From: a virus
Virus record (IMG/VR): IMGVR_UViG_3300046534_001374
Coordinates: 1 to 64,000 of that record
Length of the DNA: 64,000 nucleotides
Reading direction: 5' to 3' (one strand)
Shown: piece after piece, positions 1 through 64,000 of the stretch
Layout of the letters: the number at the start of each line of letters is the position of its first letter
Position numbering within the stretch: the first letter of the stretch is position 1
The notes under the pieces: model-generated
What the model saw: only the letters and a program-made list of their open reading frames with translations
Told to the model about the DNA's origin: nothing
Databases searched by the model: none
Translations under genes and position numbers: made by a program

Positions 1-135
1 CAGCGAGTATCACCAGTGTATTTTGGTGGCATCGTAAGTGACCGTGAAATAAAAACACAAGCCCTCAAAAAACTATCAGAAACCGAAAAGAGGGTTTTGG
101 GGCTATCTTAAAAAATTAATCGAAACAATATTACA

Positions 136-849
136 ATGAAATTTTTATGCAAATATCTGGGAGGTTCACACCTATACTCCCTCAACACTCCCGCCTCCGA
201 TTTGGATGAGCGAGGAGTTTATCTCACATCTGATCTGAGTTCATTTTTTGGATTCAAGAAAGATGAATCCAAAGTTAAAACTTCAGAGACAGAAGATTAT
301 TCTTTCTATGAATTTAAATACTTTCTTCAGCTTCTGAAGAAAACCAACACCAATAGTTTGGAATGTCTCTTTGCGCCTCGCGAAGCTTTCTCAGAATACT
401 CTGAGGTTTTCGGATCGCTACAACGTAACAAACATTGGTTTGTTAACAGTAGTAAACTATTAGCTAGCCTTAGAGGTTATACTCATAACGAATCTCGTTT
501 GGCTCTTGGTGAAAGAACTGGTAAGCTTGGCGGTAAGCGAAAAGCTTGCTTGGTTGAATATGGCTTCTCACCTAAAAACGTAAGTCATATGGTTCGACTC
601 GCTTATTGTGCTGGAACCTTTTTCGAGACAGGACACTATCCAGTAGACTTGCTCGGAACTCCAGTTCATGCTCTGTGCTTGGAACTAAAAACCAATCCTG
701 AGAACTTTACAGTAGAACAAGTGACAAAGTTGTGCAAAGAACAGGTAGACGTTGTGGAAGGACTTGTGGACAAGCAAGGATTCACCTTCGACGATGGTTT
801 AGCCTCACGATGGCTTCTTGAAGCGTATCAAGAACTACTTGACTCTTAA
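136..849 (+). CDS. Nucleotidyltransferase, Pol-beta superfamily (RlaP/Nuc-transf-like)
   Basis: N-terminal GGSHLYSLNTPASDLDERGV (GS...DxD) motif; helical C-terminus with KNVSHMVRL. Confidence 0.85.
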   Translation: MKFLCKYLGGSHLYSLNTPASDLDERGVYLTSDLSSFFGFKKDESKVKTSETEDYSFYEFKYFLQLLKKTNTNSLECLFAPREAFSEYSEVFGSLQRNKHWFVNSSKLLASLRGYTHNESRLALGERTGKLGGKRKACLVEYGFSPKNVSHMVRLAYCAGTFFETGHYPVDLLGTPVHALCLELKTNPENFTVEQVTKLCKEQVDVVEGLVDKQGFTFDDGLASRWLLEAYQELLDS

Positions 850-910
850 TATGAAATAGACGCAGAAAGATCTTGACTTAAATTAACATTTGGGTTAAGA
901 TCTTTTTGTT

Positions 911-1117
911 ATGAAATCTAAAGACTTCAAATGGTTTGAAACCCAAGGCAAAAAAGGAGAGCTATTCTCTAGTGCCAAAAATATCGAAGAAAAAAAGCAT
1001 CGTTTGAAGTGGCTCAGTGAAGGTTCTTTGGAATATCACTTGACAAAATTCCAGAGTGATCCACCACCATGCCAAAAGGAAATTAATCTATATGATGCGT
1101 TCGTAAAACAACTTTAA
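911..1117 (+). CDS. Hypothetical protein
   Basis: 68-aa ORF with upstream TTGACT-17-TAAGAT promoter-like sequence. Confidence 0.6.
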   Translation: MKSKDFKWFETQGKKGELFSSAKNIEEKKHRLKWLSEGSLEYHLTKFQSDPPPCQKEINLYDAFVKQL

Positions 1118-1731
1118 TAGATCCAGTCATTGTCATCAGTGAAGTTAACCTTCAATGCTCTCAATGCTAATCTAATTTCTTCCAAACATTCAGTATCGGC
1201 TCCACCGGAAACACTAAGTTGTTTTCCGTGGAGTCGATCTTTTTGTAGATCGAACATTAGATCGGGAATATTAATCATGTCTTCGTTGTCTTGCAGGAAG
1301 TCAATAATTTCATCGCAGTTCTCATAACCAGTTTTGATCTCTTCGAAGTGCTCATCTTCCAATGAGCGGGAATCGTAAATTTCTCTCTCAAACATAAACT
1401 GGATAATGTCAACTAAACAGTTCTCAATCCCTTCATCCATACAAGCTCTAAAAAAGGCATAACCCTTCTCCCTGTATTCGAATTTGGAATCAAAGATTAT
1501 TTCTTCAGGGACACCTTCATCATATAACCAATTTTTGTGTTCGTCGGCAGAGGGAAATCCCAACTCTTCTCCATTTATATAAACGATAACTTCCTCGAAA
1601 GTATCGTTCAACCATTCGTAGTATGATACGATATCAAAAGGGAATTCATAAGCAGGTTGAACGTCAACACTGATATGTGTTTTGCCGCTCGACTCTGTTA
1701 ATAGTTTGAAATAGTCTTTGAAATTTCCCAT
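1114..1731 (-). CDS. Isochorismatase/cysteine-hydrolase-like protein with putative capsid-targeting N-terminus
   Basis: HISVDVQPAY and VSGGADTECL match the DxQ...G...C pattern; start reassigned to MGNFKDYFKLLTE at 1731, after TAATTA-N5. Confidence 0.55.
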   Translation of the reverse strand: MGNFKDYFKLLTESSGKTHISVDVQPAYEFPFDIVSYYEWLNDTFEEVIVYINGEELGFPSADEHKNWLYDEGVPEEIIFDSKFEYREKGYAFFRACMDEGIENCLVDIIQFMFEREIYDSRSLEDEHFEEIKTGYENCDEIIDFLQDNEDMINIPDLMFDLQKDRLHGKQLSVSGGADTECLEEIRLALRALKVNFTDDNDWIY

Positions 1732-1743
1732 AACATTAATTAT

Positions 1744-1772
1744 AAAAAGGAGGCTCAAACGAGCCTCCTTTT
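1744..1772. terminator. Intrinsic terminator (bidirectional form)
   Basis: AAAAAGGAGGCTC-AAAC-GAGCCTCCTTTT hairpin flanked by A and T runs. Confidence 0.85.
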
Positions 1773-1796
1773 GCGTTAGGTTAATAGTGGTTTTAA

Positions 1797-2126
1797 TTAG
1801 GCTTTGAGAATCTTAACGATCTCAAAGATTGCAGAACCAGCCTTAAGAGCATGTTCTGCAACGTCAATATACTTTCCACCCGCAATCTCACCAACGATAC
1901 CCTTTACGGCATCGGCGATCTCAGCGATCTCAGCATCGTCAAGATCCTTGAGTTCTTCGGGGATAGATGCAATACCCTCAAGTGCGGGGGTAATGGCGGG
2001 GATGACTTGAATCAAAACTGCGAGATCAAGCGCATCTATTTTACCATCAGCATTAGCTTCGTTAAAAGCTTTTGCCAAAACCGCAATGAGACTGATCAAT
2101 TCTGTGGTATCTTTAATATCATTCAT
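1797..2126 (-). CDS. Hypothetical helical protein
   Basis: 109-aa ORF with late-type TAATTA motif upstream and terminator downstream. Confidence 0.7.
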   Translation of the reverse strand: MNDIKDTTELISLIAVLAKAFNEANADGKIDALDLAVLIQVIPAITPALEGIASIPEELKDLDDAEIAEIADAVKGIVGEIAGGKYIDVAEHALKAGSAIFEIVKILKA

Positions 2127-2194
2127 ATCACATATAATTAGTAAATTTCAATAAAATTTTATTGAAATTTACTAACAGGTTGATAAATAAAAAT

Positions 2195-2800
2195 ATGAAA
2201 TATTATGTAGTTTCGGTCCCTCGCAACGGAAGACTTGAAAACATAGAAAAACAAGAAACTGTGCTGGGGGAATCTATCATTAGGATTAATTCGTTTGATA
2301 AAAAGTTGATCCCTGAAGGCACTCTCTCGCACGAGGAGGGGTATTGGGGTTGTCCGATTTCCCTCGGGGAGAAGTGCTGCTACCACGGACATTTGATGGC
2401 TCTTAAACAGATTGTGGACAGTGGGGATTCTTATGGGGTGGTATTTGAGGATGACTTTAATATTCTTGATGTAAATAAATTAAAGAATTGCCTAGAGAAA
2501 ATACCAAAAGAGCTTGACCACTTACAACTCCACCGAATCGAATTTGTGAGAGAATGGACTAAGGTAGACAGCGAGTATTACAATGAAGATTTTGATTTTT
2601 GTAATGAGACCTCGCTTCTTCAACCAGCATATGTGATCTCATCAAGCTTGGCTGCGTATATTCTTAAAGAAGAGGGTATTAACAAAATCCCATACGATCA
2701 CTTACATATCCAAATCAGCCGAGATACCAGCTTTAATTATTTTGAAGTTAAAGAGAGTGTTGTGGAAACAGTAAACTTAGCCAGTATTATCAATGAATAA
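2195..2800 (+). CDS. Glycosyltransferase family 25
   Basis: YVVS...R, GEKCCYHGH and VVFEDD motifs. Confidence 0.85.
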   Translation: MKYYVVSVPRNGRLENIEKQETVLGESIIRINSFDKKLIPEGTLSHEEGYWGCPISLGEKCCYHGHLMALKQIVDSGDSYGVVFEDDFNILDVNKLKNCLEKIPKELDHLQLHRIEFVREWTKVDSEYYNEDFDFCNETSLLQPAYVISSSLAAYILKEEGINKIPYDHLHIQISRDTSFNYFEVKESVVETVNLASIINE

Positions 2801-3374
2801 CAAAGAAGAATTATTGGATCTTATTCAGATAGGTGCTCATATCGGAGATGATCACGTTTCATCACTCATCTCTCGAAATCTGGTCAGTCGTTGTCTTCTG
2901 TTCGAACCGATTGGGAATCTATTCATATGTTGTGAAGGATTCTATAAAGATAACCCGAACATAAAAGTAGTCCAAAAAGCTATAGTTTGTGATGATACTA
3001 ATTCTTGCACGATGTTTTTGCCGATAGACTCAGAAATTAGCTGGAGCAACCAATTAGCTTCTATTTATGAAGAACATGCTGCAACATTCGGAATTACTGA
3101 AATTGAAAAACAGGTTGTAGACGCACTTGATGCTTCTCTACTACCCGACGCAAAATATCTTTATATTGATACGGAGGGTTATGACTATGATATCATAAGA
3201 AAATATCTATCGTCTAGGACATTTAGACCACAAGAAATTTACTTTGAACATGAACACATCAAGGAACCAAACTATCGCCAAATCATAGCACAGTTTGGTT
3301 ATACTGTAAAAAACATCGATCATTTAAATACACTAGCTGTTCGTGATGATATCACACATTCCATCTTTTCCTAA
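2793..3374 (+). CDS. FkbM-family methyltransferase
   Basis: IQIGAHIG, LFEP and YIDTEGYD motifs. Confidence 0.85.
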   Translation: MNNKEELLDLIQIGAHIGDDHVSSLISRNLVSRCLLFEPIGNLFICCEGFYKDNPNIKVVQKAIVCDDTNSCTMFLPIDSEISWSNQLASIYEEHAATFGITEIEKQVVDALDASLLPDAKYLYIDTEGYDYDIIRKYLSSRTFRPQEIYFEHEHIKEPNYRQIIAQFGYTVKNIDHLNTLAVRDDITHSIFS

Positions 3375-4074
3375 ATGGCTCTAGTTTAAATTCAAACGGT
3401 CCGGCAAAATGGTTAAAAATACCCAAGCTACAATTGCCCTCGGAAAGAACTATATTATTCCACATAGTCCCTAGCTCTCGATACCGCATACCCTCTTCTA
3501 GAACTGATTTGATTACTAGAAAATTGAAATATCCTTGCTCATAATTGGAGCCTCGTAGTGATTCTATCGGGGGATGTTGAATTGCAACACCCAAGATTGC
3601 TTTGGCGGCTTTTTTATTTAAAACTAATACTCCAGAATTAAAGTAACTATAAAAATGCGGACACTCCAGTTGGTAATGTTTAAGTATTTCACCCCTAAAA
3701 TCCTGAATCCACTCTTCATGCATACAAAAATCACCAACAGCCATGAAGTCTACATTTTGTTTGTGGAACCAGTAGAATATATTGTTCTCGTTTGGTAGGC
3801 CGTCTATTGAAGACTTCTTATTGAAGAAAATGTCAGTATCAATATATAAGAGATTGTCATACTCTTCAAATTGCGGGTCTTCCACAAAGCTTTTAATTAA
3901 AGAAATCTTCTTCCAGTGTGGGGTAGCCCCCTCAAATTGAATTTCTTCGGTCTTATACTCTATAATCGGGCGGCCTATTTGTTGGGCATATTGTTTAATA
4001 GAATTAATACAAGTTCGCCTAAATTTAGTTTGGGTCGGATAATCGTTAATTATCGCTATAACATCTTTACTCAT
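3352..4074 (-). CDS. GT-A glycosyltransferase (GT8/GT34-like)
   Basis: YIDTD, YFNSGVL, EQGYFN, WN and HFAG motifs. Confidence 0.8.
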   Translation of the reverse strand: MSKDVIAIINDYPTQTKFRRTCINSIKQYAQQIGRPIIEYKTEEIQFEGATPHWKKISLIKSFVEDPQFEEYDNLLYIDTDIFFNKKSSIDGLPNENNIFYWFHKQNVDFMAVGDFCMHEEWIQDFRGEILKHYQLECPHFYSYFNSGVLVLNKKAAKAILGVAIQHPPIESLRGSNYEQGYFNFLVIKSVLEEGMRYRELGTMWNNIVLSEGNCSLGIFNHFAGPFEFKLEPFRKRWNV

Positions 4075-4075
4075 T

Positions 4076-4747
4076 TTAATCTTTTTCGTTAGTATTATTT
4101 AAGTCTTGTTCAATAATAAAGTTCAATAAATCCAACTTATGTTCAAACGGAACCCCCGCAGCATGAATCGCATATGGGTCACTACAAAGATCTTCAATAT
4201 CAATAGACCCTCCAATCATAGTATTGTAGTTTACTGGCAATAGTTTTAACTCTACGCCTGAGTTCTGAACTGCATAGTTAACCGCCGATTGCTCTCCAAA
4301 GTCCGAGAAGTCTTCAGGTTTGGTTCTTAAATGCGTCAGAGCATCGTCGAAGATCTTTACATGACGGTGGTTGAAAATCATAAAGCCTCCGTTGAAATAT
4401 TTGGAGGTATCCATGCCCAATCTTTTACAATCTTTATATGAAAAGGCATCGGGCCAAGTTTCGCAATTATACGGATGGCCGTCACAATCTTTAACTGCGA
4501 TAAATTCCTCTTTATCATCGAAAGGCGAGAGATCAACATCTTTCATAAACCAAAGGTCTGCATCGAAAAATACAACCGACCCTTTTTTAGGAATACTAGA
4601 TAATTGTAACTTGGCAGTATAATTTCGTTCGTGTGTTGTATGCAACACAAAACAGTTGAGACCTGTGTGCCGCATAAATCGTTTTCGCGCTTCTTCCGCA
4701 ATCCCCGAATTACTATAATTGGGTGAAGAGATGGTGATACCTATCAT
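4076..4747 (-). CDS. Glycosyltransferase family 8-like
   Basis: FFDAD, YFNGGF, EQSAVN, YN and IHAAG motifs. Confidence 0.85.
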   Translation of the reverse strand: MIGITISSPNYSNSGIAEEARKRFMRHTGLNCFVLHTTHERNYTAKLQLSSIPKKGSVVFFDADLWFMKDVDLSPFDDKEEFIAVKDCDGHPYNCETWPDAFSYKDCKRLGMDTSKYFNGGFMIFNHRHVKIFDDALTHLRTKPEDFSDFGEQSAVNYAVQNSGVELKLLPVNYNTMIGGSIDIEDLCSDPYAIHAAGVPFEHKLDLLNFIIEQDLNNTNEKD

Positions 4748-4783
4748 TGGTATTAATTACCACACAACCACCGCAAAGCAAGC

Positions 4784-5503
4784 TTAAATTCCTATATCAT
4801 CGTCAATTAATGGTAGGTATCCTTCATCATTAATGTAACAATTTTCCACGGGGTCGCAAACACTCCAATCAATCTCAAAACACTCCTCACAGGTTCTTTC
4901 TAATACAGCAGTGATGCTCTTCTCTGAAGGGTAGTCGTCATAATATCCAAAACAAAAACTATCGCGCCAGCCGCAAAGCTGTCCATTGACGAATACCTTA
5001 GAAGGATTGTTTAATATAACTACGCCCTCTTTGAAATCAAATGTTTCGTCTGTCGTGAAATAATGTCGCGGTAAACAATGCTGAAATGGTGTTTCTGGTA
5101 GATCCTCTACAGGCGGGGAAACCGTATTGTCTACAGATAGCTTGACTCTGATAGGGGGAGGGCAATTAGTGGTAACATAAACTTTAAAGTTCATACCGTC
5201 ATCGACAGAAGCAAATCCATCCTCGGGATACTCTTCAAATTTGATAGAGTCTGTAACGTATGGCTTTACTGCCACTACAATGCAGTCTAAGACCTCATTG
5301 GCATTTTCCTCACAAGTCCTAAGACAAGCTTTAAAAGTGCCGTAGGTGTCGTATGTGTGTGAAATAACACTACGGCTATCAACCATTGCCGTATTACCAT
5401 CCCCGAAATCTAGTAGAGTCTGTGGCGGATTATCACCGCTTATTTTAAAACAAAAAGAGTCTAACTTTGCGTATCCTATTTGATTGTCGATTCTGAGTGG
5501 CAT
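4784..5503 (-). CDS. PKD-domain putative virion protein
   Basis: LDFGDGN...SHTYDTYGTF PKD signature; downstream of baseplate gene. Confidence 0.7.
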   Translation of the reverse strand: MPLRIDNQIGYAKLDSFCFKISGDNPPQTLLDFGDGNTAMVDSRSVISHTYDTYGTFKACLRTCEENANEVLDCIVVAVKPYVTDSIKFEEYPEDGFASVDDGMNFKVYVTTNCPPPIRVKLSVDNTVSPPVEDLPETPFQHCLPRHYFTTDETFDFKEGVVILNNPSKVFVNGQLCGWRDSFCFGYYDDYPSEKSITAVLERTCEECFEIDWSVCDPVENCYINDEGYLPLIDDDIGI

Positions 5504-5508
5504 ATTAT

Positions 5509-7278
5509 TTATGATGAGTATTCACGGAGATCTTTGATTTTCAAATCAGATTTCCAGTTTAGTTTATTTATAATATTGGTAACAGGAACATTTTGTTCCA
5601 CAACATCAAAAACCTCTTCACTGATTTTTAATTGATCTTCTGGGTCTTCAAACCCACTATTAATTAGGTTTACATTGAACCGAGAAGATTTAAATCCGGT
5701 GGGTCTAAACATATAGAATAGATCGATATCTTCTTTGAAAGAGACGGGGTATTTAGTGGGAAGCTCCATTTTGATTGGGCCCAATATTCTTTTCTTTTGT
5801 GAAAATGTATTAAATGATTTGGATAGAGCTAAATTATCAATAACGCCTTTAAAGAAAACCGGATCTTCGATACCTAGCTCTTCCTTCTTCGCTCTGAAGT
5901 TTCCACTGTCAGCACCAATCAAAGTAGGTCTGCTGTTTTCATCGTCGTAAAATATAACACCGGATTGTTCGAAAGAATCAACAACATTACCGTTTAAAAA
6001 TAATTTACCTTGTCCGTCCAGACCGTTATACAGAAACTTGAAATTATGTGTTCCTGTTAGAGAGGTTACATCGTGTGATAAGGTTCTATATTTCACATTA
6101 CCATCACAAGCATCCACAATAGCGACTCTAGCTACAATCCTAGAATCATTATTGTTTGCACAGTTAACACTGTAGGTTTTTTTGTGTCTGAATGAAGTAA
6201 AATCACCGTTTGCACAAAATCTTACATTCTCAAATGAAGTCTCGGGATATCTTTCAACATCCAACAAATTAGTCAACAAGATACAATCAATAATGTCGGC
6301 ATTGCCATTTAATTTCAGAGCATAGTTGGATTCTTCTAATACAACCCAAGTATATTCTTCATAACCATCTATAGTAAGTTTTCTGGTGAACGATATACTA
6401 ACTCCTTTTTTAGTATTATCGCATGGATCGGTAATACACGGTTTAATGTTATGAAATTCTTTGTTAAATATAACCCTACCCCGTTTATCCATTTTGATAA
6501 GCTTATTCCCTTGGTATACTATCCATATATCATCATTAACATCAATTCCGAAAGTATCCGTTTTAATACTGGCAAAGAAAAACCCATTACCATTCTTATA
6601 GATGGTATTTCCGAATAAGTTATAATGATTGTCTTCGCAATCTGTCAACATAGGCGTTCCTTTATTGGAGTAAAATGATTTTATCTCATCCTGACTAGTG
6701 ATTACAAAATTGGTATGGCCACTTTGACTTAATGCAATAGTAGAAACATATGAACCTGCATTTGTATATTTTAATATGTGATCTTCCGCCAAATTTAGGA
6801 AATATACGTCACCAACGCTATCGATGTTAATGGTAATGATTTCAAACAACTCCCCAACAAGGGTAAATTCTTTTACAAGAATATTATTAGTATCGAATCT
6901 AAAAACTTTATTGTTACCTTGATCGTAATAATACTTGTTACCGAAATGGTCGATGGTTTGTGTCGAAATTTCTATAGGATTTTCTTGATCGGGAAAATCG
7001 CGTTGGGATAATAGTTTACCTTCTTGGTTGAAAAAGGATAAATGGTTATTCCCGCAATCGGTAATCGTCAGGTTCGAAATTTCTTCAAGTCCGTTTTGGT
7101 AGAACACCCCGTAACCTTGGTTATCGAAATTTCCAACAATCTGCGAACTATTGGGCTGATTCCAACTACGAAGTGTCAAATCGAAGTCAATACAAATCGT
7201 ATTGGTTGGATAGAAATCTTCATTGACAGGAAATCTAAGATAATTTCTTCCAGAAAGAATTAGGGTATTATTAGACAT
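5509..7278 (-). CDS. Putative virion protein with beta-propeller-like repeats and LamG-like segments
   Basis: Repeated IDxxGxxY blades; KLFLNG...LIG...FKGVIDNL LamG-like C-terminus. Confidence 0.6.
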   Translation of the reverse strand: MSNNTLILSGRNYLRFPVNEDFYPTNTICIDFDLTLRSWNQPNSSQIVGNFDNQGYGVFYQNGLEEISNLTITDCGNNHLSFFNQEGKLLSQRDFPDQENPIEISTQTIDHFGNKYYYDQGNNKVFRFDTNNILVKEFTLVGELFEIITINIDSVGDVYFLNLAEDHILKYTNAGSYVSTIALSQSGHTNFVITSQDEIKSFYSNKGTPMLTDCEDNHYNLFGNTIYKNGNGFFFASIKTDTFGIDVNDDIWIVYQGNKLIKMDKRGRVIFNKEFHNIKPCITDPCDNTKKGVSISFTRKLTIDGYEEYTWVVLEESNYALKLNGNADIIDCILLTNLLDVERYPETSFENVRFCANGDFTSFRHKKTYSVNCANNNDSRIVARVAIVDACDGNVKYRTLSHDVTSLTGTHNFKFLYNGLDGQGKLFLNGNVVDSFEQSGVIFYDDENSRPTLIGADSGNFRAKKEELGIEDPVFFKGVIDNLALSKSFNTFSQKKRILGPIKMELPTKYPVSFKEDIDLFYMFRPTGFKSSRFNVNLINSGFEDPEDQLKISEEVFDVVEQNVPVTNIINKLNWKSDLKIKDLREYSS

Positions 7279-8990
7279 TATTTAAAATTGATTTGATTAA
7301 GAATATCGTCCTTTACAAATCGAGGAACGAATATACCGGTAAATACATTGGTTGGCGGGGCGCTAGAGATCCTTTCGGGGTATGACGGATTCCATTCATA
7401 CAAACTTAATCCAGAATTTACAATATCGCCATTATATGTTTCGATTCCTCGAACTCCGTCTATGGAAAGTAATTTACTATTAATTTGCGAAACGTCTATT
7501 GTCTGGTTGAATAGTAACGACCTCTCCGCGAAGTATAATTCGATATTGTTGATAACTTCTAGTTTTAAATCTTCCTCACTTCTGTTTGTGTTTGGTGATT
7601 TGGTGATTGTTAGTCCACTACTCTGTAAGTCTGTGAAAAGGATAGAATCTATGGGTGTGGCAATACCAAAATTTATGATAATCGCATCCGATGGGATAAT
7701 CTCGGCAGATAGGGTTTTGGTTTTTTCCATCTTATCCACAATTAATTGCTTTTGGACGTTGGAAATATAATTTCCGTTTTTAGGAATTAGGAATAGGTAT
7801 ACGTTATTAAAATTTACAGAACTAGAGAAGTATATTTGATTAAACAATGCGCGATTTTCTTCGAAGGGTTTATCCAAGCCTAAGTTGGTATAATATTTAA
7901 TGTAGTTTTCAAGATACTCCTCATTTGAGAGTATTAACACATCCGAAACGAAGTGGGCGAAGTTATTCAAAACAAAACTCCGATAATCTTCTCCGGTGAC
8001 CAGCCTGTTTTGGGATTTAAACGTTGAAGGTGCATTTCTTCTGATCTCTGCAACAGTTTCAGGATCTGACTTGGGTGTGGATGTAGATGTGTTTGACCCA
8101 ACAAAAGAAGTCGCAAGATCGTTAAGGTATAGTGATTTGGTTGTATCCACTACATCCAAAAGAATAGAATTGAAACGGGTGGTGTTCAATCTACCTAAAG
8201 GTTCCGATTCGACCGCCCCCAACGCAATAACATCAATATCATTGTTTACCGAAAGATAATAAATCGCAATTTCGGAATTGGCTGGGGGGCTATAACCGTT
8301 AATACCATCGCCGAATGTTATATCATAAGAGCCTCTGTCGTTATAACGAGATTCGAAAGACTTATCACTACCACTAGAAAGGAATAGGCTATCAACCTGC
8401 TCAAATTCTTCCCATTGACCACTAGGTTCTTTAATATAGACATCGACACTATTATGATCGATTTTGTTGTCTCCACGAAAAATAGCATATTTCTGATTCT
8501 TTTCACCAGTAGCGGGAATTATAGGATATTCGACATAAGATCCGCCTCGAAATATTTGATCCTCAAACACCGTAGATTCGTGGGCGAACTCGTTAGTGAA
8601 CGTTAGGTCTCTATCCGTAGAGAACCGCCCCGAAGACGTTTCTATGGAGCTGTAGCGAGGAATAGAGTATGTTATAAAGCTTAGTGTTCTAGATGTAGCA
8701 ATATCCAAGAACATTGAAGACGATTGGTGTCCCACCGGATTATAACCAAGCATTTTAGTTTGGTTAATTAGTGATTCGACGGAATTGGTCTTTGTAAATG
8801 AACTATTAGCCGCAGTCCTATTTAATTGGAACATCAACAGCGAAAAAACCGAAGAAACTGCTTCGGACAAAATAGTTGCAGAAGAACCCCTTTGGGTTAC
8901 ATCGGGAAACTCAGCACTTAATTTTTGTTTTATAAGCCCATCGATGGAGCCTATATTGAATCTCAAATAATCTTGTGGATCGTCAGCCAT
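7278..8990 (-). CDS. Baseplate wedge subunit, T4 gp6-like
   Basis: KMLGYNP, ITFGDGING and ETVAEIRRNAP...SQNRLVTGEDY motifs. Confidence 0.9.
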   Translation of the reverse strand: MADDPQDYLRFNIGSIDGLIKQKLSAEFPDVTQRGSSATILSEAVSSVFSLLMFQLNRTAANSSFTKTNSVESLINQTKMLGYNPVGHQSSSMFLDIATSRTLSFITYSIPRYSSIETSSGRFSTDRDLTFTNEFAHESTVFEDQIFRGGSYVEYPIIPATGEKNQKYAIFRGDNKIDHNSVDVYIKEPSGQWEEFEQVDSLFLSSGSDKSFESRYNDRGSYDITFGDGINGYSPPANSEIAIYYLSVNNDIDVIALGAVESEPLGRLNTTRFNSILLDVVDTTKSLYLNDLATSFVGSNTSTSTPKSDPETVAEIRRNAPSTFKSQNRLVTGEDYRSFVLNNFAHFVSDVLILSNEEYLENYIKYYTNLGLDKPFEENRALFNQIYFSSSVNFNNVYLFLIPKNGNYISNVQKQLIVDKMEKTKTLSAEIIPSDAIIINFGIATPIDSILFTDLQSSGLTITKSPNTNRSEEDLKLEVINNIELYFAERSLLFNQTIDVSQINSKLLSIDGVRGIETYNGDIVNSGLSLYEWNPSYPERISSAPPTNVFTGIFVPRFVKDDILNQINFK

Positions 8991-9036
8991 AAAGTTAATT
9001 ATGGCTGACGTTTAAATTCACAAGAAATTTAATGGA

Positions 9037-9154
9037 TTAGAACAAGACGTGGGAGGACGACGATCTACCGCCAGCTTAGTTTGTTTTATATTAGATCGCG
9101 TTTAGATTCCGAACGGAGTTCGGTTTAGAACGCGCCTCCACTTTGACGTTGTCT
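9037..9154 (+). mobile_element. Integron attC site 1
   Basis: R'' TTAGAAC, L'' GTGGGAGG / L' CCTCCAC with one extrahelical G, R' GTTGTCT; central imperfect palindrome. Confidence 0.85.
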
Positions 9155-9170
9155 CAGAAATTAAAAATCT

Positions 9171-9416
9171 ATGTCACTAGAAACAAAAATAGCCGAATTT
9201 TCGGATCTCAAGGAGAGTATTAAAATTTCCAGAAAATCTTTAGGTGCTGCCCAAAAGTCAAAATACAATAACCTAAATCCCAAAGACTTGATGAAAGTAG
9301 TTAAAGCCATCAAATCTAATGAAAAGGAAATTATGGATTTTTATCGTGACTTGGTTTCTCTGGAGAACGAGATTCTTGATCTAATTGATTCTGAACAAGA
9401 TCAGAAAGAAGGTTAG
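9171..9416 (+). CDS. Cassette 1 coiled-coil hypothetical protein
   Basis: 81-aa ORF starting ~20 nt after the attC1 GTT, the usual cassette geometry. Confidence 0.6.
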   Translation: MSLETKIAEFSDLKESIKISRKSLGAAQKSKYNNLNPKDLMKVVKAIKSNEKEIMDFYRDLVSLENEILDLIDSEQDQKEG

Positions 9417-9498
9417 TTCTCTTCAACATATTGTCACACAAATCAATACCTGCTTTTGCAGAAGATCTTATTTCTTTGATTATTGCTTCTTGGCTCAT
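9331..9498 (-). CDS. Cassette 1 convergent small protein (55 aa, MSQEAIIKEI...)
   Basis: Manually translated ORF with upstream TTGACA and TAATTA motifs. Confidence 0.45.
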   Translation of the reverse strand: MSQEAIIKEIRSSAKAGIDLCDNMLKRTNLLSDLVQNQLDQESRSPEKPSHDKNP

Positions 9499-9545
9499 AT
9501 TTTTAATTAGTGGTCACATCAAACTTGTCAACTAAAAACTTGAAG

Positions 9546-9664
9546 AGACAACAAGGCGTGGGAGAGCGACGATCTACCGCTAGCTTAGTTTATGTTTATG
9601 TATTATCGCGTTTAGATTCCGAACGGAGTTCGGTTTAGATCGCGCCTCCACATTGACGTTCGCT
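9546..9664 (+). mobile_element. Integron attC site 2
   Basis: Close copy of attC1; R'' GAGACAAC is the exact reverse complement of GTTGTCTC at the start of cassette 1. Confidence 0.88.
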
Positions 9665-9688
9665 AGGAAACCCCAACCAACTAAACTC

Positions 9689-9829
9689 ATGCCAGAAAAA
9701 CCAAAACTAAAGGAGCGCACTCTTCGTGAGAATCTCGCAATCGTTAAGAAGCAAATACAAGATTTAGAGCAAGAAGATTACACCCCTAAAGAGTGGCTTG
9801 AATTGAATCAAGAACGTAAGTCTCATTAA
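9689..9829 (+). CDS. Cassette 2 small protein (46 aa, MPEKPKLKER...)
   Basis: Manually translated ORF just after attC2, convergent with 9826..10167. Confidence 0.45.
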   Translation: MPEKPKLKERTLRENLAIVKKQIQDLEQEDYTPKEWLELNQERKSH

Positions 9830-10167
9830 GTCGCTAGAGATCGAGAAGAGTAAGTAGCTGTGAATTCATCCACAGTCATCCCTTCTTTAGCAGCTAGATT
9901 CTTAGTGTGTTCATCCATCCATTCTCCGACTTTTTCGAGTTCATAGGAAGCATCAGTTCTAAGTTTATTAGATTCGTCACTCCCGTTGAATAGTGTTTCT
10001 TCGGGGATTGGATTGGTTAAGTTTTCAACCACTTCTAGTCGTTTAACTGCTAATCGGACATTATCTTTAAATGATAGCGAACAAGACGCAGTATCTAACT
10101 CACTACCGCTACCTTGGTTGGTTTCGGTTAAGTCATTAGTTGTTTGTTTATTATTTTTTGTATTCAT
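9826..10167 (-). CDS. Cassette 2 hypothetical protein that starts inside attC3
   Basis: 113-aa ORF; the N-terminal ~30 codons (…ELDTASCS) read through the bottom strand of attC3. Confidence 0.6.
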   Translation of the reverse strand: MNTKNNKQTTNDLTETNQGSGSELDTASCSLSFKDNVRLAVKRLEVVENLTNPIPEETLFNGSDESNKLRTDASYELEKVGEWMDEHTKNLAAKEGMTVDEFTATYSSRSLAT

Positions 10168-10207
10168 ATTGAAATTGGTATTGATTAGATATACTCCATC
10201 GTTTATG
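10076..10207 (+). mobile_element. Integron attC site 3 (divergent)
   Basis: R'' TAGCGAAC complements GTTCGCTA at the start of cassette 2; GCAGTATCTAACTCACTACC pairs with GGTATTGATTAGATATAC; R' GTTTATG. Confidence 0.8.
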
Positions 10208-10215
10208 GATTTAAA

Positions 10216-10632
10216 CTACAACATAGTCGGTTCATCGTCAACAACAAACTTTTCCTTTTTCTTAAAAGATTTGTTGTATGTCATAAAAGTTGACTTCAGT
10301 TGTTCGTTATTGAATTTGGGGTTGCCGTCTGCATCTTTTCGTTTGATAGCCTCTCGGAATATCTTGTCACCACGTTCCAATGAGTTAATCAAAGACTGAT
10401 CAACTTTCTGGAACACCCATTGGTGCAAAGTGGCCGATGGTTCCGTTACGGGGTTGTCATGGATCTCTTTAATTTCGACAACCGCAATCTCATGGTCAAC
10501 CCGAACCAAACCATAATCCTGTGGCTCAAAATCTAAACGAGTTTTATATGTATAGATATTACCGCCACCAAAATCAACAGAAACGGTTTTAATGGTTGGG
10601 TCTAATCTGGATTGAATATAATCAGCACTCAT
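10216..10632 (-). CDS. Hypothetical protein
   Basis: 138-aa ORF downstream of the rII genes. Confidence 0.7.
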   Translation of the reverse strand: MSADYIQSRLDPTIKTVSVDFGGGNIYTYKTRLDFEPQDYGLVRVDHEIAVVEIKEIHDNPVTEPSATLHQWVFQKVDQSLINSLERGDKIFREAIKRKDADGNPKFNNEQLKSTFMTYNKSFKKKEKFVVDDEPTML

Positions 10633-10807
10633 CTAAATCTAGAATATCCCTATCTTCTAAGGAATCAAGTTCTAAATCATCTTCTTCAGTTATATCATCT
10701 ATATCCGAAGCATGGCTCGTATAGCTGCAATCGGAGCAGCCAATTATGCTGCCACTCATCTTCAATGTGGATGAGTGGCAGCAAGGGCATTTGGATAACA
10801 TTAACAT
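10622..10807 (-). CDS. Small zinc-ribbon protein with acidic tail
   Basis: CPCC...CSDC motifs. Confidence 0.55.
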   Translation of the reverse strand: MLMLSKCPCCHSSTLKMSGSIIGCSDCSYTSHASDIDDITEEDDLELDSLEDRDILDLDEC

Positions 10808-10815
10808 ACCGTTAC

Positions 10816-11859
10816 TTATCGGAATCGGATGATCGACTTTCCCGTTGAATTAGCGTTAAATTCAAGAACGAAGTCAACACCATTTGAAGGTAGGTGATTA
10901 ATGATATTCAACACGGTCAGAATCGGTGGAGTCTTAGGTGAGAAGGAGCTTTGGATCTGTTTAAGAGTCACAGATTCCACACCATCCTCGATTTTGTTAT
11001 TAAGGTAACTTTGAACCTTAACTTCATCAGTCTCTCTAATTTCAGCAGTCTCTCTAATTTCAGCACAAGAGTCTTCGACACCGTTGTCTTCAACTTTGAC
11101 TTGTGGCTCGACAATTTCTTCGGAGAAGTTATCAACCACTTCGTATCGACAAACCCGAACTTTCTGACAGTTACAATCATTTGGAACTGAGACAACATCG
11201 CGAGGATCGATCTTACAGATAAGAAGTTTGGAATCATTATACCCGAAACCTTTAGCATAATCCAGTGAACCGACATGCAATCCAGTTGAACAGTGAACCG
11301 AGAGGTTGTCATCAACTTCGTCGCGAGGAACTGCAATAACAGCACCAACCTCGTTCAAGATATGTCCATCATCATCAACTTCACCACTAGTAACAGTGAC
11401 CTTAGTATTTCCGTGGTGTGAATAGCCATTGCCCTTCACGGATTTGTAGGCCAAGAAATGACCATCTTCAGTAATAGGGAGCTGTTTATATGAAAGGAAT
11501 TCGTAAAGCTCGCTAACCGAATTTTCAGATTCATTCTCAAGAAGATTCTCCAAGAAGTTTTTCATTCCGTCCAGATTAGGAAATCCGCCGTCAATTAGGG
11601 CTTCAATAGTCTCAACCAAGACACCGTGCAGTTTTACCCCGTTGAATAAAATCCCTTCATCCTCAAATACCAATCCGCTGGTATCAATCTCTGTCTCTCG
11701 GTGTTTGCGACCGTCTAGGAGAGATAAGAATTTAGCTTCGTCATCCCCGTCAAGGATTTCTTGAATTGGGCCAATATTAATATGGTCATTGGGAACTGCG
11801 TATTGCGTTCCATCCTCTAGCCATACTAGGGTGCGTTCGTTAATATAAATGTTTTTCAT
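10816..11859 (-). CDS. rIIB: rIIB-like protein
   Basis: LYEFL...LPITEDGHFLAYK, CSTGLHVG and IDPRDVVSVP...KVRVCRY motifs; adjacent to rIIA. Confidence 0.9.
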   Translation of the reverse strand: MKNIYINERTLVWLEDGTQYAVPNDHINIGPIQEILDGDDEAKFLSLLDGRKHRETEIDTSGLVFEDEGILFNGVKLHGVLVETIEALIDGGFPNLDGMKNFLENLLENESENSVSELYEFLSYKQLPITEDGHFLAYKSVKGNGYSHHGNTKVTVTSGEVDDDGHILNEVGAVIAVPRDEVDDNLSVHCSTGLHVGSLDYAKGFGYNDSKLLICKIDPRDVVSVPNDCNCQKVRVCRYEVVDNFSEEIVEPQVKVEDNGVEDSCAEIRETAEIRETDEVKVQSYLNNKIEDGVESVTLKQIQSSFSPKTPPILTVLNIINHLPSNGVDFVLEFNANSTGKSIIRFR

Positions 11860-11863
11860 TTTG

Positions 11864-13789
11864 TTATAGTTTTTCGATTGTTTCGATAATTTGCTTCTTC
11901 ACTTTTGGAGGGACTAGAAACTCACAGTATTGTAAGAGTTTACATGCAGCCCCTAGTAGGGTATCCCTGCGGATGAGATCATGCACCTTCTTGGCTTTTT
12001 TGTCAAGATGTATCTCAATCTTTTCGGTAATAAATGCTTGAGCAACTTGAGCCTCCAAGGAAACCCGCTTTCCCTCAAAGAGTTTTTTATCGAAACAGTT
12101 TTGAATAGGCAAAGGCAATGTTGTAAAATAAGTTCCTTTGGAGTTAATTTCGATTTCTTTTTTATAATGGTTGGCGTTGTCCTTGATCCATTTGTCAATA
12201 TGGACGAATCCTTGTTTTTTCGCGAAAGCTTCTGCCCGTTTCGTATCGGCTACAAATACACCGATTCCGCGATAACTCTTATTACGGATTTCTGTATCTG
12301 TTGCCCAAGCAATAAATCCACCAGATGGCAAATCACCATAGGTATCGACCCATCGTTGTTCGGTGAGGTATGAATAATTTTTATTACCAGACAATCTAGC
12401 CCTAAGAGTCCGCTGGCTCGCGTCTCTGACCTGCCGTGGAGCTTTCGGCCAGTCGTAATCGCGAAGATCCAAAACAAGCTCACGGACGCTCTCATCGATC
12501 TCATCAGGAGAACGATTCCCTTTAATAAACAGACATCTCTTTGTCAGAATGTTGAAGGTTTTTTCGAAATGGCAAAGCTTTTTATCCCCGAAAGCTTTTT
12601 CTCCAATGATTACAATATGCTCCCAAATATTATGGTCGTATATGTTTTTACTGTGAGGCACAAGCCGCTTATTTGTAGACCAAGACTTAGACATTTCTTC
12701 GTAGAAACTAGAATTAATTTTCATGAACTCTAGAGGATTATCTAGAACGATATGCTCTTTGATTTTTTTTGGTCTGAACCAACCGTTACCTTGGGGTAGC
12801 TCGCCTTGATCTGAAAGGAAGATATCCAGAGGGGTTGGGTCTGCGGCAAACTCTTTAATAAGATCGTCAATGTATTGGACAATAACCGCTTCGACCTTGT
12901 CCATAAAGATCCTAGTCTTTTGGGTATGTTTAATACTTTCCCGAGAAATCGCCAAATCGATGGAACCAATAGGAACATCAACAATAATTTTAGCGTTGAT
13001 TTGTTTTCGGATCTCGGGGAAATGATAGTAATAACAAACTGGTCCCATTTTTACAGACGCATGGTCCATATACGAGTTTTCATGAATCTTGAACGGAACT
13101 TTATAGCCTTCGACCGTAACTTCGTGCTCGCAAAGTATATCTTTAAATGTCAAATCAACAGACGTCCATTCATCATCAAAATGTTGGAAATCGATATTTG
13201 CAAATGTTGCAACGAAGAAATGCTTTGCAGTTTGAAGAAAATTATGGTAATCACCTTCTTTGATTGGAATTGTGATTTCAATACCAGATGGTTCATCACA
13301 AAAGTCTTCCGAAATCAGGTTAGCGGTAGGGACACTACAACCATCAACATCTTCCAAGATGAAAGCGTAGATACTTTTGACCCCATCATGGATAGATACT
13401 CCAGTGAATGAGTCTGAATAACTGAACGCTGCCGAAGAGCCAATTCCAAAACAACCCGCTTGAGTATTATCATCCCGCTTTCCAGACATTCCAAGTTGAC
13501 CAAAGATTTTGAACATAGGATCTTTGGCAAGACCGAGACCAAAATCCCTGATTCTCAGTTCGGTTTTATCCAAACGAACTTCAACAGGTCGAGTAATTCC
13601 GAGCTTGATATGCTCATCTAGAGCATTGGTGGTGTATTCGCGAATACTTGCTAAAATACTATCTGAGTAAATCCCATCTCGTAGATATCCAGCGATTTGG
13701 TTAACGCTCTCTGGAGCGACGCCCATAGTGTGACGTTCAAATTCTTGTGAACGAACCACAGTGTGATTATTGGAAGGTAGCTTTTGCAT
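11864..13789 (-). CDS. rIIA: rIIA-like protein (GHKL ATPase N-terminus)
   Basis: IYSD...IREYTTNALD, IRDFGLGL and GCFGIGS motifs. Confidence 0.9.
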   Translation of the reverse strand: MQKLPSNNHTVVRSQEFERHTMGVAPESVNQIAGYLRDGIYSDSILASIREYTTNALDEHIKLGITRPVEVRLDKTELRIRDFGLGLAKDPMFKIFGQLGMSGKRDDNTQAGCFGIGSSAAFSYSDSFTGVSIHDGVKSIYAFILEDVDGCSVPTANLISEDFCDEPSGIEITIPIKEGDYHNFLQTAKHFFVATFANIDFQHFDDEWTSVDLTFKDILCEHEVTVEGYKVPFKIHENSYMDHASVKMGPVCYYYHFPEIRKQINAKIIVDVPIGSIDLAISRESIKHTQKTRIFMDKVEAVIVQYIDDLIKEFAADPTPLDIFLSDQGELPQGNGWFRPKKIKEHIVLDNPLEFMKINSSFYEEMSKSWSTNKRLVPHSKNIYDHNIWEHIVIIGEKAFGDKKLCHFEKTFNILTKRCLFIKGNRSPDEIDESVRELVLDLRDYDWPKAPRQVRDASQRTLRARLSGNKNYSYLTEQRWVDTYGDLPSGGFIAWATDTEIRNKSYRGIGVFVADTKRAEAFAKKQGFVHIDKWIKDNANHYKKEIEINSKGTYFTTLPLPIQNCFDKKLFEGKRVSLEAQVAQAFITEKIEIHLDKKAKKVHDLIRRDTLLGAACKLLQYCEFLVPPKVKKQIIETIEKL

Positions 13790-13849
13790 AACGACGAGAT
13801 ATTAGTTTATTTTTTAGTTTAAGTCAAGGTTTATTTTAAACAATACACT

Positions 13850-14095
13850 TTAACGCTGTAGTGAATTGAAGCGACCAGCCTTATCCACCCAACATGCAAA
13901 TATTTCAGTGAGTGGAACATAAGGACTGAAGAAGTTCTTGTAGACTTCGTATGGTTCCTCGTCCTTATCGAAGGCTTCCGCGTGAGCAAGGCTTCTCCGA
14001 CCAGATCTGAGATCTGTTACCCACACCGCGAGGGGCAACCTACCCTCTTCGAGAGTGACTGTCTTGAACTCCGACCAATTGAATTTCTTTTTCAT
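13850..14095 (-). CDS. Hypothetical protein
   Basis: 81-aa ORF with upstream TTGACT promoter-like sequence. Confidence 0.6.
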   Translation of the reverse strand: MKKKFNWSEFKTVTLEEGRLPLAVWVTDLRSGRRSLAHAEAFDKDEEPYEVYKNFFSPYVPLTEIFACWVDKAGRFNSLQR

Positions 14096-14112
14096 AACGA
14101 AAAGACCTTAAC

Positions 14113-14403
14113 TCATTTTTCATTTTGAGTCAAGGTCTTTTCGTAATTTTTTAAGGTATCGTCACAGTAGGGGCGATTGCACTCGGAACATGCTTTGGTA
14201 ATATGGCAAGCATCGCAGCCGTAAGAACAGTAGCAACCCCATTCGACGATATTGCCGTGGCAACATTCTTTAAAGTGGAGAAGTTTAGCCTCGAAAAGTT
14301 TTTTCTTTTTGGCTTTACTTTTCTCCTTTCTTTTGGTGTGCTTCTCTTTTTGTAGGGGTGACATTTTGTCCCACCTCTTTTTAAATTTCTGTTGTGGTGA
14401 CAC
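14113..14403 (-). CDS. Basic, Cys-rich hypothetical protein
   Basis: 96-aa ORF with multiple CxxC pairs. Confidence 0.55.
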   Translation of the reverse strand: MSPQQKFKKRWDKMSPLQKEKHTKRKEKSKAKKKKLFEAKLLHFKECCHGNIVEWGCYCSYGCDACHITKACSECNRPYCDDTLKNYEKTLTQNEK

Positions 14404-14832
14404 CTAATCAAGTAGCTTTAGATTTAGTTCTTTGAACCAGTTGCTGTCAGTAAATTTTTTAACTTTTTCTTTGGTCATATGCTTAACATCTTGGAACCTC
14501 ACATAAAACTTGGAGTTCAAATAAAAGTCAACACAATTTTCGTAACTCAAACCAAATTTTCTTCTCATTTCTCCATGCATCACCATTTCCTCGGTCCACA
14601 TGACGACTTCTCCATTTAGTATGTTGAAGATTCCTCTAATTGGAGGTAAGCCGTATTTAATATCGTGCTTCTCTTTATACATCTTTATAACGTATAAAAT
14701 TTCTTTAGATGTCGGGTTCTTAAAAATAGTTTGTGTGGCAGGAGTGGCATCAGCATTCCAACCCGATCTGTAATCCTCTATTACTTCTTCTGATAATATT
14801 TTATTGATAAGTTCTTCGAATTTTGTAACCAT
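14404..14832 (-). CDS. Putative internal head protein
   Basis: N-terminus MVTKFEELINKILSE; TAATTA-N5-ATG upstream. Confidence 0.55.
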   Translation of the reverse strand: MVTKFEELINKILSEEVIEDYRSGWNADATPATQTIFKNPTSKEILYVIKMYKEKHDIKYGLPPIRGIFNILNGEVVMWTEEMVMHGEMRRKFGLSYENCVDFYLNSKFYVRFQDVKHMTKEKVKKFTDSNWFKELNLKLLD

Positions 14833-14864
14833 GTTTATAATTACAAAATGGGGTTTACCTCTTT

Positions 14865-15758
14865 CTAAAATCGCTGCTGTATGCCACCATCAATAAAATG
14901 TAATCTCAACATTACGTCAAGTGCTAAAATATAATTCCTACCATATTGCCCGTTCTCCAAATCTTTAAGGAGAAATTTAGGAAGGTCATAATCGTTTTTG
15001 GCGGTTAGCCATACGGGATATTTAAAAATCCCGTTTGCAATTGAAGCTACTGAATCAGTATCCCCAGTTAAGGCTACCGAGTTAGTCAAGATTTCATTCC
15101 TGCTGTAGGAGTGTGACAGAACCGTGATAACTCCAGCAACGGTTTCGTATGCATCACAACCAACCTTCTTGATCCAAGAAGAAGAGAATTCCATTCCGAT
15201 ATGCTTCTTTAAAAATTTAACATGACCGTCTTCGTTAATAAAATTATAACCTAACGGATTAGTTCTGAGAGAGTAGTGTGAAAGCAAAGCAACTGCTTGT
15301 GAACTAAGAATACCAATAGGTGTGTCGTGAGTAACTTTGGCTTGCATCTCGGCCTTATGGAGTAGCTCGTCGATATCTTCGATATATCCCAAAGGGACTG
15401 AGCGCATTGCAGCACCATTCCTCATGCTTTTTGGTTTGATCTTTTCAAGGAATTCTTCCCCGTCTTCAACCTCCTCCAAGAGAGCTTGAAACCCCCTAGC
15501 ATAGCCGTCTCTTGGATCTCTCTTAAACACGTCAACGAATTTCTGTGCAATGAGTTCAGGGGTCCATTCAGACTCATCAATCAACAGCTCCGCAATGGCT
15601 AAAGACATCTGAGTGTCGTCGGTGTATTGACCTCCTTCAAGGTCACTCGTTGGGTGAGCATAATATCGTTCAAGCGTATTATTTTTCTCTACTATTTTAG
15701 GATCGACAAATTCGAAACCAGATCCGTAGGCATCACCTATAGCTATATCTATTAACAT
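14865..15758 (-). CDS. ADP-ribosylglycohydrolase
   Basis: AIGDAYG, YTDDTQM, NGAAMR, TH and GDTDSVA motifs. Confidence 0.93.
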   Translation of the reverse strand: MLIDIAIGDAYGSGFEFVDPKIVEKNNTLERYYAHPTSDLEGGQYTDDTQMSLAIAELLIDESEWTPELIAQKFVDVFKRDPRDGYARGFQALLEEVEDGEEFLEKIKPKSMRNGAAMRSVPLGYIEDIDELLHKAEMQAKVTHDTPIGILSSQAVALLSHYSLRTNPLGYNFINEDGHVKFLKKHIGMEFSSSWIKKVGCDAYETVAGVITVLSHSYSRNEILTNSVALTGDTDSVASIANGIFKYPVWLTAKNDYDLPKFLLKDLENGQYGRNYILALDVMLRLHFIDGGIQQRF

Positions 15759-15892
15759 GGGGCATTGCCAAGGACTCGAACCTTGGACACTTTGGTAGGC
15801 TCAGTGAGTGTTTGACTCCACAGCTCTTGAGAACCCTTTGGGTGACGCGAGTGCCTATCTGTTTCGTGCGTTTACCGTTCCGCTACAATGCC
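15758..15892 (-). ncRNA. tRNA-like RNA with a multi-stem insert in place of the anticodon arm
   Basis: Acceptor GGCATTG/CAATGCC plus CCA, D arm, T arm CCAAGG-TTCGAGT-CCTTGG; ~75-nt internal domain; no canonical anticodon loop. Confidence 0.75.
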
Positions 15893-15910
15893 ATTAACTT
15901 CGTATATTAT

Positions 15911-16147
15911 TTAAATAAGGTGTAGCCAAAATTCTTCACCACTTTCTTCATGTGCCAACATCACCGACTCACCCAACTCCCTAGGTCTAACTTGTAGGTC
16001 TTTTGATTGGCATCGCCCTAGTTCCAAATACCCTGCTTTGGGTTTATCGTTTTCAAAATTCCATGACTCTGCATTGGAGAATCCAACACGACCACAATAT
16101 TTATTGTAGGTAAAATTAATCGAGGGGGTCTGTTTTGTTTCGGACAT
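15911..16147 (-). CDS. Hypothetical protein
   Basis: 78-aa ORF with upstream TTGACA promoter-like sequence. Confidence 0.6.
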   Translation of the reverse strand: MSETKQTPSINFTYNKYCGRVGFSNAESWNFENDKPKAGYLELGRCQSKDLQVRPRELGESVMLAHEESGEEFWLHLI

Positions 16148-16184
16148 ACGGTCAAATTGCCATAGGGAAAAGTTTTTGTCAAGA

Positions 16185-16742
16185 TCAAAGTCCGAAAGAA
16201 GTGGTCTTCTTCATATCCGCATCCGAATACACGATTTTCTCCACTTCAAAATCGGACTGTTCAAAATCTTTAAACATGTCAACATATTTCTTTCCTTTAC
16301 CTTTCTTAATATAGGCTATGGTGCAATGAGGATGAAAATCATCGTAATCATTTTCATATTCGAAATCTTTCCTCAGAGACTTATTAACATCTGTTAGAAA
16401 ACCTTCCTTCTTCATATCGATCTTCAAAACATCGTATTCATTTTCGAAAAGCGAAATGCCATCTAAAGAAAGATGCTCTGGGATATCGTATTCTTCGATA
16501 TGATTAATAATATCTTTGGGATCTGGATCATTAATGAATCCATATAGAAGAGTGACATGCGGTTCAGTCTCCAAACCAAAATCACCGTCTTTTATATAAA
16601 GATCGTCTTCTTCGATTTTATCCTGAAGTTGTTTTAGAACGCTGGGTTTAAAAAAAATCATGGCGCATCCTTTGGAAACGTTTTCTCTTTCTAACAAAAG
16701 TGTTTCGGTTAATAGGTCCAGAGCTTTATCAAATTCGGTCAT
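16185..16742 (-). CDS. 2H phosphoesterase, Acb1/T4 gp57B-like (putative anti-CBASS nuclease)
   Basis: Two HxT motifs (PHVTLLYG, PHCTIAY); beside a tRNA region as 57B is in T4. Confidence 0.75.
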   Translation of the reverse strand: MTEFDKALDLLTETLLLERENVSKGCAMIFFKPSVLKQLQDKIEEDDLYIKDGDFGLETEPHVTLLYGFINDPDPKDIINHIEEYDIPEHLSLDGISLFENEYDVLKIDMKKEGFLTDVNKSLRKDFEYENDYDDFHPHCTIAYIKKGKGKKYVDMFKDFEQSDFEVEKIVYSDADMKKTTSFGL

Positions 16743-16790
16743 CTATATAGTTAGTCCCTCGAAAGAGTTATACAATCCATAATTAATAGT

Positions 16791-17459
16791 ATGGATTTGG
16801 TTTTTTCTGCAAATTGCGGTCTATGTAATAGACTAAGGGCTATAGTGACGTTTAAAAATTTGTATACTGGCCCATTTTTTATTTATTGGAAACAAGACGA
16901 AGCTTGTAACGGATATTTCTCCGAAGTATTTAATGCAATAGAAGGGCACCCTATTCTTGAAAACATACACCCCAAGGATTTAGATAATATGAATCTCATT
17001 GATAACGGTTGTAACCCGTTTCTAGATTACCCAGATCTAGGGTATGATGTTTTTAAGATGTTCGAACCAAATGATTCGGTATTAAAAGCTATAGAAGATT
17101 TAAAATTGCCCGATAAATATGATGCAATACATTTGAGAGGGACAGATCGTAGTGGATGGGCAGAAATTAAGAATGAGGAATTGGTGGGATTGGTGGATAA
17201 TAGCGAACATCCTATTTTTATTGCCACTGATGATATTAAAAAATATGAGGAGTGTGTTAATCTTTTTGGCGACAGAATCATTAAGTCCGGTTTCAAACCA
17301 CTGGATGGATTGAGGCAAACTACACTCAAGAGAGCGGTTGTTGATTTGTTTGTTTGTGTGAACTCTGAAAACTTCTCAGGGTCTACGGGTAGTAGCTTTT
17401 CGGGTCAGATTGAATTTATGAAAACTTATAAAGAAAATTATGAAAAGTATAAAATATAA
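16791..17459 (+). CDS. Fucosyltransferase-like GT-B enzyme (NodZ/O-FucT-like)
   Basis: GLCNRL, AIHLRGTD, FIATDD and DLF...GSSFS motifs. Confidence 0.8.
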   Translation: MDLVFSANCGLCNRLRAIVTFKNLYTGPFFIYWKQDEACNGYFSEVFNAIEGHPILENIHPKDLDNMNLIDNGCNPFLDYPDLGYDVFKMFEPNDSVLKAIEDLKLPDKYDAIHLRGTDRSGWAEIKNEELVGLVDNSEHPIFIATDDIKKYEECVNLFGDRIIKSGFKPLDGLRQTTLKRAVVDLFVCVNSENFSGSTGSSFSGQIEFMKTYKENYEKYKI

Positions 17460-17778
17460 GAACTCTATAGTTGCTGCTAACTAGTTCTGCGTTTGTTGGA
17501 TTTCATATTACAAAATTTAGGGGTTTCCTTCAGATGTATAACCGCCTTGTTGAAAAATTTTATTCAAAGTCTTCTGCCCACCTTCGACAAACCAAGAAGA
17601 TAGGTCGCTTCTTTGGTGCAACACTGAGGACTTTAACCTCAGATATGGAGTTTAGGCACACTCCTACCCGTCTGTTACGACTGTAAATTTCGGTGTCTTT
17701 CGATCCTACTAATTCCTATAAGGTGCGTTACGTTACGCCATGTTGCATTATTAGACATTACCATGTTTAAATGGATTG

Positions 17779-18030
17779 TCAAGGTTTAAATATTTTATTC
17801 CAACCGTTTTTGGAAAAATTCTCGATCCAACCTCGTTCTGGAATGGTGACTTCACAAATAGCTTCCCTGCCCATTTCTTCTGGATCTGGGGCTATAGCTA
17901 CAACTCCACCTGTATCATAAACCCAAATAAATATCTCACCCTCAAAAGTTGCTACGCAGCAATCTCCACCTTCCTGTAGAGTTTGATATGGGAGGTCTAT
18001 AAACCATTTAGGTAGGTCTTTTGTTGTCAT
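17779..18030 (-). CDS. Hypothetical protein
   Basis: 83-aa ORF overlapping the upstream stop codon. Confidence 0.6.
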   Translation of the reverse strand: MTTKDLPKWFIDLPYQTLQEGGDCCVATFEGEIFIWVYDTGGVVAIAPDPEEMGREAICEVTIPERGWIENFSKNGWNKIFKP

Positions 18031-18227
18031 AATTTAACTGTTTTCATTACTGTTTTCGGTATATACGGTAGATATACAATACCCACACCATCATAGTCTG
18101 GATTAACTCGGCATTTATAATCCAACATTGTGTAACCTTTATCGTTACCCGTTGCAATTGGAAGGTTAATGTTTATTGTTGGCAGCAATGGTGCCAACAA
18201 AGAGTGTATCCAATTTCTTCTTGTCAT
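18027..18227 (-). CDS. Small protein with a segment resembling the gp23 major capsid protein C-terminus
   Basis: GYTMLDYK...GVGIVYLPYIP resembles the gp23 YxxxGYKG...AGIYYxPY region; MTRRNW N-terminus. Confidence 0.5.
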   Translation of the reverse strand: MTRRNWIHSLLAPLLPTININLPIATGNDKGYTMLDYKCRVNPDYDGVGIVYLPYIPKTVMKTVKL

Positions 18228-18290
18228 AATTTATACGGGGAAATATACCCCTCGAATTACGCTTTCAAGAAGAGGCGCGAAGGGTTTAAT

Positions 18291-18367
18291 TGGCAGGACC
18301 ACTCAGAATCGAACTGAGACGAGACAGAGTTTTGGAGACTCCCGCTCTACCATTGAGCTATAATCCT
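18291..18367 (-). tRNA. tRNA-Trp(CCA)
   Basis: Cloverleaf; anticodon loop CT-CCA-AA; encoded CCA end. Confidence 0.92.
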
Positions 18368-18368
18368 G

Positions 18369-18656
18369 TTATATTTTTAAAAAGTGGTATTCTTCTATAT
18401 TTCTATGTTCCTCTTCTGTCCAAATATTTTTAAGTCTATAAACATGATTGTTCCAAAAGAAGGGTTTCGCTTCGATCCATTTCTTACTTTCAAATTCGAA
18501 AACTTCTAAAGTCATAGGAGTATCATAAATAGTTTCTGGAACCAAACATTCTCTGAATGCTCTTTTGGTGTTTTGATCCAATTTAACCCAAGGAGTTTTG
18601 TTGGATAACATATCAGGAACCCAATCACACCAACAAGTATATTCTATATCGTTCAT
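18369..18656 (-). CDS. Hypothetical protein
   Basis: 95-aa ORF between tRNA genes. Confidence 0.6.
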   Translation of the reverse strand: MNDIEYTCWCDWVPDMLSNKTPWVKLDQNTKRAFRECLVPETIYDTPMTLEVFEFESKKWIEAKPFFWNNHVYRLKNIWTEEEHRNIEEYHFLKI

Positions 18657-18724
18657 ATTAGGTTATAAATTTATCTGGTCTTATTGGTTTTTTGGCAGGG
18701 ATCATTGACTTGATACAACATATT

Positions 18725-18797
18725 TGGTCAGGCGAGAAGATTCGATACTTCATCTCCCACCTCCAACGGTGGGCGCATTAACTTATGCTATCTCCTG
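18725..18797 (-). tRNA. Atypical tRNA-Pro(TGG)-like
   Basis: C1-G72/A73 acceptor, CCA end, 8-nt anticodon loop CGTTGGAG, short D loop. Confidence 0.6.
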
Positions 18798-18798
18798 A

Positions 18799-18882
18799 AG
18801 GTGCAGCGGGTGGGTAACGCACCCACACAGGCCGAAGCCCACAGATTTACAATCTGCTTATCTCACTTATAACAGCCACTAC
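18799..18882 (-). tRNA. tRNA-Tyr(GTA), atypical D and T loops
   Basis: GCAGA-TTGTAAA-TCTGT arm, long variable arm, ends CCT. Confidence 0.7.
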
Positions 18883-19000
18883 ATGTTCGAGATGGTTATA
18901 TGTCCGGTGACTTATCAGCCAGCCCAACAACAAGCCCCATCTCTATATAACGCATCATACACTCAACCCGATATCAAGTCAAGCACTGTTTTGAATTATT

Positions 19001-19087
19001 TGGTGCAAGAGGAGAGATTCGAACTCTCTATTCCCGAAGGAAGTGGGATTACAATCCACCGCAACACGCCATCGTTGCCGCTCTTAC
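19001..19087 (-). tRNA. tRNA-Tyr(GTA)
   Basis: Loop TT-GTA-AT, long variable arm, TTCGAAT, CCA. Confidence 0.9.
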
Positions 19088-19093
19088 ATATTG

Positions 19094-19288
19094 TTAATGA
19101 TATTCTATGATCTCGTCTTCGTGTAGATCGTAAATCTCAAGATCGGCATATTTTAGTTTTACGTGTTTCTTAAACGATTTTGATCCTTTGAGGTTTTCTA
19201 AAGTGTTGAAATCTGCTACAAAATTTTCCATCCCTCCTGCGGAGGTTTCTTCGTAAGGTAGGCTGAATAACCAGTAGCGTTTCTTCAT
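19094..19288 (-). CDS. Small protein, paralog of 21473..21718
   Basis: KRYWLF...AGGM...F.T.E motif shared; own TTGACA promoter. Confidence 0.7.
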   Translation of the reverse strand: MKKRYWLFSLPYEETSAGGMENFVADFNTLENLKGSKSFKKHVKLKYADLEIYDLHEDEIIEYH

Positions 19289-19331
19289 GTCGTTATAGTA
19301 ACACCGTTTCTCAGGATGTCAATGTTTATTT

Positions 19332-19406
19332 TGGAAGCGCATGAAGGAATCGAACCTTCTTTTTTCGGATCAAAACCGAAAGTAATAACCAGTATACGAA
19401 TGCGCC
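19332..19406 (-). tRNA. tRNA-Gln(TTG)
   Basis: TTCGG-TTTTGAT-CCGAA arm; CCA. Confidence 0.92.
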
Positions 19407-19476
19407 GTATTTTAAAGTTTATAGGGCTGGATACAACATCCGTGCTTCAAAGGAGCATATTAGCTCTCCTATAAAA

Positions 19477-19553
19477 TGGTCACGGCGACAGGAATCGAAC
19501 CTGCGACATCTGAAATCCAAACTCAGCATTCTGCCACTATAATAATCCCCGTG
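19477..19553 (-). tRNA. tRNA-Pro(TGG)
   Basis: CTGAG-TTTGGAT-TTCAG arm; C1-G72, A73; CCA. Confidence 0.85.
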
Positions 19554-19715
19554 TTTTTAACATGGAACTTCTACACTAAAATATAAACTACAATTAAGAC
19601 ACCTATAAGAATCTTTATAATCACTCCCATTTTCTACCGATTCAACATCGGGGTGAACTTGGGCTTCTTTATCGGGATCTTCTTTAGTGCATACTTTACC
19701 AGCTTTCATAATAAA

Positions 19716-19787
19716 TGGTCGAGGGAGTAGGATTTGACACCCACATCGCCACCTCTACAGTGGTCATTTTGCTTAAACTATCCCTCG
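19716..19787 (-). tRNA. Atypical tRNA with Pro-type acceptor and non-canonical anticodon loop (TGTAGAG)
   Basis: CGAGGGA/TCCCTCG-A-CCA; same architecture as 18725..18797. Confidence 0.55.
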
Positions 19788-19790
19788 ATA

Positions 19791-19868
19791 TGGTATAGGT
19801 GGAGGGATTCGAACCCTCGATCTCTCGCCCCCAAAACGAGCGTCATAGCCAAACTAGACCACACCTAT
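19791..19868 (-). tRNA. tRNA-Pro(TGG)
   Basis: CTCGT-TTTGGGG-GCGAG arm; CCA. Confidence 0.9.
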
Positions 19869-19992
19869 ATGTTGAGAATAATACGTCTGTCTAACGCTAG
19901 AGCCATTACTTGGTTCACTCGGTTTGGGTGCTTACCACATCCATTACGCCGACTCTCTGTGTGGTCTCTCTCACACCACTACTATTATTTAA

Positions 19993-20078
19993 TTCATATG
20001 GAAGGATTCGAACCTCCGGTCCCCGTTAAGGGACACCAGTTTTTTAAATCAGTTGCTTTAAGCCACTCAGCCACATAC
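19993..20078 (-). pseudogene. Degenerate type-II (Ser/Leu-like) tRNA, anticodon undetermined
   Basis: D arm GGCTGAGTGGCTTAAAGC, long variable arm and T arm intact; anticodon arm mispaired; no CCA. Confidence 0.55.
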
Positions 20079-20351
20079 AAAATCATTTACAATTAAAATT
20101 CACACAATTTATCAAACTCTTCAGTTTTCCTATAAATCTTACACTCTGACAAAGCTTTACATACTCGCCTCAAAGCTTCCACATTTGGTCCGATCATATT
20201 GTCGATAAAGGCTCTTCGTGTGGTCTCTCACACCACTACTATTAGTATTACTACAATCTTCAAATATTACAAGAGAAAGTTGCAACTTTCTCAAGCAGTC
20301 CTTCATTTATTCGGATGAGCCTGAAGTCAGCATTCTCGCTTGAAGACTTTA

Positions 20352-20924
20352 TTAAAAATTAATACCCTTGTATAACAAGGAAATAGGTAAGTTCCACATA
20401 GGAACATGACATCTGAAACCATTCGAAGGATCTACGTCACCTTTATCTACAAATTTAGCTTTCTCAAAGAATTCTTTTGATGATATGAAACCACACAACC
20501 ACAATTTTTTAAGGTTTTTATATTTTACGTTTACGCCACTACCCGATTTAGATCCATAAGTTATAGATGCAAACGCATATATTTCTGGTTTTTGATGCAA
20601 GCTAGTTTTTGCAATGGATACCTCATAATTTAGTCTCGGGTCAACCGTTCTTCTTTTGGTTTTAACCTCAATAGTTTTCCCATTAAACTCTAAATCATGA
20701 TTGTATTTTTTATACCCTTCATCACATGAAACGACATCAGCACCTACATGTGATGCTATTGCTGCTTCCGATAAGTAGCCAGCCCTATTACCTTTACCCG
20801 AAGTTATAGAGTTATTCAAAACTCCAAGTTCTTTTGATTTTTTAATAGCATCTTTCAACATCCAAGTTTTTATATCTAAAGTTTCCATTAGATATAAAAT
20901 ACCATGTGTCATGGGCTTTTTCAA
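20352..20924 (-). CDS. PD-(D/E)xK nuclease-like protein
   Basis: E...HDL...IEVKTK motif. Confidence 0.55.
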   Translation of the reverse strand: MKKPMTHGILYLMETLDIKTWMLKDAIKKSKELGVLNNSITSGKGNRAGYLSEAAIASHVGADVVSCDEGYKKYNHDLEFNGKTIEVKTKRRTVDPRLNYEVSIAKTSLHQKPEIYAFASITYGSKSGSGVNVKYKNLKKLWLCGFISSKEFFEKAKFVDKGDVDPSNGFRCHVPMWNLPISLLYKGINF

Positions 20925-21151
20925 ATTAATTCTTCAAAATCTCTCAAAAATCTTTTACTCTTCATTCTAGAAAAATCAATTTCACTTTCAACTGAATTGG
21001 CCCAACGGTCAAAGTCAGTATCACTGATATGAAGAATATTACCTATAATCCGAAAATGCCTACTTTTGTATGTCTTAAGGGTATAGTCGGATTTGTCGAA
21101 TTTCAAATCGTGATTTGCTTCCAACGTTTCTACTACTTCTTCAGTTGTCAT
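20921..21151 (-). CDS. Hypothetical protein
   Basis: 76-aa ORF with TTGACA-17-TAAAGT upstream. Confidence 0.65.
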   Translation of the reverse strand: MTTEEVVETLEANHDLKFDKSDYTLKTYKSRHFRIIGNILHISDTDFDRWANSVESEIDFSRMKSKRFLRDFEELI

Positions 21152-21211
21152 TACCCCTGAACTTTAGCATTCAAAATCGATTGTGTCAACAATCTTTTAA
21201 CTTTATTTTAT

Positions 21212-21259
21212 AGCGACCGTCCTGCTTTTCAGGGGAACACGAATTTTAATCTCGCCGCT
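21212..21259 (-). ncRNA. Conserved post-attenuator structured RNA, copy 1
   Basis: AGCGGC-GAGATTAAAATTC-GTGTT-CCCCT-GAAA-AGCAGG-ACG-GTCGCT; three copies in the window with covariation. Confidence 0.85.
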
Positions 21260-21268
21260 TCTGTCTAT

Positions 21269-21349
21269 AAAAAAACCCTAACCGAATGAACGGGTAGGGT
21301 CAAGAAATATTGTAATTTAGTTTATCAACTACACACAATTTCTAGACCC
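21269..21349 (-). promoter_or_regulatory. Attenuator 1: antiterminator overlapping an intrinsic terminator
   Basis: Terminator ACCCTACCCG/CGGTTAGGGT plus T run; competing GGGTCTAGAAAT/ATTTCTTGACCC helix uses the terminator's ACCC. Confidence 0.85.
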
Positions 21350-21400
21350 ATCCATCGGTGGATAGGGTTGTTGCCATTGTTGCTGGAAGATGTTCTTCAT
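21329..21400 (-). CDS. Leader peptide 1, MKNIFQQQWQQPYPPMDGSRNCV
   Basis: Manual translation; 10 consecutive Gln/Trp/Pro/Tyr codons; promoter TTGAAA-16-TATAAGTA upstream. Confidence 0.85.
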   Translation of the reverse strand: MKNIFQQQWQQPYPPMDGSRNCV

Positions 21401-21472
21401 TACGTTTTTACTTATACCACATGTTTGCACTTTTTCAAGGAAATTGTGAATTATTTTAATTGGAGTTAAATC

Positions 21473-21718
21473 CTAAGCCCTCTTCACAACTTCCCCAACA
21501 TACGAATCATAGATATGGTAATCGTCTGAACCATCATATTCTTTCACACTACCCCAAAGTTCAGAACTTGTTAATTCTTCTATAGTATCAAATCTACCTT
21601 TAAGGTCATCCATACCACCCGCAGCCTCATAGTCATTAAACGCAAACAACCAGTATCGTTTTACGTTATTACTTCTTTCAGTTATCATATTATTATAATA
21701 TGTGTTGAATTTTCCCAT
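21473..21718 (-). CDS. Putative internal head protein, paralog of 19094..19288
   Basis: Extra N-terminal MGKFNTYYNNMITE before the shared domain. Confidence 0.65.
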   Translation of the reverse strand: MGKFNTYYNNMITERSNNVKRYWLFAFNDYEAAGGMDDLKGRFDTIEELTSSELWGSVKEYDGSDDYHIYDSYVGEVVKRA

Positions 21719-21732
21719 ATTACTACTTATGT

Positions 21733-22440
21733 TTAATTTGACACAAACTTAGGAACCGACCCATTGTAATTTGTGTCGATATTTACAACGTCATCGTCAT
21801 CACAAGGTCTTGGGTTGATCATGTATAAATTAGACTCTAATACTTCCACAGGTGATTCTGTGAAGAAGAACACTGCTCTATCGCAACGACCACAGGAAAA
21901 TTTATCATTCACCATGCGGCTAACCTTTGCGTCATCCGACAACTCATCAAACTCACCACCATATTTGGCATGAGCAGATTGTCTTGTTGCGTTATCGGCA
22001 AATTCAGGATTGTCGTAATTTGGTGTTCTGCTGCGAGATTTAATATACTCCTTAACTTTAAAGGGATTGTATGTAATTGGCTCGTATGGTCTCGAACGAA
22101 TCTCTTCGATGATCTCATCCATTGTTAGGTCGATATCATCAACCTTACCATATACTAGCGATTGCACACTTTTAGTATTCTTAGCGATAATTGTTTTCGT
22201 GGTATTTTGTGCAATATAAAATTTACAGTCATCCAGAATCAATCCTTTAGTTCTGAATTTATCGCCATCGGGTCTCACCAAAACCTTATTTCCTTTTTTG
22301 ACAGACCATTGCCCGTTATACTTTCCACCCTCAAGAACGTAGTGAACACCAACGATCTCATTTTCTAGATATTGTGTATCTGGCGAAAATTCTTGGAGTA
22401 ATGTCGATCCAATCGACTGTAAGGTTTTTTCGAAATTCAT
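21733..22440 (-). CDS. Hypothetical protein, putative internal head protein
   Basis: N-terminus MNFEKTLQSIGSTLLQE. Confidence 0.6.
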   Translation of the reverse strand: MNFEKTLQSIGSTLLQEFSPDTQYLENEIVGVHYVLEGGKYNGQWSVKKGNKVLVRPDGDKFRTKGLILDDCKFYIAQNTTKTIIAKNTKSVQSLVYGKVDDIDLTMDEIIEEIRSRPYEPITYNPFKVKEYIKSRSRTPNYDNPEFADNATRQSAHAKYGGEFDELSDDAKVSRMVNDKFSCGRCDRAVFFFTESPVEVLESNLYMINPRPCDDDDVVNIDTNYNGSVPKFVSN

Positions 22441-22442
22441 TA

Positions 22443-22712
22443 TTATCTAGGTTTAAATTGTCCTAAAAGCTCGCCAACTTCGAAAAGATTAGCACCTTTT
22501 CTACCTACTCTACGAACGTTCCAAACATTGTTTTCACTGTCCCTAACTGATTGGACCCCGTGAGCAGACTGGAATCTAACTCTTTCTCTTTCCGCTAAAG
22601 GTCTGACAACTCTTTTAGAAGGGTATTTGATTAGGTGTTCCCTCTCCCATGCATGGATAGATTCCTTTATGATGGTGTTTTTAATTTCTTCTAATTTGTT
22701 GTCGAAGCTCAT
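22443..22712 (-). CDS. Hypothetical protein, putative internal head protein
   Basis: N-terminus MSFDNKLEEIKNTIIKE; TAATTA-N5-ATG. Confidence 0.6.
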   Translation of the reverse strand: MSFDNKLEEIKNTIIKESIHAWEREHLIKYPSKRVVRPLAERERVRFQSAHGVQSVRDSENNVWNVRRVGRKGANLFEVGELLGQFKPR

Positions 22713-22723
22713 ACTATTAATTA

Positions 22724-23110
22724 TTATTCTACTGTCATTAAACTGAAACTATAAGGTCTGATGCCACTAATCTCAAAATCCAATCCCAATTTATAATCCA
22801 ACTTATCAATAATTTCACCGATATCGTATCTCCATTCTTCCTTTGCGTTTTTTAAAAATTCATCATAGGAATATCTGGCATTTTTCCAACCTTCTCTTGT
22901 AGGTGTTTTTCTATTATAACCAACATTAATGGTTTGTCCGTGTGTCATGAAAACATTAATCTCATCATCATCCATATGATCCTGAACTAATGCGACTATA
23001 TCTCGTTCCATATCAGGAGTAATCTCACCTTTCTTTCTTAGTGAGGGTTCATCCCGATAGAAGGTATCTTCCGATAAAATTCCAGAAATGCATTGACCAA
23101 ATTTAGTCAT
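22724..23110 (-). CDS. Hypothetical protein, putative internal head protein
   Basis: N-terminus MTKFGQCISGILSE. Confidence 0.6.
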   Translation of the reverse strand: MTKFGQCISGILSEDTFYRDEPSLRKKGEITPDMERDIVALVQDHMDDDEINVFMTHGQTINVGYNRKTPTREGWKNARYSYDEFLKNAKEEWRYDIGEIIDKLDYKLGLDFEISGIRPYSFSLMTVE

Positions 23111-23115
23111 ACTAC

Positions 23116-23622
23116 TTATTTAGTGTAAACTTCATCCCAATATCCGGTAGGCTTCAATTCTCGATATTCCTCGTTAGAAATAATTTTCAAATCATCGGGA
23201 TTGCGATCATCTAAGAATCCCCAATCTTTCAAATTATTAGAAGTGAATATGAGTGTTCTCACATATCGTGAATGGAGCTTCTTGATACGATGAAAGCACT
23301 TAAGACTAACCCAATTAAACTTACCCTTAGCGATCTCCCTGACTTCGGTTTTTGAGTTGATATCGGATTTAAACTCTTCAGTATAGCCACCATCCATAAT
23401 ATATGACAATAATCTCCGTGGATGGTTATGCAAGAAGTGGTCGCGATCAAAAGTTAAATCCTCGCTATCTGGGGGTAAAAAGAACTCGTGGGTATCCACG
23501 GTCATGAATCCCAAATTTAACACCCGCCAACGTTTGAATAAAACAAACCCATCTTTTCTTTTAATTTCTTTAATCAGTTTCATGATGTCTTTTAAATTTA
23601 ATAGAAGATCTAAAACCTTCAA
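23116..23622 (-). CDS. Cupin-like protein (start probably MKLIKE at 23583)
   Basis: HNHP...GGYTEE...FHRI cupin motifs. Confidence 0.6.
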   Translation of the reverse strand: MKVLDLLLNLKDIMKLIKEIKRKDGFVLFKRWRVLNLGFMTVDTHEFFLPPDSEDLTFDRDHFLHNHPRRLLSYIMDGGYTEEFKSDINSKTEVREIAKGKFNWVSLKCFHRIKKLHSRYVRTLIFTSNNLKDWGFLDDRNPDDLKIISNEEYRELKPTGYWDEVYTK

Positions 23623-23932
23623 TTTTGTTAATTTGCAACAACCTGATACGACTAATCAACCTAGAGATAATCCTTCTTGGGTGCTCTCGTTCTTCGATAA
23701 AGTGATCTGCGCAGTAGCCATCGTTAGACGGGCAGGTGTCCTGAATAAAGGAAAATATATCTTCGTAAGGTTTATACTCATCGACGATTTTAGTTAACCA
23801 GAATAACACACTCTGCGCGTCGATATGTTCTGGATACATGCCGCACTTCCTACCGATCAATTTTCGGAGACTATTATAGGGCCTCTTGTTTTTCTTACAG
23901 TATCTGATGATTAGATTATCAATAGGGTTCAT
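23570..23932 (-). CDS. Hypothetical protein
   Basis: 120-aa ORF in operon context. Confidence 0.65.
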   Translation of the reverse strand: MNPIDNLIIRYCKKNKRPYNSLRKLIGRKCGMYPEHIDAQSVLFWLTKIVDEYKPYEDIFSFIQDTCPSNDGYCADHFIEEREHPRRIISRLISRIRLLQINKIEGFRSSIKFKRHHETD

Positions 23933-23933
23933 T

Positions 23934-24208
23934 TTATACGTATTTGTTGAATAATTCTATCAGAAGATCTCCATGACAGGCTTACACCAACAACCAAGCA
24001 CCTTTCCTTCCAACTCATGCAGGCTATCTAATATTTCTCCCTTTGTCAATATTAATTCTCGATATTTTTCAATGACCTGTTTTCTGGTCCCATCCTTGCC
24101 TATCTCGTAAGGATTACCCCGTTTAGAAGGTCTCCCTATGTAAATGTCGTGAAACTCTCTACAGTGGACTATGGAAGGCTTTATAGGGGCATGGAAAAGA
24201 TCACTCAT
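23934..24208 (-). pseudogene. DUF4326-family gene, frameshifted near its C-terminus
   Basis: YIGRPS..GNPY and LGCWCKP in one frame; the expected CHGDLL continues in another frame to a stop at 23934. Confidence 0.75.
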
Positions 24209-24230
24209 ATTTATACGAGTGTAACGGAGG

Positions 24231-25406
24231 TTGAAAAATTGTCAAATAAAAGTAATTTTTATATATTGTTTTACTTGTCGTCGCGCAATATATAAGGTTA
24301 TGATGGCGCTGATAAGTGTATTTTACTCTTGGATTATATCTTGTTTAGATAAATTGATATTACGAATTTTCGGACACACCACAAATAACGGTTCTGGCGC
24401 GGGAGATAATGACGGCGGCTATTATACCGATTATAAGTTGCTTCGAGCTAAAAAGGATGTAATCGGTGTCGGCCAGCACAGAACTGGTTGGCCTTGGGTT
24501 TTTAACAATCTATCCATTTACGAATCCGTAGACGGTATTTTATTCGATGATTTTCTTGAACAAAATTTTTGTTATAAACCAATCCCCGACATCTATAGAG
24601 AGCCTTGGATTGCAATTTTCCACCACCCCAAAAATATCCCACTTTTTGGAAATTATAAAGAAAACCTAAATAGAGTTTTCGAAATGGAAGAGTTTAAAGA
24701 AAGTTGTAAAGAACTCAAAGTAGCTATCGCGCTTTCCGACGAACTGGCTGAATGGCTCAGAGAAAAATTAGATTGTAAAGTTGTATCTTTGAAACACCCA
24801 ATCGGACTTGAATGCAACCCCCAGTGGGATATTGAAAAATGGAATAAGGATAAACAAGCGTATCAAATTGGATTTTATCTGAGAAACACTCGATTGATTG
24901 AACAGATCCCCAATGTTGATGATATTGCATTCAACAGACTGTGGTCGGACATGACTTGGTTGAAAAACTATGATACAAAGGTTTCCAAATACTGGTCTAA
25001 CCATGGCGAAACATCTTTCGATTTCGAAAGTGAAAACTATTTTAATACAAGATGTGGTTATAGACTAGCCGAAGATCATAATATTAACTTTGTTCTACCT
25101 TCCCGATATGATGAAATCTTAACGTCTGGTGTTGTGGTTGTGGAGTATTTTGAATGTTCAGCATCGAATGTTATTCTTGAATGTATCGCTTCAAACACCC
25201 CGATCATTGTAAACCGTATATCTGCAACTGTCCAATATCTTGGAGAGGGCTATCCTCTGTTCTTCGACCATCCTGAAGAGATTCCTGATCTATTCGCTAA
25301 AGTGGCAGAAGCTAATGCTTACTTGAAGACCATGGACAAAGAAGATATTAAAATTGACACCTTCGTCCAAAATATACTCAAAGAAGTAAATCAGATTAAA
25401 AGATAA
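24231..25406 (+). CDS. Glycosyltransferase-like protein (true start probably ~24300)
   Basis: GT-B-like C-terminus SASNVILECIASNTPIIVN...YLGEGYPLFF; adjacent to a sulfotransferase. Confidence 0.55.
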   Translation: MKNCQIKVIFIYCFTCRRAIYKVMMALISVFYSWIISCLDKLILRIFGHTTNNGSGAGDNDGGYYTDYKLLRAKKDVIGVGQHRTGWPWVFNNLSIYESVDGILFDDFLEQNFCYKPIPDIYREPWIAIFHHPKNIPLFGNYKENLNRVFEMEEFKESCKELKVAIALSDELAEWLREKLDCKVVSLKHPIGLECNPQWDIEKWNKDKQAYQIGFYLRNTRLIEQIPNVDDIAFNRLWSDMTWLKNYDTKVSKYWSNHGETSFDFESENYFNTRCGYRLAEDHNINFVLPSRYDEILTSGVVVVEYFECSASNVILECIASNTPIIVNRISATVQYLGEGYPLFFDHPEEIPDLFAKVAEANAYLKTMDKEDIKIDTFVQNILKEVNQIKR

Positions 25407-25409
25407 AAT

Positions 25410-26066
25410 ATGAAATCCAAATATACAATTGTCTGCGGAAGTAGGAGTGGTTCGACTCTTCTTTGTGATTTATTAAAATCAACCAAAAGAGCGGGCGATC
25501 CTCAAGAGTTTTTTAACGAAGAACTTATTCAGGATTTCGGAAGATTTAATAAAGGAGATGGATATGTTGACGGTATCATTAATGCAACAAAAACCGAAAA
25601 TGAAGTTTTTGGTGTTAAGGTTGTCGGGTGTTTTGACCAATTGGAGGGTTTACTTGAAAGTAAACTTAAACTAACACACTACGTTTACTTAGAAAGAGAA
25701 AACAAAGTTGCCCAAGCCATCTCCAGATATAAATCTTGGCAAACCAATAAGTGGCATAGTAATACGCCGCTTGATGTTGATTATTCTTACGGAGATATTA
25801 AATGGTGTTATGATGACATCTTAGCGGAGGATATTTTCCTACAAAAATTCATCATAGGAAAAAATGCTCTGCGAATTTCATACGAGAAAGATCTCTTAAA
25901 CAATAGAGAACAAACTGTGAGGTGCATTCTTAACCATCTAGGAGTTAGCAGCAAGGATCTACCGGAACTCAAAACAGAACGAGTTAAGATTTCAAACTAC
26001 GCATCCAAGGAAATGGAGAAGCGTTTTAAAGAGGAATTAAAGACTAAGCAGATTTCCTCTGTTTGA
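25410..26066 (+). CDS. Stf0-family sulfotransferase
   Basis: RSGSTLLCDLL, GDPQEFFN, LERENKVAQAIS and SYE motifs. Confidence 0.88.
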   Translation: MKSKYTIVCGSRSGSTLLCDLLKSTKRAGDPQEFFNEELIQDFGRFNKGDGYVDGIINATKTENEVFGVKVVGCFDQLEGLLESKLKLTHYVYLERENKVAQAISRYKSWQTNKWHSNTPLDVDYSYGDIKWCYDDILAEDIFLQKFIIGKNALRISYEKDLLNNREQTVRCILNHLGVSSKDLPELKTERVKISNYASKEMEKRFKEELKTKQISSV

Positions 26067-26276
26067 AAATAGTGTAGAAAGTCTGCGACTCTATTCCGGT
26101 TTCCATCCAAGTAATCTCATAAAAACCACTCGCTCATCCAATAACTCATCTACACTTTCGTTCCAAGCTTTGATTTCTTTGGGATCTGTTTGTTCTTTTA
26201 GAAGAGCTACACTTTCTAGTAAAACTAGATCAATGTCGCCGATTTCTTGTTGCGGTGTTAATTCTTCACCCATAAA

Positions 26277-26615
26277 TTATACAATAAAATGTTCTTTGTA
26301 TTTGGAATTTTCGTAGAGGTCTTTCAACTGTTTCTCTAAACAAGTATAGTCCAAAACAAATTCACAATACTCGTTGTTATAACAATAATCGGCCAACTCC
26401 TTAGCATCATCCACTCCATAAGTTTTAAGAATATGTTGTGGAACTTTTAGATTTTGAAAATCTGATTTTCTCAAGAATCTATAACCTGTATTAGAAGGAT
26501 CGGCTAATGTATCTATAGAATCTATTACATGTATTATATCGAGTGAAGGTGTGCTGAATAATACATACGATGAATCGTCTACGGGTTCAAAAAACTTTAC
26601 TATGATTGCTTTCAT
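26277..26615 (-). CDS. Hypothetical protein
   Basis: 112-aa ORF with upstream TTGACT promoter-like sequence. Confidence 0.6.
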   Translation of the reverse strand: MKAIIVKFFEPVDDSSYVLFSTPSLDIIHVIDSIDTLADPSNTGYRFLRKSDFQNLKVPQHILKTYGVDDAKELADYCYNNEYCEFVLDYTCLEKQLKDLYENSKYKEHFIV

Positions 26616-26662
26616 TCATTTAAAATAACAGAATTTGAAGATAAGTCAATGTAAAACGTTAA

Positions 26663-26932
26663 TTAAATTTTCGAATCCCAACAATAATCGTCAACACAAA
26701 ATATTGAGAACGCATCATTAGGATTTTCGTTTAAAGATGCTCTGGGTCGGATGTCGCCAAAGTCATAATAATCACTTGGTCTATAATTCATCTCATATTT
26801 TTCGTAAGGATTAAAACCATTTTTAAATTCGCTATAACGCATCTTAACTACGGTTCTGTAACCACACCAGCCGCCATTTCCATGGCATTCTGGTTCTATG
26901 ATGTATACGATTTTATTTCCGTGTATTTTCAT
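26663..26932 (-). CDS. Hypothetical protein
   Basis: 89-aa ORF downstream of tRNA cluster 2. Confidence 0.6.
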   Translation of the reverse strand: MKIHGNKIVYIIEPECHGNGGWCGYRTVVKMRYSEFKNGFNPYEKYEMNYRPSDYYDFGDIRPRASLNENPNDAFSIFCVDDYCWDSKI

Positions 26933-26949
26933 TTTTATTATTTTATAGT

Positions 26950-27024
26950 TGTTCCCTAGCTCGGATGTGCGCCGAGTTATTTCCTTTCACAGAGGAAGAT
27001 TTTAACTACATAAACTACTAAGGA
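26950..27024 (-). tRNA. tRNA-His(GTG), atypical T loop
   Basis: TTCCT-CTGTGAA-AGGAA arm; T loop CGCACAT; no encoded CCA. Confidence 0.7.
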
Positions 27025-27037
27025 GGTCTAAAATATT

Positions 27038-27112
27038 TGGTGCGCGTAGAGAGAATCGAACTCTCATCTCGAATTTGGCAAACTCATATAATAACCGTTA
27101 TACGATACGCGC
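27038..27112 (-). tRNA. tRNA-Gly(GCC)
   Basis: Loop TT-GCC-AA; CCA. Confidence 0.92.
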
Positions 27113-27115
27113 AGT

Positions 27116-27192
27116 TGGTAGGAGATACAGGACTCGAACCTGTGCTGACATAGAATGTAAATCTACCGCTCTTCCAACTGAGCTAATCTCCC
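27116..27192 (-). tRNA. tRNA-Val(TAC)
   Basis: Loop TT-TAC-AT; CCA. Confidence 0.92.
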
Positions 27193-27218
27193 ATATATTT
27201 TTAAATGTTATTTCATTT

Positions 27219-27293
27219 TGGAGCTTCATCTCGGGATCGAACCGAGTCTTTCAGATTACAAAACTGACGTGCGACCATTAACACTTAAGAAGC
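27219..27293 (-). tRNA. tRNA-Thr(TGT)
   Basis: Loop TT-TGT-AA; CCA. Confidence 0.9.
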
Positions 27294-27304
27294 TTAAAAA
27301 GATT

Positions 27305-27379
27305 TGGAGGTCTCTGTGGAGCTTGAATCCACATCTCTTCAATACCAATGAAGTGCATCACCATTAATGCTTAGAGACC
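27305..27379 (-). tRNA. tRNA-Thr(GGT)
   Basis: CTTCA-TTGGTAT-TGAAG arm; CCA. Confidence 0.88.
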
Positions 27380-27382
27380 GTA

Positions 27383-27458
27383 TGGAGCATGTGACAGGAT
27401 TCGAACCTGCGACCATCTACTTGGAAGGAAGACACTCTGACCACTGAGTTACACATGC
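27383..27458 (-). tRNA. tRNA-Gly(TCC)
   Basis: Loop CT-TCC-AA; U73; CCA. Confidence 0.92.
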
Positions 27459-27467
27459 TTATAAAAT

Positions 27468-27544
27468 TGGCAGGACTGACGGGAGTTGAACCCGCTTCTT
27501 CAAGATTGACAATCTTGCGCTTCCACCATTTCAGCTTCAGTCCT
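27468..27544 (-). tRNA. tRNA-Asp(GTC)
   Basis: CAAGA-TTGTCAA-TCTTG arm; G73; CCA. Confidence 0.92.
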
Positions 27545-27593
27545 ATTTGGTAATTACTACGTATTTAGAAAGTTTATTTTACTAATTACCTTT

Positions 27594-28247
27594 ATGAAGC
27601 AATTAGGGTGTCATAACTGTAGTAATTTGTATGATGTTAATTCCGATCAATGGAAGGCATATAGATATAATTTCAAAAAGAAAGGTGTGCGACATTTTTG
27701 TTCTGAACAATGTAGGGAGGAAGTTCGTGGTTATTCCAAACCCGTAACATGTAAACAATGTAACACATCTTTTAATAAAGAAAAGAGTAGAATTGAAAAA
27801 TCGAAAAATAATTTTTGTTCTAGTTCGTGTAACGCTACTTACAACAACACCCACAAAACAAAAGGAACCAGACGTTCCAAATTAGAAGTATATCTTGAGA
27901 AACGATTGACTGAAATTTATCCCGATCTTGAAATTTTATACTCAGATAAAACTACAATCAAATCAGAATTGGATTTTTACATCCCATCCTTAAACCTCGC
28001 ATTTGAACTGAACGGTATTTTTCATTATGAACCAATTTATGGTAAAGATAAATTGGAGAAAATTCAAAACAACGATCATCGAAAATTCCAAGCTTGCTTG
28101 GAACAAGGGATTGAACTTTGTATCATCGATAGTTCTGGTCAGAAATATTTCAAAGAATCAACTTCTCAAAAATACCTTAACATTATTACAAATTTAGTTG
28201 ACTCCAAATTGGAGTCATCCAAGACAGACTACGTGGAAGTATTGTAA
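27594..28247 (+). CDS. Putative free-standing homing endonuclease (Zn ribbons plus Vsr/DUF559-like nuclease domain)
   Basis: CxxC...FCS repeats, SKLE and ELDFYIPSLNLAFELNGIFHY; inserted antisense within the tRNA cluster. Confidence 0.8.
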   Translation: MKQLGCHNCSNLYDVNSDQWKAYRYNFKKKGVRHFCSEQCREEVRGYSKPVTCKQCNTSFNKEKSRIEKSKNNFCSSSCNATYNNTHKTKGTRRSKLEVYLEKRLTEIYPDLEILYSDKTTIKSELDFYIPSLNLAFELNGIFHYEPIYGKDKLEKIQNNDHRKFQACLEQGIELCIIDSSGQKYFKESTSQKYLNIITNLVDSKLESSKTDYVEVL

Positions 28248-28258
28248 TGTTCTGTCTC

Positions 28259-28331
28259 TATTCCCACCGAGATTCGAACTCGGATCTACAACTTGAAAGG
28301 CTGCTGTTCTGACCACTTAAACTATAGGAAC
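28259..28331 (-). tRNA. tRNA-Glu(TTC)
   Basis: Loop CT-TTC-AA; no encoded CCA. Confidence 0.88.
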
Positions 28332-28382
28332 TTCTTATTGATTTGAATATAACTCACCTTGATCGGTTTGTCAATCTTATTT

Positions 28383-28760
28383 TTAAGCTCGTTGCAAAAT
28401 CTCGATATTTTTGGCCCATTCATCAGGACGGTGCATACCCGCATTACCACCATACGAAGGTCCACTCTTATAGACATCAAAACTAATAATATCGCCAATA
28501 TCAGGGAATACGTCCCCCAATATTGGTAAATTACCCGTCAACCCTACGACAGAAATAAACCACCTATCTCTTGCCATTTGCATATCTTCAACCTTAACAC
28601 CTTCATAAGATGGTTCATCTCCAATAAATGATGATGGTTTGGCGCGTGAAACCTTTTTAAGTGGCGGAAAAGGTCCAATATCAAGTGACGGTCTTTGTGG
28701 TGGACCAGCTTCAGTAATATGCGTCGTTATCGTCGATAATAGTTTGTCGAATTGTTTCAT
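28383..28760 (-). CDS. Hypothetical protein, putative internal head protein
   Basis: Start reassigned to MKQFDKLLSTITTHITE at 28760; the longer ORF call runs through the ncRNA. Confidence 0.6.
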   Translation of the reverse strand: MKQFDKLLSTITTHITEAGPPQRPSLDIGPFPPLKKVSRAKPSSFIGDEPSYEGVKVEDMQMARDRWFISVVGLTGNLPILGDVFPDIGDIISFDVYKSGPSYGGNAGMHRPDEWAKNIEILQRA

Positions 28761-28791
28761 ACTTATATACTTATATATTTGATGTTGTAAA

Positions 28792-28839
28792 AGCGTCCGT
28801 CCTGCCCGAAGGGGGATCACGAATTTTAATCTCAACGCT
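28792..28839 (-). ncRNA. Conserved post-attenuator structured RNA, copy 2
   Basis: AGCGTT-GAGATTAAAATTC-GTGAT-CCCCC-TTCG-GGCAGG-ACG-GACGCT. Confidence 0.85.
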
Positions 28840-28847
28840 ACTAAACC

Positions 28848-28913
28848 AAAAAAGCCTTACTCGTTAAAGTAAGGCAAATTCAATCTTAGATTCTAAAACA
28901 AATATTACCTTAC
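28848..28913 (-). promoter_or_regulatory. Attenuator 2: antiterminator overlapping an intrinsic terminator
   Basis: Terminator GCCTTACT/AGTAAGGC plus T run; competing GTAAGGTAA/TTGCCTTAC helix begins at the leader stop codon. Confidence 0.88.
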
Positions 28914-28984
28914 GGAAGAGTGGTATCCTCTCCGTGTTCTACTACGACTGTTGTGCCGTGGTTGAAGTTAGTAACGTTGTTCAT
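28910..28984 (-). CDS. Leader peptide 2, MNNVTNFNHGTTVVVEHGEDTTLP
   Basis: Manual translation; 14 consecutive His/Gly/Thr/Val/Glu/Asp codons; promoter TTGATT-16-TATAAATA upstream. Confidence 0.88.
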   Translation of the reverse strand: MNNVTNFNHGTTVVVEHGEDTTLP

Positions 28985-29039
28985 GTTTTTATTTATAGCA
29001 GGTCTTGATAAGAAATCAAGAACTTTGTTGATTTATTTT

Positions 29040-29115
29040 TGGCACACCCTGAAGAACTCGAATCTTCAACCTTCACGTTCGAAGCGTGGTGCTCTTCCAA
29101 TTGAGCTAAGGATGC
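29040..29115 (-). tRNA. tRNA-Arg(TCG)
   Basis: Loop CT-TCG-AA; CCA. Confidence 0.9.
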
Positions 29116-29119
29116 GTTT

Positions 29120-29203
29120 TGGTGGACCACAAGAGAATCGAACTCTTTTAACTTTAATGCTATCTTGCAAGGATAGTGCAACACCCATGTTACCATGCAG
29201 CCC
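29120..29203 (-). tRNA. tRNA-Ala(TGC) with extended variable region
   Basis: CTATC-CTTGCAA-GATAG arm; G3:U70; CCA. Confidence 0.85.
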
Positions 29204-29214
29204 TTTGATGTTTT

Positions 29215-29244
29215 TATTTATAGCAAACTACACCAATTTGTCAA
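29215..29244 (-). promoter_or_regulatory. Promoter for the Ala/Arg(TCG) tRNA pair
   Basis: TTGACA-N13-TGC-TATAAATA, same layout as the three leader promoters. Confidence 0.75.
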
Positions 29245-29247
29245 CTT

Positions 29248-29505
29248 TTATTCTTCCAATTTAGGTAGACCTAGCATCCTTCGAAATACTCCAGTATCAC
29301 CCTCCTTAGATTTCAGTCCAAGAGATACCGAGTTACCAACACATTTTCCGCCTTCAATGAATCCTGCGGAAACAGGAGATCTCCTAGTATCATCCCATTG
29401 GTTTATAACCATCGGTCCTCTTGCGGCATTCACATGCGCGATATCTGGTGAAAAGATGATGATAGTGTTATCATCAAATCTCACATATTTGTTACATCCA
29501 TACAT
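29248..29505 (-). CDS. Hypothetical protein
   Basis: 85-aa ORF with IIFS...H...VSAGF...GNSVSLGL pattern. Confidence 0.65.
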   Translation of the reverse strand: MYGCNKYVRFDDNTIIIFSPDIAHVNAARGPMVINQWDDTRRSPVSAGFIEGGKCVGNSVSLGLKSKEGDTGVFRRMLGLPKLEE

Positions 29506-29762
29506 AATATTATTTTGATTTGTTTTCTAGTTTATTGATGCGTGATTCGGTCTTAATATAAAATCTTCTTAAGAGTTCAGTATCGACTTCGAATTGCACT
29601 TTTTCTTGCACCTCGTTCTTTATAGCGGACTCTACATACTCTACCAACAAACCAAGCAGACGTGTAGTAGACGTGTCTCCTGATTCTTTTTCCAATTCAG
29701 CTTGCGCGTCTTTAATTACCTCTAATGTAGGTTTATATTCGTCTATAATTTCATGTATCATA

Positions 29763-29839
29763 TGGCACACCCAATAGGACTCGAACCTATAACCCTCGCT
29801 TTAGAAAAACGATGCTCTATCCATTTGAGCTATGGGTGC
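29763..29839 (-). tRNA. tRNA-Arg(TCT)
   Basis: Loop TT-TCT-AA; CCA. Confidence 0.92.
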
Positions 29840-29849
29840 GTGTTAGAGT

Positions 29850-30452
29850 TTACTTAAAGGTAACCTTGTATTCTGAAAGGTTCTCTGAAGGAGTTACGAC
29901 GAGATCACTCTGGCTATTAATATCCTTCAGGATAGCCTTGCAAGTGACACCTTTTTGCTTGAGGCGACTTTGGATGCTCTTCAAAGAAGCCGTGCCTTTA
30001 TTCCGCAAGTAGTTACGAACACGAAGTAGGTTATCCGTAGTGGATGAACCAGAGACCTTAGTGGGATTAGTTTTAAGTCCTGCGAACGGGTTGGAGTTAG
30101 GTGTCACTACCCTTGTGAATGGGTTGTTAGGTGAAGGTTTCTGAACTGCGGTAATCACCGGAATATCAGCACCGACATAAACCTGATAAGTGGTTTTATG
30201 GGTTTCATCATAATGATCCCGATTAAATCGGATTTGGAGTTCACTATCATTCAAGAGTTGTTCAAAAGTTTCTCGAACTTCATGATGCCATAGATTAGTT
30301 CCGGCTACATCGCTCAATTCATATTTGAGGTTATTAACATCGCCACGAATAATCGAGGTGATTGTGAATTTACTGAATTCACCGCCATTATCGGTGAAGA
30401 ACTTCACGGTTTGTTTAATGGCTTCTTTTAGCGTCAATTGGGCTGTTTTCAT
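29850..30452 (-). CDS. Hypothetical protein
   Basis: 200-aa ORF with upstream TTGACA promoter-like sequence. Confidence 0.7.
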   Translation of the reverse strand: MKTAQLTLKEAIKQTVKFFTDNGGEFSKFTITSIIRGDVNNLKYELSDVAGTNLWHHEVRETFEQLLNDSELQIRFNRDHYDETHKTTYQVYVGADIPVITAVQKPSPNNPFTRVVTPNSNPFAGLKTNPTKVSGSSTTDNLLRVRNYLRNKGTASLKSIQSRLKQKGVTCKAILKDINSQSDLVVTPSENLSEYKVTFK

Positions 30453-30674
30453 CGTGGTTTTACTTTAACTTGGTTTGGGTTATTTGTCAAGAATTTATTT
30501 TACGTTTATTTAGGCCATTTGTAGCAGGACGTTTAGAACTGCCATTTGGGTGGGATTTATCCTATCATCTTTGATCCACTGAAAAATATTATTTAACCGT
30601 TCTTTGTAAGGTTTGGTTTTGTCAAGAACCTTAGCTTTCATAAGGTCGTATTGGTAATCATCGGCTTTCATAGG

Positions 30675-30929
30675 TTATTTCCTGTATTTGAGAATTAAAA
30701 AGAGGTTCAGAGAGTTGATCGTCCATGATGCTGCGTAGTTGAAATACAGCCAAAAGTTGTAAGGTATTGAGTATACAGTGTATACGATTGCCAGAATAAA
30801 GGCTAGGTTGCTCAGAACGTAAGTCCCGATGGACACACTCTCTGAATTCTTGGTTTTAATTAATTGTAATGTCTGCGGAATCCCGCAGACAACAAAAAGT
30901 AAACAATAAATAAATCCTAAATATTCCAT
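30675..30929 (-). CDS. PQ-loop/SemiSWEET-family membrane protein
   Basis: GIPQ...KTKNSESVS motif; three hydrophobic helices. Confidence 0.85.
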   Translation of the reverse strand: MEYLGFIYCLLFVVCGIPQTLQLIKTKNSESVSIGTYVLSNLAFILAIVYTVYSIPYNFWLYFNYAASWTINSLNLFLILKYRK

Positions 30930-31008
30930 ACGACTACAAACTCTCCTAAATATGTTGCTGATGACATGCGGGTAACTTACTCCGAAAAGGGTTTAGTGTC
31001 AAGGAAAT

Positions 31009-32259
31009 TTAAACAGAACATTCGATTAAGTATCGAATATTAACTTGCGCGTTGTCATAAACAATAAATTCATCATTATGTAGACCAGTATTTCTAGCTA
31101 GTGCTGTGATGCTGTCAAATCCTCTTGGTGGTGATCCTGTTCCTCTTGCGAGATTGGTTTTACCCATTGCGAAATCACACACGAAGAGCCAAGCTCCATC
31201 ATTAGATGCGCCTTGCCCCCATCGTCCGAGACTGTATCCCAGACTTTTAGATGAACAGTTTGCGCCATAAACTCCATTACCAAACATCTTACCAGCAATC
31301 CTAGCAGAAGAAGGTGGTGCGATAGAGAGACCTGATTTAAAAATTGAAAGGCAATTCGCAATTCCAGTTCCGTGGTAATATTGTTCCACATTTCCCCAAC
31401 CTTTATTGTCGAAGGACTTATCCATCTCACCTAAAGTTACTTCATAAATATTAGCAACTTTAACATTACCATAATGATGCATAGACTTTTTGGTTTTATT
31501 GAATTCGTCTTCCAACCTTTTATAAATCGATTTATCTGTGAGAGGTTCTACCGAAACATCAAATACCTTTTCTTCAGGCTCATCATTTCCTTTGTCATCC
31601 TTTTTGGTGGTCGCAGATTTAACGCTAACCTCTAAAGAATCTAGGAGAGCTTTCTGTTTCTTAATTCCGTCTAGATTTGCGAAATTAGAATCTACAAAAC
31701 TCTGAACTTTTCTCCCTACATTCTGAGGAACGATTTCGAGGAAATTGCAAGCGTAATTATAGAATGTTTTACAACTCTTATCTTTAAGAACAAACATCTT
31801 ATCCAGAAGTTCACTTGCTTCAATAAGGCCATCGCCAGTTACAATACCGAGAGGTGTTTGAAACAACCCACTGGAGGAGTTGAAGGTAATTTGAGTGTTG
31901 GCTGTAATCTGGTGGATATTGGCTTTAGACAAACGCGAAATAAGCTTCTCAGCGAGCGTTGAGGAAGTTTTGATTTGATTCCTTGCGAGTTCATGAACAG
32001 AACCCGAAGGGACGTTAGAAACGCTTACAGACTCAGAGAGGGTCTTTGTTCTAACGTAACCCTTCTTCTCTTTGGATTTAATTTTAGATCTTAGCTTACT
32101 TTCGCCTTGCCACGATCCTTTTTGTGGATTGGCATTTCCGACTCTGCCCCAACGAGCATCCCAGTGACCATCTTCATAGAGATCCACTTCATAAAATTTA
32201 TTATTGTTAGCGACGATGGTGACGCAGATCAATCTGACTGTTTCTTTAATTTTGGACAT
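31009..32259 (-). CDS. WGR-domain PARP-like ADP-ribosyltransferase
   Basis: NNKFY...WGRVG (WGR); catalytic H-Y-E triad in YHGT, GKMFGNGVY...KSLGY and NDEFIVY. Confidence 0.92.
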   Translation of the reverse strand: MSKIKETVRLICVTIVANNNKFYEVDLYEDGHWDARWGRVGNANPQKGSWQGESKLRSKIKSKEKKGYVRTKTLSESVSVSNVPSGSVHELARNQIKTSSTLAEKLISRLSKANIHQITANTQITFNSSSGLFQTPLGIVTGDGLIEASELLDKMFVLKDKSCKTFYNYACNFLEIVPQNVGRKVQSFVDSNFANLDGIKKQKALLDSLEVSVKSATTKKDDKGNDEPEEKVFDVSVEPLTDKSIYKRLEDEFNKTKKSMHHYGNVKVANIYEVTLGEMDKSFDNKGWGNVEQYYHGTGIANCLSIFKSGLSIAPPSSARIAGKMFGNGVYGANCSSKSLGYSLGRWGQGASNDGAWLFVCDFAMGKTNLARGTGSPPRGFDSITALARNTGLHNDEFIVYDNAQVNIRYLIECSV

Positions 32260-32546
32260 GGTTTAAATTAATTGAATAGGTTTGTCGAATCGTTTCAAAA
32301 TGTCAATGGCAGCACAGAGGCATCTCATTTCATGCTCCATACATACAACACGATCAAAGTGTTTATGGCCGACTTTTACGTCATCTTTTTTAAGCTCCTC
32401 CTCATTTAGGATAATAAAATCCAGCCGCAATTGCTTTTTCTCATAATCTTCTTGCAATCTTGCGATTGGGTTGGTGAGGCATAAAGGATCTGTAGTAGCA
32501 TCCTTAAATTGTTTAAGATCTATTTCGATAATGTCTGACATAAGTG

Positions 32547-32837
32547 TTACTCCTTTTTGTGTCCGCATGTTTTTATGATAAGCTTTTCTATTACTTTGTC
32601 AAGATGTTTTTGGCAGAATTCTTGAACCCTTTTCAAGTCGCGATGGGTATGGATATAATCCTCTGAATCTTTAAACTTAAAACATCCTCGCCAACCATAT
32701 TCAGTTGGCTTGATTGAGTAACTACTTTTTTCAAGCCAGTCTTGTTCACAGAAATATTCAACAACTTCCTCGGTTGTTTGTCCGTCTCCATTATCATCGA
32801 TTGTTTTGGTTGGTTTTTTAAATTCTTTCCAGTTCAT
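32547..32837 (-). CDS. Hypothetical protein
   Basis: 96-aa ORF with upstream promoter-like sequence. Confidence 0.6.
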   Translation of the reverse strand: MNWKEFKKPTKTIDDNGDGQTTEEVVEYFCEQDWLEKSSYSIKPTEYGWRGCFKFKDSEDYIHTHRDLKRVQEFCQKHLDKVIEKLIIKTCGHKKE

Positions 32838-32930
32838 TTAAATTAAAATACCCTAATTTGACACGTCTGTCAAGCTCACATGTTAATTCATGTTCTCAAT
32901 TTGAGCATCGTTGAGAGGCTTTAGGGGTTT

Positions 32931-33016
32931 TGGCAGAGCATAATGGAATTGAACCATGAACCTTTTAAAGTCCCCATAGTTTAGCAAACTACTTCGCCAC
33001 CTCGACGGTATGCTCT
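32931..33016 (-). tRNA. tRNA-Ser(GCT)
   Basis: GTAGT-TTGCTAA-ACTAT arm, variable arm, G73, CCA. Confidence 0.85.
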
Positions 33017-33041
33017 TAAGGCGGGGAAGGCAAACTAAAAA

Positions 33042-33764
33042 TTATTTGCTATTCTCCTCAGATTTAGTTCGTTCTGTCAACAATTCAACTTTCGCCGTTA
33101 GTGTTGCTATTTTTTCTGCAATAACTACGGAATTCTCAACGTCTAAATTTTGTTGTATCTTGGCGAGATCTTGGTTTGCGGCATTCCACTCATCCCGTAT
33201 ATTACGGCTACCTTGTTCCTTGGTGTGTTCCAGCGCAAATAAATTCAGCCGTTCTAAGCTTCTTCTGAGGCTATCAACTTGATCCTTAAACATATCCCCT
33301 ATTTCTTCCTGATTCCTGTGCAATGATACGAGATCATGCTCGACGCCAACTAAACGTGACAATGTATTCGGGTGGCCGTCTAGGATGACATGTTTTTGTA
33401 TTTCTTCTTGTAAGGGCGAAACTAATAAAACAACTGCTGCCCAAAAAGCCGCAACAGCAACAACCCCTGCGGTGATAACTAAACTAACAACCGAGACCAA
33501 CATGCCCGCACCAATCTTGGTAGGCGCGGAATTCCTTTCAGAAAGAACGTCTTTAATATCCCTAAAACCTTCTGCTTGATGTTGTTGTAATAAAGTTTGT
33601 CCTATATTTAGGGATTTGATATCACCTTTAACTTCACTTATTGCAGATTGAAATTCGACCTGCAATCCACTGATATTTTTCTTAACACCCGCAATTTCGG
33701 AATCTACTTTCTGGAATCTCTCCGAAGTGTCGCTTGGTGTAGATTTTCTCGGGGCTGTGGGCAT
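33042..33764 (-). CDS. Coiled-coil membrane protein
   Basis: Central ~30-aa hydrophobic segment flanked by heptad regions; late-type motif upstream. Confidence 0.65.
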   Translation of the reverse strand: MPTAPRKSTPSDTSERFQKVDSEIAGVKKNISGLQVEFQSAISEVKGDIKSLNIGQTLLQQHQAEGFRDIKDVLSERNSAPTKIGAGMLVSVVSLVITAGVVAVAAFWAAVVLLVSPLQEEIQKHVILDGHPNTLSRLVGVEHDLVSLHRNQEEIGDMFKDQVDSLRRSLERLNLFALEHTKEQGSRNIRDEWNAANQDLAKIQQNLDVENSVVIAEKIATLTAKVELLTERTKSEENSK

Positions 33765-33800
33765 GTATGTATTTATTTAAAATATACATCCGTTTAACCG

Positions 33801-33837
33801 TTTAGCGGGTATTATATAAAATATAATACCCGCTAAA
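33801..33837. terminator. Perfect inverted repeat / bidirectional terminator
   Basis: TTTAGCGGGTATTATAT-AAA-ATATAATACCCGCTAAA. Confidence 0.7.
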
Positions 33838-33950
33838 AATAACTAATTATACGTTACAGCCAGTATAGGTTTCGCTAATCTACCGATGGCGACAAAACGG
33901 CTTTTTCTAGTGGGTTCGCCTAGATCGGGACAACCTACTTCTAAGGTTTC

Positions 33951-34649
33951 TTATTTTGGGGAGTTTTGTTTCTCCAAATATGCACCATAAAGTTTATACA
34001 AATTGGGGCTTCTACCCTTTTCTGTCGAAACCAGACCGACAACTACTTGTCGATCATTTTGAATTTGTGTAAGTTTCTTCCCAGAATCACCACTAACAAA
34101 TCGTGTATCTTTAGTAGTGGACAGTCTAATTATATTTCCGCTCGTAACAGTCACATAATAACCCCGCCAAGGTCTGTCGGCAAATCTCTGTGCGGTTGTC
34201 GGGGTGTCGGGTAGCGCCTTCCCTATGGGCATTACTGAGTGGATTGATGTGTCCAGAGGTTCGTCGAAGGTTAGTATAGCTAGATCATAGCCTAAATCTT
34301 CCTTTGTAATAATATGCCTATAAGTGGTCACACCACCCCTACCGTCGAATCTAACACGTTGATTGGTTTTGATCGGCCAATGAGCGACGTGTAAAGATTG
34401 TTTAGGATTTACTAAAACCCCACCCAACTGAACTATATCTCCGGTAGTGTCAATATCGGGGATAAGTTCGGATTCGGTTGGAGCCTTGCTTTCTTTAAAA
34501 AGTTTATATAAACCAGCACCAATACCCAAACTAACAACACCTAATACACTGTATTTTGTTTTTTGTTCCGTGGTTAAAGGTTCTGAGGGACTACTCCCAC
34601 ACGAAGCCAACATTAATAAACACATAGCGTAAGAAAGTAATCTTTTCAT
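33951..34649 (-). CDS. Lipoprotein with trypsin-like serine protease domain
   Basis: Lipobox LASC; catalytic VAHW, DLAIL and GDSG motifs. Confidence 0.75.
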   Translation of the reverse strand: MKRLLSYAMCLLMLASCGSSPSEPLTTEQKTKYSVLGVVSLGIGAGLYKLFKESKAPTESELIPDIDTTGDIVQLGGVLVNPKQSLHVAHWPIKTNQRVRFDGRGGVTTYRHIITKEDLGYDLAILTFDEPLDTSIHSVMPIGKALPDTPTTAQRFADRPWRGYYVTVTSGNIIRLSTTKDTRFVSGDSGKKLTQIQNDRQVVVGLVSTEKGRSPNLYKLYGAYLEKQNSPK

Positions 34650-34769
34650 AATTGTATTTATGTGTGTTAATCCGAAATTTCTCATTTTTCTAGATATGCA
34701 ACATCCAGTTCTTTTTCATGGAATACGCCGTTGAGGTCTTGGTATTCTACATTTAAACCTGAATACCCG

Positions 34770-34865
34770 TATAAAGTTTCTGATAAAACTATCGCAAACT
34801 GGTGTAAAAGTTATGAACTCAAAAAGCCAACCAGAGGTTTTTGGGTCAAAGAAAATAATTCGTAG
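34770..34865 (+). pseudogene. Homing-endonuclease HTH remnant
   Basis: Frame reads YKVSDKTIANWCKSYELKKPTRGFW*; antisense to the tRNAs. Confidence 0.55.
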
Positions 34866-34866
34866 T

Positions 34867-34975
34867 CGGTGCGCCCAATCAGATTCGAACTGATAACCTA
34901 GCCTTTATCCACGTAACACACTAAGATCAGTATGTTACGAAAGAGAAGCTTACTCTACCCTTGAGTTATAAGCGC
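34867..34975 (-). tRNA. tRNA-Ile(GAT) interrupted by a 34-nt hairpin insertion
   Basis: Removing 34910..34943 restores AGCTT-CTGATAA-AGGCT. Confidence 0.75.
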
Positions 34976-34982
34976 ATATTAT

Positions 34983-35073
34983 TGGCACAAGCAATAGGAT
35001 TCGAACCTACATAGTGTATTTCCAGTTACGGTATTTATTCACACTGCTTAGAAGGTAGGACCGATATACTTGC
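34983..35073 (-). tRNA. Rearranged tRNA-Arg(TCT)-like RNA lacking a normal D arm
   Basis: Acceptor stem, CT-TCT-AA loop only 12 nt after the acceptor 5' strand, long variable region containing ACCGTAACTGGA, T arm, CCA. Confidence 0.65.
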
Positions 35074-35080
35074 TTAATTT

Positions 35081-35120
35081 GGTATTTTACAGGTCTACCT
35101 GCTTCTGACTATACCTAGCC
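35081..35120 (-). ncRNA. Inter-tRNA pseudoknot element, copy 1
   Basis: GGCT-AGGTAT-AGTC-AGAA-GCAGG-TAGA-CCTGT-AAA-ATACC; second copy at 39829. Confidence 0.7.
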
Positions 35121-35126
35121 AATTTT

Positions 35127-35204
35127 TGATGCGAGAGTTGGAATCGAACCAACGACACAACTATCTTCTCGATAGTTTGCTCTATCCAATTGAGCTATCT
35201 CGCA
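35127..35204 (-). tRNA. tRNA-like RNA with extended anticodon stem, identity undetermined
   Basis: Canonical D and T arms; AACTATC-GAGAA-GATAGTT arm. Confidence 0.6.
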
Positions 35205-35210
35205 AACTGT

Positions 35211-35408
35211 TTACTCGTCCCAATCCGACCAAGCTGTGATGATACAAGTGGGCGAAACGACACCCAATGTATGGATAATCTCCCCTTTGTATGACTCTTC
35301 AAAATCACATTGGAATAATCGATATACATTCACTGCCCAACTGAAGGGGAAGAGGATGTAAAACACGATTATTAGGGTGGTGAGGATGGTTTTATATGTG
35401 GTGTCCAT
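35211..35408 (-). CDS. Small membrane protein
   Basis: N-terminal hydrophobic helix; CDFE..YKGEIIH motif. Confidence 0.65.
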   Translation of the reverse strand: MDTTYKTILTTLIIVFYILFPFSWAVNVYRLFQCDFEESYKGEIIHTLGVVSPTCIITAWSDWDE

Positions 35409-35445
35409 AATGGTATTATACTTTATTTTCTTAATTAATCAAGGA

Positions 35446-35739
35446 TTATTTGAAATATTTTACTGCTCGCTTTTCGAGGGCGTCATACGCCTCCAAAATA
35501 GGTTTCTTTCGTGATTCCAAATCCGGCTTTTCTTCTGAACGAGATTCGCCCAAAGCAAACTTGGCTCGATTAACCGCAATCGCGGTTCCAATTTTACGAT
35601 CAAAGCGATCACTCGAATCTGGATTCACCAAGGAATAACCAAATCCAAATTTACCATCTTGGTTTACCACTACCGCAACCCCAGTTGGGTTGTTATTTGA
35701 ATCTCGGATGAACGTCTTTAATACTGTATTTTCTGACAT
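35446..35739 (-). CDS. Hypothetical protein
   Basis: 97-aa ORF with DRFDRKIG motif. Confidence 0.65.
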   Translation of the reverse strand: MSENTVLKTFIRDSNNNPTGVAVVVNQDGKFGFGYSLVNPDSSDRFDRKIGTAIAVNRAKFALGESRSEEKPDLESRKKPILEAYDALEKRAVKYFK

Positions 35740-35881
35740 GTGAGTATTCTACTTTAGTTTTCGTTTTTTGTCCAGAACTATTTTGAAGAAATTATTTCCT
35801 TGGGGGGATTTTAACCCGCTCTTCTTTTCGAAGTTTCAGCACAGCGGGGTTTTATACCTGCTACGTTTAATGCTAAGGATT

Positions 35882-35958
35882 TGGCCCACCTAGAAGGATT
35901 TGAACCTTCGGCCTCCAAAGTTTCAATTTGGAACTCTACCAGACTGAGTTATAGGTGG
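35882..35958 (-). tRNA. tRNA-Phe(GAA)
   Basis: CCAAA-TTGAAAC-TTTGG arm; CCA. Confidence 0.88.
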
Positions 35959-35984
35959 TTTGTGATTGTTGGTTGTTGTTATTA

Positions 35985-36070
35985 TGGTGCATCAGGCGGG
36001 GGTCGAACCCGCATGCTCTAGGAGCGCGACCGTTTAAGGATCGAATGTATACCAATTCCATCACTGATGC
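35985..36070 (-). tRNA. tRNA-Leu(TAA)
   Basis: Loop CT-TAA-AC, variable arm, A73, CCA. Confidence 0.9.
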
Positions 36071-36072
36071 GT

Positions 36073-36148
36073 TAGTAGTTTCCCCCAGATTCGAACTGAG
36101 AAACATCAGTTATTAACCGACTGCTTTACCTAATTTGCATAGGAAACT
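36073..36148 (-). tRNA. tRNA-Ile(AAT)
   Basis: GTCGG-TTAATAA-CTGAT arm; 3' end A-CTA. Confidence 0.75.
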
Positions 36149-36151
36149 ATT

Positions 36152-36238
36152 TGGTGTGCATAATCGGACTCGAACCGATAAGGGATTACTCCCACTAGAA
36201 CCTAAACCTAGCGCGGTTACCATTTTCGCCACACGCAC
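36152..36238 (-). tRNA. tRNA-Leu(TAG)
   Basis: Loop TT-TAG-GT, variable arm, CCA. Confidence 0.9.
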
Positions 36239-36311
36239 ATACCGTTGTTTTGTCAGACTGGGACAACGAGAAACCCTTTACATATTCATCTACCACTGGT
36301 AGCGAACTAAG

Positions 36312-36893
36312 TTATTTTATAAATTTAATAAGACCTTTCTCCATTAACTCTTGGACTGTGGAAGTATCTTTCTTTTCATATACCGCAAACAACCAAGGCT
36401 TTTCGGTAATTGCCCGTTCTAAATCTGGGTCGTCATTATGTAATGATTGGATTTCGGGGGGTAGATCTCGAAACTCGGTCTTGGTGACATCGTTACGCTT
36501 CTTATAGTAATATTCCCACACTTTACTACTATCTTCTGTATTGGCACCACCAGTATGTCCATACATTAGAGTGGAAGAACCTATTTTATGTTTTTGGTAA
36601 GTTACCAGTTCCATTGCAATGTCGTATCCTAATGCGCCATAACCCTTACCCCTATAATTACCGTATGATCCTGTATGCCCATTCCAAAATCCATCAAATC
36701 TCGACTCCAGCCTCATAGAGAAAACTAAGTCTTTTTTTACTTTATTAAATATATCAAAATCCCACTGCTCCCTATTCGACGAATGTTGGTTCGCCATCCT
36801 AACGAAAATCCGAGTTTTTGGATCACTGTGTAATTCAGACACATCTGCCATACCTTCGGTTAAATCATGTAATAAAGTTTCAAAACGATCCAT
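36312..36893 (-). CDS. GNAT-like protein, putative internal head protein
   Basis: YRGKGYG motif A; N-terminus MDRFETLLHDLTE. Confidence 0.55.
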   Translation of the reverse strand: MDRFETLLHDLTEGMADVSELHSDPKTRIFVRMANQHSSNREQWDFDIFNKVKKDLVFSMRLESRFDGFWNGHTGSYGNYRGKGYGALGYDIAMELVTYQKHKIGSSTLMYGHTGGANTEDSSKVWEYYYKKRNDVTKTEFRDLPPEIQSLHNDDPDLERAITEKPWLFAVYEKKDTSTVQELMEKGLIKFIK

Positions 36894-36936
36894 ACATCTA
36901 CTTATCTGTTACACACTACTGGTAGCGAACTAATTC

Positions 36937-37203
36937 TTATGGAAAGATCAAAGCAACTTTTCCGCTTTCGTGTTCTATTTTAAATTCTTCCCACTCTACT
37001 TCATCATCAAAACCAGCGTCATCGGCAGACCAATTTGGGTCGTATAGCTGGGCATCCCAACCAGAACTACCTTTAACATAAAAACATTCGGTATGGACAC
37101 CCGCAATAGTTTCATAACCATTACCTTCGGCATTCTTTTGGAGGATGATTTCCATATCGTCAGGGATATCTTTAATTTGTTCTTTTAGTTTTCCAATCGT
37201 CAT
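36937..37203 (-). CDS. Hypothetical protein
   Basis: MTIGKLKEQIKDIPDD...AEGN small acidic protein. Confidence 0.65.
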   Translation of the reverse strand: MTIGKLKEQIKDIPDDMEIILQKNAEGNGYETIAGVHTECFYVKGSSGWDAQLYDPNWSADDAGFDDEVEWEEFKIEHESGKVALIFP

Positions 37204-37456
37204 TATTTTATATTAACATTCCGATTATACTTTTCAAGTGTTTCTATAAAATGAATCTCACATTCGGACTATACCGCTCACATACATCGTAGACTTGAGA
37301 CCAATCTACGTGAGTTTTGAATTGTCGGAGATCAAGCCGACTCACATTAAATTTAAACTAGGTTAGCACGACACACTTTAGTTTTACGAACCACGACATC
37401 GTGCTGTCTCAGTCCACTTATGCGATCCCTATCTCAGGGGTATCCACCGTTTAAAT

Positions 37457-37529
37457 TGGTAGCTCGTCCGAGAATCGAACTCGGCTGGAAAGCATATGAA
37501 ACTTTCTACTTCACCTGAAGTAACGAGCA
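37457..37529 (-). tRNA. tRNA with CAT anticodon (Met or Ile2)
   Basis: AAAGT-TTCATAT-GCTTT arm; short D arm; CCA. Confidence 0.78.
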
Positions 37530-37532
37530 GTT

Positions 37533-37790
37533 TTAACCTGCATTAAAAGAACTACAAATAATTGTGCCTTCTTTTTGTCTTTGGTTTGCTTTACCTATAC
37601 ACTCAACTGTAATTGAATTCAGATCAGATGTCCAACCACAATTCCGATTGTGTGACATATCAGTGTCTTTATAGAATTCGTGATTAGGGTAATAAGTAAG
37701 TGCTTTTTGTTTTGATTTTGAAACTACGACAAAGGAATCATAACAGTCGTAACTTTTATTTTTATCTTGTTGGAGTAAGTAAATGTTCAT
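37533..37790 (-). CDS. Hypothetical protein
   Basis: YDCYDSFVV...CSSFNAG pattern. Confidence 0.7.
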   Translation of the reverse strand: MNIYLLQQDKNKSYDCYDSFVVVSKSKQKALTYYPNHEFYKDTDMSHNRNCGWTSDLNSITVECIGKANQRQKEGTIICSSFNAG

Positions 37791-37958
37791 GTTGGTATAC
37801 TACCGTGCTAATGAGAATTTGTCAAGCCAGTTTCTAAATTTATTCTCATCTTCGGTCAACCTAGAATCCTTAAAACATATGAAGCCCATACTCGTTTCTC
37901 ATCGAGTAATAACTCTAACGTATCTTCTGTATCAAACTCCAACGCTTCATATTTTGCA

Positions 37959-38228
37959 CTATAAATTCTCTGATATCTTAGGGGTTATGGCGGGAGGAAT
38001 CGGGACTTGAATCACCTTTGACTTGAAGTAGTTTGTTTTACCACAAACCACACAATCCCCTGTCCAATAGTCTCCATCTCTTTGAGTTGAAAATTGTTTT
38101 ACCTCATCCCCCTGTTCCGAATAGTGTTTTACCTCATCTTCTTCTGCCTCTAATTCAGACTTACATTTGTTGCAAGTGCATGTATATACAGTTTTGGAAA
38201 TATGCGTTCCTCTTTTGATTACTTTCAT
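37959..38228 (-). CDS. Zinc-ribbon hypothetical protein
   Basis: CNKC...CVVC motifs. Confidence 0.65.
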   Translation of the reverse strand: MKVIKRGTHISKTVYTCTCNKCKSELEAEEDEVKHYSEQGDEVKQFSTQRDGDYWTGDCVVCGKTNYFKSKVIQVPIPPAITPKISENL

Positions 38229-38277
38229 ATTGAATTGGTAGTGATGAATAACTCCTTAAAAAGCTAGGAGTATAGTT

Positions 38278-38367
38278 TGGCAGACTAGCATAGCATCGAA
38301 CTATTACCCCATCTCTGACGCACTATGCTTTTCAAGAGCATTTGAGGAGCCGACCTCAGACTAGTCC
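38278..38367 (-). tRNA. tRNA-Ser(TGA)
   Basis: ATGCT-CTTGAAA-AGCAT arm, variable arm, G73, CCA. Confidence 0.85.
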
Positions 38368-38371
38368 ATTT

Positions 38372-39034
38372 TTAAATCTTTTTGATATACATTTGCCCCT
38401 TAATATTTTCGGGAACTCTCATTCCATACGTCATACTAAGAAAATCTCCCGAAAAATCATTAGGATGCATATACTTTATTCTGTGGATAAAATTCTTAAT
38501 GTAAAATTTGATACCAATACCGTCAATACTAACTCTGCATTCACCAATTCTATTCGGCTCTATCGCAAAGGTGGTTTTAATATCAGGATCAAATTGGCTA
38601 ACTATAGTATATCTTCCCGCATTCAAAAGGTTGAATATAATTCTCTTATGGATTTCTCTTTCTATCACAGGTAAAGCTCTATCGAACTTATTGTCACCAG
38701 AAGAAATTCTCCTGTTGCACATTTCCATACCGTCCACAATAAAGTCTGTGGTCATTTTGGTTTCGACATATGGTGCAAATACCACGCTATCCTTCAGATC
38801 TCGGGATAACATGCTGACAACATCATTCTGGTCTGTATAGTCTACGCGAGGAAGACAACTAGTGATGTTTGCCATACTTTTGGTTGAGTTGATTAAATCG
38901 ACCCACAAACCATAATCAAAAAATTTCTTGTGACTGAATATGGGTGACGGTTTGACACCGCCAATATTCAGTTTAGAATATGTTACTACTGGAGTAGCGA
39001 GGAGTAGTGTTGATAAAAAGGTTCGTTTTTTCAT
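38372..39034 (-). CDS. Hypothetical protein with weak gp23-like segments and signal-like N-terminus
   Basis: MKKRTFLSTLLLA; VVFAPYV, EREIHKRII and MTYG segments. Confidence 0.55.
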   Translation of the reverse strand: MKKRTFLSTLLLATPVVTYSKLNIGGVKPSPIFSHKKFFDYGLWVDLINSTKSMANITSCLPRVDYTDQNDVVSMLSRDLKDSVVFAPYVETKMTTDFIVDGMEMCNRRISSGDNKFDRALPVIEREIHKRIIFNLLNAGRYTIVSQFDPDIKTTFAIEPNRIGECRVSIDGIGIKFYIKNFIHRIKYMHPNDFSGDFLSMTYGMRVPENIKGQMYIKKI

Positions 39035-39040
39035 AAATGT

Positions 39041-39184
39041 ATGTTGTTTGATCCTAGTAAGGAGGAGTTACAGGAAAAAATTTCTAGTGGGCTACCTTTA
39101 ACTAAAATTGGTCAGTATTATGGTGTTTCGGTTAATGCTATCCGAAAACGTTGTAAAAAACTACAAATAAGTTTCAAAAGGTAG
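39041..39184 (+). CDS. Stand-alone HTH / homing-endonuclease remnant (47 aa)
   Basis: PSKEEL...TKIGQYYGVSVNAIRKRCKKL. Confidence 0.6.
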   Translation: MLFDPSKEELQEKISSGLPLTKIGQYYGVSVNAIRKRCKKLQISFKR

Positions 39185-39186
39185 AT

Positions 39187-39262
39187 TGGCTCTAGATTGT
39201 GGTAACGCTCCACACGCTCTCTTCTTAACAGGAAGGCCCGTTCGCTTGCTCGGTCATCTAGA
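39187..39262 (-). tRNA. tRNA-Asn(GTT), atypical T loop
   Basis: Loop CT-GTT-AA; T loop AGCGTTA; G73; CCA. Confidence 0.8.
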
Positions 39263-39265
39263 ATT

Positions 39266-39340
39266 TGGCAGTATAGGAAGGACTCGAACCTTCATTTTAT
39301 GGATCAACAATCCACGGCATTGCCATTATGCTACTATACT
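39266..39340 (-). tRNA. tRNA-Asn(GTT)
   Basis: GTGGA-TTGTTGA-TCCAT arm; CCA. Confidence 0.85.
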
Positions 39341-39456
39341 ATGTTTATAAGCCATAAGGTCTAATCTTTCGATCTACAGGGGTAGCGTAGTGATCATCTG
39401 GTATGCTGGCCAGACATCGTTATCCTTATTGTTGTTTAAGCGTATGCTTATAAAAT

Positions 39457-39532
39457 TGGTCCGCTAGGAGGGAGACGATCCCCCAACCTTGTCGTTAAAA
39501 GCGACCTGCTCTGCCTATTGAGCTACTAGCGG
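39457..39532 (-). tRNA. tRNA-Lys(TTT)
   Basis: Loop CT-TTT-AA; CCA. Confidence 0.88.
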
Positions 39533-39631
39533 TTTAAAAATTGTGTCGTATGGGTATCGATCCCACTTATTACCTAACCTCCACTTTTCACAGCTTTGGA
39601 TGCCACCTGATACGACCCTTAAAATATGACT

Positions 39632-39707
39632 TACTCTAACCTCTGGAATTGAACCAGAGTCTGCCGCTTTATAAGCCGCCGTAATTTCCAATTATACCAA
39701 GTTATTT
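39632..39707 (-). pseudogene. Degenerate tRNA, anticodon ATA or TAT
   Basis: D and T arms intact, GCGGCTTATAAAGCGGC arm, broken acceptor stem. Confidence 0.5.
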
Positions 39708-39749
39708 CTGTCCACAACCAAAGAGCAAATAACTCTCTCAGATCATGTT

Positions 39750-39824
39750 TGAAGTCAAGAGTTAGATTCGAACTAACGACACTCCCTCAATTAAAGGCTG
39801 CTCTAACCACTGAGCTATCTTGAC
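39750..39824 (-). tRNA. tRNA-like RNA with malformed anticodon loop, paralog of 35127..35204
   Basis: Canonical D and T arms and acceptor; GCCTT-TAATTG-AGGGA arm; 3' T-TCA. Confidence 0.6.
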
Positions 39825-39828
39825 TTAT

Positions 39829-39868
39829 GGTATTTTACGGGTCTACCCGCTCCTGACTATACCTAGCC
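39829..39868 (-). ncRNA. Inter-tRNA pseudoknot element, copy 2
   Basis: 37/40 identical to copy 1, with a compensatory A-T to G-C change in the hairpin. Confidence 0.7.
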
Positions 39869-39870
39869 TT

Positions 39871-40043
39871 TGGTGTCCCATGTGGGGATTCGAACCCTAC
39901 TCACATTATATCCTTTGTCAATTACTAATGCATTTTCTTTGACACTCTATTTCCTGTGGGCCGATACTTCATCTTACGACTTCTTCGGGCACACTTCTTA
40001 CACTACGTTTAAGTAGTAGCTCTAGCCATTGAGCTAATGGGAC
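39871..40043 (-). ncRNA. tRNA-like RNA with ~95-nt variable-region insert
   Basis: GTCCCAT/ATGGGAC-A-CCA, D arm, ACTAC-TTAAAC-GTAGT arm, long insert, GGGTTCGAATCCC. Confidence 0.7.
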
Positions 40044-40113
40044 TTTTAATTCTCATAACAAATACAAGTCAACATGAAATTGTAATGTTGTAAAGGTTTA
40101 TCTTAACTTAATT

Positions 40114-40206
40114 TGGAGCGGAGGAACCGATTCGAACGGCTATCTGTTCTCAGTTGTATAAGGTTAGGCTTGGATTCGCCCTGTGCTGCCATTACACCAC
40201 CTCCGC
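40114..40206 (-). tRNA. Atypical tRNA-Gly(TCC)-like RNA
   Basis: GCGGAGG/CCTCCGC-T-CCA Gly-type acceptor; 8-nt loop GAATCCAA; unstructured long variable region. Confidence 0.55.
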
Positions 40207-40215
40207 TTTTTACTG

Positions 40216-40608
40216 TTACCAGTCAATATTTATAACGTATTCTCCTGCTTCGATCAAGCCCTTTTTGAATAAATCGTCAAAGAGTATTTCGATGTTTGGA
40301 AAGAAATTCCGTTCCCAAAACATTTCAAGAGTCCAAGCAGAGTCGGATTCTGAAAGTTGTTCTGTGGGATCTCGCTCAAGCCAGTCTTTCAAAGAAACAG
40401 AACCATACTCATTTTTAATGATATCCTCTAGGACATATCCTTCTAGGACATATCCTTCTTCAACATCTTTCACAGGAACTTTTACATATTGGGTTCCTCT
40501 TGCTCTACAACCAAATTGTTGCTGAAAGCTAAAAGGTCTTTTGTAAGTTTCCTCGATGAAATCGTCCAAATCTGAGACTTGGACATATTTTATGGTTTCG
40601 TATTTCAT
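40216..40608 (-). CDS. Hypothetical protein
   Basis: 130-aa ORF ending GEYVINIDW. Confidence 0.7.
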   Translation of the reverse strand: MKYETIKYVQVSDLDDFIEETYKRPFSFQQQFGCRARGTQYVKVPVKDVEEGYVLEGYVLEDIIKNEYGSVSLKDWLERDPTEQLSESDSAWTLEMFWERNFFPNIEILFDDLFKKGLIEAGEYVINIDW

Positions 40609-40632
40609 GTTTTATGTTTTATGGTTTAAATT

Positions 40633-40929
40633 CTATTCGAAATACCGTTCGTTGTCAAGAGGAAACCATCTGTTTCTCACTGACTTGGCGTAGTCTTCAA
40701 CACTACCCTCAAACTCATCGAACACTGTTTTGACTCGGCCATCTACTGAATCACCGTATGAATGGAACAATTCTAGAAACTCGATTGCCCTTCCGGCAAC
40801 ACTAATATGGCGTTTAAAATCACCTACTGGTGGATTCTTCTTCGCGCAGAAATCATCTACTGTTGCCAGTAGGCATTCTGCGATGTAAATTGCTGCCTTC
40901 GTCGGGTTGCATACGTTGATTCTCTTCAT
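40633..40929 (-). CDS. Hypothetical protein
   Basis: 98-aa ORF with upstream TTGACA promoter-like sequence. Confidence 0.65.
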   Translation of the reverse strand: MKRINVCNPTKAAIYIAECLLATVDDFCAKKNPPVGDFKRHISVAGRAIEFLELFHSYGDSVDGRVKTVFDEFEGSVEDYAKSVRNRWFPLDNERYFE

Positions 40930-40973
40930 GTCGTTAAGGTATATTGTTTGGGTTGTTTTGTCAACGTTTAAAT

Positions 40974-41048
40974 TGGTTACAGGAGAAGAAATCGAATCTT
41001 CGTAGAAAGGGATATGAACCCTATCAGGGAACCAACACCCTTCCTGCT
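40974..41048 (-). tRNA. Initiator tRNA-fMet(CAT)
   Basis: 1:72 mismatch; three G-C pairs closing the TTCATAT loop; CCA. Confidence 0.85.
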
Positions 41049-41129
41049 ATTTGGAGATTAACAACAAACTCAATCATTGTCAACCTTTATCAACAGGAAA
41101 AATCATTTTTGTTTCTCCTGTCTTTCTAT

Positions 41130-41178
41130 AGCGAACGTCCTGCCATTTCTGGGGGCACCGAATTTTAATCTCTCCGCT
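41130..41178 (-). ncRNA. Conserved post-attenuator structured RNA, copy 3
   Basis: AGCGGA-GAGATTAAAATTC-GGTG-CCCCCA-GAAA-TGGCAGG-ACG-TTCGCT. Confidence 0.85.
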
Positions 41179-41184
41179 TGAAAT

Positions 41185-41257
41185 AAAAAACCCATTTAAC
41201 TGTTAAGCTAAATGGGTGTCGTATTTCTAAAATCTTTATTTTATACTTAACACACCC
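41185..41257 (-). promoter_or_regulatory. Attenuator 3: antiterminator overlapping an intrinsic terminator
   Basis: Terminator ACCCATTTAGC/GTTAAATGGGT plus T run; competing GGGTGT/ACACCC helix from the last leader codons. Confidence 0.8.
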
Positions 41258-41324
41258 GCAGGGAATTACTTCTCTTGCAAAAGAGAGATCTTCCTAAATT
41301 TATGTTTGACATAATGTGTTTCAT
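41247..41324 (-). CDS. Leader peptide 3, MKHIMSNINLGRSLFCKRSNSLRVC
   Basis: Manual translation; 20/25 codons specify Met/Lys/Ile/Ser/Asn/Leu/Arg/Phe; promoter TTGCAA-16-TATAAGTA upstream. Confidence 0.8.
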   Translation of the reverse strand: MKHIMSNINLGRSLFCKRSNSLRVC

Positions 41325-41514
41325 TGGCTTTGTTGTTATTACTTATAGCAGAGGTTTGCTCTTTTGCAATTAAAATGTTAATTTTTTTAAGTTGGTGTTA
41401 GAGCGGGATTTGCACCCACATATTGTAGCTATATCAATATTCCACATACTACTTCAAAATCACTCACTTTCTAGAATTAAGAGCAATTTTTGCAGTGGAC
41501 CTAAACTTTTAAAT

Positions 41515-41637
41515 TGGAGATCTTGGATGGGGTTGAACCACACTAACCCTAAGCTTTCGGGGTATTCCTTATATTACCGACTCTTCGGAATTTATAGAGT
41601 GCTAGCCCTTTATAAATTCCTGCAATAAGCCAAGACC
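41515..41637 (-). ncRNA. tRNA-like RNA (acceptor, T arm and CCA with long internal hairpins)
   Basis: GGTCTTGG/CCAAGATC-T-CCA; GGAATTTATAAAG/CTCTATAAATTCC hairpin. Confidence 0.55.
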
Positions 41638-41932
41638 TTGTTGGGGGTTATTTGTAACCTAGATCCACCGAGGTAGTGGACTTCCTTGCTTTCCGCTTTC
41701 TGCCGCAAAGAGCGCATAGGCATCTTTTAGAGCTTTAGCCGAATCTCTATATCCTGATTCGCTGGATTGCATACTCAGAGATCCGCCTTTACAGGCATAT
41801 CGGTTTGAATGTGACGATTGGGCTGTTTTGTATTTGTTTTCAAGTTCTTCTAACATTGTTTTGTTTTCGTTTCTTTCGATGTTTTTAAATTAGCACGGGG
41901 TTTATAATTCGGCAAGTGCTAACTTGAGTTTT

Positions 41933-42295
41933 TTAAATTTTGTATTTTGCACGGATGTCTTCAAAAAGCATAGGCTCCTCGTTGACCATGAAAATGTGGA
42001 ACGAGAGGCTTTTAGCCAAGCTATCCGAGATTTTCAGAGTATCGAACTCAGCAACCATTGGCTTATCCTCGTCGATATCCATCATGGAGACTTCCTCAAG
42101 AGTGACCACACCATCCTCTGTAATGGTCAGAACGTAATCACCACGCTCACCGAGGTTGTAAAATACCCGAGACCCTTTGGTGTGTTTGGATGGATACTCC
42201 ACTTGGAATTCTCTGCCTTCAAAGGTAACTCCATAGACTTTGAATTCATATTCTTGGACTACCCTTACTAGTTCGTTTCTCAGTTCGTTTCTCAT
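41933..42295 (-). CDS. Hypothetical protein
   Basis: 120-aa ORF with upstream promoter-like sequence. Confidence 0.65.
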   Translation of the reverse strand: MRNELRNELVRVVQEYEFKVYGVTFEGREFQVEYPSKHTKGSRVFYNLGERGDYVLTITEDGVVTLEEVSMMDIDEDKPMVAEFDTLKISDSLAKSLSFHIFMVNEEPMLFEDIRAKYKI

Positions 42296-42568
42296 AACGA
42301 CCGGACTATACCCAATTTTTAGAGTTTCGTCAATTTAAATTTTAATTTCATTTTGTCCTTGCAAAATGAAATAAATGCCTTATGCTGATAGCATGATTGA
42401 ATTATTAATTGTCCTAGCTGTATTGGGAGCCGCTTTATTATTGTGTGTCGGAATTATTTTCGTTGTCTTTAAAATCATTATGCTGTTATCGGGAGCAGTA
42501 TTTGCCTTTTTGGATATGTTCTAGAAATCCCGTAAGCTAATGCTTATAGGCTTTCTCATCCACCAAAC

Positions 42569-43678
42569 CTAAAACCCTGTTAGGTTTCCTAAAACCTCTA
42601 TACCTTGGTTGATTGTATCGCACAATGTTCTGGGGTCTGTGTTTATAGCCCTCAATTTATTTCCCTTGTGGATATACTCGTGTTGAAGATTTCTATACGG
42701 TGGTAGCATTTCACTTACTTGTAAATTGCACGAGTATACTTCAGGGATTGGTTCGCCGTCAACATAAAGAAAGTTGCCCTGTCCTTGGTAGTCGAAATTA
42801 AATTTAACAATAGGTATGAACCGTAAACCTTTAATTTCCACCTCACCCACTACAGGAGAATCCTCAATCCATTTGTTTCTAGATCTTGCAGACACCATGT
42901 AAGACATAAATCTAACAAATTCGATATTTCTCTTAGTCGTTGCTTCATCAAACGTGTTGATCAAGTCAAAGCTTAAATTATAATCGGGTGTTAGTGCTTG
43001 CCCTCGGTAAAACCTATCCGAACTACTAGTAGCATTAACCGAAGGGTAAATTGCCCTAGCTACAGAATTACCAATACCACCTAAGTTTCTAGTTAGAGAG
43101 CCGCCCATTAATAGCTTACCGGCATTGCCGCCAGCCAAAGCACTATTTTGGAAGAAGCTAGAAGCACTATTCATAATATTCCCTATAGGGTTTGAACCCT
43201 CACCCTCGCCGTCACCAAATTGGGTGTTATAGGTCTGAGGTAATAAACTCAGCATAGGAAGTTTGATGGTCCATTTGAGATCATCGGCAATCAACATGTT
43301 GGCATATGGATTGGTGATATAAGAATTGATTTTTTCCATAAGAGATGAATCTTTAGGAAGCTGATCCGCTATCTGAAACCCTTGGGTTAGTGTTGTAAAC
43401 AGATTTGTAATCATCGAACTATACTTTGGTTGAAATAATTTGATAGTATAACTAACCAAATCCTTTTTAGCAAAAGCAGGATTCAATGACCATGAAGTAG
43501 ATTGTGTTAAATCGATAACCCCCGCAGTTCTAGAAGGGGCTACATATGGTTGGGCTGGATCATTGCTATCCATTTTGAATTTAATAGCATCTCCAAAAAT
43601 CCCCGATTTTGAACCGCGAGATTTCCCTAGTTCAAATTCGCTTTGAACTATCTGGTCGTTGAATACATTTACAGCCAT
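42569..43678 (-). CDS. Putative baseplate/tail structural protein (gp48-like)
   Basis: Follows the gp25-like gene; beta-rich C-terminus (YNLSFDL...IPEVYSCNLQVSEM). Confidence 0.45.
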   Translation of the reverse strand: MAVNVFNDQIVQSEFELGKSRGSKSGIFGDAIKFKMDSNDPAQPYVAPSRTAGVIDLTQSTSWSLNPAFAKKDLVSYTIKLFQPKYSSMITNLFTTLTQGFQIADQLPKDSSLMEKINSYITNPYANMLIADDLKWTIKLPMLSLLPQTYNTQFGDGEGEGSNPIGNIMNSASSFFQNSALAGGNAGKLLMGGSLTRNLGGIGNSVARAIYPSVNATSSSDRFYRGQALTPDYNLSFDLINTFDEATTKRNIEFVRFMSYMVSARSRNKWIEDSPVVGEVEIKGLRFIPIVKFNFDYQGQGNFLYVDGEPIPEVYSCNLQVSEMLPPYRNLQHEYIHKGNKLRAINTDPRTLCDTINQGIEVLGNLTGF

Positions 43679-43686
43679 GCTTTTAT

Positions 43687-44163
43687 TTAGGCTTGAGCTT
43701 CAATTCCATTGTTCCTACTAAAATCAACCTGTAGGCTGATATCCCGTTCATTTAAAGTCGGTATTGCAAAGAAGATTTCAACATTATAGATGCCTTTGAT
43801 TTTATCTACATTTATATTAATATCCTGAACCACAACTCTAGGTTCTTGTTTTAGAGTCTCTTCCAGATCCTCGCCCAACATCTGGGCATTCTCTTCTGAT
43901 ATTTGTTCGAATAGGTATTCATCCAATTCATTTCCGTAAGCTGTATCAAGAATTCTAGTCCCCTTTCGTATAGAAAGTAGGTTTACTAGAGAATTTCGTA
44001 TAGCGAAAAGATCATTAACCGCGATTTTGGTAGATTTGAAATTGCTATTTCTGCTAAAATTTAGATCTCGGTAGGTGTAATCCCCCGCGTTTCCATTTTT
44101 TAAACTAAAATCTTGTATGACAATACTCACAATAGTATTTATACCTGATTGGCGAATTAACAA
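43687..44163 (-). CDS. Baseplate wedge subunit, gp25-like (start probably GTG at 44130)
   Basis: YRDL, AIRNSLVNLL..RKGTR, YG...YLFE and EPRV motifs. Confidence 0.88.
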   Translation of the reverse strand: MLIRQSGINTIVSIVIQDFSLKNGNAGDYTYRDLNFSRNSNFKSTKIAVNDLFAIRNSLVNLLSIRKGTRILDTAYGNELDEYLFEQISEENAQMLGEDLEETLKQEPRVVVQDININVDKIKGIYNVEIFFAIPTLNERDISLQVDFSRNNGIEAQA

Positions 44164-44215
44164 AAAGCCTAGTTTTTAGGCTAGGCTTTGTTTGGATATA
44201 TATATTAATATCCGA

Positions 44216-44500
44216 CTATTTTAGTTTGTTGCCACCATTGATATCTGGCTCAATAGTCGCACCGGCAACGAAGGTCAGTGCCTCGGCTACATTATCCCCT
44301 TGCTGTGTGGTAACTTGAACTACACAACCATACGGGGTTCGCATTGCTTTTGCTGATTTCATCCATCCTTGGGATTTAGAACTAGCCTTACAAAGCAAGG
44401 TGAACATGTCAGGATTTCCGACAACTTCAACATCACTTACTTTCTTCTTCGTATCGTCAACTGATGTGGCGTTTAACGTTTTTTCTTCTGTTGTTTCCAT
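44216..44500 (-). CDS. Hypothetical phage protein
   Basis: LLCKASSKSQGWMKSAKAM motif; terminator at ~44163-44190. Confidence 0.7.
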   Translation of the reverse strand: METTEEKTLNATSVDDTKKKVSDVEVVGNPDMFTLLCKASSKSQGWMKSAKAMRTPYGCVVQVTTQQGDNVAEALTFVAGATIEPDINGGNKLK

Positions 44501-44727
44501 AAATTCTAAGGGATTGTTATCATACCCTCTTTTCTAATCGATACTACCGATTTGATATCGCCTAATTTATCTGAAGTCGCTTTATCACATTCAACTATGA
44601 TGATACCCACCTCTTCAAGAATATTTTTGACAACACCACCTGCCGATTCTATCTCAATAAGAATTTCTTTCTCGCAACCTCTACCATCACCTTCCTTAGT
44701 CACCATCACCAAGTATGTGCTCATAAG

Positions 44728-45108
44728 TTATTGACCCGCATCTTTGATAAAGATACCATCGACAGTTTTGCCTGTTCTATTCTTAATGACGTTGTAAGCC
44801 GTTTCTAGAGCACCCACGCAATCTAGACCACTAAGCTTGGCAAAGAGGATAAGAGTCACCAGAACATCTCCTAGACCGTCTTCGATCTCATCCTCTGCCT
44901 CCTTAATCATATCTTCTAAATAAGGATTTGGTTTTTGTCTAACTTCGCGGAGTGTTAAGAGTTTAACCACGGCATCTCTGGTCTCAAGATATTCTTCCAT
45001 AGTTTTGTTTAACTGCGGAATGGCATTATCTTTTTTGATAAGATTTTTGGCATCGCCCCATTCAATTACATTTTCCTCTAAACTTTCAAACGTTGTTTTA
45101 TCTGTCAT
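44728..45108 (-). CDS. MazG-like nucleotide pyrophosphohydrolase
   Basis: QLNKTMEEYLE, IEDGLGD and AYNVIKNRTGK motifs. Confidence 0.85.
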   Translation of the reverse strand: MTDKTTFESLEENVIEWGDAKNLIKKDNAIPQLNKTMEEYLETRDAVVKLLTLREVRQKPNPYLEDMIKEAEDEIEDGLGDVLVTLILFAKLSGLDCVGALETAYNVIKNRTGKTVDGIFIKDAGQ

Positions 45109-45360
45109 ATCTTAATTTAATTTTTGATTCCCACTCTTTAGGACTTACACACAAAGGATACTCTTTCCATTCCTGCTCTAAATCTTCATCCAAGTAGATC
45201 CCTATCATACCCTTGGATTCCAATTCTTCAACTGTATATGTCTCAGTTTCTTTAGGTTTTCCTTGCGCCATTTTGACAGACCTGCGAGGAAACCAAGACC
45301 TAATAGTTTTTGGGTTGTTGGTCAACCAATCTCCTTTGTGTTTCGGGGTTTCTCTAGCCA

Positions 45361-46701
45361 TTACAGCGCAAAGTCGAAAACGTTAGGCGCTCCTTTTCCG
45401 TTATTCTCAATAATAACGTAACCCTGCTGAGAAGTCCAACCACCATTTTCAGAATAATCATTACCACCGAACAGCGAAGGTAGAATCATCTTCCTGAGGC
45501 GGTTGGTGATGTTATCATCAATCTTCAAAGTTTCGATATTCTTGGGCTTCTGGGAGGCGAATTTAGCCAAAGAGTGTAGATGCCCTTGTAGGTTTAGGTT
45601 GTAAAGTTTCGGGTTACCCCACTGATATGCAAGATGTTCTGAGGACAGTTTAGAAATTCTTTGATCTCCGTGGGTCAGGATATAGTTGATACCGTCAATT
45701 TCCTTTGAAAGGATTAGTGCATTGTATTCTACCTTATATTTTAAAAACTCAAGACCCCAAACAATTAGTTTGGTCATTTCGCCCTCAGTCCCTGCACTCT
45801 TGTCGGCCAGCAATCTATCATGATTACCTGAAATCATATTGATCTCCTTTAGGTTGTTAATTCGAGATAGAAGGTAATGGTGTAAGACATCGACGCTGAT
45901 TTTAATAGCATCGACTGCACTACTAATACCGTTCTCGATAGTTTTCCACTGTCCGGCGTGCATTAATTCCGCCCCAGTTTCAACCATATCACCCAAAAAG
46001 TTTACATGGACTTCTTTGTAATCCATAGAATTAATTTGATCTGACATCTCCACGAAAAAATCTTTTATGTTTTGTAAACAATAGTCTGGGGTTTGTTGTA
46101 AACCTTTAACGAACGCACCCAGATGAATATCCGCGATATTCAAAACACCAACCTTAGTATTCTTAGTCTTTACTTTTTTACTTTTAAGTTCACTCTTGGT
46201 TGTTTTAAGTTCGTTCTCAACTAGACTTCTCGCCAGTTGTAGATTTTTAGATTCTTCCTCCGACGAAACACCAACAGCCACTCCAGAAGGTATCCGTAGA
46301 GTCATGCCATTTTCCTTAATATATGAACCTCCTGCTGCTGTAGGGGAAATCCCTAATTCTTTACAAGCTTCTTTAAACTTCTTCATAGATCCACTTGAAG
46401 GTTCTACCACTATCAGTTCTTCTAGTTCTTCTAGTTCTTCTAGTTCTTCTAGTTCTAGAAGATGGATCTTCCCGTCATCGACCGTTACACCATTGACCCT
46501 ATACAAACCCTCGTTGAAAAAACGAACTGCTTTGCTTACAAGCTTTCCGCTGAAATCCGTTCCGAATTTGTCGTTATAATGATCCGCCGCATCTTTATAT
46601 GATGAGAAGGTAAAGTTGTCCGCTGCTAGGATAAGTTCCAAAATGTGGTGAACTTTGGTTCCTTTAGTGGTATCGGTAGTGGTTTTTGGTTTAGTTGCCA
46701 T
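45361..46701 (-). CDS. Calcineurin-like metallophosphoesterase
   Basis: DIHLG, GDMVE, GNHD, THGD and GHLH motifs. Confidence 0.88.
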   Translation of the reverse strand: MATKPKTTTDTTKGTKVHHILELILAADNFTFSSYKDAADHYNDKFGTDFSGKLVSKAVRFFNEGLYRVNGVTVDDGKIHLLELEELEELEELEELIVVEPSSGSMKKFKEACKELGISPTAAGGSYIKENGMTLRIPSGVAVGVSSEEESKNLQLARSLVENELKTTKSELKSKKVKTKNTKVGVLNIADIHLGAFVKGLQQTPDYCLQNIKDFFVEMSDQINSMDYKEVHVNFLGDMVETGAELMHAGQWKTIENGISSAVDAIKISVDVLHHYLLSRINNLKEINMISGNHDRLLADKSAGTEGEMTKLIVWGLEFLKYKVEYNALILSKEIDGINYILTHGDQRISKLSSEHLAYQWGNPKLYNLNLQGHLHSLAKFASQKPKNIETLKIDDNITNRLRKMILPSLFGGNDYSENGGWTSQQGYVIIENNGKGAPNVFDFAL

Positions 46702-46779
46702 GTTTAATTTAAGTTAAAGTATACTTGTTAAGTTTTCAAGTTTTATTGTTTCTTTTATACGCCAACTATAATTAGAACT

Positions 46780-47232
46780 ATGAGTTCTAAGTTTGATGAT
46801 ATACACCAACACGCGATGAATCGCTATGCATTTGGCGGAGTTCAAGTTCGTGATTATGTGAAAATTAAAGATACTAATATTGACGGTCTCTCTGATGAGA
46901 TCAAAGCTGAGTTAAAAAAGGTTCAGTCTGATGATCTTAATATTAAGGTATTGGAAGTGGTCAAGTCAACACCGGAAGATGGAAAAAATACACAAGATGT
47001 TTTCGCCGCTGTTATCGGTCAAGAAATTGCGGGTGGTTTGTTTCCCACAAAATTTACGGTCCCTGTTAATAAGCTTGAGGTTGTTGGTTTTAATGTGCCT
47101 GAGAGTATCCCCGATAGCTGGAAGGCTGAAATGAAGGTAGACTTCGACGGAAAGCCCGAGAAAGCACCTGAAGTCGGAGGAGAGCAAGTGGTGAAAGGTA
47201 ATGAACCCACTCCCGAGATCAAACAACTCTAA
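46780..47232 (+). CDS. Hypothetical late protein
   Basis: TAATTA-N5-ATG upstream; terminator at ~47246-47284. Confidence 0.7.
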   Translation: MSSKFDDIHQHAMNRYAFGGVQVRDYVKIKDTNIDGLSDEIKAELKKVQSDDLNIKVLEVVKSTPEDGKNTQDVFAAVIGQEIAGGLFPTKFTVPVNKLEVVGFNVPESIPDSWKAEMKVDFDGKPEKAPEVGGEQVVKGNEPTPEIKQL

Positions 47233-47287
47233 TTTTTAGTAAGTCAAAAAAACCCTCTTTTAGTAAGTCTAAAAGAGGGTTTTTGTT

Positions 47288-48400
47288 TTACGAAATACGA
47301 GAATTTACGTCATCAATTTCTCCTGATTTTACGGGTAGGTCCAAATGCTCTTTTGAGATATCATAACCACCATATGGATCAATTCCATCTTTCTGAAGAT
47401 TCTTCAGATACTCCCCGTATTCAACAACTGCATTTTGTCTCTTGTAAGTTGGCATAACAATAACTCGGCCATCTACTAAATTATATTGGATATATTTGTG
47501 AGATGCGGAGAACACTGCTTTAGCTGCTGCTAACTGAACCCAGTCATCCCACAATCTTTGTGATACTTCACTTTTCGTTGATTTTTCAATAGCCTTAAGG
47601 AAGTCTATATAACCCCCGATTATCTTTTTGCCCGAAGCTGTCAGATTGTCAGTCTTCTCACCATCCTTCTTAGAAAACGACGCAGACTTGAAACTAGAAC
47701 CATCTGGTTTGGATAGTATAATCGGAACCCCATAAACATCAGTATTGATATTGTCGATACATCCTAGTTTACCTGTTAGAAGCTGAACAGCAAAACCAGC
47801 CTTCACGGTGGACATACCCCTAACTGCGTAAACGATGTATTTATATAGTTCGTAGGAATCTTTATACAGGCCAGTCTCAAAGATTTGTTTGTAAAGTTCT
47901 TCCCTCTGTTCCCATAAAGCTATCAAGTTTTTGCTAGCCCCTCGGAACATCCACTGTTTAATAGATCTTTTTTTACCATCAATACCTACCAAATTGTCAA
48001 TCCTCAAAGGCTTTCCGTTGGTTTCCTTAATATAAGCCGCATATACGGGGTAAAGGTTTCTGAAGTCAACCCAAGACGACCCAACAGTTCCAGCAACAAG
48101 ACCCAGCACGAAAAACATATTGTCGGGGGATGACATCGCAAATTTGTTAATTTCTGGATTGTGCTTACAGAAAGAACTGGGTGTATCAATGATATCGCTT
48201 TGATTGATTATAATCGTGTTGTCTTCGTTCTGTTCCCCCTTTATCTTACTCGGAATCATAACAGAAACACCGTCAATTTTAGTTAACTCATACGAACCCT
48301 TTGCTTTATCGGGATCAAAGTTCTCCACCACTAGCCTAAATTCTTCCAGTTCGTCCACTGTTGAACCTAGACTTTCCATTAAAGTTGAAAACTTTCCCAT
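47288..48400 (-). CDS. HhH-containing, DNA-glycosylase-like protein
   Basis: VRGMSTVKAGF...GCID helix-hairpin-helix plus Asp motif; QRLWDDWV. Confidence 0.5.
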   Translation of the reverse strand: MGKFSTLMESLGSTVDELEEFRLVVENFDPDKAKGSYELTKIDGVSVMIPSKIKGEQNEDNTIIINQSDIIDTPSSFCKHNPEINKFAMSSPDNMFFVLGLVAGTVGSSWVDFRNLYPVYAAYIKETNGKPLRIDNLVGIDGKKRSIKQWMFRGASKNLIALWEQREELYKQIFETGLYKDSYELYKYIVYAVRGMSTVKAGFAVQLLTGKLGCIDNINTDVYGVPIILSKPDGSSFKSASFSKKDGEKTDNLTASGKKIIGGYIDFLKAIEKSTKSEVSQRLWDDWVQLAAAKAVFSASHKYIQYNLVDGRVIVMPTYKRQNAVVEYGEYLKNLQKDGIDPYGGYDISKEHLDLPVKSGEIDDVNSRIS

Positions 48401-48404
48401 GTAT

Positions 48405-49154
48405 CTAATTATACTTTAGGTATTCGAATCCTTGTCTTAAGAAGGTAAAATAGTCTTCTATGGTATCGTTTTCCCCATACCAACCAATAGCATAAGGGTG
48501 TTGAACTTCGACTAGTGCCAATTCACCTGTATCCAAAATACCCATATCAACAGCACCACAAAAATCTTTAGGGATATCCATATGCGCTATACTCGGACCG
48601 TGGGGGTTTTTCTCGCAAGTTTCATCAGATCCTTTATACCACCACGAACAAATCACTTTTCCGTTGGCGACAAAATATCTCCACTCATCAACAAAGTTGA
48701 CAACTTCAGATATATCGAAAGGTGGTTGTGTTGTCTCTACACAAAACCCCGTTTTAGATAAAACACCTTCGAATCTTTTGTATTTATCCGAAGGTTTTAC
48801 GAACATATCAATTACATTATCTAAGTGATCCGTATAATCGGAAAATTTACTATTGACAATTATGTCTCGTCTCCAGAAATTTTTCGACCACTCTGGATAA
48901 TAATCTGGTTTTCGATGACCGATATAATTTTCAAGAAATTCCACAGAACCTAAAACAAAAAGAGGATCTGTGTTGATTTCGGAAATACAGTCAACAGTTT
49001 TAATTTCAAATTGTTTACCAATACCCCCACAAGTTCCTCGCCTCTCTTCCATTTTAGTCGCATGACCTTGCATAGCACCTAATGACCTACACTCAAAACC
49101 TTTTTGTCTATAAACCGTGTTCATATTAACCTTTCTGTAATTCTGATAATTCAA
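48405..49154 (-). CDS. ATP-grasp protein (DUF4343-like)
   Basis: GSVEF, MFVKP, EWRYFV, AVDMG and LVEV motifs. Confidence 0.8.
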   Translation of the reverse strand: MNYQNYRKVNMNTVYRQKGFECRSLGAMQGHATKMEERRGTCGGIGKQFEIKTVDCISEINTDPLFVLGSVEFLENYIGHRKPDYYPEWSKNFWRRDIIVNSKFSDYTDHLDNVIDMFVKPSDKYKRFEGVLSKTGFCVETTQPPFDISEVVNFVDEWRYFVANGKVICSWWYKGSDETCEKNPHGPSIAHMDIPKDFCGAVDMGILDTGELALVEVQHPYAIGWYGENDTIEDYFTFLRQGFEYLKYN

Positions 49155-50046
49155 GAACCAAGCAGTAGAAGTTCAATTCTGGATCTGCATGTTCCTTATC
49201 TTGGACCAAATATTTATTCATCAACATCAGAACTGGTCTAGACGAAGAAGGTTCGAAGTTATCCAATGCGTATCGCATCATATCAACCATCAAATCTGAA
49301 AAGGTTCCATATTGTGCGGCTTGATTCAAATAGAATTCTCGGATCTTTTCTGGTTCATATCTCGAAATCAAACCCCAAATCAAAGTAACAAACTTGTTCT
49401 GCTTTTGTTTGGAAACCTTCAAAGTTCCTTCAATCGAAGAAGCTCTCAAAGCCACAACCGCAGTTCTGAAATCAGGAAAAGCTGGTTTGGTGATCTTCTC
49501 AAGCTCTTTGTCTTCGTAGGCTACCTTTTCTTTGTCTAAAATGACAGCACAGTGAGCTTTGAAGTCTTCATAGCTACAGTGAAGGTCAATCCTTTGACAA
49601 CGGCTCACAATAGGCTCTACGATCTTAGATAGATGATTAGAGGTAAAAATGAAACGAGTAGTTTCGGAGTAATCTTCGATGATCTCTTTAAGAGAATTCT
49701 GCGCTTGCGGCGACATACCGTCAGCCTCGCCAAAAATAACCACCTTGAGTTTATCGTCAAAGGTAGCGGAAGAAGCAAAGGATTTGACCTTTGTTCTGAT
49801 AACATCAACACCACCTTCATCGGCAGCATTAATATTTAGATATTCACAATCAAGGACATCATTTACTAAAATCTTAGCGAGCGAACTTTTACCCAATCCC
49901 GCAGAACCCACTAAAAGTAGATGTGGGATAGATTCTTTTTTGACAAAGTCGTCAATTTGCTTTCTAACTTCTGGTGCTATAACCAATTCATCTAGTGTTT
50001 GTGGTCGGTATTTTTCGCCCCAAAGTAAGTCTAATATTTCACTCAT
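49126..50046 (-). CDS. Clamp loader subunit (T4 gp44/RFC-like)
   Basis: EKYRPQTLDE, GSAGLGKS and SRC motifs; Walker B reads GEAD instead of DEAD. Confidence 0.93.
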   Translation of the reverse strand: MSEILDLLWGEKYRPQTLDELVIAPEVRKQIDDFVKKESIPHLLLVGSAGLGKSSLAKILVNDVLDCEYLNINAADEGGVDVIRTKVKSFASSATFDDKLKVVIFGEADGMSPQAQNSLKEIIEDYSETTRFIFTSNHLSKIVEPIVSRCQRIDLHCSYEDFKAHCAVILDKEKVAYEDKELEKITKPAFPDFRTAVVALRASSIEGTLKVSKQKQNKFVTLIWGLISRYEPEKIREFYLNQAAQYGTFSDLMVDMMRYALDNFEPSSSRPVLMLMNKYLVQDKEHADPELNFYCLVLELSELQKG

Positions 50047-50340
50047 AATTTATTTTTTGATAACCTTAATCCCGCTTACGGTAGATCTAAGTTCGTCCAT
50101 TTGTTTCTCCAATGCAATAACAGACTTCTCCAAACCGTCGAGTTTTTTCTGTTGCGCTACCACAATCTCAATTGAATTGCTCATGAAAACGTTGTTTTGC
50201 CAGTTGCCCACCTTCAATTTTCGGCAAAGCTCTCCATAAGATCTTATGACGGTATTTTTAATTGTTTCTTTCATTTAGACTTACCATACACCCAAGTTGT
50301 TTCTTTTCAATAGTTAAAAGAAAGTTTCCTAAATACTGGT

Positions 50341-51249
50341 ATGGACAAATACAAAGACTTACTTTATACTTTGCGCTGGTTTGGTAATTTTGCATGGGAT
50401 CAAAAAAAATCACAAAATCAAGCAATCGACCAAGTCAGTAAAGCTTTATCATTGACTAATGACGAGGGTGATATTTCGGCACTTTATACATTGAGGTGGT
50501 ATTTTACCAATAGGTGGGGGTTTACTGATGATAGCCAAGAAGATGTGGTTGGTATTATAACCGAATTGTTGGAAGATACACCTACTCATATCGACCACGA
50601 TAGAATTCCTAATAAAGATGCTTTAGTTGGTAGTGACGAAGAAGAGTTAAAAATATACAAACCAGTTATCAAGAAGGCTGAAATTGCTTCTGGAATTAAA
50701 GTCGGTTTAGCTATTGGCCATAATCAATTTACTGGAGCGAGATCTTACAAAGGTGATGATGAATGGACTACCCGTAAAGCCGTCACGCTACATGCGGTGG
50801 AGATTTTAGCTGAATATGGTGTAGAGTCAAAGATTTTTATTAGGGATCGTTCTAAAGGATATACTACTGCAATGAAACAGCATGGGGCTGATATGAGAAT
50901 GTTTGGTTCTCAAGTTAATTTAGAAATGCATTTCAATTCAGCGGGTCCAACTGCAACAGGAACTGAAATTATTTGTGTTTCAGAAAAGAGTGGTAAATAT
51001 TTTAGACCGCTATGTAAACACTTTGCCGATTATTATGATATGCCGATTAGGGGTGATCATGGAGCACAAGTTAAATCTTCAGGTAGGGGTATTGCATTCG
51101 CTAAATATACACCGAATAGAAGTGGTGTATGGGAAGGGCAGTTCGCGTCTAGTAAGCAGGATTGGGATAAGGTGGACGATAAACCCAAAGAAGAAGGTGA
51201 AACTTTTGCTTATGGATTATTGGAATGTTTGGAACAAGATTATAGATAG
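50341..51249 (+). CDS. N-acetylmuramoyl-L-alanine amidase (Amidase_3-like endolysin)
   Basis: AIGH...E...EMHFNS...GTE...E zinc-ligand pattern; repeated LYTLRW N-terminal module. Confidence 0.8.
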   Translation: MDKYKDLLYTLRWFGNFAWDQKKSQNQAIDQVSKALSLTNDEGDISALYTLRWYFTNRWGFTDDSQEDVVGIITELLEDTPTHIDHDRIPNKDALVGSDEEELKIYKPVIKKAEIASGIKVGLAIGHNQFTGARSYKGDDEWTTRKAVTLHAVEILAEYGVESKIFIRDRSKGYTTAMKQHGADMRMFGSQVNLEMHFNSAGPTATGTEIICVSEKSGKYFRPLCKHFADYYDMPIRGDHGAQVKSSGRGIAFAKYTPNRSGVWEGQFASSKQDWDKVDDKPKEEGETFAYGLLECLEQDYR

Positions 51250-51462
51250 ATTGTTACCAATTTCTTATTAACTCGCCGTTCCTTCTATTTTTGTTTCGAT
51301 TAGATCCACCACTACCTTTACTGCGGATCTTTCCATTATCTTTTTTGGGTGATGGTGGAGTTTCACATTTGATTCGTCTTTTCCTCCAACTCCCCCACAT
51401 GTTTTCCGAGCAAGAACCTTCAGGGTTGTAATTATTATTTGGATTTGATTTCCTCATTATTT

Positions 51463-53139
51463 TTAGTCGGCACAACTTTCGCAAGTATCCCAAGCTGCGC
51501 CATTCTTTTCGATGGCAGCATGTCCTTGCGGATAATAGTAATACAAGGTCTTGACATTAATAGACCAAGCATACTTGTGGATTTCGTAGATATCTTTCAT
51601 TGTATAGTTTGGTCTATTGCAAAGGTTGATACTCTGAGCCATGTCAATATGAACTTGAGCATCAGCGGCAAGATCAAGAATATCTTTCGGTGAAACCTCG
51701 TCAAAGGTTCTATAAATACTTTTCTCTTCATCGGTCAAGATATCCAGATGTTGGACAGATCCAAGATTTACAAGAATAGACCCCCAAACTTCTTTTGTGT
51801 TTTCTCCTTTAGATTCCAACAATTTCATCAAATCGGGATTTCTGAAAGTAGTTTGGATACCTGCTAATTCCATAACGTAGTAGTTTGATCTACGAACTTC
51901 TCTACCAGCAGAAGCATCACATAAGAACGCTGTTGACTTATTCGGAGCTACTATACCCAAACTAACGTTGCGTCTCACCAGACCAGCTTCTACACACATT
52001 GCAGGAGAACCCAGTTTCTCACCCATCTCCAAGGTATAATCTTCACCACATTGTCTAATGGTTTTGTAAATTTCCTTGTTGAGGAATCTGGATTGAATAC
52101 CACCGTATGAAGCACCCTTGCTCTGGAAATAGGAATGCAATCCCAAAGTTCCCAAACCAATATCGCGCTTCTCGATAGCAGATCTTCTAGCCTTTTCCAT
52201 GAAAGGAATACCTTCAGTCAATCTGATAAATTCCGAAACGTTGATATCAAGATATGCATAACAATCTTTGATAATTTGTGGATCAGCTTTGATACGATCC
52301 CAGTGCTTCAAGTTCAAAGACGCAATAACACACACGAAAGATTTGTCATCATATTTAGGTGTCAATACTTCTGTGCAAATGTTGGTGCTCTCTACAGAAT
52401 GTCCAAGGTTTTTATAAACAGGAGATTGGTTTTTATTACAGTTGTCAACGTGAAGGAGATATGTTTTACCAGTTTCCAAACGCTCCTTCAAAACACGCAA
52501 GTATCTCTTCTTCAGTTCTTTATCGGTCTTAATCCTTTCATCGAAACCGCTAGGTAGAATCACACCAATGTTATTAGAAACAAGTGGATCTGATTTATCT
52601 GGGTTCTTCTTCGAAGCTCGATCCATCACTTCATTGAATTCTTTATCATCGATAGAAATGAAAGGAACAGAGTATCCCCTTCTAGCACTTCCTTGTGAAA
52701 CTTTCTGAGCAGTTCTTACACCATCTTCAATCCAATCAAGTTTAGAGTTGGTATAGAAGTTATCCTTTTCCAAGAAAGTTCCGCCATCATAAAGATTAGT
52801 GTAGTCAATACCGACACCACCACCAAGCTTGGACATCATAGCAGTTTCACCCAAAGAGTAATAGATACCTTTGATTGAGTTTTCTGGGTTGATGATAAAA
52901 CAAGAAGCTGGTAGGGGAGTTGTCCCCTCTACCTTTCTTCCCAAGTTAGCCCATTGTGGCGTTGAAGGACTTAGTATTTGTTCCTTGATATAGTATTCAA
53001 TTCTTTCCTGCAATCCCTCGTAATAGTCTGATTCATAGTTACCCACTACCCGACCCATTTCGCTAATTCTGTCATCTAGTGACAGTCCTCCTAAATAGTT
53101 CTTTTTATTTAAGAACTCTAATTGTTGTTTTCCGAACAT
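51463..53139 (-). CDS. nrdA: Ribonucleotide reductase class I alpha subunit (no ATP cone)
   Basis: SPSTP, SCF, GGGVG, TNICTE, VAPNKST, KTLYY and CESC motifs; start reassigned to MFGKQ. Confidence 0.93.
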   Translation of the reverse strand: MFGKQQLEFLNKKNYLGGLSLDDRISEMGRVVGNYESDYYEGLQERIEYYIKEQILSPSTPQWANLGRKVEGTTPLPASCFIINPENSIKGIYYSLGETAMMSKLGGGVGIDYTNLYDGGTFLEKDNFYTNSKLDWIEDGVRTAQKVSQGSARRGYSVPFISIDDKEFNEVMDRASKKNPDKSDPLVSNNIGVILPSGFDERIKTDKELKKRYLRVLKERLETGKTYLLHVDNCNKNQSPVYKNLGHSVESTNICTEVLTPKYDDKSFVCVIASLNLKHWDRIKADPQIIKDCYAYLDINVSEFIRLTEGIPFMEKARRSAIEKRDIGLGTLGLHSYFQSKGASYGGIQSRFLNKEIYKTIRQCGEDYTLEMGEKLGSPAMCVEAGLVRRNVSLGIVAPNKSTAFLCDASAGREVRRSNYYVMELAGIQTTFRNPDLMKLLESKGENTKEVWGSILVNLGSVQHLDILTDEEKSIYRTFDEVSPKDILDLAADAQVHIDMAQSINLCNRPNYTMKDIYEIHKYAWSINVKTLYYYYPQGHAAIEKNGAAWDTCESCAD

Positions 53140-53152
53140 ATGTCTTGTATTT

Positions 53153-54139
53153 TTAAAATTCAAAATTATCAATATCAACTTCCGTATCATCGGAAGAATA
53201 ACCACCAGCGTTATTATCAAAAAAGTCAACTTCCACAGGGGCAAGTATCTTTTCCATCATCCATTGATTCTTCTCCTCATATAATACCTCATCATATTCA
53301 TAATTCAAGTCGAGATCCAAATCTTTTGCAATAACATTGAAATTATAATTCAGGAAATTAATAACCTCTTCTCTTGTGATGTGTTCTGGGACACCATTTT
53401 CAAAAAACCAATCAATTAATTTTAGTTCGGATGTATAAGCTACTTTGATGTTTTTCTCAACAAGATCAACCAAATATTCAGACCATAGTTGTGGATTTTC
53501 CTCTTTGATAATATTAACAACATCAATGCCTAAACTATAGTGGATAATTTCTTCAGTGGCGGTTGATCTCTGTAAAGACGAAATAGTTTTTAATCCTCTA
53601 TTACTTCTGGCATAAGACATCAAAATATAAAATTGGGTAAACAAGCTTGCTCTCTCAACCAAAGCAGTGAACAGAACTAATTTTTTAAGAATCCTCTTCT
53701 TACCGATAATCTTTGGATCTTTCTCCATGTGCTTTTTGAGATAGCTGATTCGGTCTGCCAGTTCTGGATGGTCGTTAACTTCCTTAGGATCGATTTTAAG
53801 CTGTTCCAACAGACTATGATAACTTCTCCGGTGAGTCACTTCACTCTGCCCAAATACCCCGCCTATGTCGCCTATAACCGTTTGTGGAATTTCGTCGTGA
53901 AGACCGCACCAAAAGTTCTTAACTTTATCCTCAACAATAGCAATAGCAAGTATGCAACGCCTAATAGCTTCTTGGTCTGTCTCCCCCAACTCATTGAAAA
54001 AATGAGGGACATCTTGCTCTTTAATCAACTTCTCATATTTAGCAGGAGTCCACCCACCTTTATACATGATGGCGACATACTTGTCTAGGTGTTGGTATTT
54101 CGGGTTTAGGTAAATTTCGTTTTCAAATATATCGGACAT
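53153..54139 (-). CDS. nrdB: Ribonucleotide reductase class I beta subunit
   Basis: EVTHRRSY, VE and EEIIH di-metal ligands; DFF...Y C-terminus. Confidence 0.92.
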   Translation of the reverse strand: MSDIFENEIYLNPKYQHLDKYVAIMYKGGWTPAKYEKLIKEQDVPHFFNELGETDQEAIRRCILAIAIVEDKVKNFWCGLHDEIPQTVIGDIGGVFGQSEVTHRRSYHSLLEQLKIDPKEVNDHPELADRISYLKKHMEKDPKIIGKKRILKKLVLFTALVERASLFTQFYILMSYARSNRGLKTISSLQRSTATEEIIHYSLGIDVVNIIKEENPQLWSEYLVDLVEKNIKVAYTSELKLIDWFFENGVPEHITREEVINFLNYNFNVIAKDLDLDLNYEYDEVLYEEKNQWMMEKILAPVEVDFFDNNAGGYSSDDTEVDIDNFEF

Positions 54140-54225
54140 AGTAGGTTTAATTATTACCACAATACCGCTACGGATTCAATTTATTTATCTAAAAAAGTTT
54201 TTTTTCTGCGCGGATACCCTAGCAC

Positions 54226-54651
54226 TCAATCTAAGATGATCGAATCTAGGATTTTACCTGAAATTGATTCGCGATCCTTAAAATTATTAATTTGTTTTCT
54301 GGTGAATCTGTCTTCGCTAGAATCCCACATTACGATATAAGTAACCAGTTCATCGAAATCTGGCGTTTTGTAGAATACCTCGAACTCTTCCAGATCCTCA
54401 AAATCAGAGATGCTGTCTTCGTATAAACTAAAAACTTCCACTCCATTGACGAGAACTTCCATATCCTGCCTACCATAGTGGAAATTTTCGGTTATTCGGG
54501 TTACCTCGTTAAGTTGTATAAAAAACCCCAATTCCCCAGCAACCGGATCGTGGTATTTGGAAGATGTTAAATCGGGAAACTGTATGCTGAAATGATCCAT
54601 CAATTTTTGATGGGTGGATTCGCCCAATTCTTTATCAATTTTAAAACTCAT
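54226..54651 (-). CDS. Hypothetical protein
   Basis: 141-aa acidic ORF. Confidence 0.65.
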   Translation of the reverse strand: MSFKIDKELGESTHQKLMDHFSIQFPDLTSSKYHDPVAGELGFFIQLNEVTRITENFHYGRQDMEVLVNGVEVFSLYEDSISDFEDLEEFEVFYKTPDFDELVTYIVMWDSSEDRFTRKQINNFKDRESISGKILDSIILD

Positions 54652-54659
54652 ATTATTAT

Positions 54660-55613
54660 TTACTCGAATTTGCCAACGCTTGGAAATCCGCTATTCGGAT
54701 TATTCCTCAATTCCGAATTCTCTTCAAGCCCAAAACCAGATCCATCTTGAACCGTATAGTAGTTATATACGAATTGGATCTGTCTCTGCATGACTCTGTC
54801 GGCTTCATAGTTTAGGTTTTCCTCACTAATGTTGTTAGGAACAGCATCGTAATACTTGAAAACCTTTCTAACAATAGGTCTTTGGTTTGGAAATGTTCCT
54901 GCCAATTCAAATATAGTAATATCCGCTTTCAAAGATCTTTCTCTACTTGTGGCAAACAAACCTCTATGGGACATTAATTTTGCCCAAGGATGTAAGAAGA
55001 AATCCGTATACGAACAATTGGTTTCTTTAACTGTAACTTCCAATGCTTGGTTTTCGTTGGAGCCTTGGGTCACCGGAGCTTTCATGAAACCGTTGCTGGC
55101 TCCATTCATACCACCGAATTGTCCAACGTTAAAACTAAAACCAGCCTCTTGAACACCTAGAGCAAAAATACAACCAATAGTTTCTTGTGCCTCGTCTCTT
55201 TGAAGATATTTGGTTGCTTCCTCGAAATTCCAATCCTGCGAAGATTTAGTGGGTTCGTATTTTCCGATATCTTTAATTTGGCTTAATAGGTATTCCTCAT
55301 TATGAGGCTCGATGAATACCGCCCATTTAGCGGCATGCGGCAATGCATAACAAAAGTTACACAAAGTGGAGTAATAAAACTCCAAAGGTCTGTTGAACAT
55401 ACTAGGCGGGCCACTACCTTTGAAGTCATACTGCATATTTGGATCAAATCCAAAAGAACCGCTACTGTAAGAATCACTACCACGACCTTTAAAGAAAGAT
55501 AAAAAGTTTTCAATGGGTGCATTAATGTTGTTTCTAACAAAACTAGGACCGCGTTCTAACGCTAGATCGGGGAAAGGTATGCGTGATTGAACAAAGTCGG
55601 TATTCCGTGCCAT
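54660..55613 (-). CDS. Tail tube-like protein (gp19/gp54 family)
   Basis: ADITIFEL...FKYYDAVPNNI..LNY...IQFVYNYY tube-fold C-terminus; start at MARNTDF. Confidence 0.75.
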   Translation of the reverse strand: MARNTDFVQSRIPFPDLALERGPSFVRNNINAPIENFLSFFKGRGSDSYSSGSFGFDPNMQYDFKGSGPPSMFNRPLEFYYSTLCNFCYALPHAAKWAVFIEPHNEEYLLSQIKDIGKYEPTKSSQDWNFEEATKYLQRDEAQETIGCIFALGVQEAGFSFNVGQFGGMNGASNGFMKAPVTQGSNENQALEVTVKETNCSYTDFFLHPWAKLMSHRGLFATSRERSLKADITIFELAGTFPNQRPIVRKVFKYYDAVPNNISEENLNYEADRVMQRQIQFVYNYYTVQDGSGFGLEENSELRNNPNSGFPSVGKFE

Positions 55614-55623
55614 AATACTAATT

Positions 55624-55845
55624 ATGAGTATGAAGGAGTTTATAAGGAAGCTGGACCCTAGTTGGATACGCGGTCTAATCTCTGTATTGCTATGCCTTAC
55701 GGTTATATTTGGTTTTTTTGTGGGGTTAATTCCTGTTGAATTTATTAAAGATCTAACTATCATGGCTCTATCGTTTTATTTCGGTAGCAAAGTTCCGACA
55801 TACCAAGAACAGAAGTATATGAAAGAAAGTATTAAAAATCCCTAA
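55624..55845 (+). CDS. Small two-TM membrane protein (holin-like)
   Basis: Two hydrophobic helices; SFYFGS motif. Confidence 0.6.
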   Translation: MSMKEFIRKLDPSWIRGLISVLLCLTVIFGFFVGLIPVEFIKDLTIMALSFYFGSKVPTYQEQKYMKESIKNP

Positions 55846-55854
55846 TTATATACT

Positions 55855-56370
55855 ATGAGCAATCCGTGGGAAACAAATCATGAAAAATTGGCAACCGTTT
55901 TCCAAGAAGGAATTCTTGATAGAATTGGGTCGAAGGTGAGGAAACCTTTTAGAGCTATGGGTAATCTTGCATCTGGTCTTAGTAAGGGCGTAATGCATAA
56001 CCCCCAAGTAAAACAAATTGAAGATTATATAAATAGAAAATATCAGGAAATAGAAAATGATATTGGCCAACTTATTAAAGACTCTCCCCAAAAAGTAGAA
56101 ATGGGCGATTCTATCATAGAACTAAAAAAATCGTTTGAAGGGTTTAATACGAAGGTTGAAGAAATTTACACTAGGGAGCAGAGAGGTGAACAAGATAAAT
56201 TAAATCAAATAGACCCTACTAGACAACAGCCCCAGCAGAATTCTACACCACCACCTCTCCCTCAACAACAACAGCCCCAGCAGAATTCTACACCACCCCC
56301 TCTCCCTCAACAACAAACCTCGCGTCAACGTCAACAACGCCAACGCCGCCGTCAACTCGGCCTATACTAA
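55855..56370 (+). CDS. Hypothetical protein with Q/P-rich tandem repeat
   Basis: QQPQQNSTPPPLPQQQ duplicated at ~56224-56315. Confidence 0.7.
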   Translation: MSNPWETNHEKLATVFQEGILDRIGSKVRKPFRAMGNLASGLSKGVMHNPQVKQIEDYINRKYQEIENDIGQLIKDSPQKVEMGDSIIELKKSFEGFNTKVEEIYTREQRGEQDKLNQIDPTRQQPQQNSTPPPLPQQQQPQQNSTPPPLPQQQTSRQRQQRQRRRQLGLY

Positions 56371-56405
56371 TACGGCCCATATAGCAGAAATAGATAATTA
56401 CAATT

Positions 56406-56939
56406 ATGGCTAATATTGATTTTGATGACCTAGAACCGCTAGCTTGCCCTTTGGTGACCCAACCGGACAACAACACCTGTATAGGTGATTTGATTAAGCA
56501 GTATGCATATAATTTAGCAATACTTGAAAGAGCATTGTTGAAAACTGTCGTGGCTGCGGGGATGCTCCAATATTTTATGGGGGGTTTGAGTAAGATCCCT
56601 AAAGGATATGTTATTGCCGATGGTTCTTGGTATAGTCCCGAAACTTTTCCCAACCTTTTTGCCAATATCAAATACATCCACGGCAAAAGAGAAGATGGTT
56701 GTTTTAGAGTTCCAGATTTAAGATCAACCATTCTGGTTGGTTTGGACATGAATAGAAAATGTCTGACTGATGTTAACGAGTATGTAGGTTTAGATGTTAA
56801 CGGCGATCCGGTCGAAGGTGATAATGTAGGTGCATCCAGAACCTATTGCCAGAGTCCTAACATTGGGCAAGAGTGCGATAGTCTAGTTAAAAAGAAATTA
56901 GCCATACCCCTTATATCTACGGGGGAGATATGCCTCTAA
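56406..56939 (+). CDS. Phage tail collar domain protein
   Basis: IPKGYVIADG...FPNLF..I...G...FRVPDLR motif. Confidence 0.88.
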   Translation: MANIDFDDLEPLACPLVTQPDNNTCIGDLIKQYAYNLAILERALLKTVVAAGMLQYFMGGLSKIPKGYVIADGSWYSPETFPNLFANIKYIHGKREDGCFRVPDLRSTILVGLDMNRKCLTDVNEYVGLDVNGDPVEGDNVGASRTYCQSPNIGQECDSLVKKKLAIPLISTGEICL

Positions 56940-56978
56940 AACTTGATTTAGTTTTTATATTCCATAAATACTGCCCTA

Positions 56979-57329
56979 GTGGATATTATTTACAATAAAA
57001 TTCTGTGTGAGTTGCTATCTAAGCCGCTCACTATAGAACATAAAGACAAAGTCGTTAAAAAGGGAACTTTACTGAATTGGAAATGTAATCCCTTTTTCAT
57101 GGAGCTAATCATCAAGACTGAAAAGAAGGACGAGTCGGTCAAGCTACTATACCCATTTAAACTCGAATCATATTATAATGATGAGGGTGATATGTTATCC
57201 GAGGTATATTTTGACTATAGGTTATCCACTTTTAATGAAAGTATGAAAACCGATTTTAAGAAACTCGATATCGAGAAATTTAGTTATCATAAATATACGG
57301 ATACGATTTTAAGTATAATCGTTGACTAA
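56979..57329 (+). CDS. Hypothetical protein
   Basis: 116-aa ORF. Confidence 0.65.
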   Translation: MDIIYNKILCELLSKPLTIEHKDKVVKKGTLLNWKCNPFFMELIIKTEKKDESVKLLYPFKLESYYNDEGDMLSEVYFDYRLSTFNESMKTDFKKLDIEKFSYHKYTDTILSIIVD

Positions 57330-57358
57330 TTTTTGAATCCCACATACTAAATAGAATT

Positions 57359-58420
57359 ATGGCCGAAACCAATCCTTGTAAATGTGCAGACCCATCTGTA
57401 GGTCCGACTAAATCAACCGCATCTTCATTTTCCTTTCAAATTTGTGATGGTATGGAGTTGGTTTCTGTTCCTGCCTCTAGCATTGCCGACTATATCATAA
57501 ATGTTATTTATGGTAATACCGAAGGGGAACCTCCTGCGGAAGGTTGTTATAACGTCTGTTATGATGGTAGTGGTAATAGATCTATTAATTTGGCGGAATC
57601 ACCTAGATTGCAATCTGAATATGTTTTACAAACCCAAGAAACATTATTTCCTATTGTAGAGGGTGACCCAAATGCACGAATATCTTGGAATTTACCAAAT
57701 CCTTCTTTCCTCGCATTCACCCAACAACCCCCCACTGGTTTTATACCGACTTATGCTAAACTAAAATTTACTTCATACTTTGGGGGTAGTGGTGGTAAGA
57801 TTGTTGAAATTTTAGATAAATACGAAAACCCTGTTTATAGACTTGTTGGGGATAATAGTGATGATGACGGTGCGCATACTGGTGAAGTTTGGGTTCCGGT
57901 GGATGATAATGGTGGGAATGTCGGGGTCTTCTTGAGTGGTGTTACTAACAATGCTTATGTTAATATTAAACTGGTAGGCTTTACTAATGCGGCTATTTTA
58001 ACTTCCGATGGAACGGTTATCGGAGACATTGGTGATGGTGGTGATGGTGGGTCTGGAAATATTACAGAAACTACTACTGACCCTCTAGGGATTACCTACC
58101 TTAAACATGAATACAATTCTGGTTCTGTTGACATTACCGTTATCGAATTTACGAAAGACACAACTCTATTAGAGGGCACTGATGATTATACTATCCTAGT
58201 TGATTTTGGGGGTAACGATATAAGAAGTGTTACCGTCCCTCACACAACATCAACTAGCCCGAAACAAAGAGTCACTATAAATTGGACTGTGGACAAAGCA
58301 CTCCGTGTTGAAGTTAAAGCTAAGTCGCCTACCGCAAGTGGGAGTGTTCGGTCTTCCGATACCGGAAGTATAGATGCTTCGATTACTATACCTAAAGATA
58401 TTACAACACAGACTATTTAA
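57359..58420 (+). CDS. Putative virion structural protein
   Basis: G/S/T-rich, beta-rich; late motif; tail-gene context. Confidence 0.55.
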   Translation: MAETNPCKCADPSVGPTKSTASSFSFQICDGMELVSVPASSIADYIINVIYGNTEGEPPAEGCYNVCYDGSGNRSINLAESPRLQSEYVLQTQETLFPIVEGDPNARISWNLPNPSFLAFTQQPPTGFIPTYAKLKFTSYFGGSGGKIVEILDKYENPVYRLVGDNSDDDGAHTGEVWVPVDDNGGNVGVFLSGVTNNAYVNIKLVGFTNAAILTSDGTVIGDIGDGGDGGSGNITETTTDPLGITYLKHEYNSGSVDITVIEFTKDTTLLEGTDDYTILVDFGGNDIRSVTVPHTTSTSPKQRVTINWTVDKALRVEVKAKSPTASGSVRSSDTGSIDASITIPKDITTQTI

Positions 58421-58576
58421 ATGAACGACGAATTACTAGAAGAATTAATCGGTTATCTACATGACTATAAAGATTTACTACAAGAAGTAGATTTTACCCC
58501 ACTAGATGATGATATCACCGAAACAATAAAGCAACTTGAAGTGTTGCTTGACTAGACGTTTGCCATAATTAAATGT

Positions 58577-61500
58577 GTGGACACAAATGGCAATATAACT
58601 TTACCCGTTAATTCAGGAGATCCTTTATTCGATCTCCTGAATTGTTATATCGATGCGTTTGGTGAAGAAATTCCTAACAGTGTATACTTGGACCCCTTTA
58701 CCAAGGACGAATTTGCCTTTGAACTTTTTACTAAAACTGGTAAATATTTAGGGGAAGATCTGTTCTTCATAAATTCAGAAGAGACCGAACCAGTAACCAC
58801 ATTAACAAATGAAATATCTACAGGTAATAATATATTTAACCCTTTTCAGAACCTTGGCAACGGCGCAAATGCTTCTTTCCCAATTGCCAGCAGTGATATC
58901 GGAGCTACCTCCGGTTCTTCTTTAGCTACATCTGATATTGTCTGGCAGTTTGTAGATGGTGAATTGGAAGGTGCGTGGTATAAAAAGTTTGACGAGGAAT
59001 TTTCGGCAGATCCGATTTGCCTTAAACTACAAGTCGGAACTTTTGAATTAAGATATCCGTATGGCGATAGGGGGACTTTGGATGACGAAGACGGTTGGTC
59101 TGGTCGTGGTTTGGATAACTGCCAAAGATCGGTTTACCTAGGCCAAGAAGACCAGATAACACAAGAAGCCTTGGAAGAACTTTACTGGAACGAACCAGCC
59201 GAATTATCAACAACACCGTCTATTGCACTTAATGATACTACGTTGATTGATGACGGTGCTTATGCGGATAAGAATATTTTTTATGCGGATCAGATTCAGG
59301 TAAAAACTGACAGAGATGCGGATACGGGTGAATTCGCATGGCTGTATGATTTTGACCATACCGAACTTCCTATTATCTGCGGTCTGAATCAGATCTACTG
59401 GCCTTTGTTTAGATATGACGACGAGACAAGGGAATTCCCCTTTAAGATATCTAACGAGCAGGTAGAGGACATTGCTCTTACTTCAATTAACCTGAACAAA
59501 ACCATGTGCGGAGCAGTGGCTGGTTTGACACCAGAAACATCAGATCAATTTTATAAGAAGTCTGGTTTTTGTGGAAGCGGGACCGAAGGGGCTTGGTTGA
59601 AAGGTTGTGATGTAGAACCTTTAGGTGAGGACATCTACCCTCCTGCTATTCCTGAAGAACTTTGTCAAGGACTTACTTTCTTTTTAGAAGACGATGAGGT
59701 GTTTGTTACCGGTTCTTGCGTCATACCTCCCGTAGTATACATTCCCGACGAAGGTTGTGGAGACCCCCTATTTACAGGAACTTCGGTTATCGGTTTCGAA
59801 AACGCAGTGTATGAAGGAACACCCGAAATTAAGATCAGAAAAAATATTTTCGAATGGGGCGTTCCGGTTTCTGGCGGAAAAAACAAAATAGAATTCGAAC
59901 CTGTAAGTTTTTCAGAGGTTTCTTTCGATCAGTCTTTTAAGATTGGTGATCTGTCATATTTAAATGAGATTGTCCAAGGCGGTAGTTATGTTGATACGGT
60001 TGATGTTGTGTTGAGCTTATCGATAGGAAATAATATTCAGGAATTTACTTTTCCTTTTGATATTACCGAGACCACAAACAATTCGTCGAACCCTATTGAA
60101 AATGCTGACACCATAACGATAACCAAGCCAGCAACCCAAACCGTTTTCACTTTATATGGTGTTGCTTATACTTTAGAAATATTTTTTAAAGAAGGCTTAA
60201 CCGAAGGTGGTTTTGCCAAAGAAACCGAGTTGTTTGCCAACGAACAAGCTACTGCTACTACCGAATTATTTGCGAAACTAACAACTATAGAATCGCAGGA
60301 ACAAACTAATTCTTATACCTATAAGGTGTTCTCGTTTGAGCCTAAGGTTGGTTTTGACTATAGCCTTGATGTAACTGGGTGTGTTTTAACTGTCGTTGGT
60401 GATGAAACCGAGGGTATTGCTCGGGAGGAAAACATATTCCAAATAGAAACTGATGGGACCGACTTTATTAGTTTTTATGAAGATGGTGTAAAGAAATCGG
60501 AGCTACTTGCACCATTAATGATACTTTGTTATAGAAATAAAGTAAGATCTTTAACTGGTGCTTCGAGGCAGACGGGTCTGCATATGATGGCTCCGACAGG
60601 GGGGGATACTCATTTCTTTTGGGAGTTTCCTGATTCCGATATCACCGATGTTATCAATGGTTATGATCATGATGATTATTGTGAATACGGAAAGTTAGAC
60701 TCTTACAAATCCATTGTTGATGCTAAACTTGGTGAAGAGACCAATGAATGGAAAAAATGTAATTGTAAAGCGGTTTACCATTCACCTATAGGTAATAGTT
60801 TTGAAGGTGTCGCGGGATTTGATGATTATAAAGAATACTCCGACATTATTTTTTCAGACAGCGGTGTTGAGCCGTTCTCTTTTTCTACTTGGGTTGGTCC
60901 TGATGGTAAAGATTATAGAACCAGTGATTACTTCGCAGTATTCAAATACTCTGGGAGGGAACCCGATGTTGGTTACGGTATAGGTTACTGGGAGACTCTT
61001 TCGGGAAAATCCATGAAACTTGAAAGAGGTAATAGTTATGTTTATCGTCGTGCTTCTTTCGATGGTTGTGATGATAATAAACCGCCTTGTTTGGTGGTTC
61101 AAAATTGTCACTGTTATGATAACTGTAATGATTCTGTGTGTAAACCCCAGTGGACTAAACTAGTCCAAGAACCTGATGGTTCGTGGGTCGATACTGGAGA
61201 GCCTAGCGATATGATACTTGAGGCCGGTCAGTTCTACGAATATGAGAAACAAGGATCTATAAATTACACCCTACATAAAGAAGACGGAACCTCTTACGAT
61301 AGGACAACACCCACTTCCAGCTTCTCTATGAATGTCCCTTTTAAAGAAAGCAGTCCTTTCTGGGCTTCTTCCCCAACTGTGGGTTCGTTAAACATTGGAC
61401 TAGGTCCGCTTGAAAGCTCAGACTATCTTTTAACAACCCAACCAGATCCTAGTGAAATTATTATAGACAATGATAACTACATCAAAATTGTTAGAAACAA

Positions 61501-62032
61501 ATGCGAACCCTTCGTGTGGAAACAACCACTTACCTCTACTATAGATCTGGAAAAACCCCCTGTTTGGAAAAAACTTAATTTTAGTTTCACCAACCCCAAG
61601 CTACTACAAAAGATTGTGGGGTGTGGTAACTGTGAATTGGTGTTTGATGATACCCCCGATTCTTGTTTTTTGAAGGAAGCTAATTGTAATTCATATATCG
61701 GGTATGTTGAGGAAACTAACGAAGATTCTGATATGATTATCAGAACTGCTTCCAATTGCAATAATAATACAGAACTCTATTATTCCGCCCAAAATGATTT
61801 TATATGGACAAACGACGTAGTCAATACTACGGACGTGGTAAATCCTGTTTCAGAGGTTTACGTTGAAGCAGAGCAGCCTTGGGCTAATTACCTAAACAAA
61901 GACAAAGCCGTTGTTCGGGTAAAGGAAACTGATACCCATCTCAAAACTAAAGACGAACTGGGTGTGTTTGTTCCTAAAAACATCGGCGTGAATAAGCTCC
62001 AGTGTTTTGGCCAAGAAAATGAATTAGTATAA
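58577..62032 (+). CDS. Large acidic, Cys-rich putative virion protein
   Basis: 1151 aa; inserted lectin-like beta module around residues 400-570; late motif upstream. Confidence 0.6.
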   Translation: MDTNGNITLPVNSGDPLFDLLNCYIDAFGEEIPNSVYLDPFTKDEFAFELFTKTGKYLGEDLFFINSEETEPVTTLTNEISTGNNIFNPFQNLGNGANASFPIASSDIGATSGSSLATSDIVWQFVDGELEGAWYKKFDEEFSADPICLKLQVGTFELRYPYGDRGTLDDEDGWSGRGLDNCQRSVYLGQEDQITQEALEELYWNEPAELSTTPSIALNDTTLIDDGAYADKNIFYADQIQVKTDRDADTGEFAWLYDFDHTELPIICGLNQIYWPLFRYDDETREFPFKISNEQVEDIALTSINLNKTMCGAVAGLTPETSDQFYKKSGFCGSGTEGAWLKGCDVEPLGEDIYPPAIPEELCQGLTFFLEDDEVFVTGSCVIPPVVYIPDEGCGDPLFTGTSVIGFENAVYEGTPEIKIRKNIFEWGVPVSGGKNKIEFEPVSFSEVSFDQSFKIGDLSYLNEIVQGGSYVDTVDVVLSLSIGNNIQEFTFPFDITETTNNSSNPIENADTITITKPATQTVFTLYGVAYTLEIFFKEGLTEGGFAKETELFANEQATATTELFAKLTTIESQEQTNSYTYKVFSFEPKVGFDYSLDVTGCVLTVVGDETEGIAREENIFQIETDGTDFISFYEDGVKKSELLAPLMILCYRNKVRSLTGASRQTGLHMMAPTGGDTHFFWEFPDSDITDVINGYDHDDYCEYGKLDSYKSIVDAKLGEETNEWKKCNCKAVYHSPIGNSFEGVAGFDDYKEYSDIIFSDSGVEPFSFSTWVGPDGKDYRTSDYFAVFKYSGREPDVGYGIGYWETLSGKSMKLERGNSYVYRRASFDGCDDNKPPCLVVQNCHCYDNCNDSVCKPQWTKLVQEPDGSWVDTGEPSDMILEAGQFYEYEKQGSINYTLHKEDGTSYDRTTPTSSFSMNVPFKESSPFWASSPTVGSLNIGLGPLESSDYLLTTQPDPSEIIIDNDNYIKIVRNKCEPFVWKQPLTSTIDLEKPPVWKKLNFSFTNPKLLQKIVGCGNCELVFDDTPDSCFLKEANCNSYIGYVEETNEDSDMIIRTASNCNNNTELYYSAQNDFIWTNDVVNTTDVVNPVSEVYVEAEQPWANYLNKDKAVVRVKETDTHLKTKDELGVFVPKNIGVNKLQCFGQENELV

Positions 62033-64000
62033 TGTTATTTAATCCGCTTACAGATTTTCCTTCTTCCGAAGAAGTTATTAAAGACACAAATTCTATCAAT
62101 GCGATAAATTTAAATGGTCAACGATATCTATTTGCCGTGTGGTTGGATAATGGCAAACAAAAAATTCAAATACCAAGCAAATATCTTAATGAATTAAAAA
62201 TAGTTGATACTTTGTCTGAGTTTAAAACTTCTGGATCTCTTACCTACAGAGACCCAAATTTTAGTATTTTTAGATTGTTGTCCAAATTGGTTAATATATT
62301 AGATGACGGCTGTATCAAAAATACCGAAGCCGAACGACAGAAAGTTACAGATTTTGCTTTTAGAGGTTCTGGTAGTGAGAGAATACATATTAAACTGTTG
62401 CCTATATCGGGTGATGGTGATGTTGATGTGTTGAAAACTCAACAAAAAATGTCTTCAGGCGGATGGACTATTAAACAAACTTTCGTTATAACTAAAATCG
62501 AAAACACCCCTTCTCCGCTTTCTGCGAAAAACTACCGAATCGACTTTGAGGATGTAATAACGCACGTATTAGAGAGTTACAGAATTACGGAATTCCCATG
62601 TAGTTCAATTGGGAAGAACGGAATTCCTGAAGAAATAGTTTCGGTGTCTGATTCTCAAACGGGAACGACCAAACCAGATAAACCCGCAATCGAACCGGAT
62701 GGGTCGAAACAAGAAACGAGTTCGGGTGAGGGTATTTCGGGTTCCCCTACGGAAACACCTCCTTCGGAAAACTCCCCCAATACAGCCGCTCAGGAGGCTT
62801 CTGGTGCTAGCGCGGACCCAGAAGAGACATCTAATGAGACATCGGGCTATCCGACACACGGAGAAGGAAAAAACTCCGTTGATGCCGCAAAAACGGGAGA
62901 GGCTATTTATTGGATTATCCATAAAGCATTAACAGAATATTACGTTAAAACTGGATTTGATGTTCGGGGATACTTACCTAAGATCAAATTTAAAAATGGT
63001 GAATATGTTGTTGACGATATTGAATTAAAAGGCAAAAAGACTAACCGCATCAAGACCAAAACAGGTATGGTGAAGACGGTGCTTGACAAGAATCCTGAAG
63101 ATGTGTGGGATTTCGGACCTAATGATAGTTTGTTATTAGCCACTCTAAATGGAGTGGGTGGCACCCATTTACTGTTAGACAAATTTCTAAAGATTCATGT
63201 TTCGGGCGTTGAACACGAAAAATCTGAATTCCTAGATCCCGAAAATAAATCACTCTCAAATCTTAACTGGGAACCTTGCTTATTACATAAAACTAGACCC
63301 GCCAACGAAAACGATAGCCTCACAATAACACTAAGACCCATCTCCTCATGGATGAATAACTTTGGATCTCTTGATGGGGATATTGGCGATGAATATATGG
63401 ACTCTTTCACCTTCAAAAACGAAGAGGATTTTATAAACAAAAGCCTCGGAACTATTAAAGGGTTTATAAACAATTTAACCTTTTGTGAAAATATTGATGC
63501 TAAGGCAAAAAACGTAGCCACACCTATTGATAGGTTTGTTTACGATCCTTTAAGTCCTGAAGACTCTGTTAAATTTATTGTTCCTCATATTGCAGAGCAC
63601 AATGGCCCTAGAAAAGCATACATAGCTGAAGTTGAAGGTGGTTTTGAATATTGTAAAAAATATGTGTCCGAACTATATATTAAAGCTTTCGCACCTAAAA
63701 AAGATTCAAAACACAGACACGGTATGGTCAATATTGATGACGACCAGAATCTAAAGAATCAAGATGCCAATGTTAAAATTAGAATCCAAAATAGAATACC
63801 AACTAAAACTTCTTTGGTTGCTTTGGGTAGAAATCGTCTGATTAAAAATATCATATTCTTTAATGATCTTTTAAGCTTTAGAATAGAAGGCTCTACCCAT
63901 AGACAAAGTGGCAACTTCTTTAGTGTTGACCTAGCTGGCGGAACGGACCCCTTTGACGAAAATCTAAATAGATTGCTCGGTGTTTGGTGGTGCGCGCAGG
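62032..64000 (+). CDS. Putative baseplate hub (gp27-like), truncated by the window end
   Basis: Open frame from ATG at 62032 (TAATG overlap) to the end; IEGSTHRQSG...LLGVW motif. Confidence 0.55.
   Translation, partial: MLFNPLTDFPSSEEVIKDTNSINAINLNGQRYLFAVWLDNGKQKIQIPSKYLNELKIVDTLSEFKTSGSLTYRDPNFSIFRLLSKLVNILDDGCIKNTEAERQKVTDFAFRGSGSERIHIKLLPISGDGDVDVLKTQQKMSSGGWTIKQTFVITKIENTPSPLSAKNYRIDFEDVITHVLESYRITEFPCSSIGKNGIPEEIVSVSDSQTGTTKPDKPAIEPDGSKQETSSGEGISGSPTETPPSENSPNTAAQEASGASADPEETSNETSGYPTHGEGKNSVDAAKTGEAIYWIIHKALTEYYVKTGFDVRGYLPKIKFKNGEYVVDDIELKGKKTNRIKTKTGMVKTVLDKNPEDVWDFGPNDSLLLATLNGVGGTHLLLDKFLKIHVSGVEHEKSEFLDPENKSLSNLNWEPCLLHKTRPANENDSLTITLRPISSWMNNFGSLDGDIGDEYMDSFTFKNEEDFINKSLGTIKGFINNLTFCENIDAKAKNVATPIDRFVYDPLSPEDSVKFIVPHIAEHNGPRKAYIAEVEGGFEYCKKYVSELYIKAFAPKKDSKHRHGMVNIDDDQNLKNQDANVKIRIQNRIPTKTSLVALGRNRLIKNIIFFNDLLSFRIEGSTHRQSGNFFSVDLAGGTDPFDENLNRLLGVWWCAQ

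Follow-up and report, generated by a model that had tools for sequence, protein, structure and literature searches.

Leader-peptide attenuators, exemplified by trpL, hisL, pheL and leuL, control amino-acid biosynthesis operons. Some leaders are multivalent: the thr leader senses Thr and Ile, and that of ilvGMEDA senses Ile, Leu and Val. Phage tRNA genes are usually viewed as constitutive codon-usage helpers or as anti-defence decoys, and to our knowledge the control of their expression is essentially unknown. Older reports are said to have dealt with the sequences flanking pheU and pheV, the tRNA-Phe genes of E. coli. A full-text literature search retrieved no description of phage tRNA genes controlled by leader-peptide attenuation. 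The leader-peptide transcription attenuators of biosynthesis operons have been summarised together with data from Deinococcus deserti, in which leaderless leader peptides have been proposed to act in attenuation and leader peptides located before aminoacyl-tRNA synthetase genes start at the transcript 5' end (PMC4007540).

The element described here (unit 1, positions 21269-21440, minus strand) consists of a promoter, a 23-codon ORF, three overlapping helices and a U-run, and is probably a leader-peptide attenuator gating, or more exactly modulating, the transcription of phage tRNA genes. The proposal draws on sequence features, alternative helices, the in silico dependence of folding on ribosome position and codon/tRNA statistics; there are no expression, ribosome or termination data. 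As in trpL, hisL, pheL and leuL, a short ORF with clustered regulatory codons is combined with overlapping 1:2, 2:3 and 3:4 helices and an intrinsic terminator, and the position of the ribosome would decide the outcome. Unlike in trpL-type systems, the putative targets are phage tRNA genes and not biosynthetic enzymes, a Shine-Dalgarno (SD) sequence is absent from all leaders, there is little or no 5' UTR, the stop codon is placed within or beyond strand 2, the unit 1 RNA without a ribosome favours the 2:3 and 1:4 pairings, and a conserved 48-nt RNA follows the terminator. Several amino acids would be sensed by one mixed codon run, as in the thr and ilvGMEDA leaders, but the mix of Gln, Trp, Pro and Tyr follows the tRNA block and no metabolic pathway. 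The pheST attenuator and the synthetase leaders of D. deserti (PMC4007540) likewise direct attenuation to the translation apparatus and not to biosynthesis; there, synthetase proteins and one amino acid are involved, whereas here the unit concerns tRNA genes and several amino acids, in a virus. T-box riboswitches share the coupling of read-through to a specific tRNA state via a choice between terminator and antiterminator. However, the T-box binds uncharged tRNA directly, without translation, spans 200-300 nt and carries a specifier loop and a T-box sequence, whereas here the ORF would do the sensing. A T-box riboswitch at this site was considered and rejected: cmscan of 21200-21450, with E up to 1, detected no T-box or other non-tRNA family, and the element measures only ~135 nt. 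What differs is the proposed viral tRNA-gene target, the codon mix set by the tRNA block, the leaderless-type start and the conserved post-terminator RNA, while the mechanism itself is known.

The window analysed (64,000 nucleotides) is the first 64 kb of an IMG/VR contig of 139,595 bp, estimated to be ~65% complete, with a G+C content of ~38% and coding for rIIA and rIIB homologues. Its source is a large uncultured T4-like phage. A DNA search of 20800-22000 against cultured phages gave no match, and the best matches of the rIIA proteins were only 25-36% identical, so that no annotated relative is available. Near-identical DNA is present in ice or seawater metagenomes; every run containing it consisted of DNA contigs, and no RNA run was found among the sequencing runs listed as containing it. 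Unit 1 was identical in contigs from four sequencing runs, with zero variants, leaving no natural variation to exploit. ARAGORN predicted 28 tRNA genes on the contig, all on the minus strand (18291-40206) and all downstream of unit 1 or of two further units of the same kind. The parts of unit 1 and the DNA directly behind it are:

21411-21438, minus strand: promoter of unit 1, with TTGAAA (21438-21433), a 16-nt spacer and TGgTATAAG (21419-21411).
21329-21400, minus strand: leader ORF of 23 codons plus TAG, encoding the peptide MKNIFQQQWQQPYPPMDGSRNCV; ATG at 21400-21398, stop TAG at 21331-21329.
21359-21368, minus strand: strand 1, ACCCTATCCA, overlying the Gln11-Pro-Tyr-Pro codons.
21338-21354, minus strand: strand 2, TGGATGGGTCTAGAAAT; its 5' part pairs with strand 1, and GGGTC.TAGAAAT pairs with strand 3 as the antiterminator.
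21291-21308, minus strand: strand 3, in which ATTTCT.TGACCC is the 3' half of the antiterminator and ACCCTACCCG the 5' arm of the terminator, ACCC being common to both.
21269-21284, minus strand: strand 4, CGGTTAGGGT (21284-21275), and the U-run, T6-7 (21274-21269), forming with strand 3 a predicted intrinsic terminator.
21212-21259, minus strand: 48-nt structured RNA element, starting 9 nt beyond the U-run.
21161-21189, minus strand: second promoter, TTGACA-17-TAAAGT.
20921-21151, minus strand: 76-aa ORF without a known function; a read-through transcript would reach this gene first.

The promoter architecture TTG-N19-TGnTATAA(G/A)T was found four times on the contig (at 21438, 29019, 29245 and 41369), and the promoter and start site of unit 1 are inferred from this four-fold paralogy only. 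A consensus scan missed the promoter of unit 1 because G is the last base of its -10 hexamer. Ten nucleotides separate this hexamer from the ATG, and the predicted 5' UTR measures only ~3-5 nt. The missing SD is normal in this phage, since an SD-like tetramer was found in only 9 of the 97 contig ORFs of at least 150 aa. TATAA[TAG] ending 7 nt before an ATG was observed 7 times against 0.7 expected, a ten-fold enrichment suggesting leaderless or nearly leaderless mRNAs; the distance from -10 to ATG is exactly 7 nt in unit 2, 10 nt in unit 1 and 17 nt in unit 3. Translation of the unit 1 leader remains an inference: it has no SD, a 5'-terminal AUG is unproven and no ribosome data exist.

Codons 6-15 of the leader (21385-21356) read CAG CAA CAA TGG CAA CAA CCC TAT CCA CCG on the minus strand, exactly as in the initial annotation of this DNA, and form a control run encoding QQQWQQPYPP. 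All three helices proposed in that annotation were recovered. Helix 1:2, which had been placed over the Pro/Tyr codons and does lie there, pairs ACCC(T)ATCCA (21368-21359) with TGGATGGGT (21354-21346) around a CCGA loop (-10.8 kcal/mol). Helix 2:3 joins GGGTC.TAGAAAT (21349-21338) to ATTTCT.TGACCC (21308-21297), with -20.7 kcal/mol including the apical hairpin, and helix 3:4 joins ACCCTACCCG (21300-21291) to CGGTTAGGGT (21284-21275), with -12.8 kcal/mol. Because helix 2:3 takes the ACCC of the terminator 5' arm, the antiterminator excludes the terminator, which agrees with the sequestration of ACCC that had been claimed. The predicted terminator hairpin (ACCCTACCCG-TTCATT-CGGTTAGGGT, 21300-21275) is located between the leader ORF and the downstream genes. 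The control codons overlap or precede strand 1, and the stop codon is positioned such that a ribosome completing the ORF would cover strand 2.

A repeat search and alignment identified three paralogous modules on the same strand. In each of them, a promoter of the same type is followed by a short ORF that is not conserved, then by a terminator and by the highly conserved 48-nt element. Besides unit 1, these are:

28848-29019, minus strand: unit 2, with a promoter, ATG at 28984, leader MNNVTNFNHGTTVVVEHGEDTTLP, stop codon TAA inside the antiterminator strand and terminator at 28875-28848.
41185-41369, minus strand: unit 3, with a promoter, ATG at 41324, leader MKHIMSNINLGRSLFCKRSNSLRVC and a terminator ending at ~41185.

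The tRNA genes behind unit 2 are Glu, Asp, Gly, Thr, Thr, Val, Gly and His, and those behind unit 3 are Ile, Lys, Asn, Ser, Met, Leu, Phe and Arg, plus several odd tRNAs. The fourth promoter copy (~29245-29205) has ATC where unit 2 has ATG; it is leaderless and leads directly into a tRNA-Ala(UGC)-like gene and a tRNA-Arg(UCG). The other copies of the 48-nt element are located at 28839-28792 and 41178-41131. The element is closed by the stem AGCGnn/nnCGCT and includes the hairpin GAG-AUUAAAA-UUC, which is invariant, as well as a third stem whose caps (GAAA/UUCG/GAGA) are interchangeable; it shows covariation. Together with one copy in a metagenomic relative (see below), the three copies of the contig all lie directly after an attenuator terminator, so that the element would be transcribed only on read-through. 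In Rfam, no family matched either the leader or the 48-nt element.

The tRNA block assigned to unit 1 extends over 18291-20081 on the minus strand and contains eight tRNA or tRNA-like genes:

18291-18367, minus strand: tRNA-Trp(CCA), solid.
19332-19406, minus strand: tRNA-Gln(UUG), solid.
19791-19868, minus strand: first tRNA-Pro(UGG), solid; Trp, Gln and this gene score 55-58 bits.
19477-19553, minus strand: second tRNA-Pro(UGG), weak (26.6 bits).
18800-18882, minus strand: tRNA-Tyr(GUA)-like gene, called by ARAGORN only, at a relaxed threshold, with a non-canonical T-loop.
19001-19078, minus strand: Gly(UCC)-like gene, poor.
19716-19787, minus strand: odd tRNA with G33 and an anticodon read as UAG.
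19992-20081, minus strand: type-II tRNA with an unclear anticodon.

The earlier statement that all confidently assigned tRNAs of this block are Trp, Pro, Tyr or Gln is correct, with caveats: Trp, Gln and one Pro are solid, while the second Pro is weak, Tyr depends on the relaxed threshold and three of the eight genes are aberrant, with the literal readings Gly, Leu and unknown.

The correspondence between leaders and tRNA sets was evaluated with expected frequencies taken from the amino-acid composition of the contig's own long ORFs. Over all six frames of the contig (139,595 bp), the single longest stretch of {Q,W,P,Y} codons is QQQWQQPYPP (21356-21385); the expected number of windows of this kind is 3.6e-4. 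Likewise, the run HGTTVVVEHGEDTT in leader 2 (28919-28960) is the longest contig-wide for {E,D,G,T,V,H}, the six specificities found among the eight tRNAs of unit 2 (6.8e-4 expected). The run test, which does not depend on the choice of ORF, agrees with a 3x3 table of leaders against tRNA sets, in which enrichment was found only on the diagonal (10/22 codons for leader 1, p 9e-5; 16/23 for leader 2, p 8e-4; 19/24 for leader 3, p ~1.3e-3) and the off-diagonal cells were at or below expectation. When Gly was added to the first set, the leader-1 run was still unique; when Leu was added as well (two of the aberrant tRNAs read literally as Gly and Leu), it was not, and 4 runs of at least 10 codons were found. 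The three leaders split 19 amino acids between them. No Ala codon occurs in any of them (p 0.013), and tRNA-Ala is the one located behind the leaderless fourth promoter copy.

A metagenome pattern scan with the 48-nt element retrieved one true and independent relative, L003 (2,544 bp), whose element scores 76 bits with model R1. Its parts follow the order of the units: leader MNTNCNTNKHEGGTEHSP, terminator, 48-nt element, promoter, a homologue of the 130-aa gene found behind unit 3 and, up to the end of the contig, tRNA genes for Glu, Asn, Lys, Gly and Cys. All five of these amino acids, the rare Cys included, are encoded by the leader (10/17 codons, p 0.008), so that, at the level of sequence, leader and tRNA set have changed together. 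Between unit 2 and L003, strands 2/3/4 change from GTAAGG/CCTTAC/GTAAGG to TTGAGG/CCTCAA/TTGAGG; these changes compensate each other, and thus both the antiterminator and the terminator are kept in L003. In unit 2 and L003 alike, the stop codon falls within strand 2. The peptides of unit 2 and L003 differ at most positions while the RNA switch is retained, and the three paralogous peptides and that of L003 are alike in composition only. This makes it extremely improbable that the 23-aa peptide matters as such, as a small protein of the phage, even though the ORF is intact and lies directly behind a promoter.

To simulate the effect of ribosome position, each transcript was folded up to and including strand 4 while the 30 nt surrounding the A-site codon, taken codon by codon, were masked. 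In unit 1, the terminator probability did not exceed 0.00-0.03 as long as the A site was at codons 1-13; it rose to 0.55 at codon 14 and to 0.82-0.83 between codon 15 and the stop, and it was ~0 whenever helix 2:3 was free to form. In unit 2 it was low only at codons 11-20, inside the control run, and reached 0.94-0.97 from codon 21 to the stop; in L003 it stayed at or below 0.15 through codon 14 and was 0.98 from codon 16 onwards. As a control for the switch score, the region between the ATG and the terminator was subjected to 120 dinucleotide shuffles. None of the 120 reached the score of unit 1 (0.80, against a shuffle mean of 0.01 and a maximum of 0.63), unit 2 (0.90) or L003 (0.95). Unit 3 showed a weak switch in silico, none of it clear (score 0.17, reached by 3/120 shuffles).

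These results support the trp-like model of the initial annotation, in which stalling on the control codons frees strand 2: every part of it that can be checked in the sequence is present, and masked folding switches where shuffled sequences do not. Nevertheless, for stalls on the last two Pro codons termination is predicted. Moreover, whereas masking gives the predicted switch, the naked RNA forms 2:3 together with 1:4, and not 1:2 together with 3:4. In the absence of a ribosome, incomplete transcripts form helix 1:2, which gives way to 2:3 once strand 3 emerges; the full-length RNA then forms a long composite hairpin with strand 1 on strand 4, beside the U-run. Since this is the equilibrium fold, the state of the untranslated RNA is uncertain.

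T4-type genomes are rich in promoter/stem-loop cassettes, and a scan of the region found 13 terminator-like sites against 3.8 expected. The hairpin could accordingly be an ordinary intergenic terminator of the upstream 81-aa gene next to an early promoter cassette, with a fortuitous ORF and fortuitous helices. It lies downstream of the promoter, however, and not upstream of it, and only ~4e-4 such codon runs are expected per genome. Neither the scores of unit 1, unit 2 and L003, beyond all the shuffles, nor the compensating three-strand changes would be anticipated from such an arrangement, which we hold to be very unlikely.

The unit 1 transcript is strongly structured (fold z-scores -4.2 and -5.3; 0/200 shuffles fold as well) and compact, features that would also fit a stand-alone sRNA gene with its own promoter, a ~135-nt transcript and a terminator, acting in trans like rnTrpL, the ORF being incidental or secondary. 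Terminated attenuator RNAs are known to act in trans, which gives this possibility a precedent (PMC7968998). However, what persists across the three units and L003 is the ORF, the position of its stop and the match of codons to tRNAs, and not the sequence of the leader RNAs, which cannot be aligned; there is no Rfam match, and the genome-wide extreme codon runs would be left unexplained. An sRNA gene therefore appears rather improbable.

Between the attenuator and the first tRNA gene there are at least ~1.1 kb, occupied by the 48-nt element, a promoter, two ORFs (76 aa and ~190 aa) and weak terminator-like hairpins, and sigma-70-like promoters (21189, 19322 and 18982) are found both in this interval and inside the tRNA block. 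Because of these intervening distance, ORFs, hairpins and promoters, the attenuator can modulate tRNA output and not be its sole gate. They also leave room for a real attenuator whose targets are the protein genes directly behind it (the two ORFs, and their equivalents at units 2 and 3), with the tRNAs transcribed mainly from proximal promoters. Indeed, ORFs of unknown function and TTGACA-type promoters precede the tRNAs in each unit, and the 130-aa family, present behind unit 3 and in L003, adjoins RNA-repair genes (Thg1-like, RlaP and RNA ligase) in other phages. Against this, the downstream ORFs vary between units while the codon content tracks the tRNA sets, also in L003, and the ORFs have no recognisable tie to Gln, Trp, Pro or Tyr; none of the ORFs behind the attenuators had a PHROG or Pfam match. 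Protein genes as the target are therefore considered unlikely, and modulation of the tRNA genes is the reading followed below.

In total, four instances of the module are available, three of which are paralogs. The other matches of the pattern scan (L002, L004 and L005) were discarded as chance occurrences inside coding sequence. IMG/VR scans with two patterns for the 48-nt element, with the 81-aa neighbour protein and with the exact leader 23-mer gave no match, and no other homologue of the 81-aa gene was found. Among the homologues fetched for the 76-aa gene (L014-L018) and the 130-aa gene (L007-L010), the closest, L018, starts just past the 48-nt element, so that its leader is missing; the remaining ones have another context, from which the module is absent. 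Of 80 IMG/VR loci fetched with the 130-aa family, only 12 carry tRNAs, and a crude terminator-plus-short-ORF screen of the four tRNA-rich loci, which come from more distant phages, yielded no codon-matched leader. Either the module is not general in the wider group, or the screen was too crude.

In the proposed mechanism, transcription would begin a few nucleotides before the ATG and a ribosome would translate the 23-codon leader. Slow decoding of Gln, Trp, Pro or Tyr codons would hold the ribosome on codons 6-13, covering strand 1; strand 2 would then pair with strand 3 and take the ACCC of the terminator, strand 4 would remain single and the polymerase would continue. The resulting read-through RNA would span the 48-nt element, both small ORFs and the genes of the tRNAs for Pro, Gln, Tyr and Trp. 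With fast decoding, the ribosome would reach codons 14-24 or the stop and cover strand 2, helix 3:4 would form and transcription would stop at the U-run. The physiological signal may be scarcity, depletion or cleavage of the host tRNAs. As the controlled tRNAs read the test codons, the loop would be self-limiting. Leader translation, ribosome-polymerase coupling, co-transcription of the distal tRNAs and the physiological signal are all inferred, as is the response of read-through to the supply of charged tRNA.

A broader and more tentative possibility, which we consider somewhat doubtful at present, is that the three units form a three-channel sensor of decoding capacity, in which three peptides split 19 amino acids, each gates its own tRNAs and Ala is excluded. 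The phage would top up exactly those tRNAs absent from the host or eliminated by its defences (anticodon nucleases, tRNA depletion) and would stop the supply when decoding is restored, and the 48-nt RNA would be a new element coupled to read-through. This RNA might serve as a processing or 5'-protection signal, or as a put-like signal making the polymerase resist downstream hairpins.

Natural controls for these ideas exist in the ATG-less promoter copy before tRNA-Ala and in L003, with its co-changed leader and tRNAs. If the attenuator operates as proposed, there would be a direct feedback from decoding speed to tRNA supply, and a textbook bacterial mechanism would be extended to a new class of targets and to viruses.

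A 48-nt RNA element begins 6-9 nt 3' of every attenuator U-run, with one copy for each of the three paralogous predicted leader-peptide attenuators (units 1, 2 and 3) and another in the metagenome relative L003.

21212-21259, 28792-28839 and 41131-41178, minus strand: 48-nt RNA element, contig copies
L003 1109-1156: 48-nt RNA element, metagenome relative

The element forms a three-way junction in which the closing stem covaries, the hairpin GAG-AUUAAAA-UUC is invariant, and the third stem is capped by interchangeable tetraloops (GAAA, UUCG or GAGA). No match to the element was found in Rfam. The preceding U-run could be a pairing partner for its A-rich loop.

The promoter of the units is also present in a fourth copy, without leader or terminator, which carries ATC at the position of the ATG of unit 2 and is immediately followed on its 3' side by a tRNA-Ala(UGC)-like gene and then tRNA-Arg(UCG). 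Alanine is the only amino acid missing from all leaders.

29205-29245, minus strand: unit promoter, fourth copy
29124-29200, minus strand: tRNA-gene stretch directly behind this copy

Around unit 1, two paralogous small proteins are encoded, one immediately upstream of the unit and the other within its tRNA block, preceded by its own TTGACA promoter. The same block contains an odd 90-nt type-II tRNA (19992-20081), bracketed by the two copies of a hairpin-forming repeat. The acceptor stem of this tRNA has 8 bp, its anticodon loop is rich in A, and it lacks CCA.

19094-19288 and 21473-21718, minus strand: paralogous small proteins
20212-20244 and 19955-19987, minus strand: copies of the repeat, each 33 nt, with the core GTGGTGTGAGAGACCACAC

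The contig has further unusual tRNAs and a tRNA-like 3' end.

35128-35204, 36075-36148, 39635-39705, 39751-39825, 40114-40206 and 34868-34975: tRNAs with unusual anticodon loops
41395-41425, minus strand: tRNA-like 3' end (T-arm GTGGG-TGCAAAT-CCCGC, then ..ACACCA)

For the unusual loops, ARAGORN returned A34 anticodons or left them undetermined; one tRNA of this group has a 34-nt insert in its anticodon loop, and is called Ile GAT in intron mode. The tRNA-like 3' end, recognised by neither ARAGORN nor Rfam, closes a structured stretch roughly 300 nt long and directly precedes the unit-3 promoter; similarly, the CCA end of a tRNA-Arg lies upstream of unit 2.

Behind unit 3 lies a gene whose protein family has more than 250 members, from large phages, marine and other.

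40219-40608, minus strand: 130-aa protein gene
L009 9016-11214: locus with a family member

Because in some phages the family gene is flanked by RlaP-like and Thg1-like genes, with an RNA ligase nearby, this context hints at a connection with tRNA repair.

Across the whole contig, only 9 of 97 genes have a Shine-Dalgarno sequence, and the 3' end of a TATAAT(T)A motif frequently lies precisely 7 nt before the ATG. Together, these features suggest that late mRNAs are widely leaderless, and the same start-site pattern suggests a host that does not depend on Shine-Dalgarno pairing.

Follow-up and report, generated by a model that had tools for sequence, protein, structure and literature searches.

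In the enterobacterial attenuators trpL, hisL, leuL, thrL, ilvL and pheL, a short translated leader with regulatory codons is followed by a terminator, a ribosome at the end of the leader covers the 5' strand of the antiterminator, and the genes under control encode biosynthetic enzymes. The pheST attenuator of E. coli, in which a leader with Phe codons controls phenylalanyl-tRNA synthetase, extends this arrangement from biosynthetic pathways to a component of the translation apparatus, and T-box riboswitches, which bind uncharged tRNA directly and need no ORF, tie tRNA status to terminator read-through before translation-related genes. The tRNA genes of phages are usually viewed as constitutive, either as helpers that adjust to codon usage or as spares against host defences that cleave tRNAs, and a full-text search of the literature returned no paper in which a leader peptide controls the tRNA genes of a phage. 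Can the same genes be placed under a switch that listens to the ribosome? Here we describe a phage locus, cassette B, that is probably a ribosome-mediated leader-peptide transcription attenuator of the trp/his type, heading one of three tRNA blocks in its genome.

The window analysed comprises the first 64 kb of a 139.6-kb IMG/VR record (CheckV completeness estimate 65%), and its source is an uncultured T4-like myovirus of ice metagenomes. The genome encodes rIIA, a baseplate wedge protein, a ribonucleotide reductase and a PARP-like protein. Several ice metagenomes contain this phage; no close cultured relative was found, and a search of GenBank phages with the cassette region gave matches at the level of tRNAs only. 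Apart from one doubtful low-threshold call, every tRNA gene is on the minus strand, within the interval 18.3-41.0 kb.

Cassette B consists of a promoter, a short ORF and a strong intrinsic terminator (Table 1), promoter and terminator together enclosing a unit of ~140 nt. The terminator stands between the leader ORF and the genes that would be regulated. Past it follow a conserved structured RNA of 48 nt, an orphan ORF of 125 aa, for which neither a family nor a homologue outside this phage was found, an internal promoter and the tRNA block, whose genes are ordered Glu(ttc) (28331-28259), Asp(gtc), Gly(tcc), Thr(ggt), Thr(tgt), Val(tac), Gly(gcc) and His(gtg) (27024-26951). Rfam hits are strong for seven of these eight tRNAs. 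The eighth, tRNA-His(gtg), is a weak call made by ARAGORN only, with a non-canonical T-loop and without an Rfam tRNA hit even at E = 10; it has A73 and no encoded G-1, and would need a Thg1-type enzyme if functional, an enzyme that is encoded in relatives of this phage group. Opposite the block, between tRNA-Glu and tRNA-Asp, the plus strand carries an ORF for an HNH-type homing endonuclease (27594-28247).

Table 1. Features of cassette B and of the region that follows it (positions in the window)
Feature	Position	Strand	Basis or remark
Cassette B: promoter, 24-codon ORF and strong intrinsic terminator	29019-28848	minus	
Promoter: -35 TTGATT (29019-29014), 16-nt spacer, -10 TATAAA (28997-28992)	28992-29019	minus	read directly; predicted
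Leader ORF: 24 sense codons and TAA stop (28912-28910)	28984-28910	minus	
Putative sensor run: codons 9-22, only His/Gly/Thr/Val/Glu/Asp	28960-28919	minus	
Strand 1 (putative anti-antiterminator): early leader codons	28982-28970	minus	pairs with 28909-28896 in the full-length minimum-energy fold
Antiterminator 5' strand GTAAGGTAA, includes the stop codon	28913-28905	minus	
Antiterminator 3' strand TTGCCTTAC, overlaps the terminator 5' arm	28877-28869	minus	
Intrinsic terminator: 9-bp G+C-containing stem and 4-nt loop (28875-28854), T6 (28853-28848)	28875-28848	minus	terminator scan; hairpin -11.1 kcal/mol
Conserved 48-nt structured RNA, directly past the terminator	28839-28792	minus	covariance model, 71-80 bits
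125-aa orphan ORF, first gene past the attenuator	28760-28383	minus	
Internal sigma-70-like promoter, 11/12 consensus positions, just upstream of tRNA-Glu	28374-28346	minus	
tRNA block, eight genes, Glu(ttc) to His(gtg)	28331-26951	minus	ARAGORN

For the ORF to act as a leader peptide it would have to be translated, and no Shine-Dalgarno sequence precedes it. The -10 hexamer is followed by a conserved A-rich stretch that ends 1 nt before the ATG, and this ATG lies 7 nt past the hexamer; the leader is therefore leaderless or nearly so. What does such a start mean in this phage? A -10 hexamer followed after 6, 7 or 9 nt by an ATG is found at 25 of the genome's 100 sigma-70-like promoters, and nearly all of these 25 open ORFs of 64-641 aa, rIIA included. 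Since promoters of this layout head nearly always real genes, leaderless mRNAs appear to be the norm in this phage; leaders B and C fit this pattern, and we infer that they are translated in the same way. Starts of the leaderless type, without a Shine-Dalgarno sequence, occur genome-wide (e.g. at 37825-37797, 35442-35415 and 13827-13799, minus strand), and such heavy use of leaderless mRNAs seems unusual for a T4-like phage with sigma-70-type promoters.

The cassette promoter type is kept in the paralogous cassettes A and C, in the relative G001 (see below) and in a fourth copy at ~29222. The region of this fourth copy (29116-29244, minus) has no ATG, leader or terminator, and the promoter drives a tRNA-like RNA together with tRNA-Arg(tcg); the tRNA-like RNA, which was missed by both ARAGORN and Rfam, has an acceptor stem with three G-U pairs, a UGC anticodon loop, a long extra arm and an encoded CCA. 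Transcripts starting at ~29222 would hold the cassette B leader ORF internally and without a ribosome-binding site.

The most immediate feature of the leader is its composition. The original prediction that each of the eight downstream anticodons has a codon in the 14-codon run was confirmed, every pair being Watson-Crick or wobble partners (codon/anticodon: CAC/GTG, GGC/GCC, GGA/TCC, ACA/TGT, ACC/GGT, GTA/TAC, GAA/TTC and GAT/GTC). Of the 23 leader residues, 16 belong to the amino-acid set of the block; with the long ORFs of the phage as the background for amino-acid frequencies, this has a binomial P of 8e-4, and an uninterrupted run of 14 in-set codons has a probability of 3e-6. The six frames of the 139.6-kb genome contain 749 ORFs of 15-35 codons that begin with ATG, and none of the others matches the block's set as well as this one, whether judged by the run (14, the next best being 6) or by the fraction of residues in the set (0.70 vs 0.56). 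Seven of the 23 residues have no tRNA in the block, namely four Asn and one each of Phe, Leu and Pro. Leader-peptide attenuators are known for runs of regulatory codons, and here such a run consists of 14 consecutive codons for the six amino acids of the eight tRNAs.

Does the match reach beyond amino acids to individual isoacceptors? The use of both Gly and both Thr codon types had been taken to suggest sensing of single tRNAs. With the peptide held fixed and synonymous codons drawn from the phage's codon usage, all eight anticodons are covered with a probability of 0.38 under strict and 0.79 under relaxed wobble rules, i.e. as expected by chance; pooled over four cassettes, coverage reaches P = 0.02 (strict) or 0.22 (relaxed), at best a hint. 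Full coverage is frequent given the peptide, and the isoacceptor match is therefore true as a description and adds no evidence of its own. A ribosome-based sensor is codon-specific by nature, yet the codon choice seen here does not support design at the isoacceptor level.

Cassette B has two paralogues in the same genome, A (~41369-41130) and C (~21440-21212), both on the minus strand as is B itself. The three cassettes share the promoter and the 48-nt RNA after the terminator, and they differ in their leaders; the three tRNA blocks that they head carry largely distinct amino-acid sets. Leader A is rich in Lys, Ile, Met, Ser, Asn, Leu, Arg and Phe, the same residues that its downstream tRNAs carry. 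Leader C contains a Gln/Trp/Pro/Tyr run and is followed by tRNAs for Pro, Gln, Gly and Trp, and for Tyr at lower ARAGORN stringency. Copies of the 48-nt RNA lie at 28792-28839, 21212-21259 and 41130-41178 (minus) and at 1109-1156 of the relative L016; its closing stem covaries, its hairpin sequence is invariant and it has no match in Rfam. It may serve in RNA processing or signal to RNA polymerase.

The tRNA region holds several other elements. A 416-aa protein with WGR and PARP catalytic domains is encoded inside it (31012-32259, minus) and has homologues in Klebsiella, Xanthomonas and Cellulophaga phages. Directly before a tRNA cluster lies a 74-nt element (36236-36309, minus), 94.6% identical to positions 2042-2115 of L016 although L016 is otherwise divergent, and a degenerate copy of it is found near 36930. 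With introns allowed, ARAGORN also predicts a tRNA-Ile(gat) with a 34-nt insertion (34868-34975, minus) and a tRNA-Ala(tgc) with one of 79 nt (39871-40043, minus), and an odd tRNA-like gene of 93 nt occupies 40114-40206. Behind cassette A, a 130-aa protein (40216-40608, minus) belongs to no Pfam family and has >250 homologues in marine and other metagenomes; in the relatives L018-L020 its gene is flanked by RlaP-like and Thg1-like genes, with an RNA ligase nearby, a neighbourhood that suggests a tRNA-repair context. Homologues of this protein are common in marine phages, whose loci have these same neighbours and contain no cassettes.

If the leaders indeed report on the tRNA blocks, the two should change together in relatives. 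Relatives were sought by motif scans of IMG/VR and of metagenome contigs, one of which recovered L016, and by protein-seeded scans of IMG/VR, of which the one seeded with the PARP protein recovered G001-G004; all other motif matches were rejected as due to chance. Contigs from other samples that carry the 125-aa ORF have an identical cassette, and the contigs of four ice-metagenome runs, in which the same phage is present at low depth, contained no cassette variants. In the parts of G002 (58% identity in the PARP-like protein) that were examined, the 48-nt RNA is absent and so is the cassette promoter. The comparative set hence comprises six cassettes, three in the phage and three in two relatives, L016 and G001.

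In L016, the 48-nt RNA (71 bits) is preceded by an 18-codon orthologue of leader B. As far as the contig reaches, the tRNAs behind it are Glu, Asn, Lys, Gly(tcc) and Cys, and the leader has gained Lys and Cys codons next to four Asn codons, Glu and two Gly codons, the latter both of the class read by UCC. Its stop codon is TGA instead of TAA, the Pro codon before the stop has changed synonymously, and the terminator carries matching, compensatory changes in both arms; coding and the three-strand pairing have thus both been kept. G001 is a more distant phage (61% identity in the PARP-like protein) with the cassette promoter type twice before tRNA blocks, no 48-nt RNA detectable with the covariance model, and tRNA genes that begin 28 and 97 nt past the terminators with no gene in between. 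The leader of its cassette E is rich in Ser, Phe, Ile, His, Asp, Trp, Val and Cys and stands before tRNAs for Trp, Ser, Cys, Val, Asp, Phe, His, Ile and Met (22 of 29 residues, P = 6e-5). Its cassette F is the orthologue of C and has a Gln/Tyr/Pro run; F lacks both the Trp codon and the tRNA-Trp behind it, whereas C has both, and within the run C and F differ mostly by synonymous changes or by indels of whole codons that keep the frame. When all six leaders were compared with all six cassette-delimited tRNA sets, significant matches were confined to the diagonal and to the orthologous pair C/F. The diagonal P values range from 6e-5 to 9e-3 and combine by Fisher's method to 7e-13 over six diagonals, the cassettes not all being independent. 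This co-variation of leaders with tRNA sets is the strongest argument for an attenuator.

An attenuator also needs two exclusive structures between which the ribosome can choose. The full-length RNA of cassette B folds with z = -3.5, and the stop codon had been predicted to sit inside the antiterminator strand, as it does: GTAAGGTAA contains the TAA and pairs with TTGCCTTAC at the 5' arm of the terminator. Partition functions were computed for each ribosome position, with the ribosome mimicked by masking 28 nt. At equilibrium, the terminator forms with a probability of 0.99 when the ribosome is at the stop codon and of 0.02-0.56 when its A-site is at codons 11-20, with the exception of codon 18 (0.89). 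Without a ribosome the value is 0.96, because the early leader codons then pair with the antiterminator strand. In a model of the nascent transcript, in which the RNA was folded only up to the terminator loop, GTAAGGTAA and TTGCCTTAC form a 9-bp helix that sequesters the terminator 5' arm; TTGCCTTAC is held in it with P = 0.98-1.0 for A-sites at codons 2-21 and with P = 0.01-0.04 at codons 22-25. The arm is hence released at codon 22, where the matching run ends, and in this model cassettes A and C likewise release it where their matching codons stop. The two models differ for the untranslated state, for which the equilibrium fold predicts termination and the nascent fold antitermination.

Among dinucleotide shuffles of the leader, only 2 of 60 reached the observed switch for cassette B and none of 60 for the sister cassettes A, C and D; in the shuffled leaders, the terminator stays formed wherever the ribosome is placed. 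The cassettes of G001 behave less clearly, E and F showing little or no switch in the equilibrium model and E being ambiguous in the nascent model as well. For cassette B, the folds point to an antiterminator that excludes the terminator and depends on ribosome position, as found in silico. The broader claim of the original prediction, that this is an attenuator in which a ribosome finishing the leader permits termination, thus gains in silico support from the ribosome-masked folds, the shuffles, L016 and the sister leaders.

How would such a switch operate? The sequence itself shows an ORF, the match of its codons to the tRNAs, a terminator and competing helices, together with their conservation among relatives; that the leader is translated, that ribosome and polymerase are coupled and that the switch responds to shortage of tRNAs or amino acids is what we infer beyond that. 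RNA polymerase would start at the conserved promoter and a ribosome would load on the 5'-terminal AUG. Slow decoding of codons 9-22 would make the ribosome lag, so that the strand with the stop codon could pair with the terminator 5' arm; with the antiterminator formed, the polymerase would continue into the 48-nt RNA, the 125-aa ORF and eight tRNA genes for the same amino acids. Fast decoding would instead bring the ribosome to the last codons or the stop, where it would cover that strand, let the terminator form and end transcription at 28848. Decoding capacity would in this way feed back negatively on tRNA supply. The leader is written in the amino acids of its block, and the phage therefore probably continues transcription past the terminator into the block mainly when those codons decode slowly.

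How much of the tRNA supply would pass through this switch? The internal promoter lies just before tRNA-Glu, so that production of the block's tRNAs may not need read-through, and the attenuator may do no more than adjust tRNA levels above a basal supply from that promoter. In the extreme, the attenuator would be real and its main target would be the 48-nt RNA and the 125-aa ORF, the tRNAs being driven from the internal promoter. The near-consensus sequence of that promoter speaks for this possibility, as do the strong TTGACA promoters past the 48-nt RNA in cassettes A and C and in L016, and the 517 nt that separate the first tRNA of the block from the cassette B terminator. On the other hand, the leaders track tRNA sets in six cassettes, including the two of G001 in which no gene intervenes, and the genes directly past the terminators are mutually unrelated and have no link to these amino acids. 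We consider it unlikely that the tRNAs are bystanders in this way.

Even less probable is a small independent unit without any switch, i.e. the gene of a short RNA or micro-peptide with its own terminator, in which synthesis of the peptide would merely depend on the phage tRNAs. The bracketing of so short a unit by promoter and terminator would suit it, and so would the full-length equilibrium fold, which favours the terminator; such a unit does not explain the competitor helix over the stop codon and the terminator 5' arm, with its compensatory changes in L016 and its rarity in shuffles, nor the fact that the paralogous peptides are conserved in their relation to the tRNA sets and not in sequence. 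Could the RNA read tRNAs without a ribosome, in a T-box-like manner, its codon-like triplets pairing with the anticodons of uncharged tRNAs? Triplets complementary to all eight anticodons are present in the leader; these triplets, however, share one frame from ATG to stop, the changes in orthologues are in-frame and largely synonymous, and neither the T-box model nor any other Rfam model matches in a cmscan of 17000-42500, with no specifier loop or T-box sequence in evidence, so that we regard this reading as very improbable. A chance ORF before an ordinary terminator, as small ORFs are frequent in AT-rich DNA, is hardly credible for the ORF that ranks first of its 749 peers, given the probability of its run, the five sister cassettes that share its match to a tRNA set and the combined significance of all six.

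If the attenuator reading is correct, the phage gauges decoding speed at defined codons and tunes tRNA production to match, a feedback loop on the translation apparatus itself that is built from the classic trp/his mechanism. The cassette would also provide a sequence signature by which regulated tRNA blocks could be found in other phages. A bolder and rather doubtful extension is that the three cassettes form an inducible counter-defence, each block being turned on only when the host, or shut-off by the phage itself, depletes the matching tRNAs, for instance by anticodon nucleases; tRNA damage would then be read codon by codon and just the missing set replaced. Were the codons in addition adapted to the isoacceptors that the phage encodes, sensing would operate at the level of single tRNA species.

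How does cassette B compare with the systems described at the outset? No Rfam leader family (Trp_leader, His_leader, Leu_leader, Thr_leader and others) was detected by cmscan in 17000-42500 at E up to 1, a search that returned tRNAs and noise only. The annotated small ORFs among the tRNA genes of phage T5 were considered as a precedent and rejected, being ordinary small proteins with no terminator switch and no match to a tRNA set. T-box riboswitches resemble cassette B in coupling tRNA status to read-through, and differ in their direct, ORF-independent recognition of tRNA and in features that cassette B lacks. With the enterobacterial leader attenuators, by contrast, cassette B shares the short leader with regulatory codons (here predicted to be translated), the terminator and an antiterminator 5' strand that a ribosome at the leader's end would cover. 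The 1:2 helix of trpL has its counterpart in the early-leader strand that can pair with the antiterminator strand, and the multivalency of thrL and ilvL, in which one leader senses several amino acids, recurs in cassette B. Unlike those leaders, cassette B has a leaderless start, and it stands before phage tRNA genes with six amino acids apparently sensed at once. Since these targets are not biosynthetic enzymes, the logic would be homeostasis of decoding capacity and not amino-acid supply. In this respect pheST comes close, although its target is a synthetase, its leader reports on one amino acid and it resides on a bacterial chromosome, whereas cassette B would address tRNA genes, six amino acids and a phage. 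In functional terms, cassette B has the predicted parts of a leader-peptide attenuator of the trp/his/thr/ilv type, placed before phage tRNA genes.

Follow-up and report, generated by a model that had tools for sequence, protein, structure and literature searches.

Enterobacterial leader-peptide attenuators are the closest described counterparts of the locus reported here. In these systems, exemplified by thrL (Thr, Ile), ilvL of ilvGMEDA (Leu, Val, Ile), trpL, hisL, pheL, and leuL, a short leader rich in control codons precedes mutually exclusive antiterminator and terminator hairpins, and the position of the ribosome decides which of them forms. More than one amino acid can be monitored by a single leader (thr, ilv), and in the absence of translation a 1:2 helix favors termination. 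Related logic governs aminoacyl-tRNA synthetase genes: in the pheST attenuator and in T-box riboswitches, the state of a tRNA adjusts the translation apparatus through a choice between terminator and antiterminator. The pheST leader monitors a single amino acid and controls a synthetase; T-box riboswitches bind uncharged tRNA directly and need no translation. To our knowledge, classical attenuation has so far been described for amino-acid and synthetase genes, and a full-text literature search found no publication on leader-peptide attenuation of tRNA genes in phages or bacteria. The purpose of phage tRNA genes has itself been debated for 50 years: the usual proposals are that they provide codon compensation, replace degraded host tRNA, or allow escape from anticodon nucleases.

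In this report, we describe a cassette upstream of a block of phage tRNA genes that is, in our judgment, likely to be a ribosome-mediated leader-peptide transcription attenuator: one that reports on the decoding of the codons served by the tRNAs encoded downstream. The cassette is the third of its kind in the DNA that we analyzed, a stretch of 64 kb referred to as the window, and we call it cassette 3. It shares with the enterobacterial attenuators a short leader rich in control codons, predicted exclusive antiterminator and terminator hairpins whose choice would be set by ribosome position, a possible 1:2 helix that would favor termination without translation, and the monitoring of more than one amino acid. 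With the synthetase attenuators and T-boxes, it shares the principle that the state of tRNA adjusts the translation apparatus. The differences are equally clear. Cassette 3 would regulate phage tRNA genes rather than biosynthetic enzymes or a synthetase, and it would require translation, unlike a T-box. Its leader samples 8 amino acids and 11 anticodons one to four times each, whereas enterobacterial leaders contain runs of one or two. The mRNA lacks a Shine–Dalgarno (SD) sequence and is nearly leaderless, a 49-nt RNA and a second promoter lie past the terminator, and there is no sequence similarity to the enterobacterial systems. Known RNA families did not account for the locus: the Rfam trpB motif matched leader 3 at 26.8 bits against a threshold of 59, which is not significant, and the T-box riboswitch (RF00230) had no Rfam match between 28.9 and 42.0 kb, either at the gathering threshold or at E up to 5.

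The window is the first part of a 139.6-kb IMG/VR contig with an estimated completeness of 65%. The contig represents an uncultured marine phage; its rIIA, baseplate wedge, and ribonucleotide reductase genes mark it as T4-like. Its reductase and its metallophosphatase/exonuclease have their nearest relatives in phages of marine Flavobacteriia, and SD motifs precede 14 of 124 genes compared with 16% of random positions, that is, without enrichment. These affinities, together with the absent SD enrichment, would suit a host among the Bacteroidota. Close relatives of the 38–43 kb region were not found among GenBank phages by megablast or blastn, and single-protein locus queries with the 369-aa and 446-aa ORFs recovered no relatives. 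The confident tRNA genes, 28 by ARAGORN and 22 above the threshold of Rfam, are all confined to a minus-strand interval from 18.3 to 40.2 kb of the contig.

A repeat search revealed an element of about 50 nt that occurs 3 times in the contig (21212–21262, 28792–28842, and 41131–41181). A covariance model of the corresponding 49-nt RNA gives exactly 3 matches in the 139.6-kb contig, each directly after the terminator of a cassette. Each copy begins 6 to 9 nt past its terminator, and in front of each terminator is an ORF of 23 to 25 codons with the same promoter layout. Because the 3 cassettes were found through the 49-nt RNA, the terminator, the ORF, and the promoter layout, they are defined independently of the residues that the leaders encode. 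The 3 cassettes are paralogous, and each is upstream of one tRNA block. Leader 1 (MKNIFQQQWQQPYPPMDGSRNCV) stands before Pro, Pro, Gln, Gly, and Trp genes, plus Tyr at a relaxed threshold; leader 2 (MNNVTNFNHGTTVVVEHGEDTTLP) before Glu, Asp, Gly, Thr, Thr, Val, Gly, and His; and leader 3 (MKHIMSNINLGRSLFCKRSNSLRVC) before Ile, Lys, Asn, Met, Leu, Ile, Leu, Phe, Ser, Ser, Arg, and Arg. Residues belonging to the leader's own block number 10 of 22, 16 of 23, and 19 of 24 for leaders 1 to 3, and only 1 to 8 when the leaders are compared with the other blocks.

Cassette 3 extends over 41369–41180 of the minus strand and consists, in sequence, of a promoter-like box, a 25-codon ORF, an antiterminator, and a strong intrinsic terminator. 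The box (41341–41369) comprises TTGCAA (41369–41364), a 16-nt spacer, and TGC-TATAAG-T (41350–41341), and conforms to the layout common to the boxes of leaders 1, 2, and 3: TTGNNN, 16 nt, TGnTATAA(G/A)T. It is 91% identical in the orthologous cassette of contig L096. Its −10 hexamer ends in G instead of the usual T, and this putative promoter does not appear in the list produced by our promoter scan. A T4-type late promoter was considered and dropped: the motifs TATAAATA/TATAAGTA are not overrepresented in the genome (21 sites vs 37 expected). An A-rich spacer of approximately 16–17 nt separates the box from the AUG, with an A-rich 5′ UTR of about 10 nt.

The leader ORF (41247–41324, minus strand) has 25 codons followed by TAA: ATG AAA CAC ATT ATG TCA AAC ATA AAT TTA GGA AGA TCT CTC TTT TGC AAG AGA AGT AAT TCC CTG CGG GTG TGT TAA. 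An earlier, sequence-only reading of this DNA had listed the leader's codons, and that list was borne out for the ORF at 41324–41247, as was the statement that Q, W, P, Y, T, E, D, and A codons are missing from it; the reading had left unmentioned a His codon (CAC, codon 3) and a Val codon (GTG, codon 24). The ORF lacks an SD sequence, which is no objection to its translation since SD motifs are not enriched before the genes of this phage.

The intrinsic terminator (41180–41217, minus strand) begins after a 32-nt spacer from the leader stop and comprises a 12-bp stem with a UAAC loop (41217–41190) and the U-tract UUUUUUAUUU (41189–41180). Its predicted fold has −14.9 kcal/mol (z −6.2). Among terminator-like sites on both strands of 26.5–43.5 kb it ranks second, the top site lying inside an ORF and having a poor U-tract. 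In the same region, only 2 convincing terminator-like sites occur on the minus strand, namely this terminator and that of cassette 2 (28875). The minus strand of the whole window holds only 10 strong terminators, and terminator 3 is among them. Downstream is a second, sigma-70-like promoter (41055–41083, minus strand; TTGACA, 17 nt, TAATCT), 7 nt upstream of a tRNA-like gene and retained in the orthologous contigs L096 and L097. Analogous TTGACA boxes follow the 49-nt RNA in cassette 1 and in a paralogous cassette on the metagenomic contig L004.

The RNA of cassette 3 contains the segments expected of a switch. Segment 1 (AACACAU, 41314–41320, codons 2–4) pairs with GUGUGUU (41255–41249) in the minimum free energy fold of the untranslated full-length RNA, in which the terminator also forms; the leader can thus be assigned the classical set of 1:2, 2:3, and 3:4 pairings, with segment 1 as the presumed anti-antiterminator of this model. 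Segment 2, the antiterminator 5′ strand (GGGUGU, 41252–41257), lies in codons 23–25 and ends 2 nt short of the stop codon. Segment 3, the antiterminator 3′ strand (ACACCC, 41214–41219), overlaps the base of the terminator stem and is invariant in L096 and L097; all of these segments are on the minus strand. We modeled switching by folding the nascent RNA up to the terminator loop while a 29-nt stretch around each A-site codon was kept unpairable. In this model, the GGGUGU-ACACCC helix takes up 4 base pairs at the foot of the terminator stem, the end beside the U-tract. Ribosome positions at codons 2–18 are predicted to permit the helix, and positions from about codon 21 onward to the stop to abolish it.

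The antiterminator domain (41259–41212) folds at −12.2 kcal/mol with a z score of −3.5, and 1 of 200 shuffled sequences was as good. The helix is short, 6 bp besides an internal hairpin, and does not reach the stability of the terminator (−12.2 vs −14.9 kcal/mol); switching would therefore have to be kinetic. In trp, the terminator is likewise more stable than the antiterminator. Codons 13–18 also contain a hairpin that is no more stable than shuffled sequence (z −0.08), and we make no claim for a pause hairpin at this position.

The placement of the switch strand recurs. In all 4 cassettes that carry the 49-nt RNA (3 in the window and that of L004), the antiterminator 5′ strand adjoins or contains the stop codon, and the helix sequences are unrelated: GGGUCUAGAAAU pairs with AUUUCUUGACCC in leader 1; GUAAGGUAA, with the stop codon inside the strand, pairs with UUGCCUUAC in leader 2; and UUGAGGUAA pairs with UUACCUCAA in L004, as a perfect 9-bp helix that includes the stop. 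In the models of all 4, the helix can form as long as the ribosome is within the first two thirds of the leader and disappears once it stands at the stop.

The tRNA block behind cassette 3 (block 3; 29040–40206, minus strand) contains, according to ARAGORN, an ambiguous RNA at 40114 followed by Ile(aat), a doubtful Tyr(ata), Lys(ttt), Asn(gtt), Met(cat), Leu(tag), Ile(aat), Leu(taa), Phe(gaa), Ser(aga), Ser(gct), Arg(tct), and Arg(tcg). Between these tRNAs lie small ORFs and a PARP-like gene. The block is bounded by the cassette 2 terminator (28875–28854), and no further convincing minus-strand terminator was found between the terminators of cassettes 3 and 2. Sigma-70-like promoters occur directly behind cassette 3 and inside the 12-kb block; given these internal promoters, the attenuator would be one input among several to transcription of the distal tRNAs rather than their sole driver, and to say that the leader “heads” the block should be read as a statement of position. 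Nearest to the cassette is a weak tRNA-like gene (40974–41048, minus strand) whose anticodon loop carries CAT and whose ACCA end is encoded; ARAGORN calls it at a relaxed threshold only, and it has no Rfam match. At the corresponding position, the orthologous contig L097 carries a 94-nt tRNA(CAT) (L097:276–369).

Two assignments concern leader codons outside the repertoire of the block. The single GGA codon had been tentatively linked to a Gly(TCC)-like RNA at 40114, and this link proved weak: ARAGORN calls the RNA at 40114–40206 tRNA-?(Asp|Gly), with a 6-nt loop and an extra arm of approximately 25 nt, leaving Asp and Gly undecided, and the Rfam tRNA model has no match there at E up to 5. We accordingly do not treat it as a canonical tRNA-Gly. 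The remark that 2 Cys codons lack a corresponding tRNA held up, as no tRNA-Cys was found in the 65%-complete contig, relaxed thresholds included. These codons may serve RNA structure, UGU being part of the switch strand. Another possibility is that they mark a tRNA-Cys, either lost or located in the missing third of the genome. In the leaders of L004 and of the cultured phage described below, Cys codons do have a tRNA partner downstream, a degenerate one in the case of the cultured phage.

The match between leader 3 and block 3 can be assessed at the level of residues or of anticodons. Of the 24 non-start residues, 19 fall within the 8 amino acids of block 3, compared with 1 and 3 within those of blocks 1 and 2. 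With an expected fraction of 0.47, as derived from the phage proteome, the binomial P is 0.0012. When the contig's 458 real ATG ORFs of 18–30 codons serve as the reference, the empirical P is a modest 0.028, since the residues of the leader are common ones with AT-rich codons. For the second comparison, we took the anticodons called in block 3 at default stringency and tested them against the 24 leader codons. By strict wobble, the leader covers all 11 distinct anticodons (UCG, UCU, GCU, AGA, GAA, UAA, AAU, UAG, CAU, GUU, and UUU), with P = 6.5e-5 under the codon usage of long ORFs and 5.5e-4 under that of small ORFs. No other of the 458 small ORFs reaches 11 of 11. When the doubtful Tyr(ata) is added, or when only tRNAs that also exceed the Rfam threshold are counted, P ranges from 7e-4 to 0.018. 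The sequence-only reading had considered this match less striking than those of the other leaders on account of the common residues; once anticodons are counted, the match is more striking than that reading had stated.

The codons are also spread in a manner that would be expected of a sampler of isoacceptors: 4 types of Ser codon, both Arg and both Leu families, ATT and ATA, AAA and AAG, and AAC and AAT. Codons 2–18, the predicted sensing stretch, already include all 8 amino acids and all 11 anticodons of the block. Five of the 24 codons (His, Gly, Cys twice, and Val) have no cognate tRNA in block 3, and Tyr(ata), if real, has no counterpart in the leader.

Two metagenomic orthologues of cassette 3, L096 and L097, were found through the 98-aa ORF behind the cassette. 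The leader is MKHIMSNINLGRSLFCKRSNSVWVC in L096 and ..IMSNSNLGISLFCKRSNFLWVC in L097, where the 5′ end is cut off. Both contigs keep the promoter, the leader, both switch strands, the terminator, the 49-nt RNA, a tiny ORF that bears an SD sequence, and the second promoter. The nucleotide identity to leader 3 is 97% (L096) and 87% (L097), and that of the adjacent 98-aa gene is 78% and 75%. The replacements I8S, R12I, and S21F remain within the amino-acid set of block 3; I8S and R12I, which would be radical changes for a protein, fall inside the sensing stretch (codons 2–18). L22V and R23W leave the set, and both lie in the tail that forms the switch. A leader composition equal to background in homologues had been named as evidence against an attenuator; in these orthologues, the composition has not dropped to background, and the replacements in the sensing stretch are confined to residues of the set. 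L096 overlaps L092, a contig of the same sample, and its cassette is followed by tRNA genes for Met(cat), Ile, Leu, Lys, and Lys and by an Asn-like gene.

Another relative, L004, carries a paralogous cassette: the leader MNTNCNTNKHEGGTEHSP is followed by a terminator, the 49-nt RNA, and a TTGACA promoter. Behind the promoter are a homologue of the window's 130-aa ORF, one more ORF, tRNA genes for Glu, Asn, Lys, Gly, and Cys, and the end of the contig. The leader mirrors 5 of 5 of these tRNAs (P 8e-5 to 7e-4). Cys is among them, and this tRNA-Cys stands behind a leader with a Cys codon. The family of the 130-aa gene is widespread in phages, and its members frequently occur in tRNA regions. Among 254 homologues of this gene, 80 IMG/VR loci, and 4 Logan contigs, the 49-nt RNA is absent; the device that includes it is therefore confined to a narrow lineage. 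In a crude screen for a terminator plus a small ORF, distant loci with the 130-aa gene and tRNA clusters yielded no matching cassette. Maribacter phage Molly_1 has no tRNA genes.

A similar arrangement exists in a cultured phage, Cellulophaga phage phi4:1 (KC821632.1), which we reached through a reductase match. At 86.9–90.0 kb of its record is a compact tRNA cluster split by 3 terminators, with a short ORF before each; the leader modules are unannotated or annotated as hypothetical gp075. The leader MKIQRLHLQELEQPIISGGTGV (containing MKIQRLHLQELEQP..) stands before Pro, Glu, Gln, His, Leu, Leu, and Arg, and 11 of its consecutive codons are strictly readable by these 7 tRNAs, with coverage of 7 of 7 (P 2e-5 to 6e-4). 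The leader ..QLTKTGITVIDKTKGARAYLGDTVIG (containing ..TKTGITVIDKTKGARA..) stands before Ala, Lys, Ile, Gly, Met, Asp, Thr, Val, Arg, and Met, and 22 of its 26 residues fall within this set (P 3e-4). The leader MKTNYCTYNNSNWSFSYD.. (containing ..NYCTYNNSNWSFSY..) stands before Tyr, Ser, Asn, Trp, Phe, and a degenerate tRNA whose loop, UUGCAAA, is of the Cys type. The competing upstream strands of modules a and b act as in the cassettes of the window; in module c, the competing strand lies in the middle of the ORF and stays free with a ribosome at the stop. The phage thus resembles cassette 3 in having a promoter, an intrinsic terminator with a competing upstream strand, and a short ORF whose residues are those of the downstream tRNAs. 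It differs in several respects: there is no sequence similarity and no 49-nt RNA, the promoter boxes are of the Bacteroidota type, and the phage is not T4-like. Its terminators end 12–13 nt before the first tRNA with neither ORFs nor a second promoter in between, unlike cassette 3.

The attenuator interpretation had been advanced on the basis of the letters of the window, and the analysis lends it support from several directions: an antiterminator next to the stop codon in 4 cassettes, the match of codons to anticodons, conservation in orthologues, and the same logic in L004 and phi4:1. Of the features that characterize such an attenuator, those that can be assessed in silico were found in cassette 3: a short ORF before a terminator, a predicted antiterminator that the ribosome excludes, and control codons that match the tRNAs downstream. 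In the proposed mechanism, transcription would start at the promoter-like box, and the 25-codon leader would be translated at once. When decoding is fast, the ribosome would reach the last codons and the UAA and cover GGGUGU, leaving ACACCC free; the terminator would form, and the polymerase would stop at 41189–41180. A ribosome waiting for a charged tRNA at codons 2 to about 18 would instead permit the GGGUGU-ACACCC pairing, which removes the base of the terminator stem. The polymerase would then pass through the 49-nt RNA into the tRNA(CAT)-like gene, 2 small ORFs, and the Ile, Lys, Asn, Met, Leu, Phe, Ser, and Arg tRNA genes. As phage tRNA accumulates, fast decoding would be restored and the switch would close, forming a negative feedback loop. 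If the leader is not translated, codons 2–4 may pair with segment 2 and favor termination, as in trp. In this manner, the phage probably raises transcription of the tRNA block when ribosomes decode the leader codons slowly. Translation of the leader, stalling of the ribosome, and the change in read-through are steps that we infer, as is the identity of the signal; a shortage of tRNA would be more sensible than a shortage of amino acids, because extra tRNA cures only the former.

How far the control extends is the main point on which a different view can be taken. A real attenuator of local reach would mainly gate the 49-nt RNA, the tRNA(CAT)-like gene, and the 98-aa and 130-aa ORFs, with the distal tRNAs transcribed from promoters of their own. 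Same-strand promoters of the TTGACA type at 41083, 40658, 37825, 35774, 32873, 32602, 30490, and 29250 are compatible with this arrangement, as are the ORFs that separate the terminator from the first confident tRNA in 4 of 4 cassettes with the 49-nt RNA and the wide distribution of the 130-aa family in phages and its frequency in tRNA regions. We nevertheless regard it as unlikely: leader 3 covers anticodons across the whole block, as far as Arg(tcg) at 29040, no convincing terminator interrupts that block, and nothing intervenes in the 12–13 nt between the phi4:1 terminators and the first tRNA. The nature of the signal is a separate matter. A classical multivalent attenuator could respond to tRNA left uncharged for lack of amino acids, with the tRNA genes as passengers; the stalling mechanism would be formally identical, and multivalent leaders such as thr and ilv are established. 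Such a starvation sensor is very unlikely here, since extra tRNA brings no relief from amino-acid starvation, leader 3 tracks isoacceptors (4 Ser codon types, both Arg and Leu families), and leader composition covaries with tRNA gene content both between blocks and between phages.

It is also conceivable that no attenuator exists, that the terminator is an ordinary one ending the upstream unit, that the small ORF is untranslated, and that the resemblance arises from the K, N, I, L, S, R, F, and M codons common in AT-rich DNA. The modest residue-level P of 0.028 against small ORFs agrees with such a coincidence, and a 6-bp antiterminator helix is not rare at random. Against this stand the threefold occurrence of the architecture in the genome, marked by the independent 49-nt RNA; the first place of leader 3 among 458 small ORFs in anticodon coverage; its better conservation relative to the neighboring 98-aa gene; and the repetition of the logic with other amino-acid sets in L004 and phi4:1. 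Coincidence is, in our view, most unlikely.

A leader whose codons match the tRNAs behind it would imply a phage that gauges decoding capacity and provides tRNAs as they are needed, which would point to tRNA supply as the selected function. It would extend classical attenuation to tRNA genes and to viruses. Since the composition of a leader predicts the tRNAs downstream, it may also aid annotation; here, it predicts a missing tRNA-Cys. The presence of the same logic in the cultured phi4:1 brings the idea within reach of bench tests. More tentatively, the cassettes could be sensors of tRNA loss, caused by host anticodon nucleases or by phage-induced decay of host tRNA, that switch on replacement tRNAs block by block; the 49-nt RNA would then be a second module, for example one that renders the read-through polymerase resistant to terminators across the 12-kb block or that signals precursor processing. 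We consider this possible rather than likely; if true, the sensor and the 49-nt RNA would form a two-stage RNA device without a described counterpart.

The 49-nt RNA of cassette 3 lies at 41130–41178 on the minus strand and, by its position past the terminator, would be transcribed only upon read-through. Together with leader 3 and the 41.35–42.0 kb spacer, it matches no Rfam family, and the stability of its single-sequence fold is not unusual. An exact-pattern scan of IMG/VR gave no match; the corresponding metagenome scan gave one true relative (L004), and a further hit (L003) was a chance match. Between the 49-nt RNA and the promoter that follows, the spacing ranges from about 3 to 47 nt, a variation that speaks against a DNA site of fixed geometry. 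Its consensus reads AGCGnn / GAG-AUUAAAA-UUC / CCCC-tetraloop-GCAGGAC / nnCGCU. In the alignment of 6 copies (3 in the window, L004, L096, and L097), the GAG-AUUAAAA-UUC hairpin is invariant, the closing stem contains 2 covarying pairs, and the apical loops GAAA, GAGA, and UUCG are interchangeable.

Every attenuator terminator is followed immediately 3' by a conserved 49-nt structured RNA. The window copies, all on the minus strand, occupy 21212-21262, 28792-28842, and 41130-41178; related copies lie on a metagenomic contig carrying a paralogous cassette (L004:1110-1157) and on metagenomic orthologues of cassette 3 (L096:200-249 and L097:142-190). Across copies, a GAG-AUUAAAA-UUC hairpin is invariant, the closing stem covaries, and GNRA and UUCG caps are interchangeable. 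The RNA has no match in Rfam.

In a 93-nt tRNA-like RNA on the minus strand (40114-40206), the acceptor stem is good, a T arm is present, and the CCA is encoded; its anticodon loop measures 6 nt and its extra arm about 25 nt, and the Rfam tRNA model does not recognize it. Relatives carry unusually long tRNA genes (79-95 nt) with a CAT anticodon, at L096:1022-1116 and at L097:276-369 and 869-947, and those of 94-95 nt possess a large extra arm; their window counterpart is a single degenerate one at 40974-41048. Also on the minus strand, one tRNA gene (34870-34975; 44.6 bits in Rfam) contains a 38-nt insertion within its anticodon loop, and its tRNA-like neighbor (34986-35073) is weaker. A 41-nt element occurs in two copies that are 93% identical (35080-35120 and 39828-39868), each immediately 5' of a tRNA gene.

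In bacteria, A at the wobble position is normally confined to tRNA-Arg(ACG). It was called in several phage tRNA genes, namely Ile AAU (twice), Ser AGA, Tyr AUA, and Phe AAA, on the minus strand at 36075-36148, 39751-39825, 35128-35204, 39635-39705, and 19992-20081. These calls may be erroneous, may reflect atypical anticodon loops, or may mark RNAs on which an unknown deaminase acts.

Protein-coding genes are interspersed among the tRNA genes. A minus-strand ORF of 130 aa (40216-40608) belongs to a large marine phage protein family with 254 homologues, in which the motifs FQQQ.GC and EY.I.IDW are invariant and for which Pfam returned no match. Genes of this family are frequently located in tRNA regions; in one Logan contig pair with the same gene set, the family gene adjoins Thg1-like and RlaP genes, and an RNA-ligase gene lies a few kb upstream. 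Lying amid the tRNA genes of block 3 (29040-40206), a minus-strand gene (31009-32259) encodes a PARP catalytic domain and weakly matches the WGR domain; Cellulophaga phage phi4:1, a cultured phage, also has a PARP gene, adjoining a tRNA nucleotidyltransferase gene.

Upstream of the leader 3 promoter lies a minus-strand non-coding stretch of about 300 nt (41392-41700), which holds the T-arm-like motifs GGGTGCAAATCCC (followed by ..ACCA) and GGTTCAACCCC; ARAGORN and Rfam made no call within it, and it may consist of decayed tRNA genes. Contig-wide, a CTATAATTA/TATAAT motif precedes many start codons by 3-10 nt and Shine-Dalgarno sequences are lacking, a combination that suggests promoters giving rise to very short or absent 5' leaders. 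Elsewhere, a non-coding stretch contains two direct repeats of about 120 nt (9041-9160 and 9550-9670), 87% identical and spaced 510 nt apart, with a GC-rich palindrome, TTCCGAACGGAGTTCGG.
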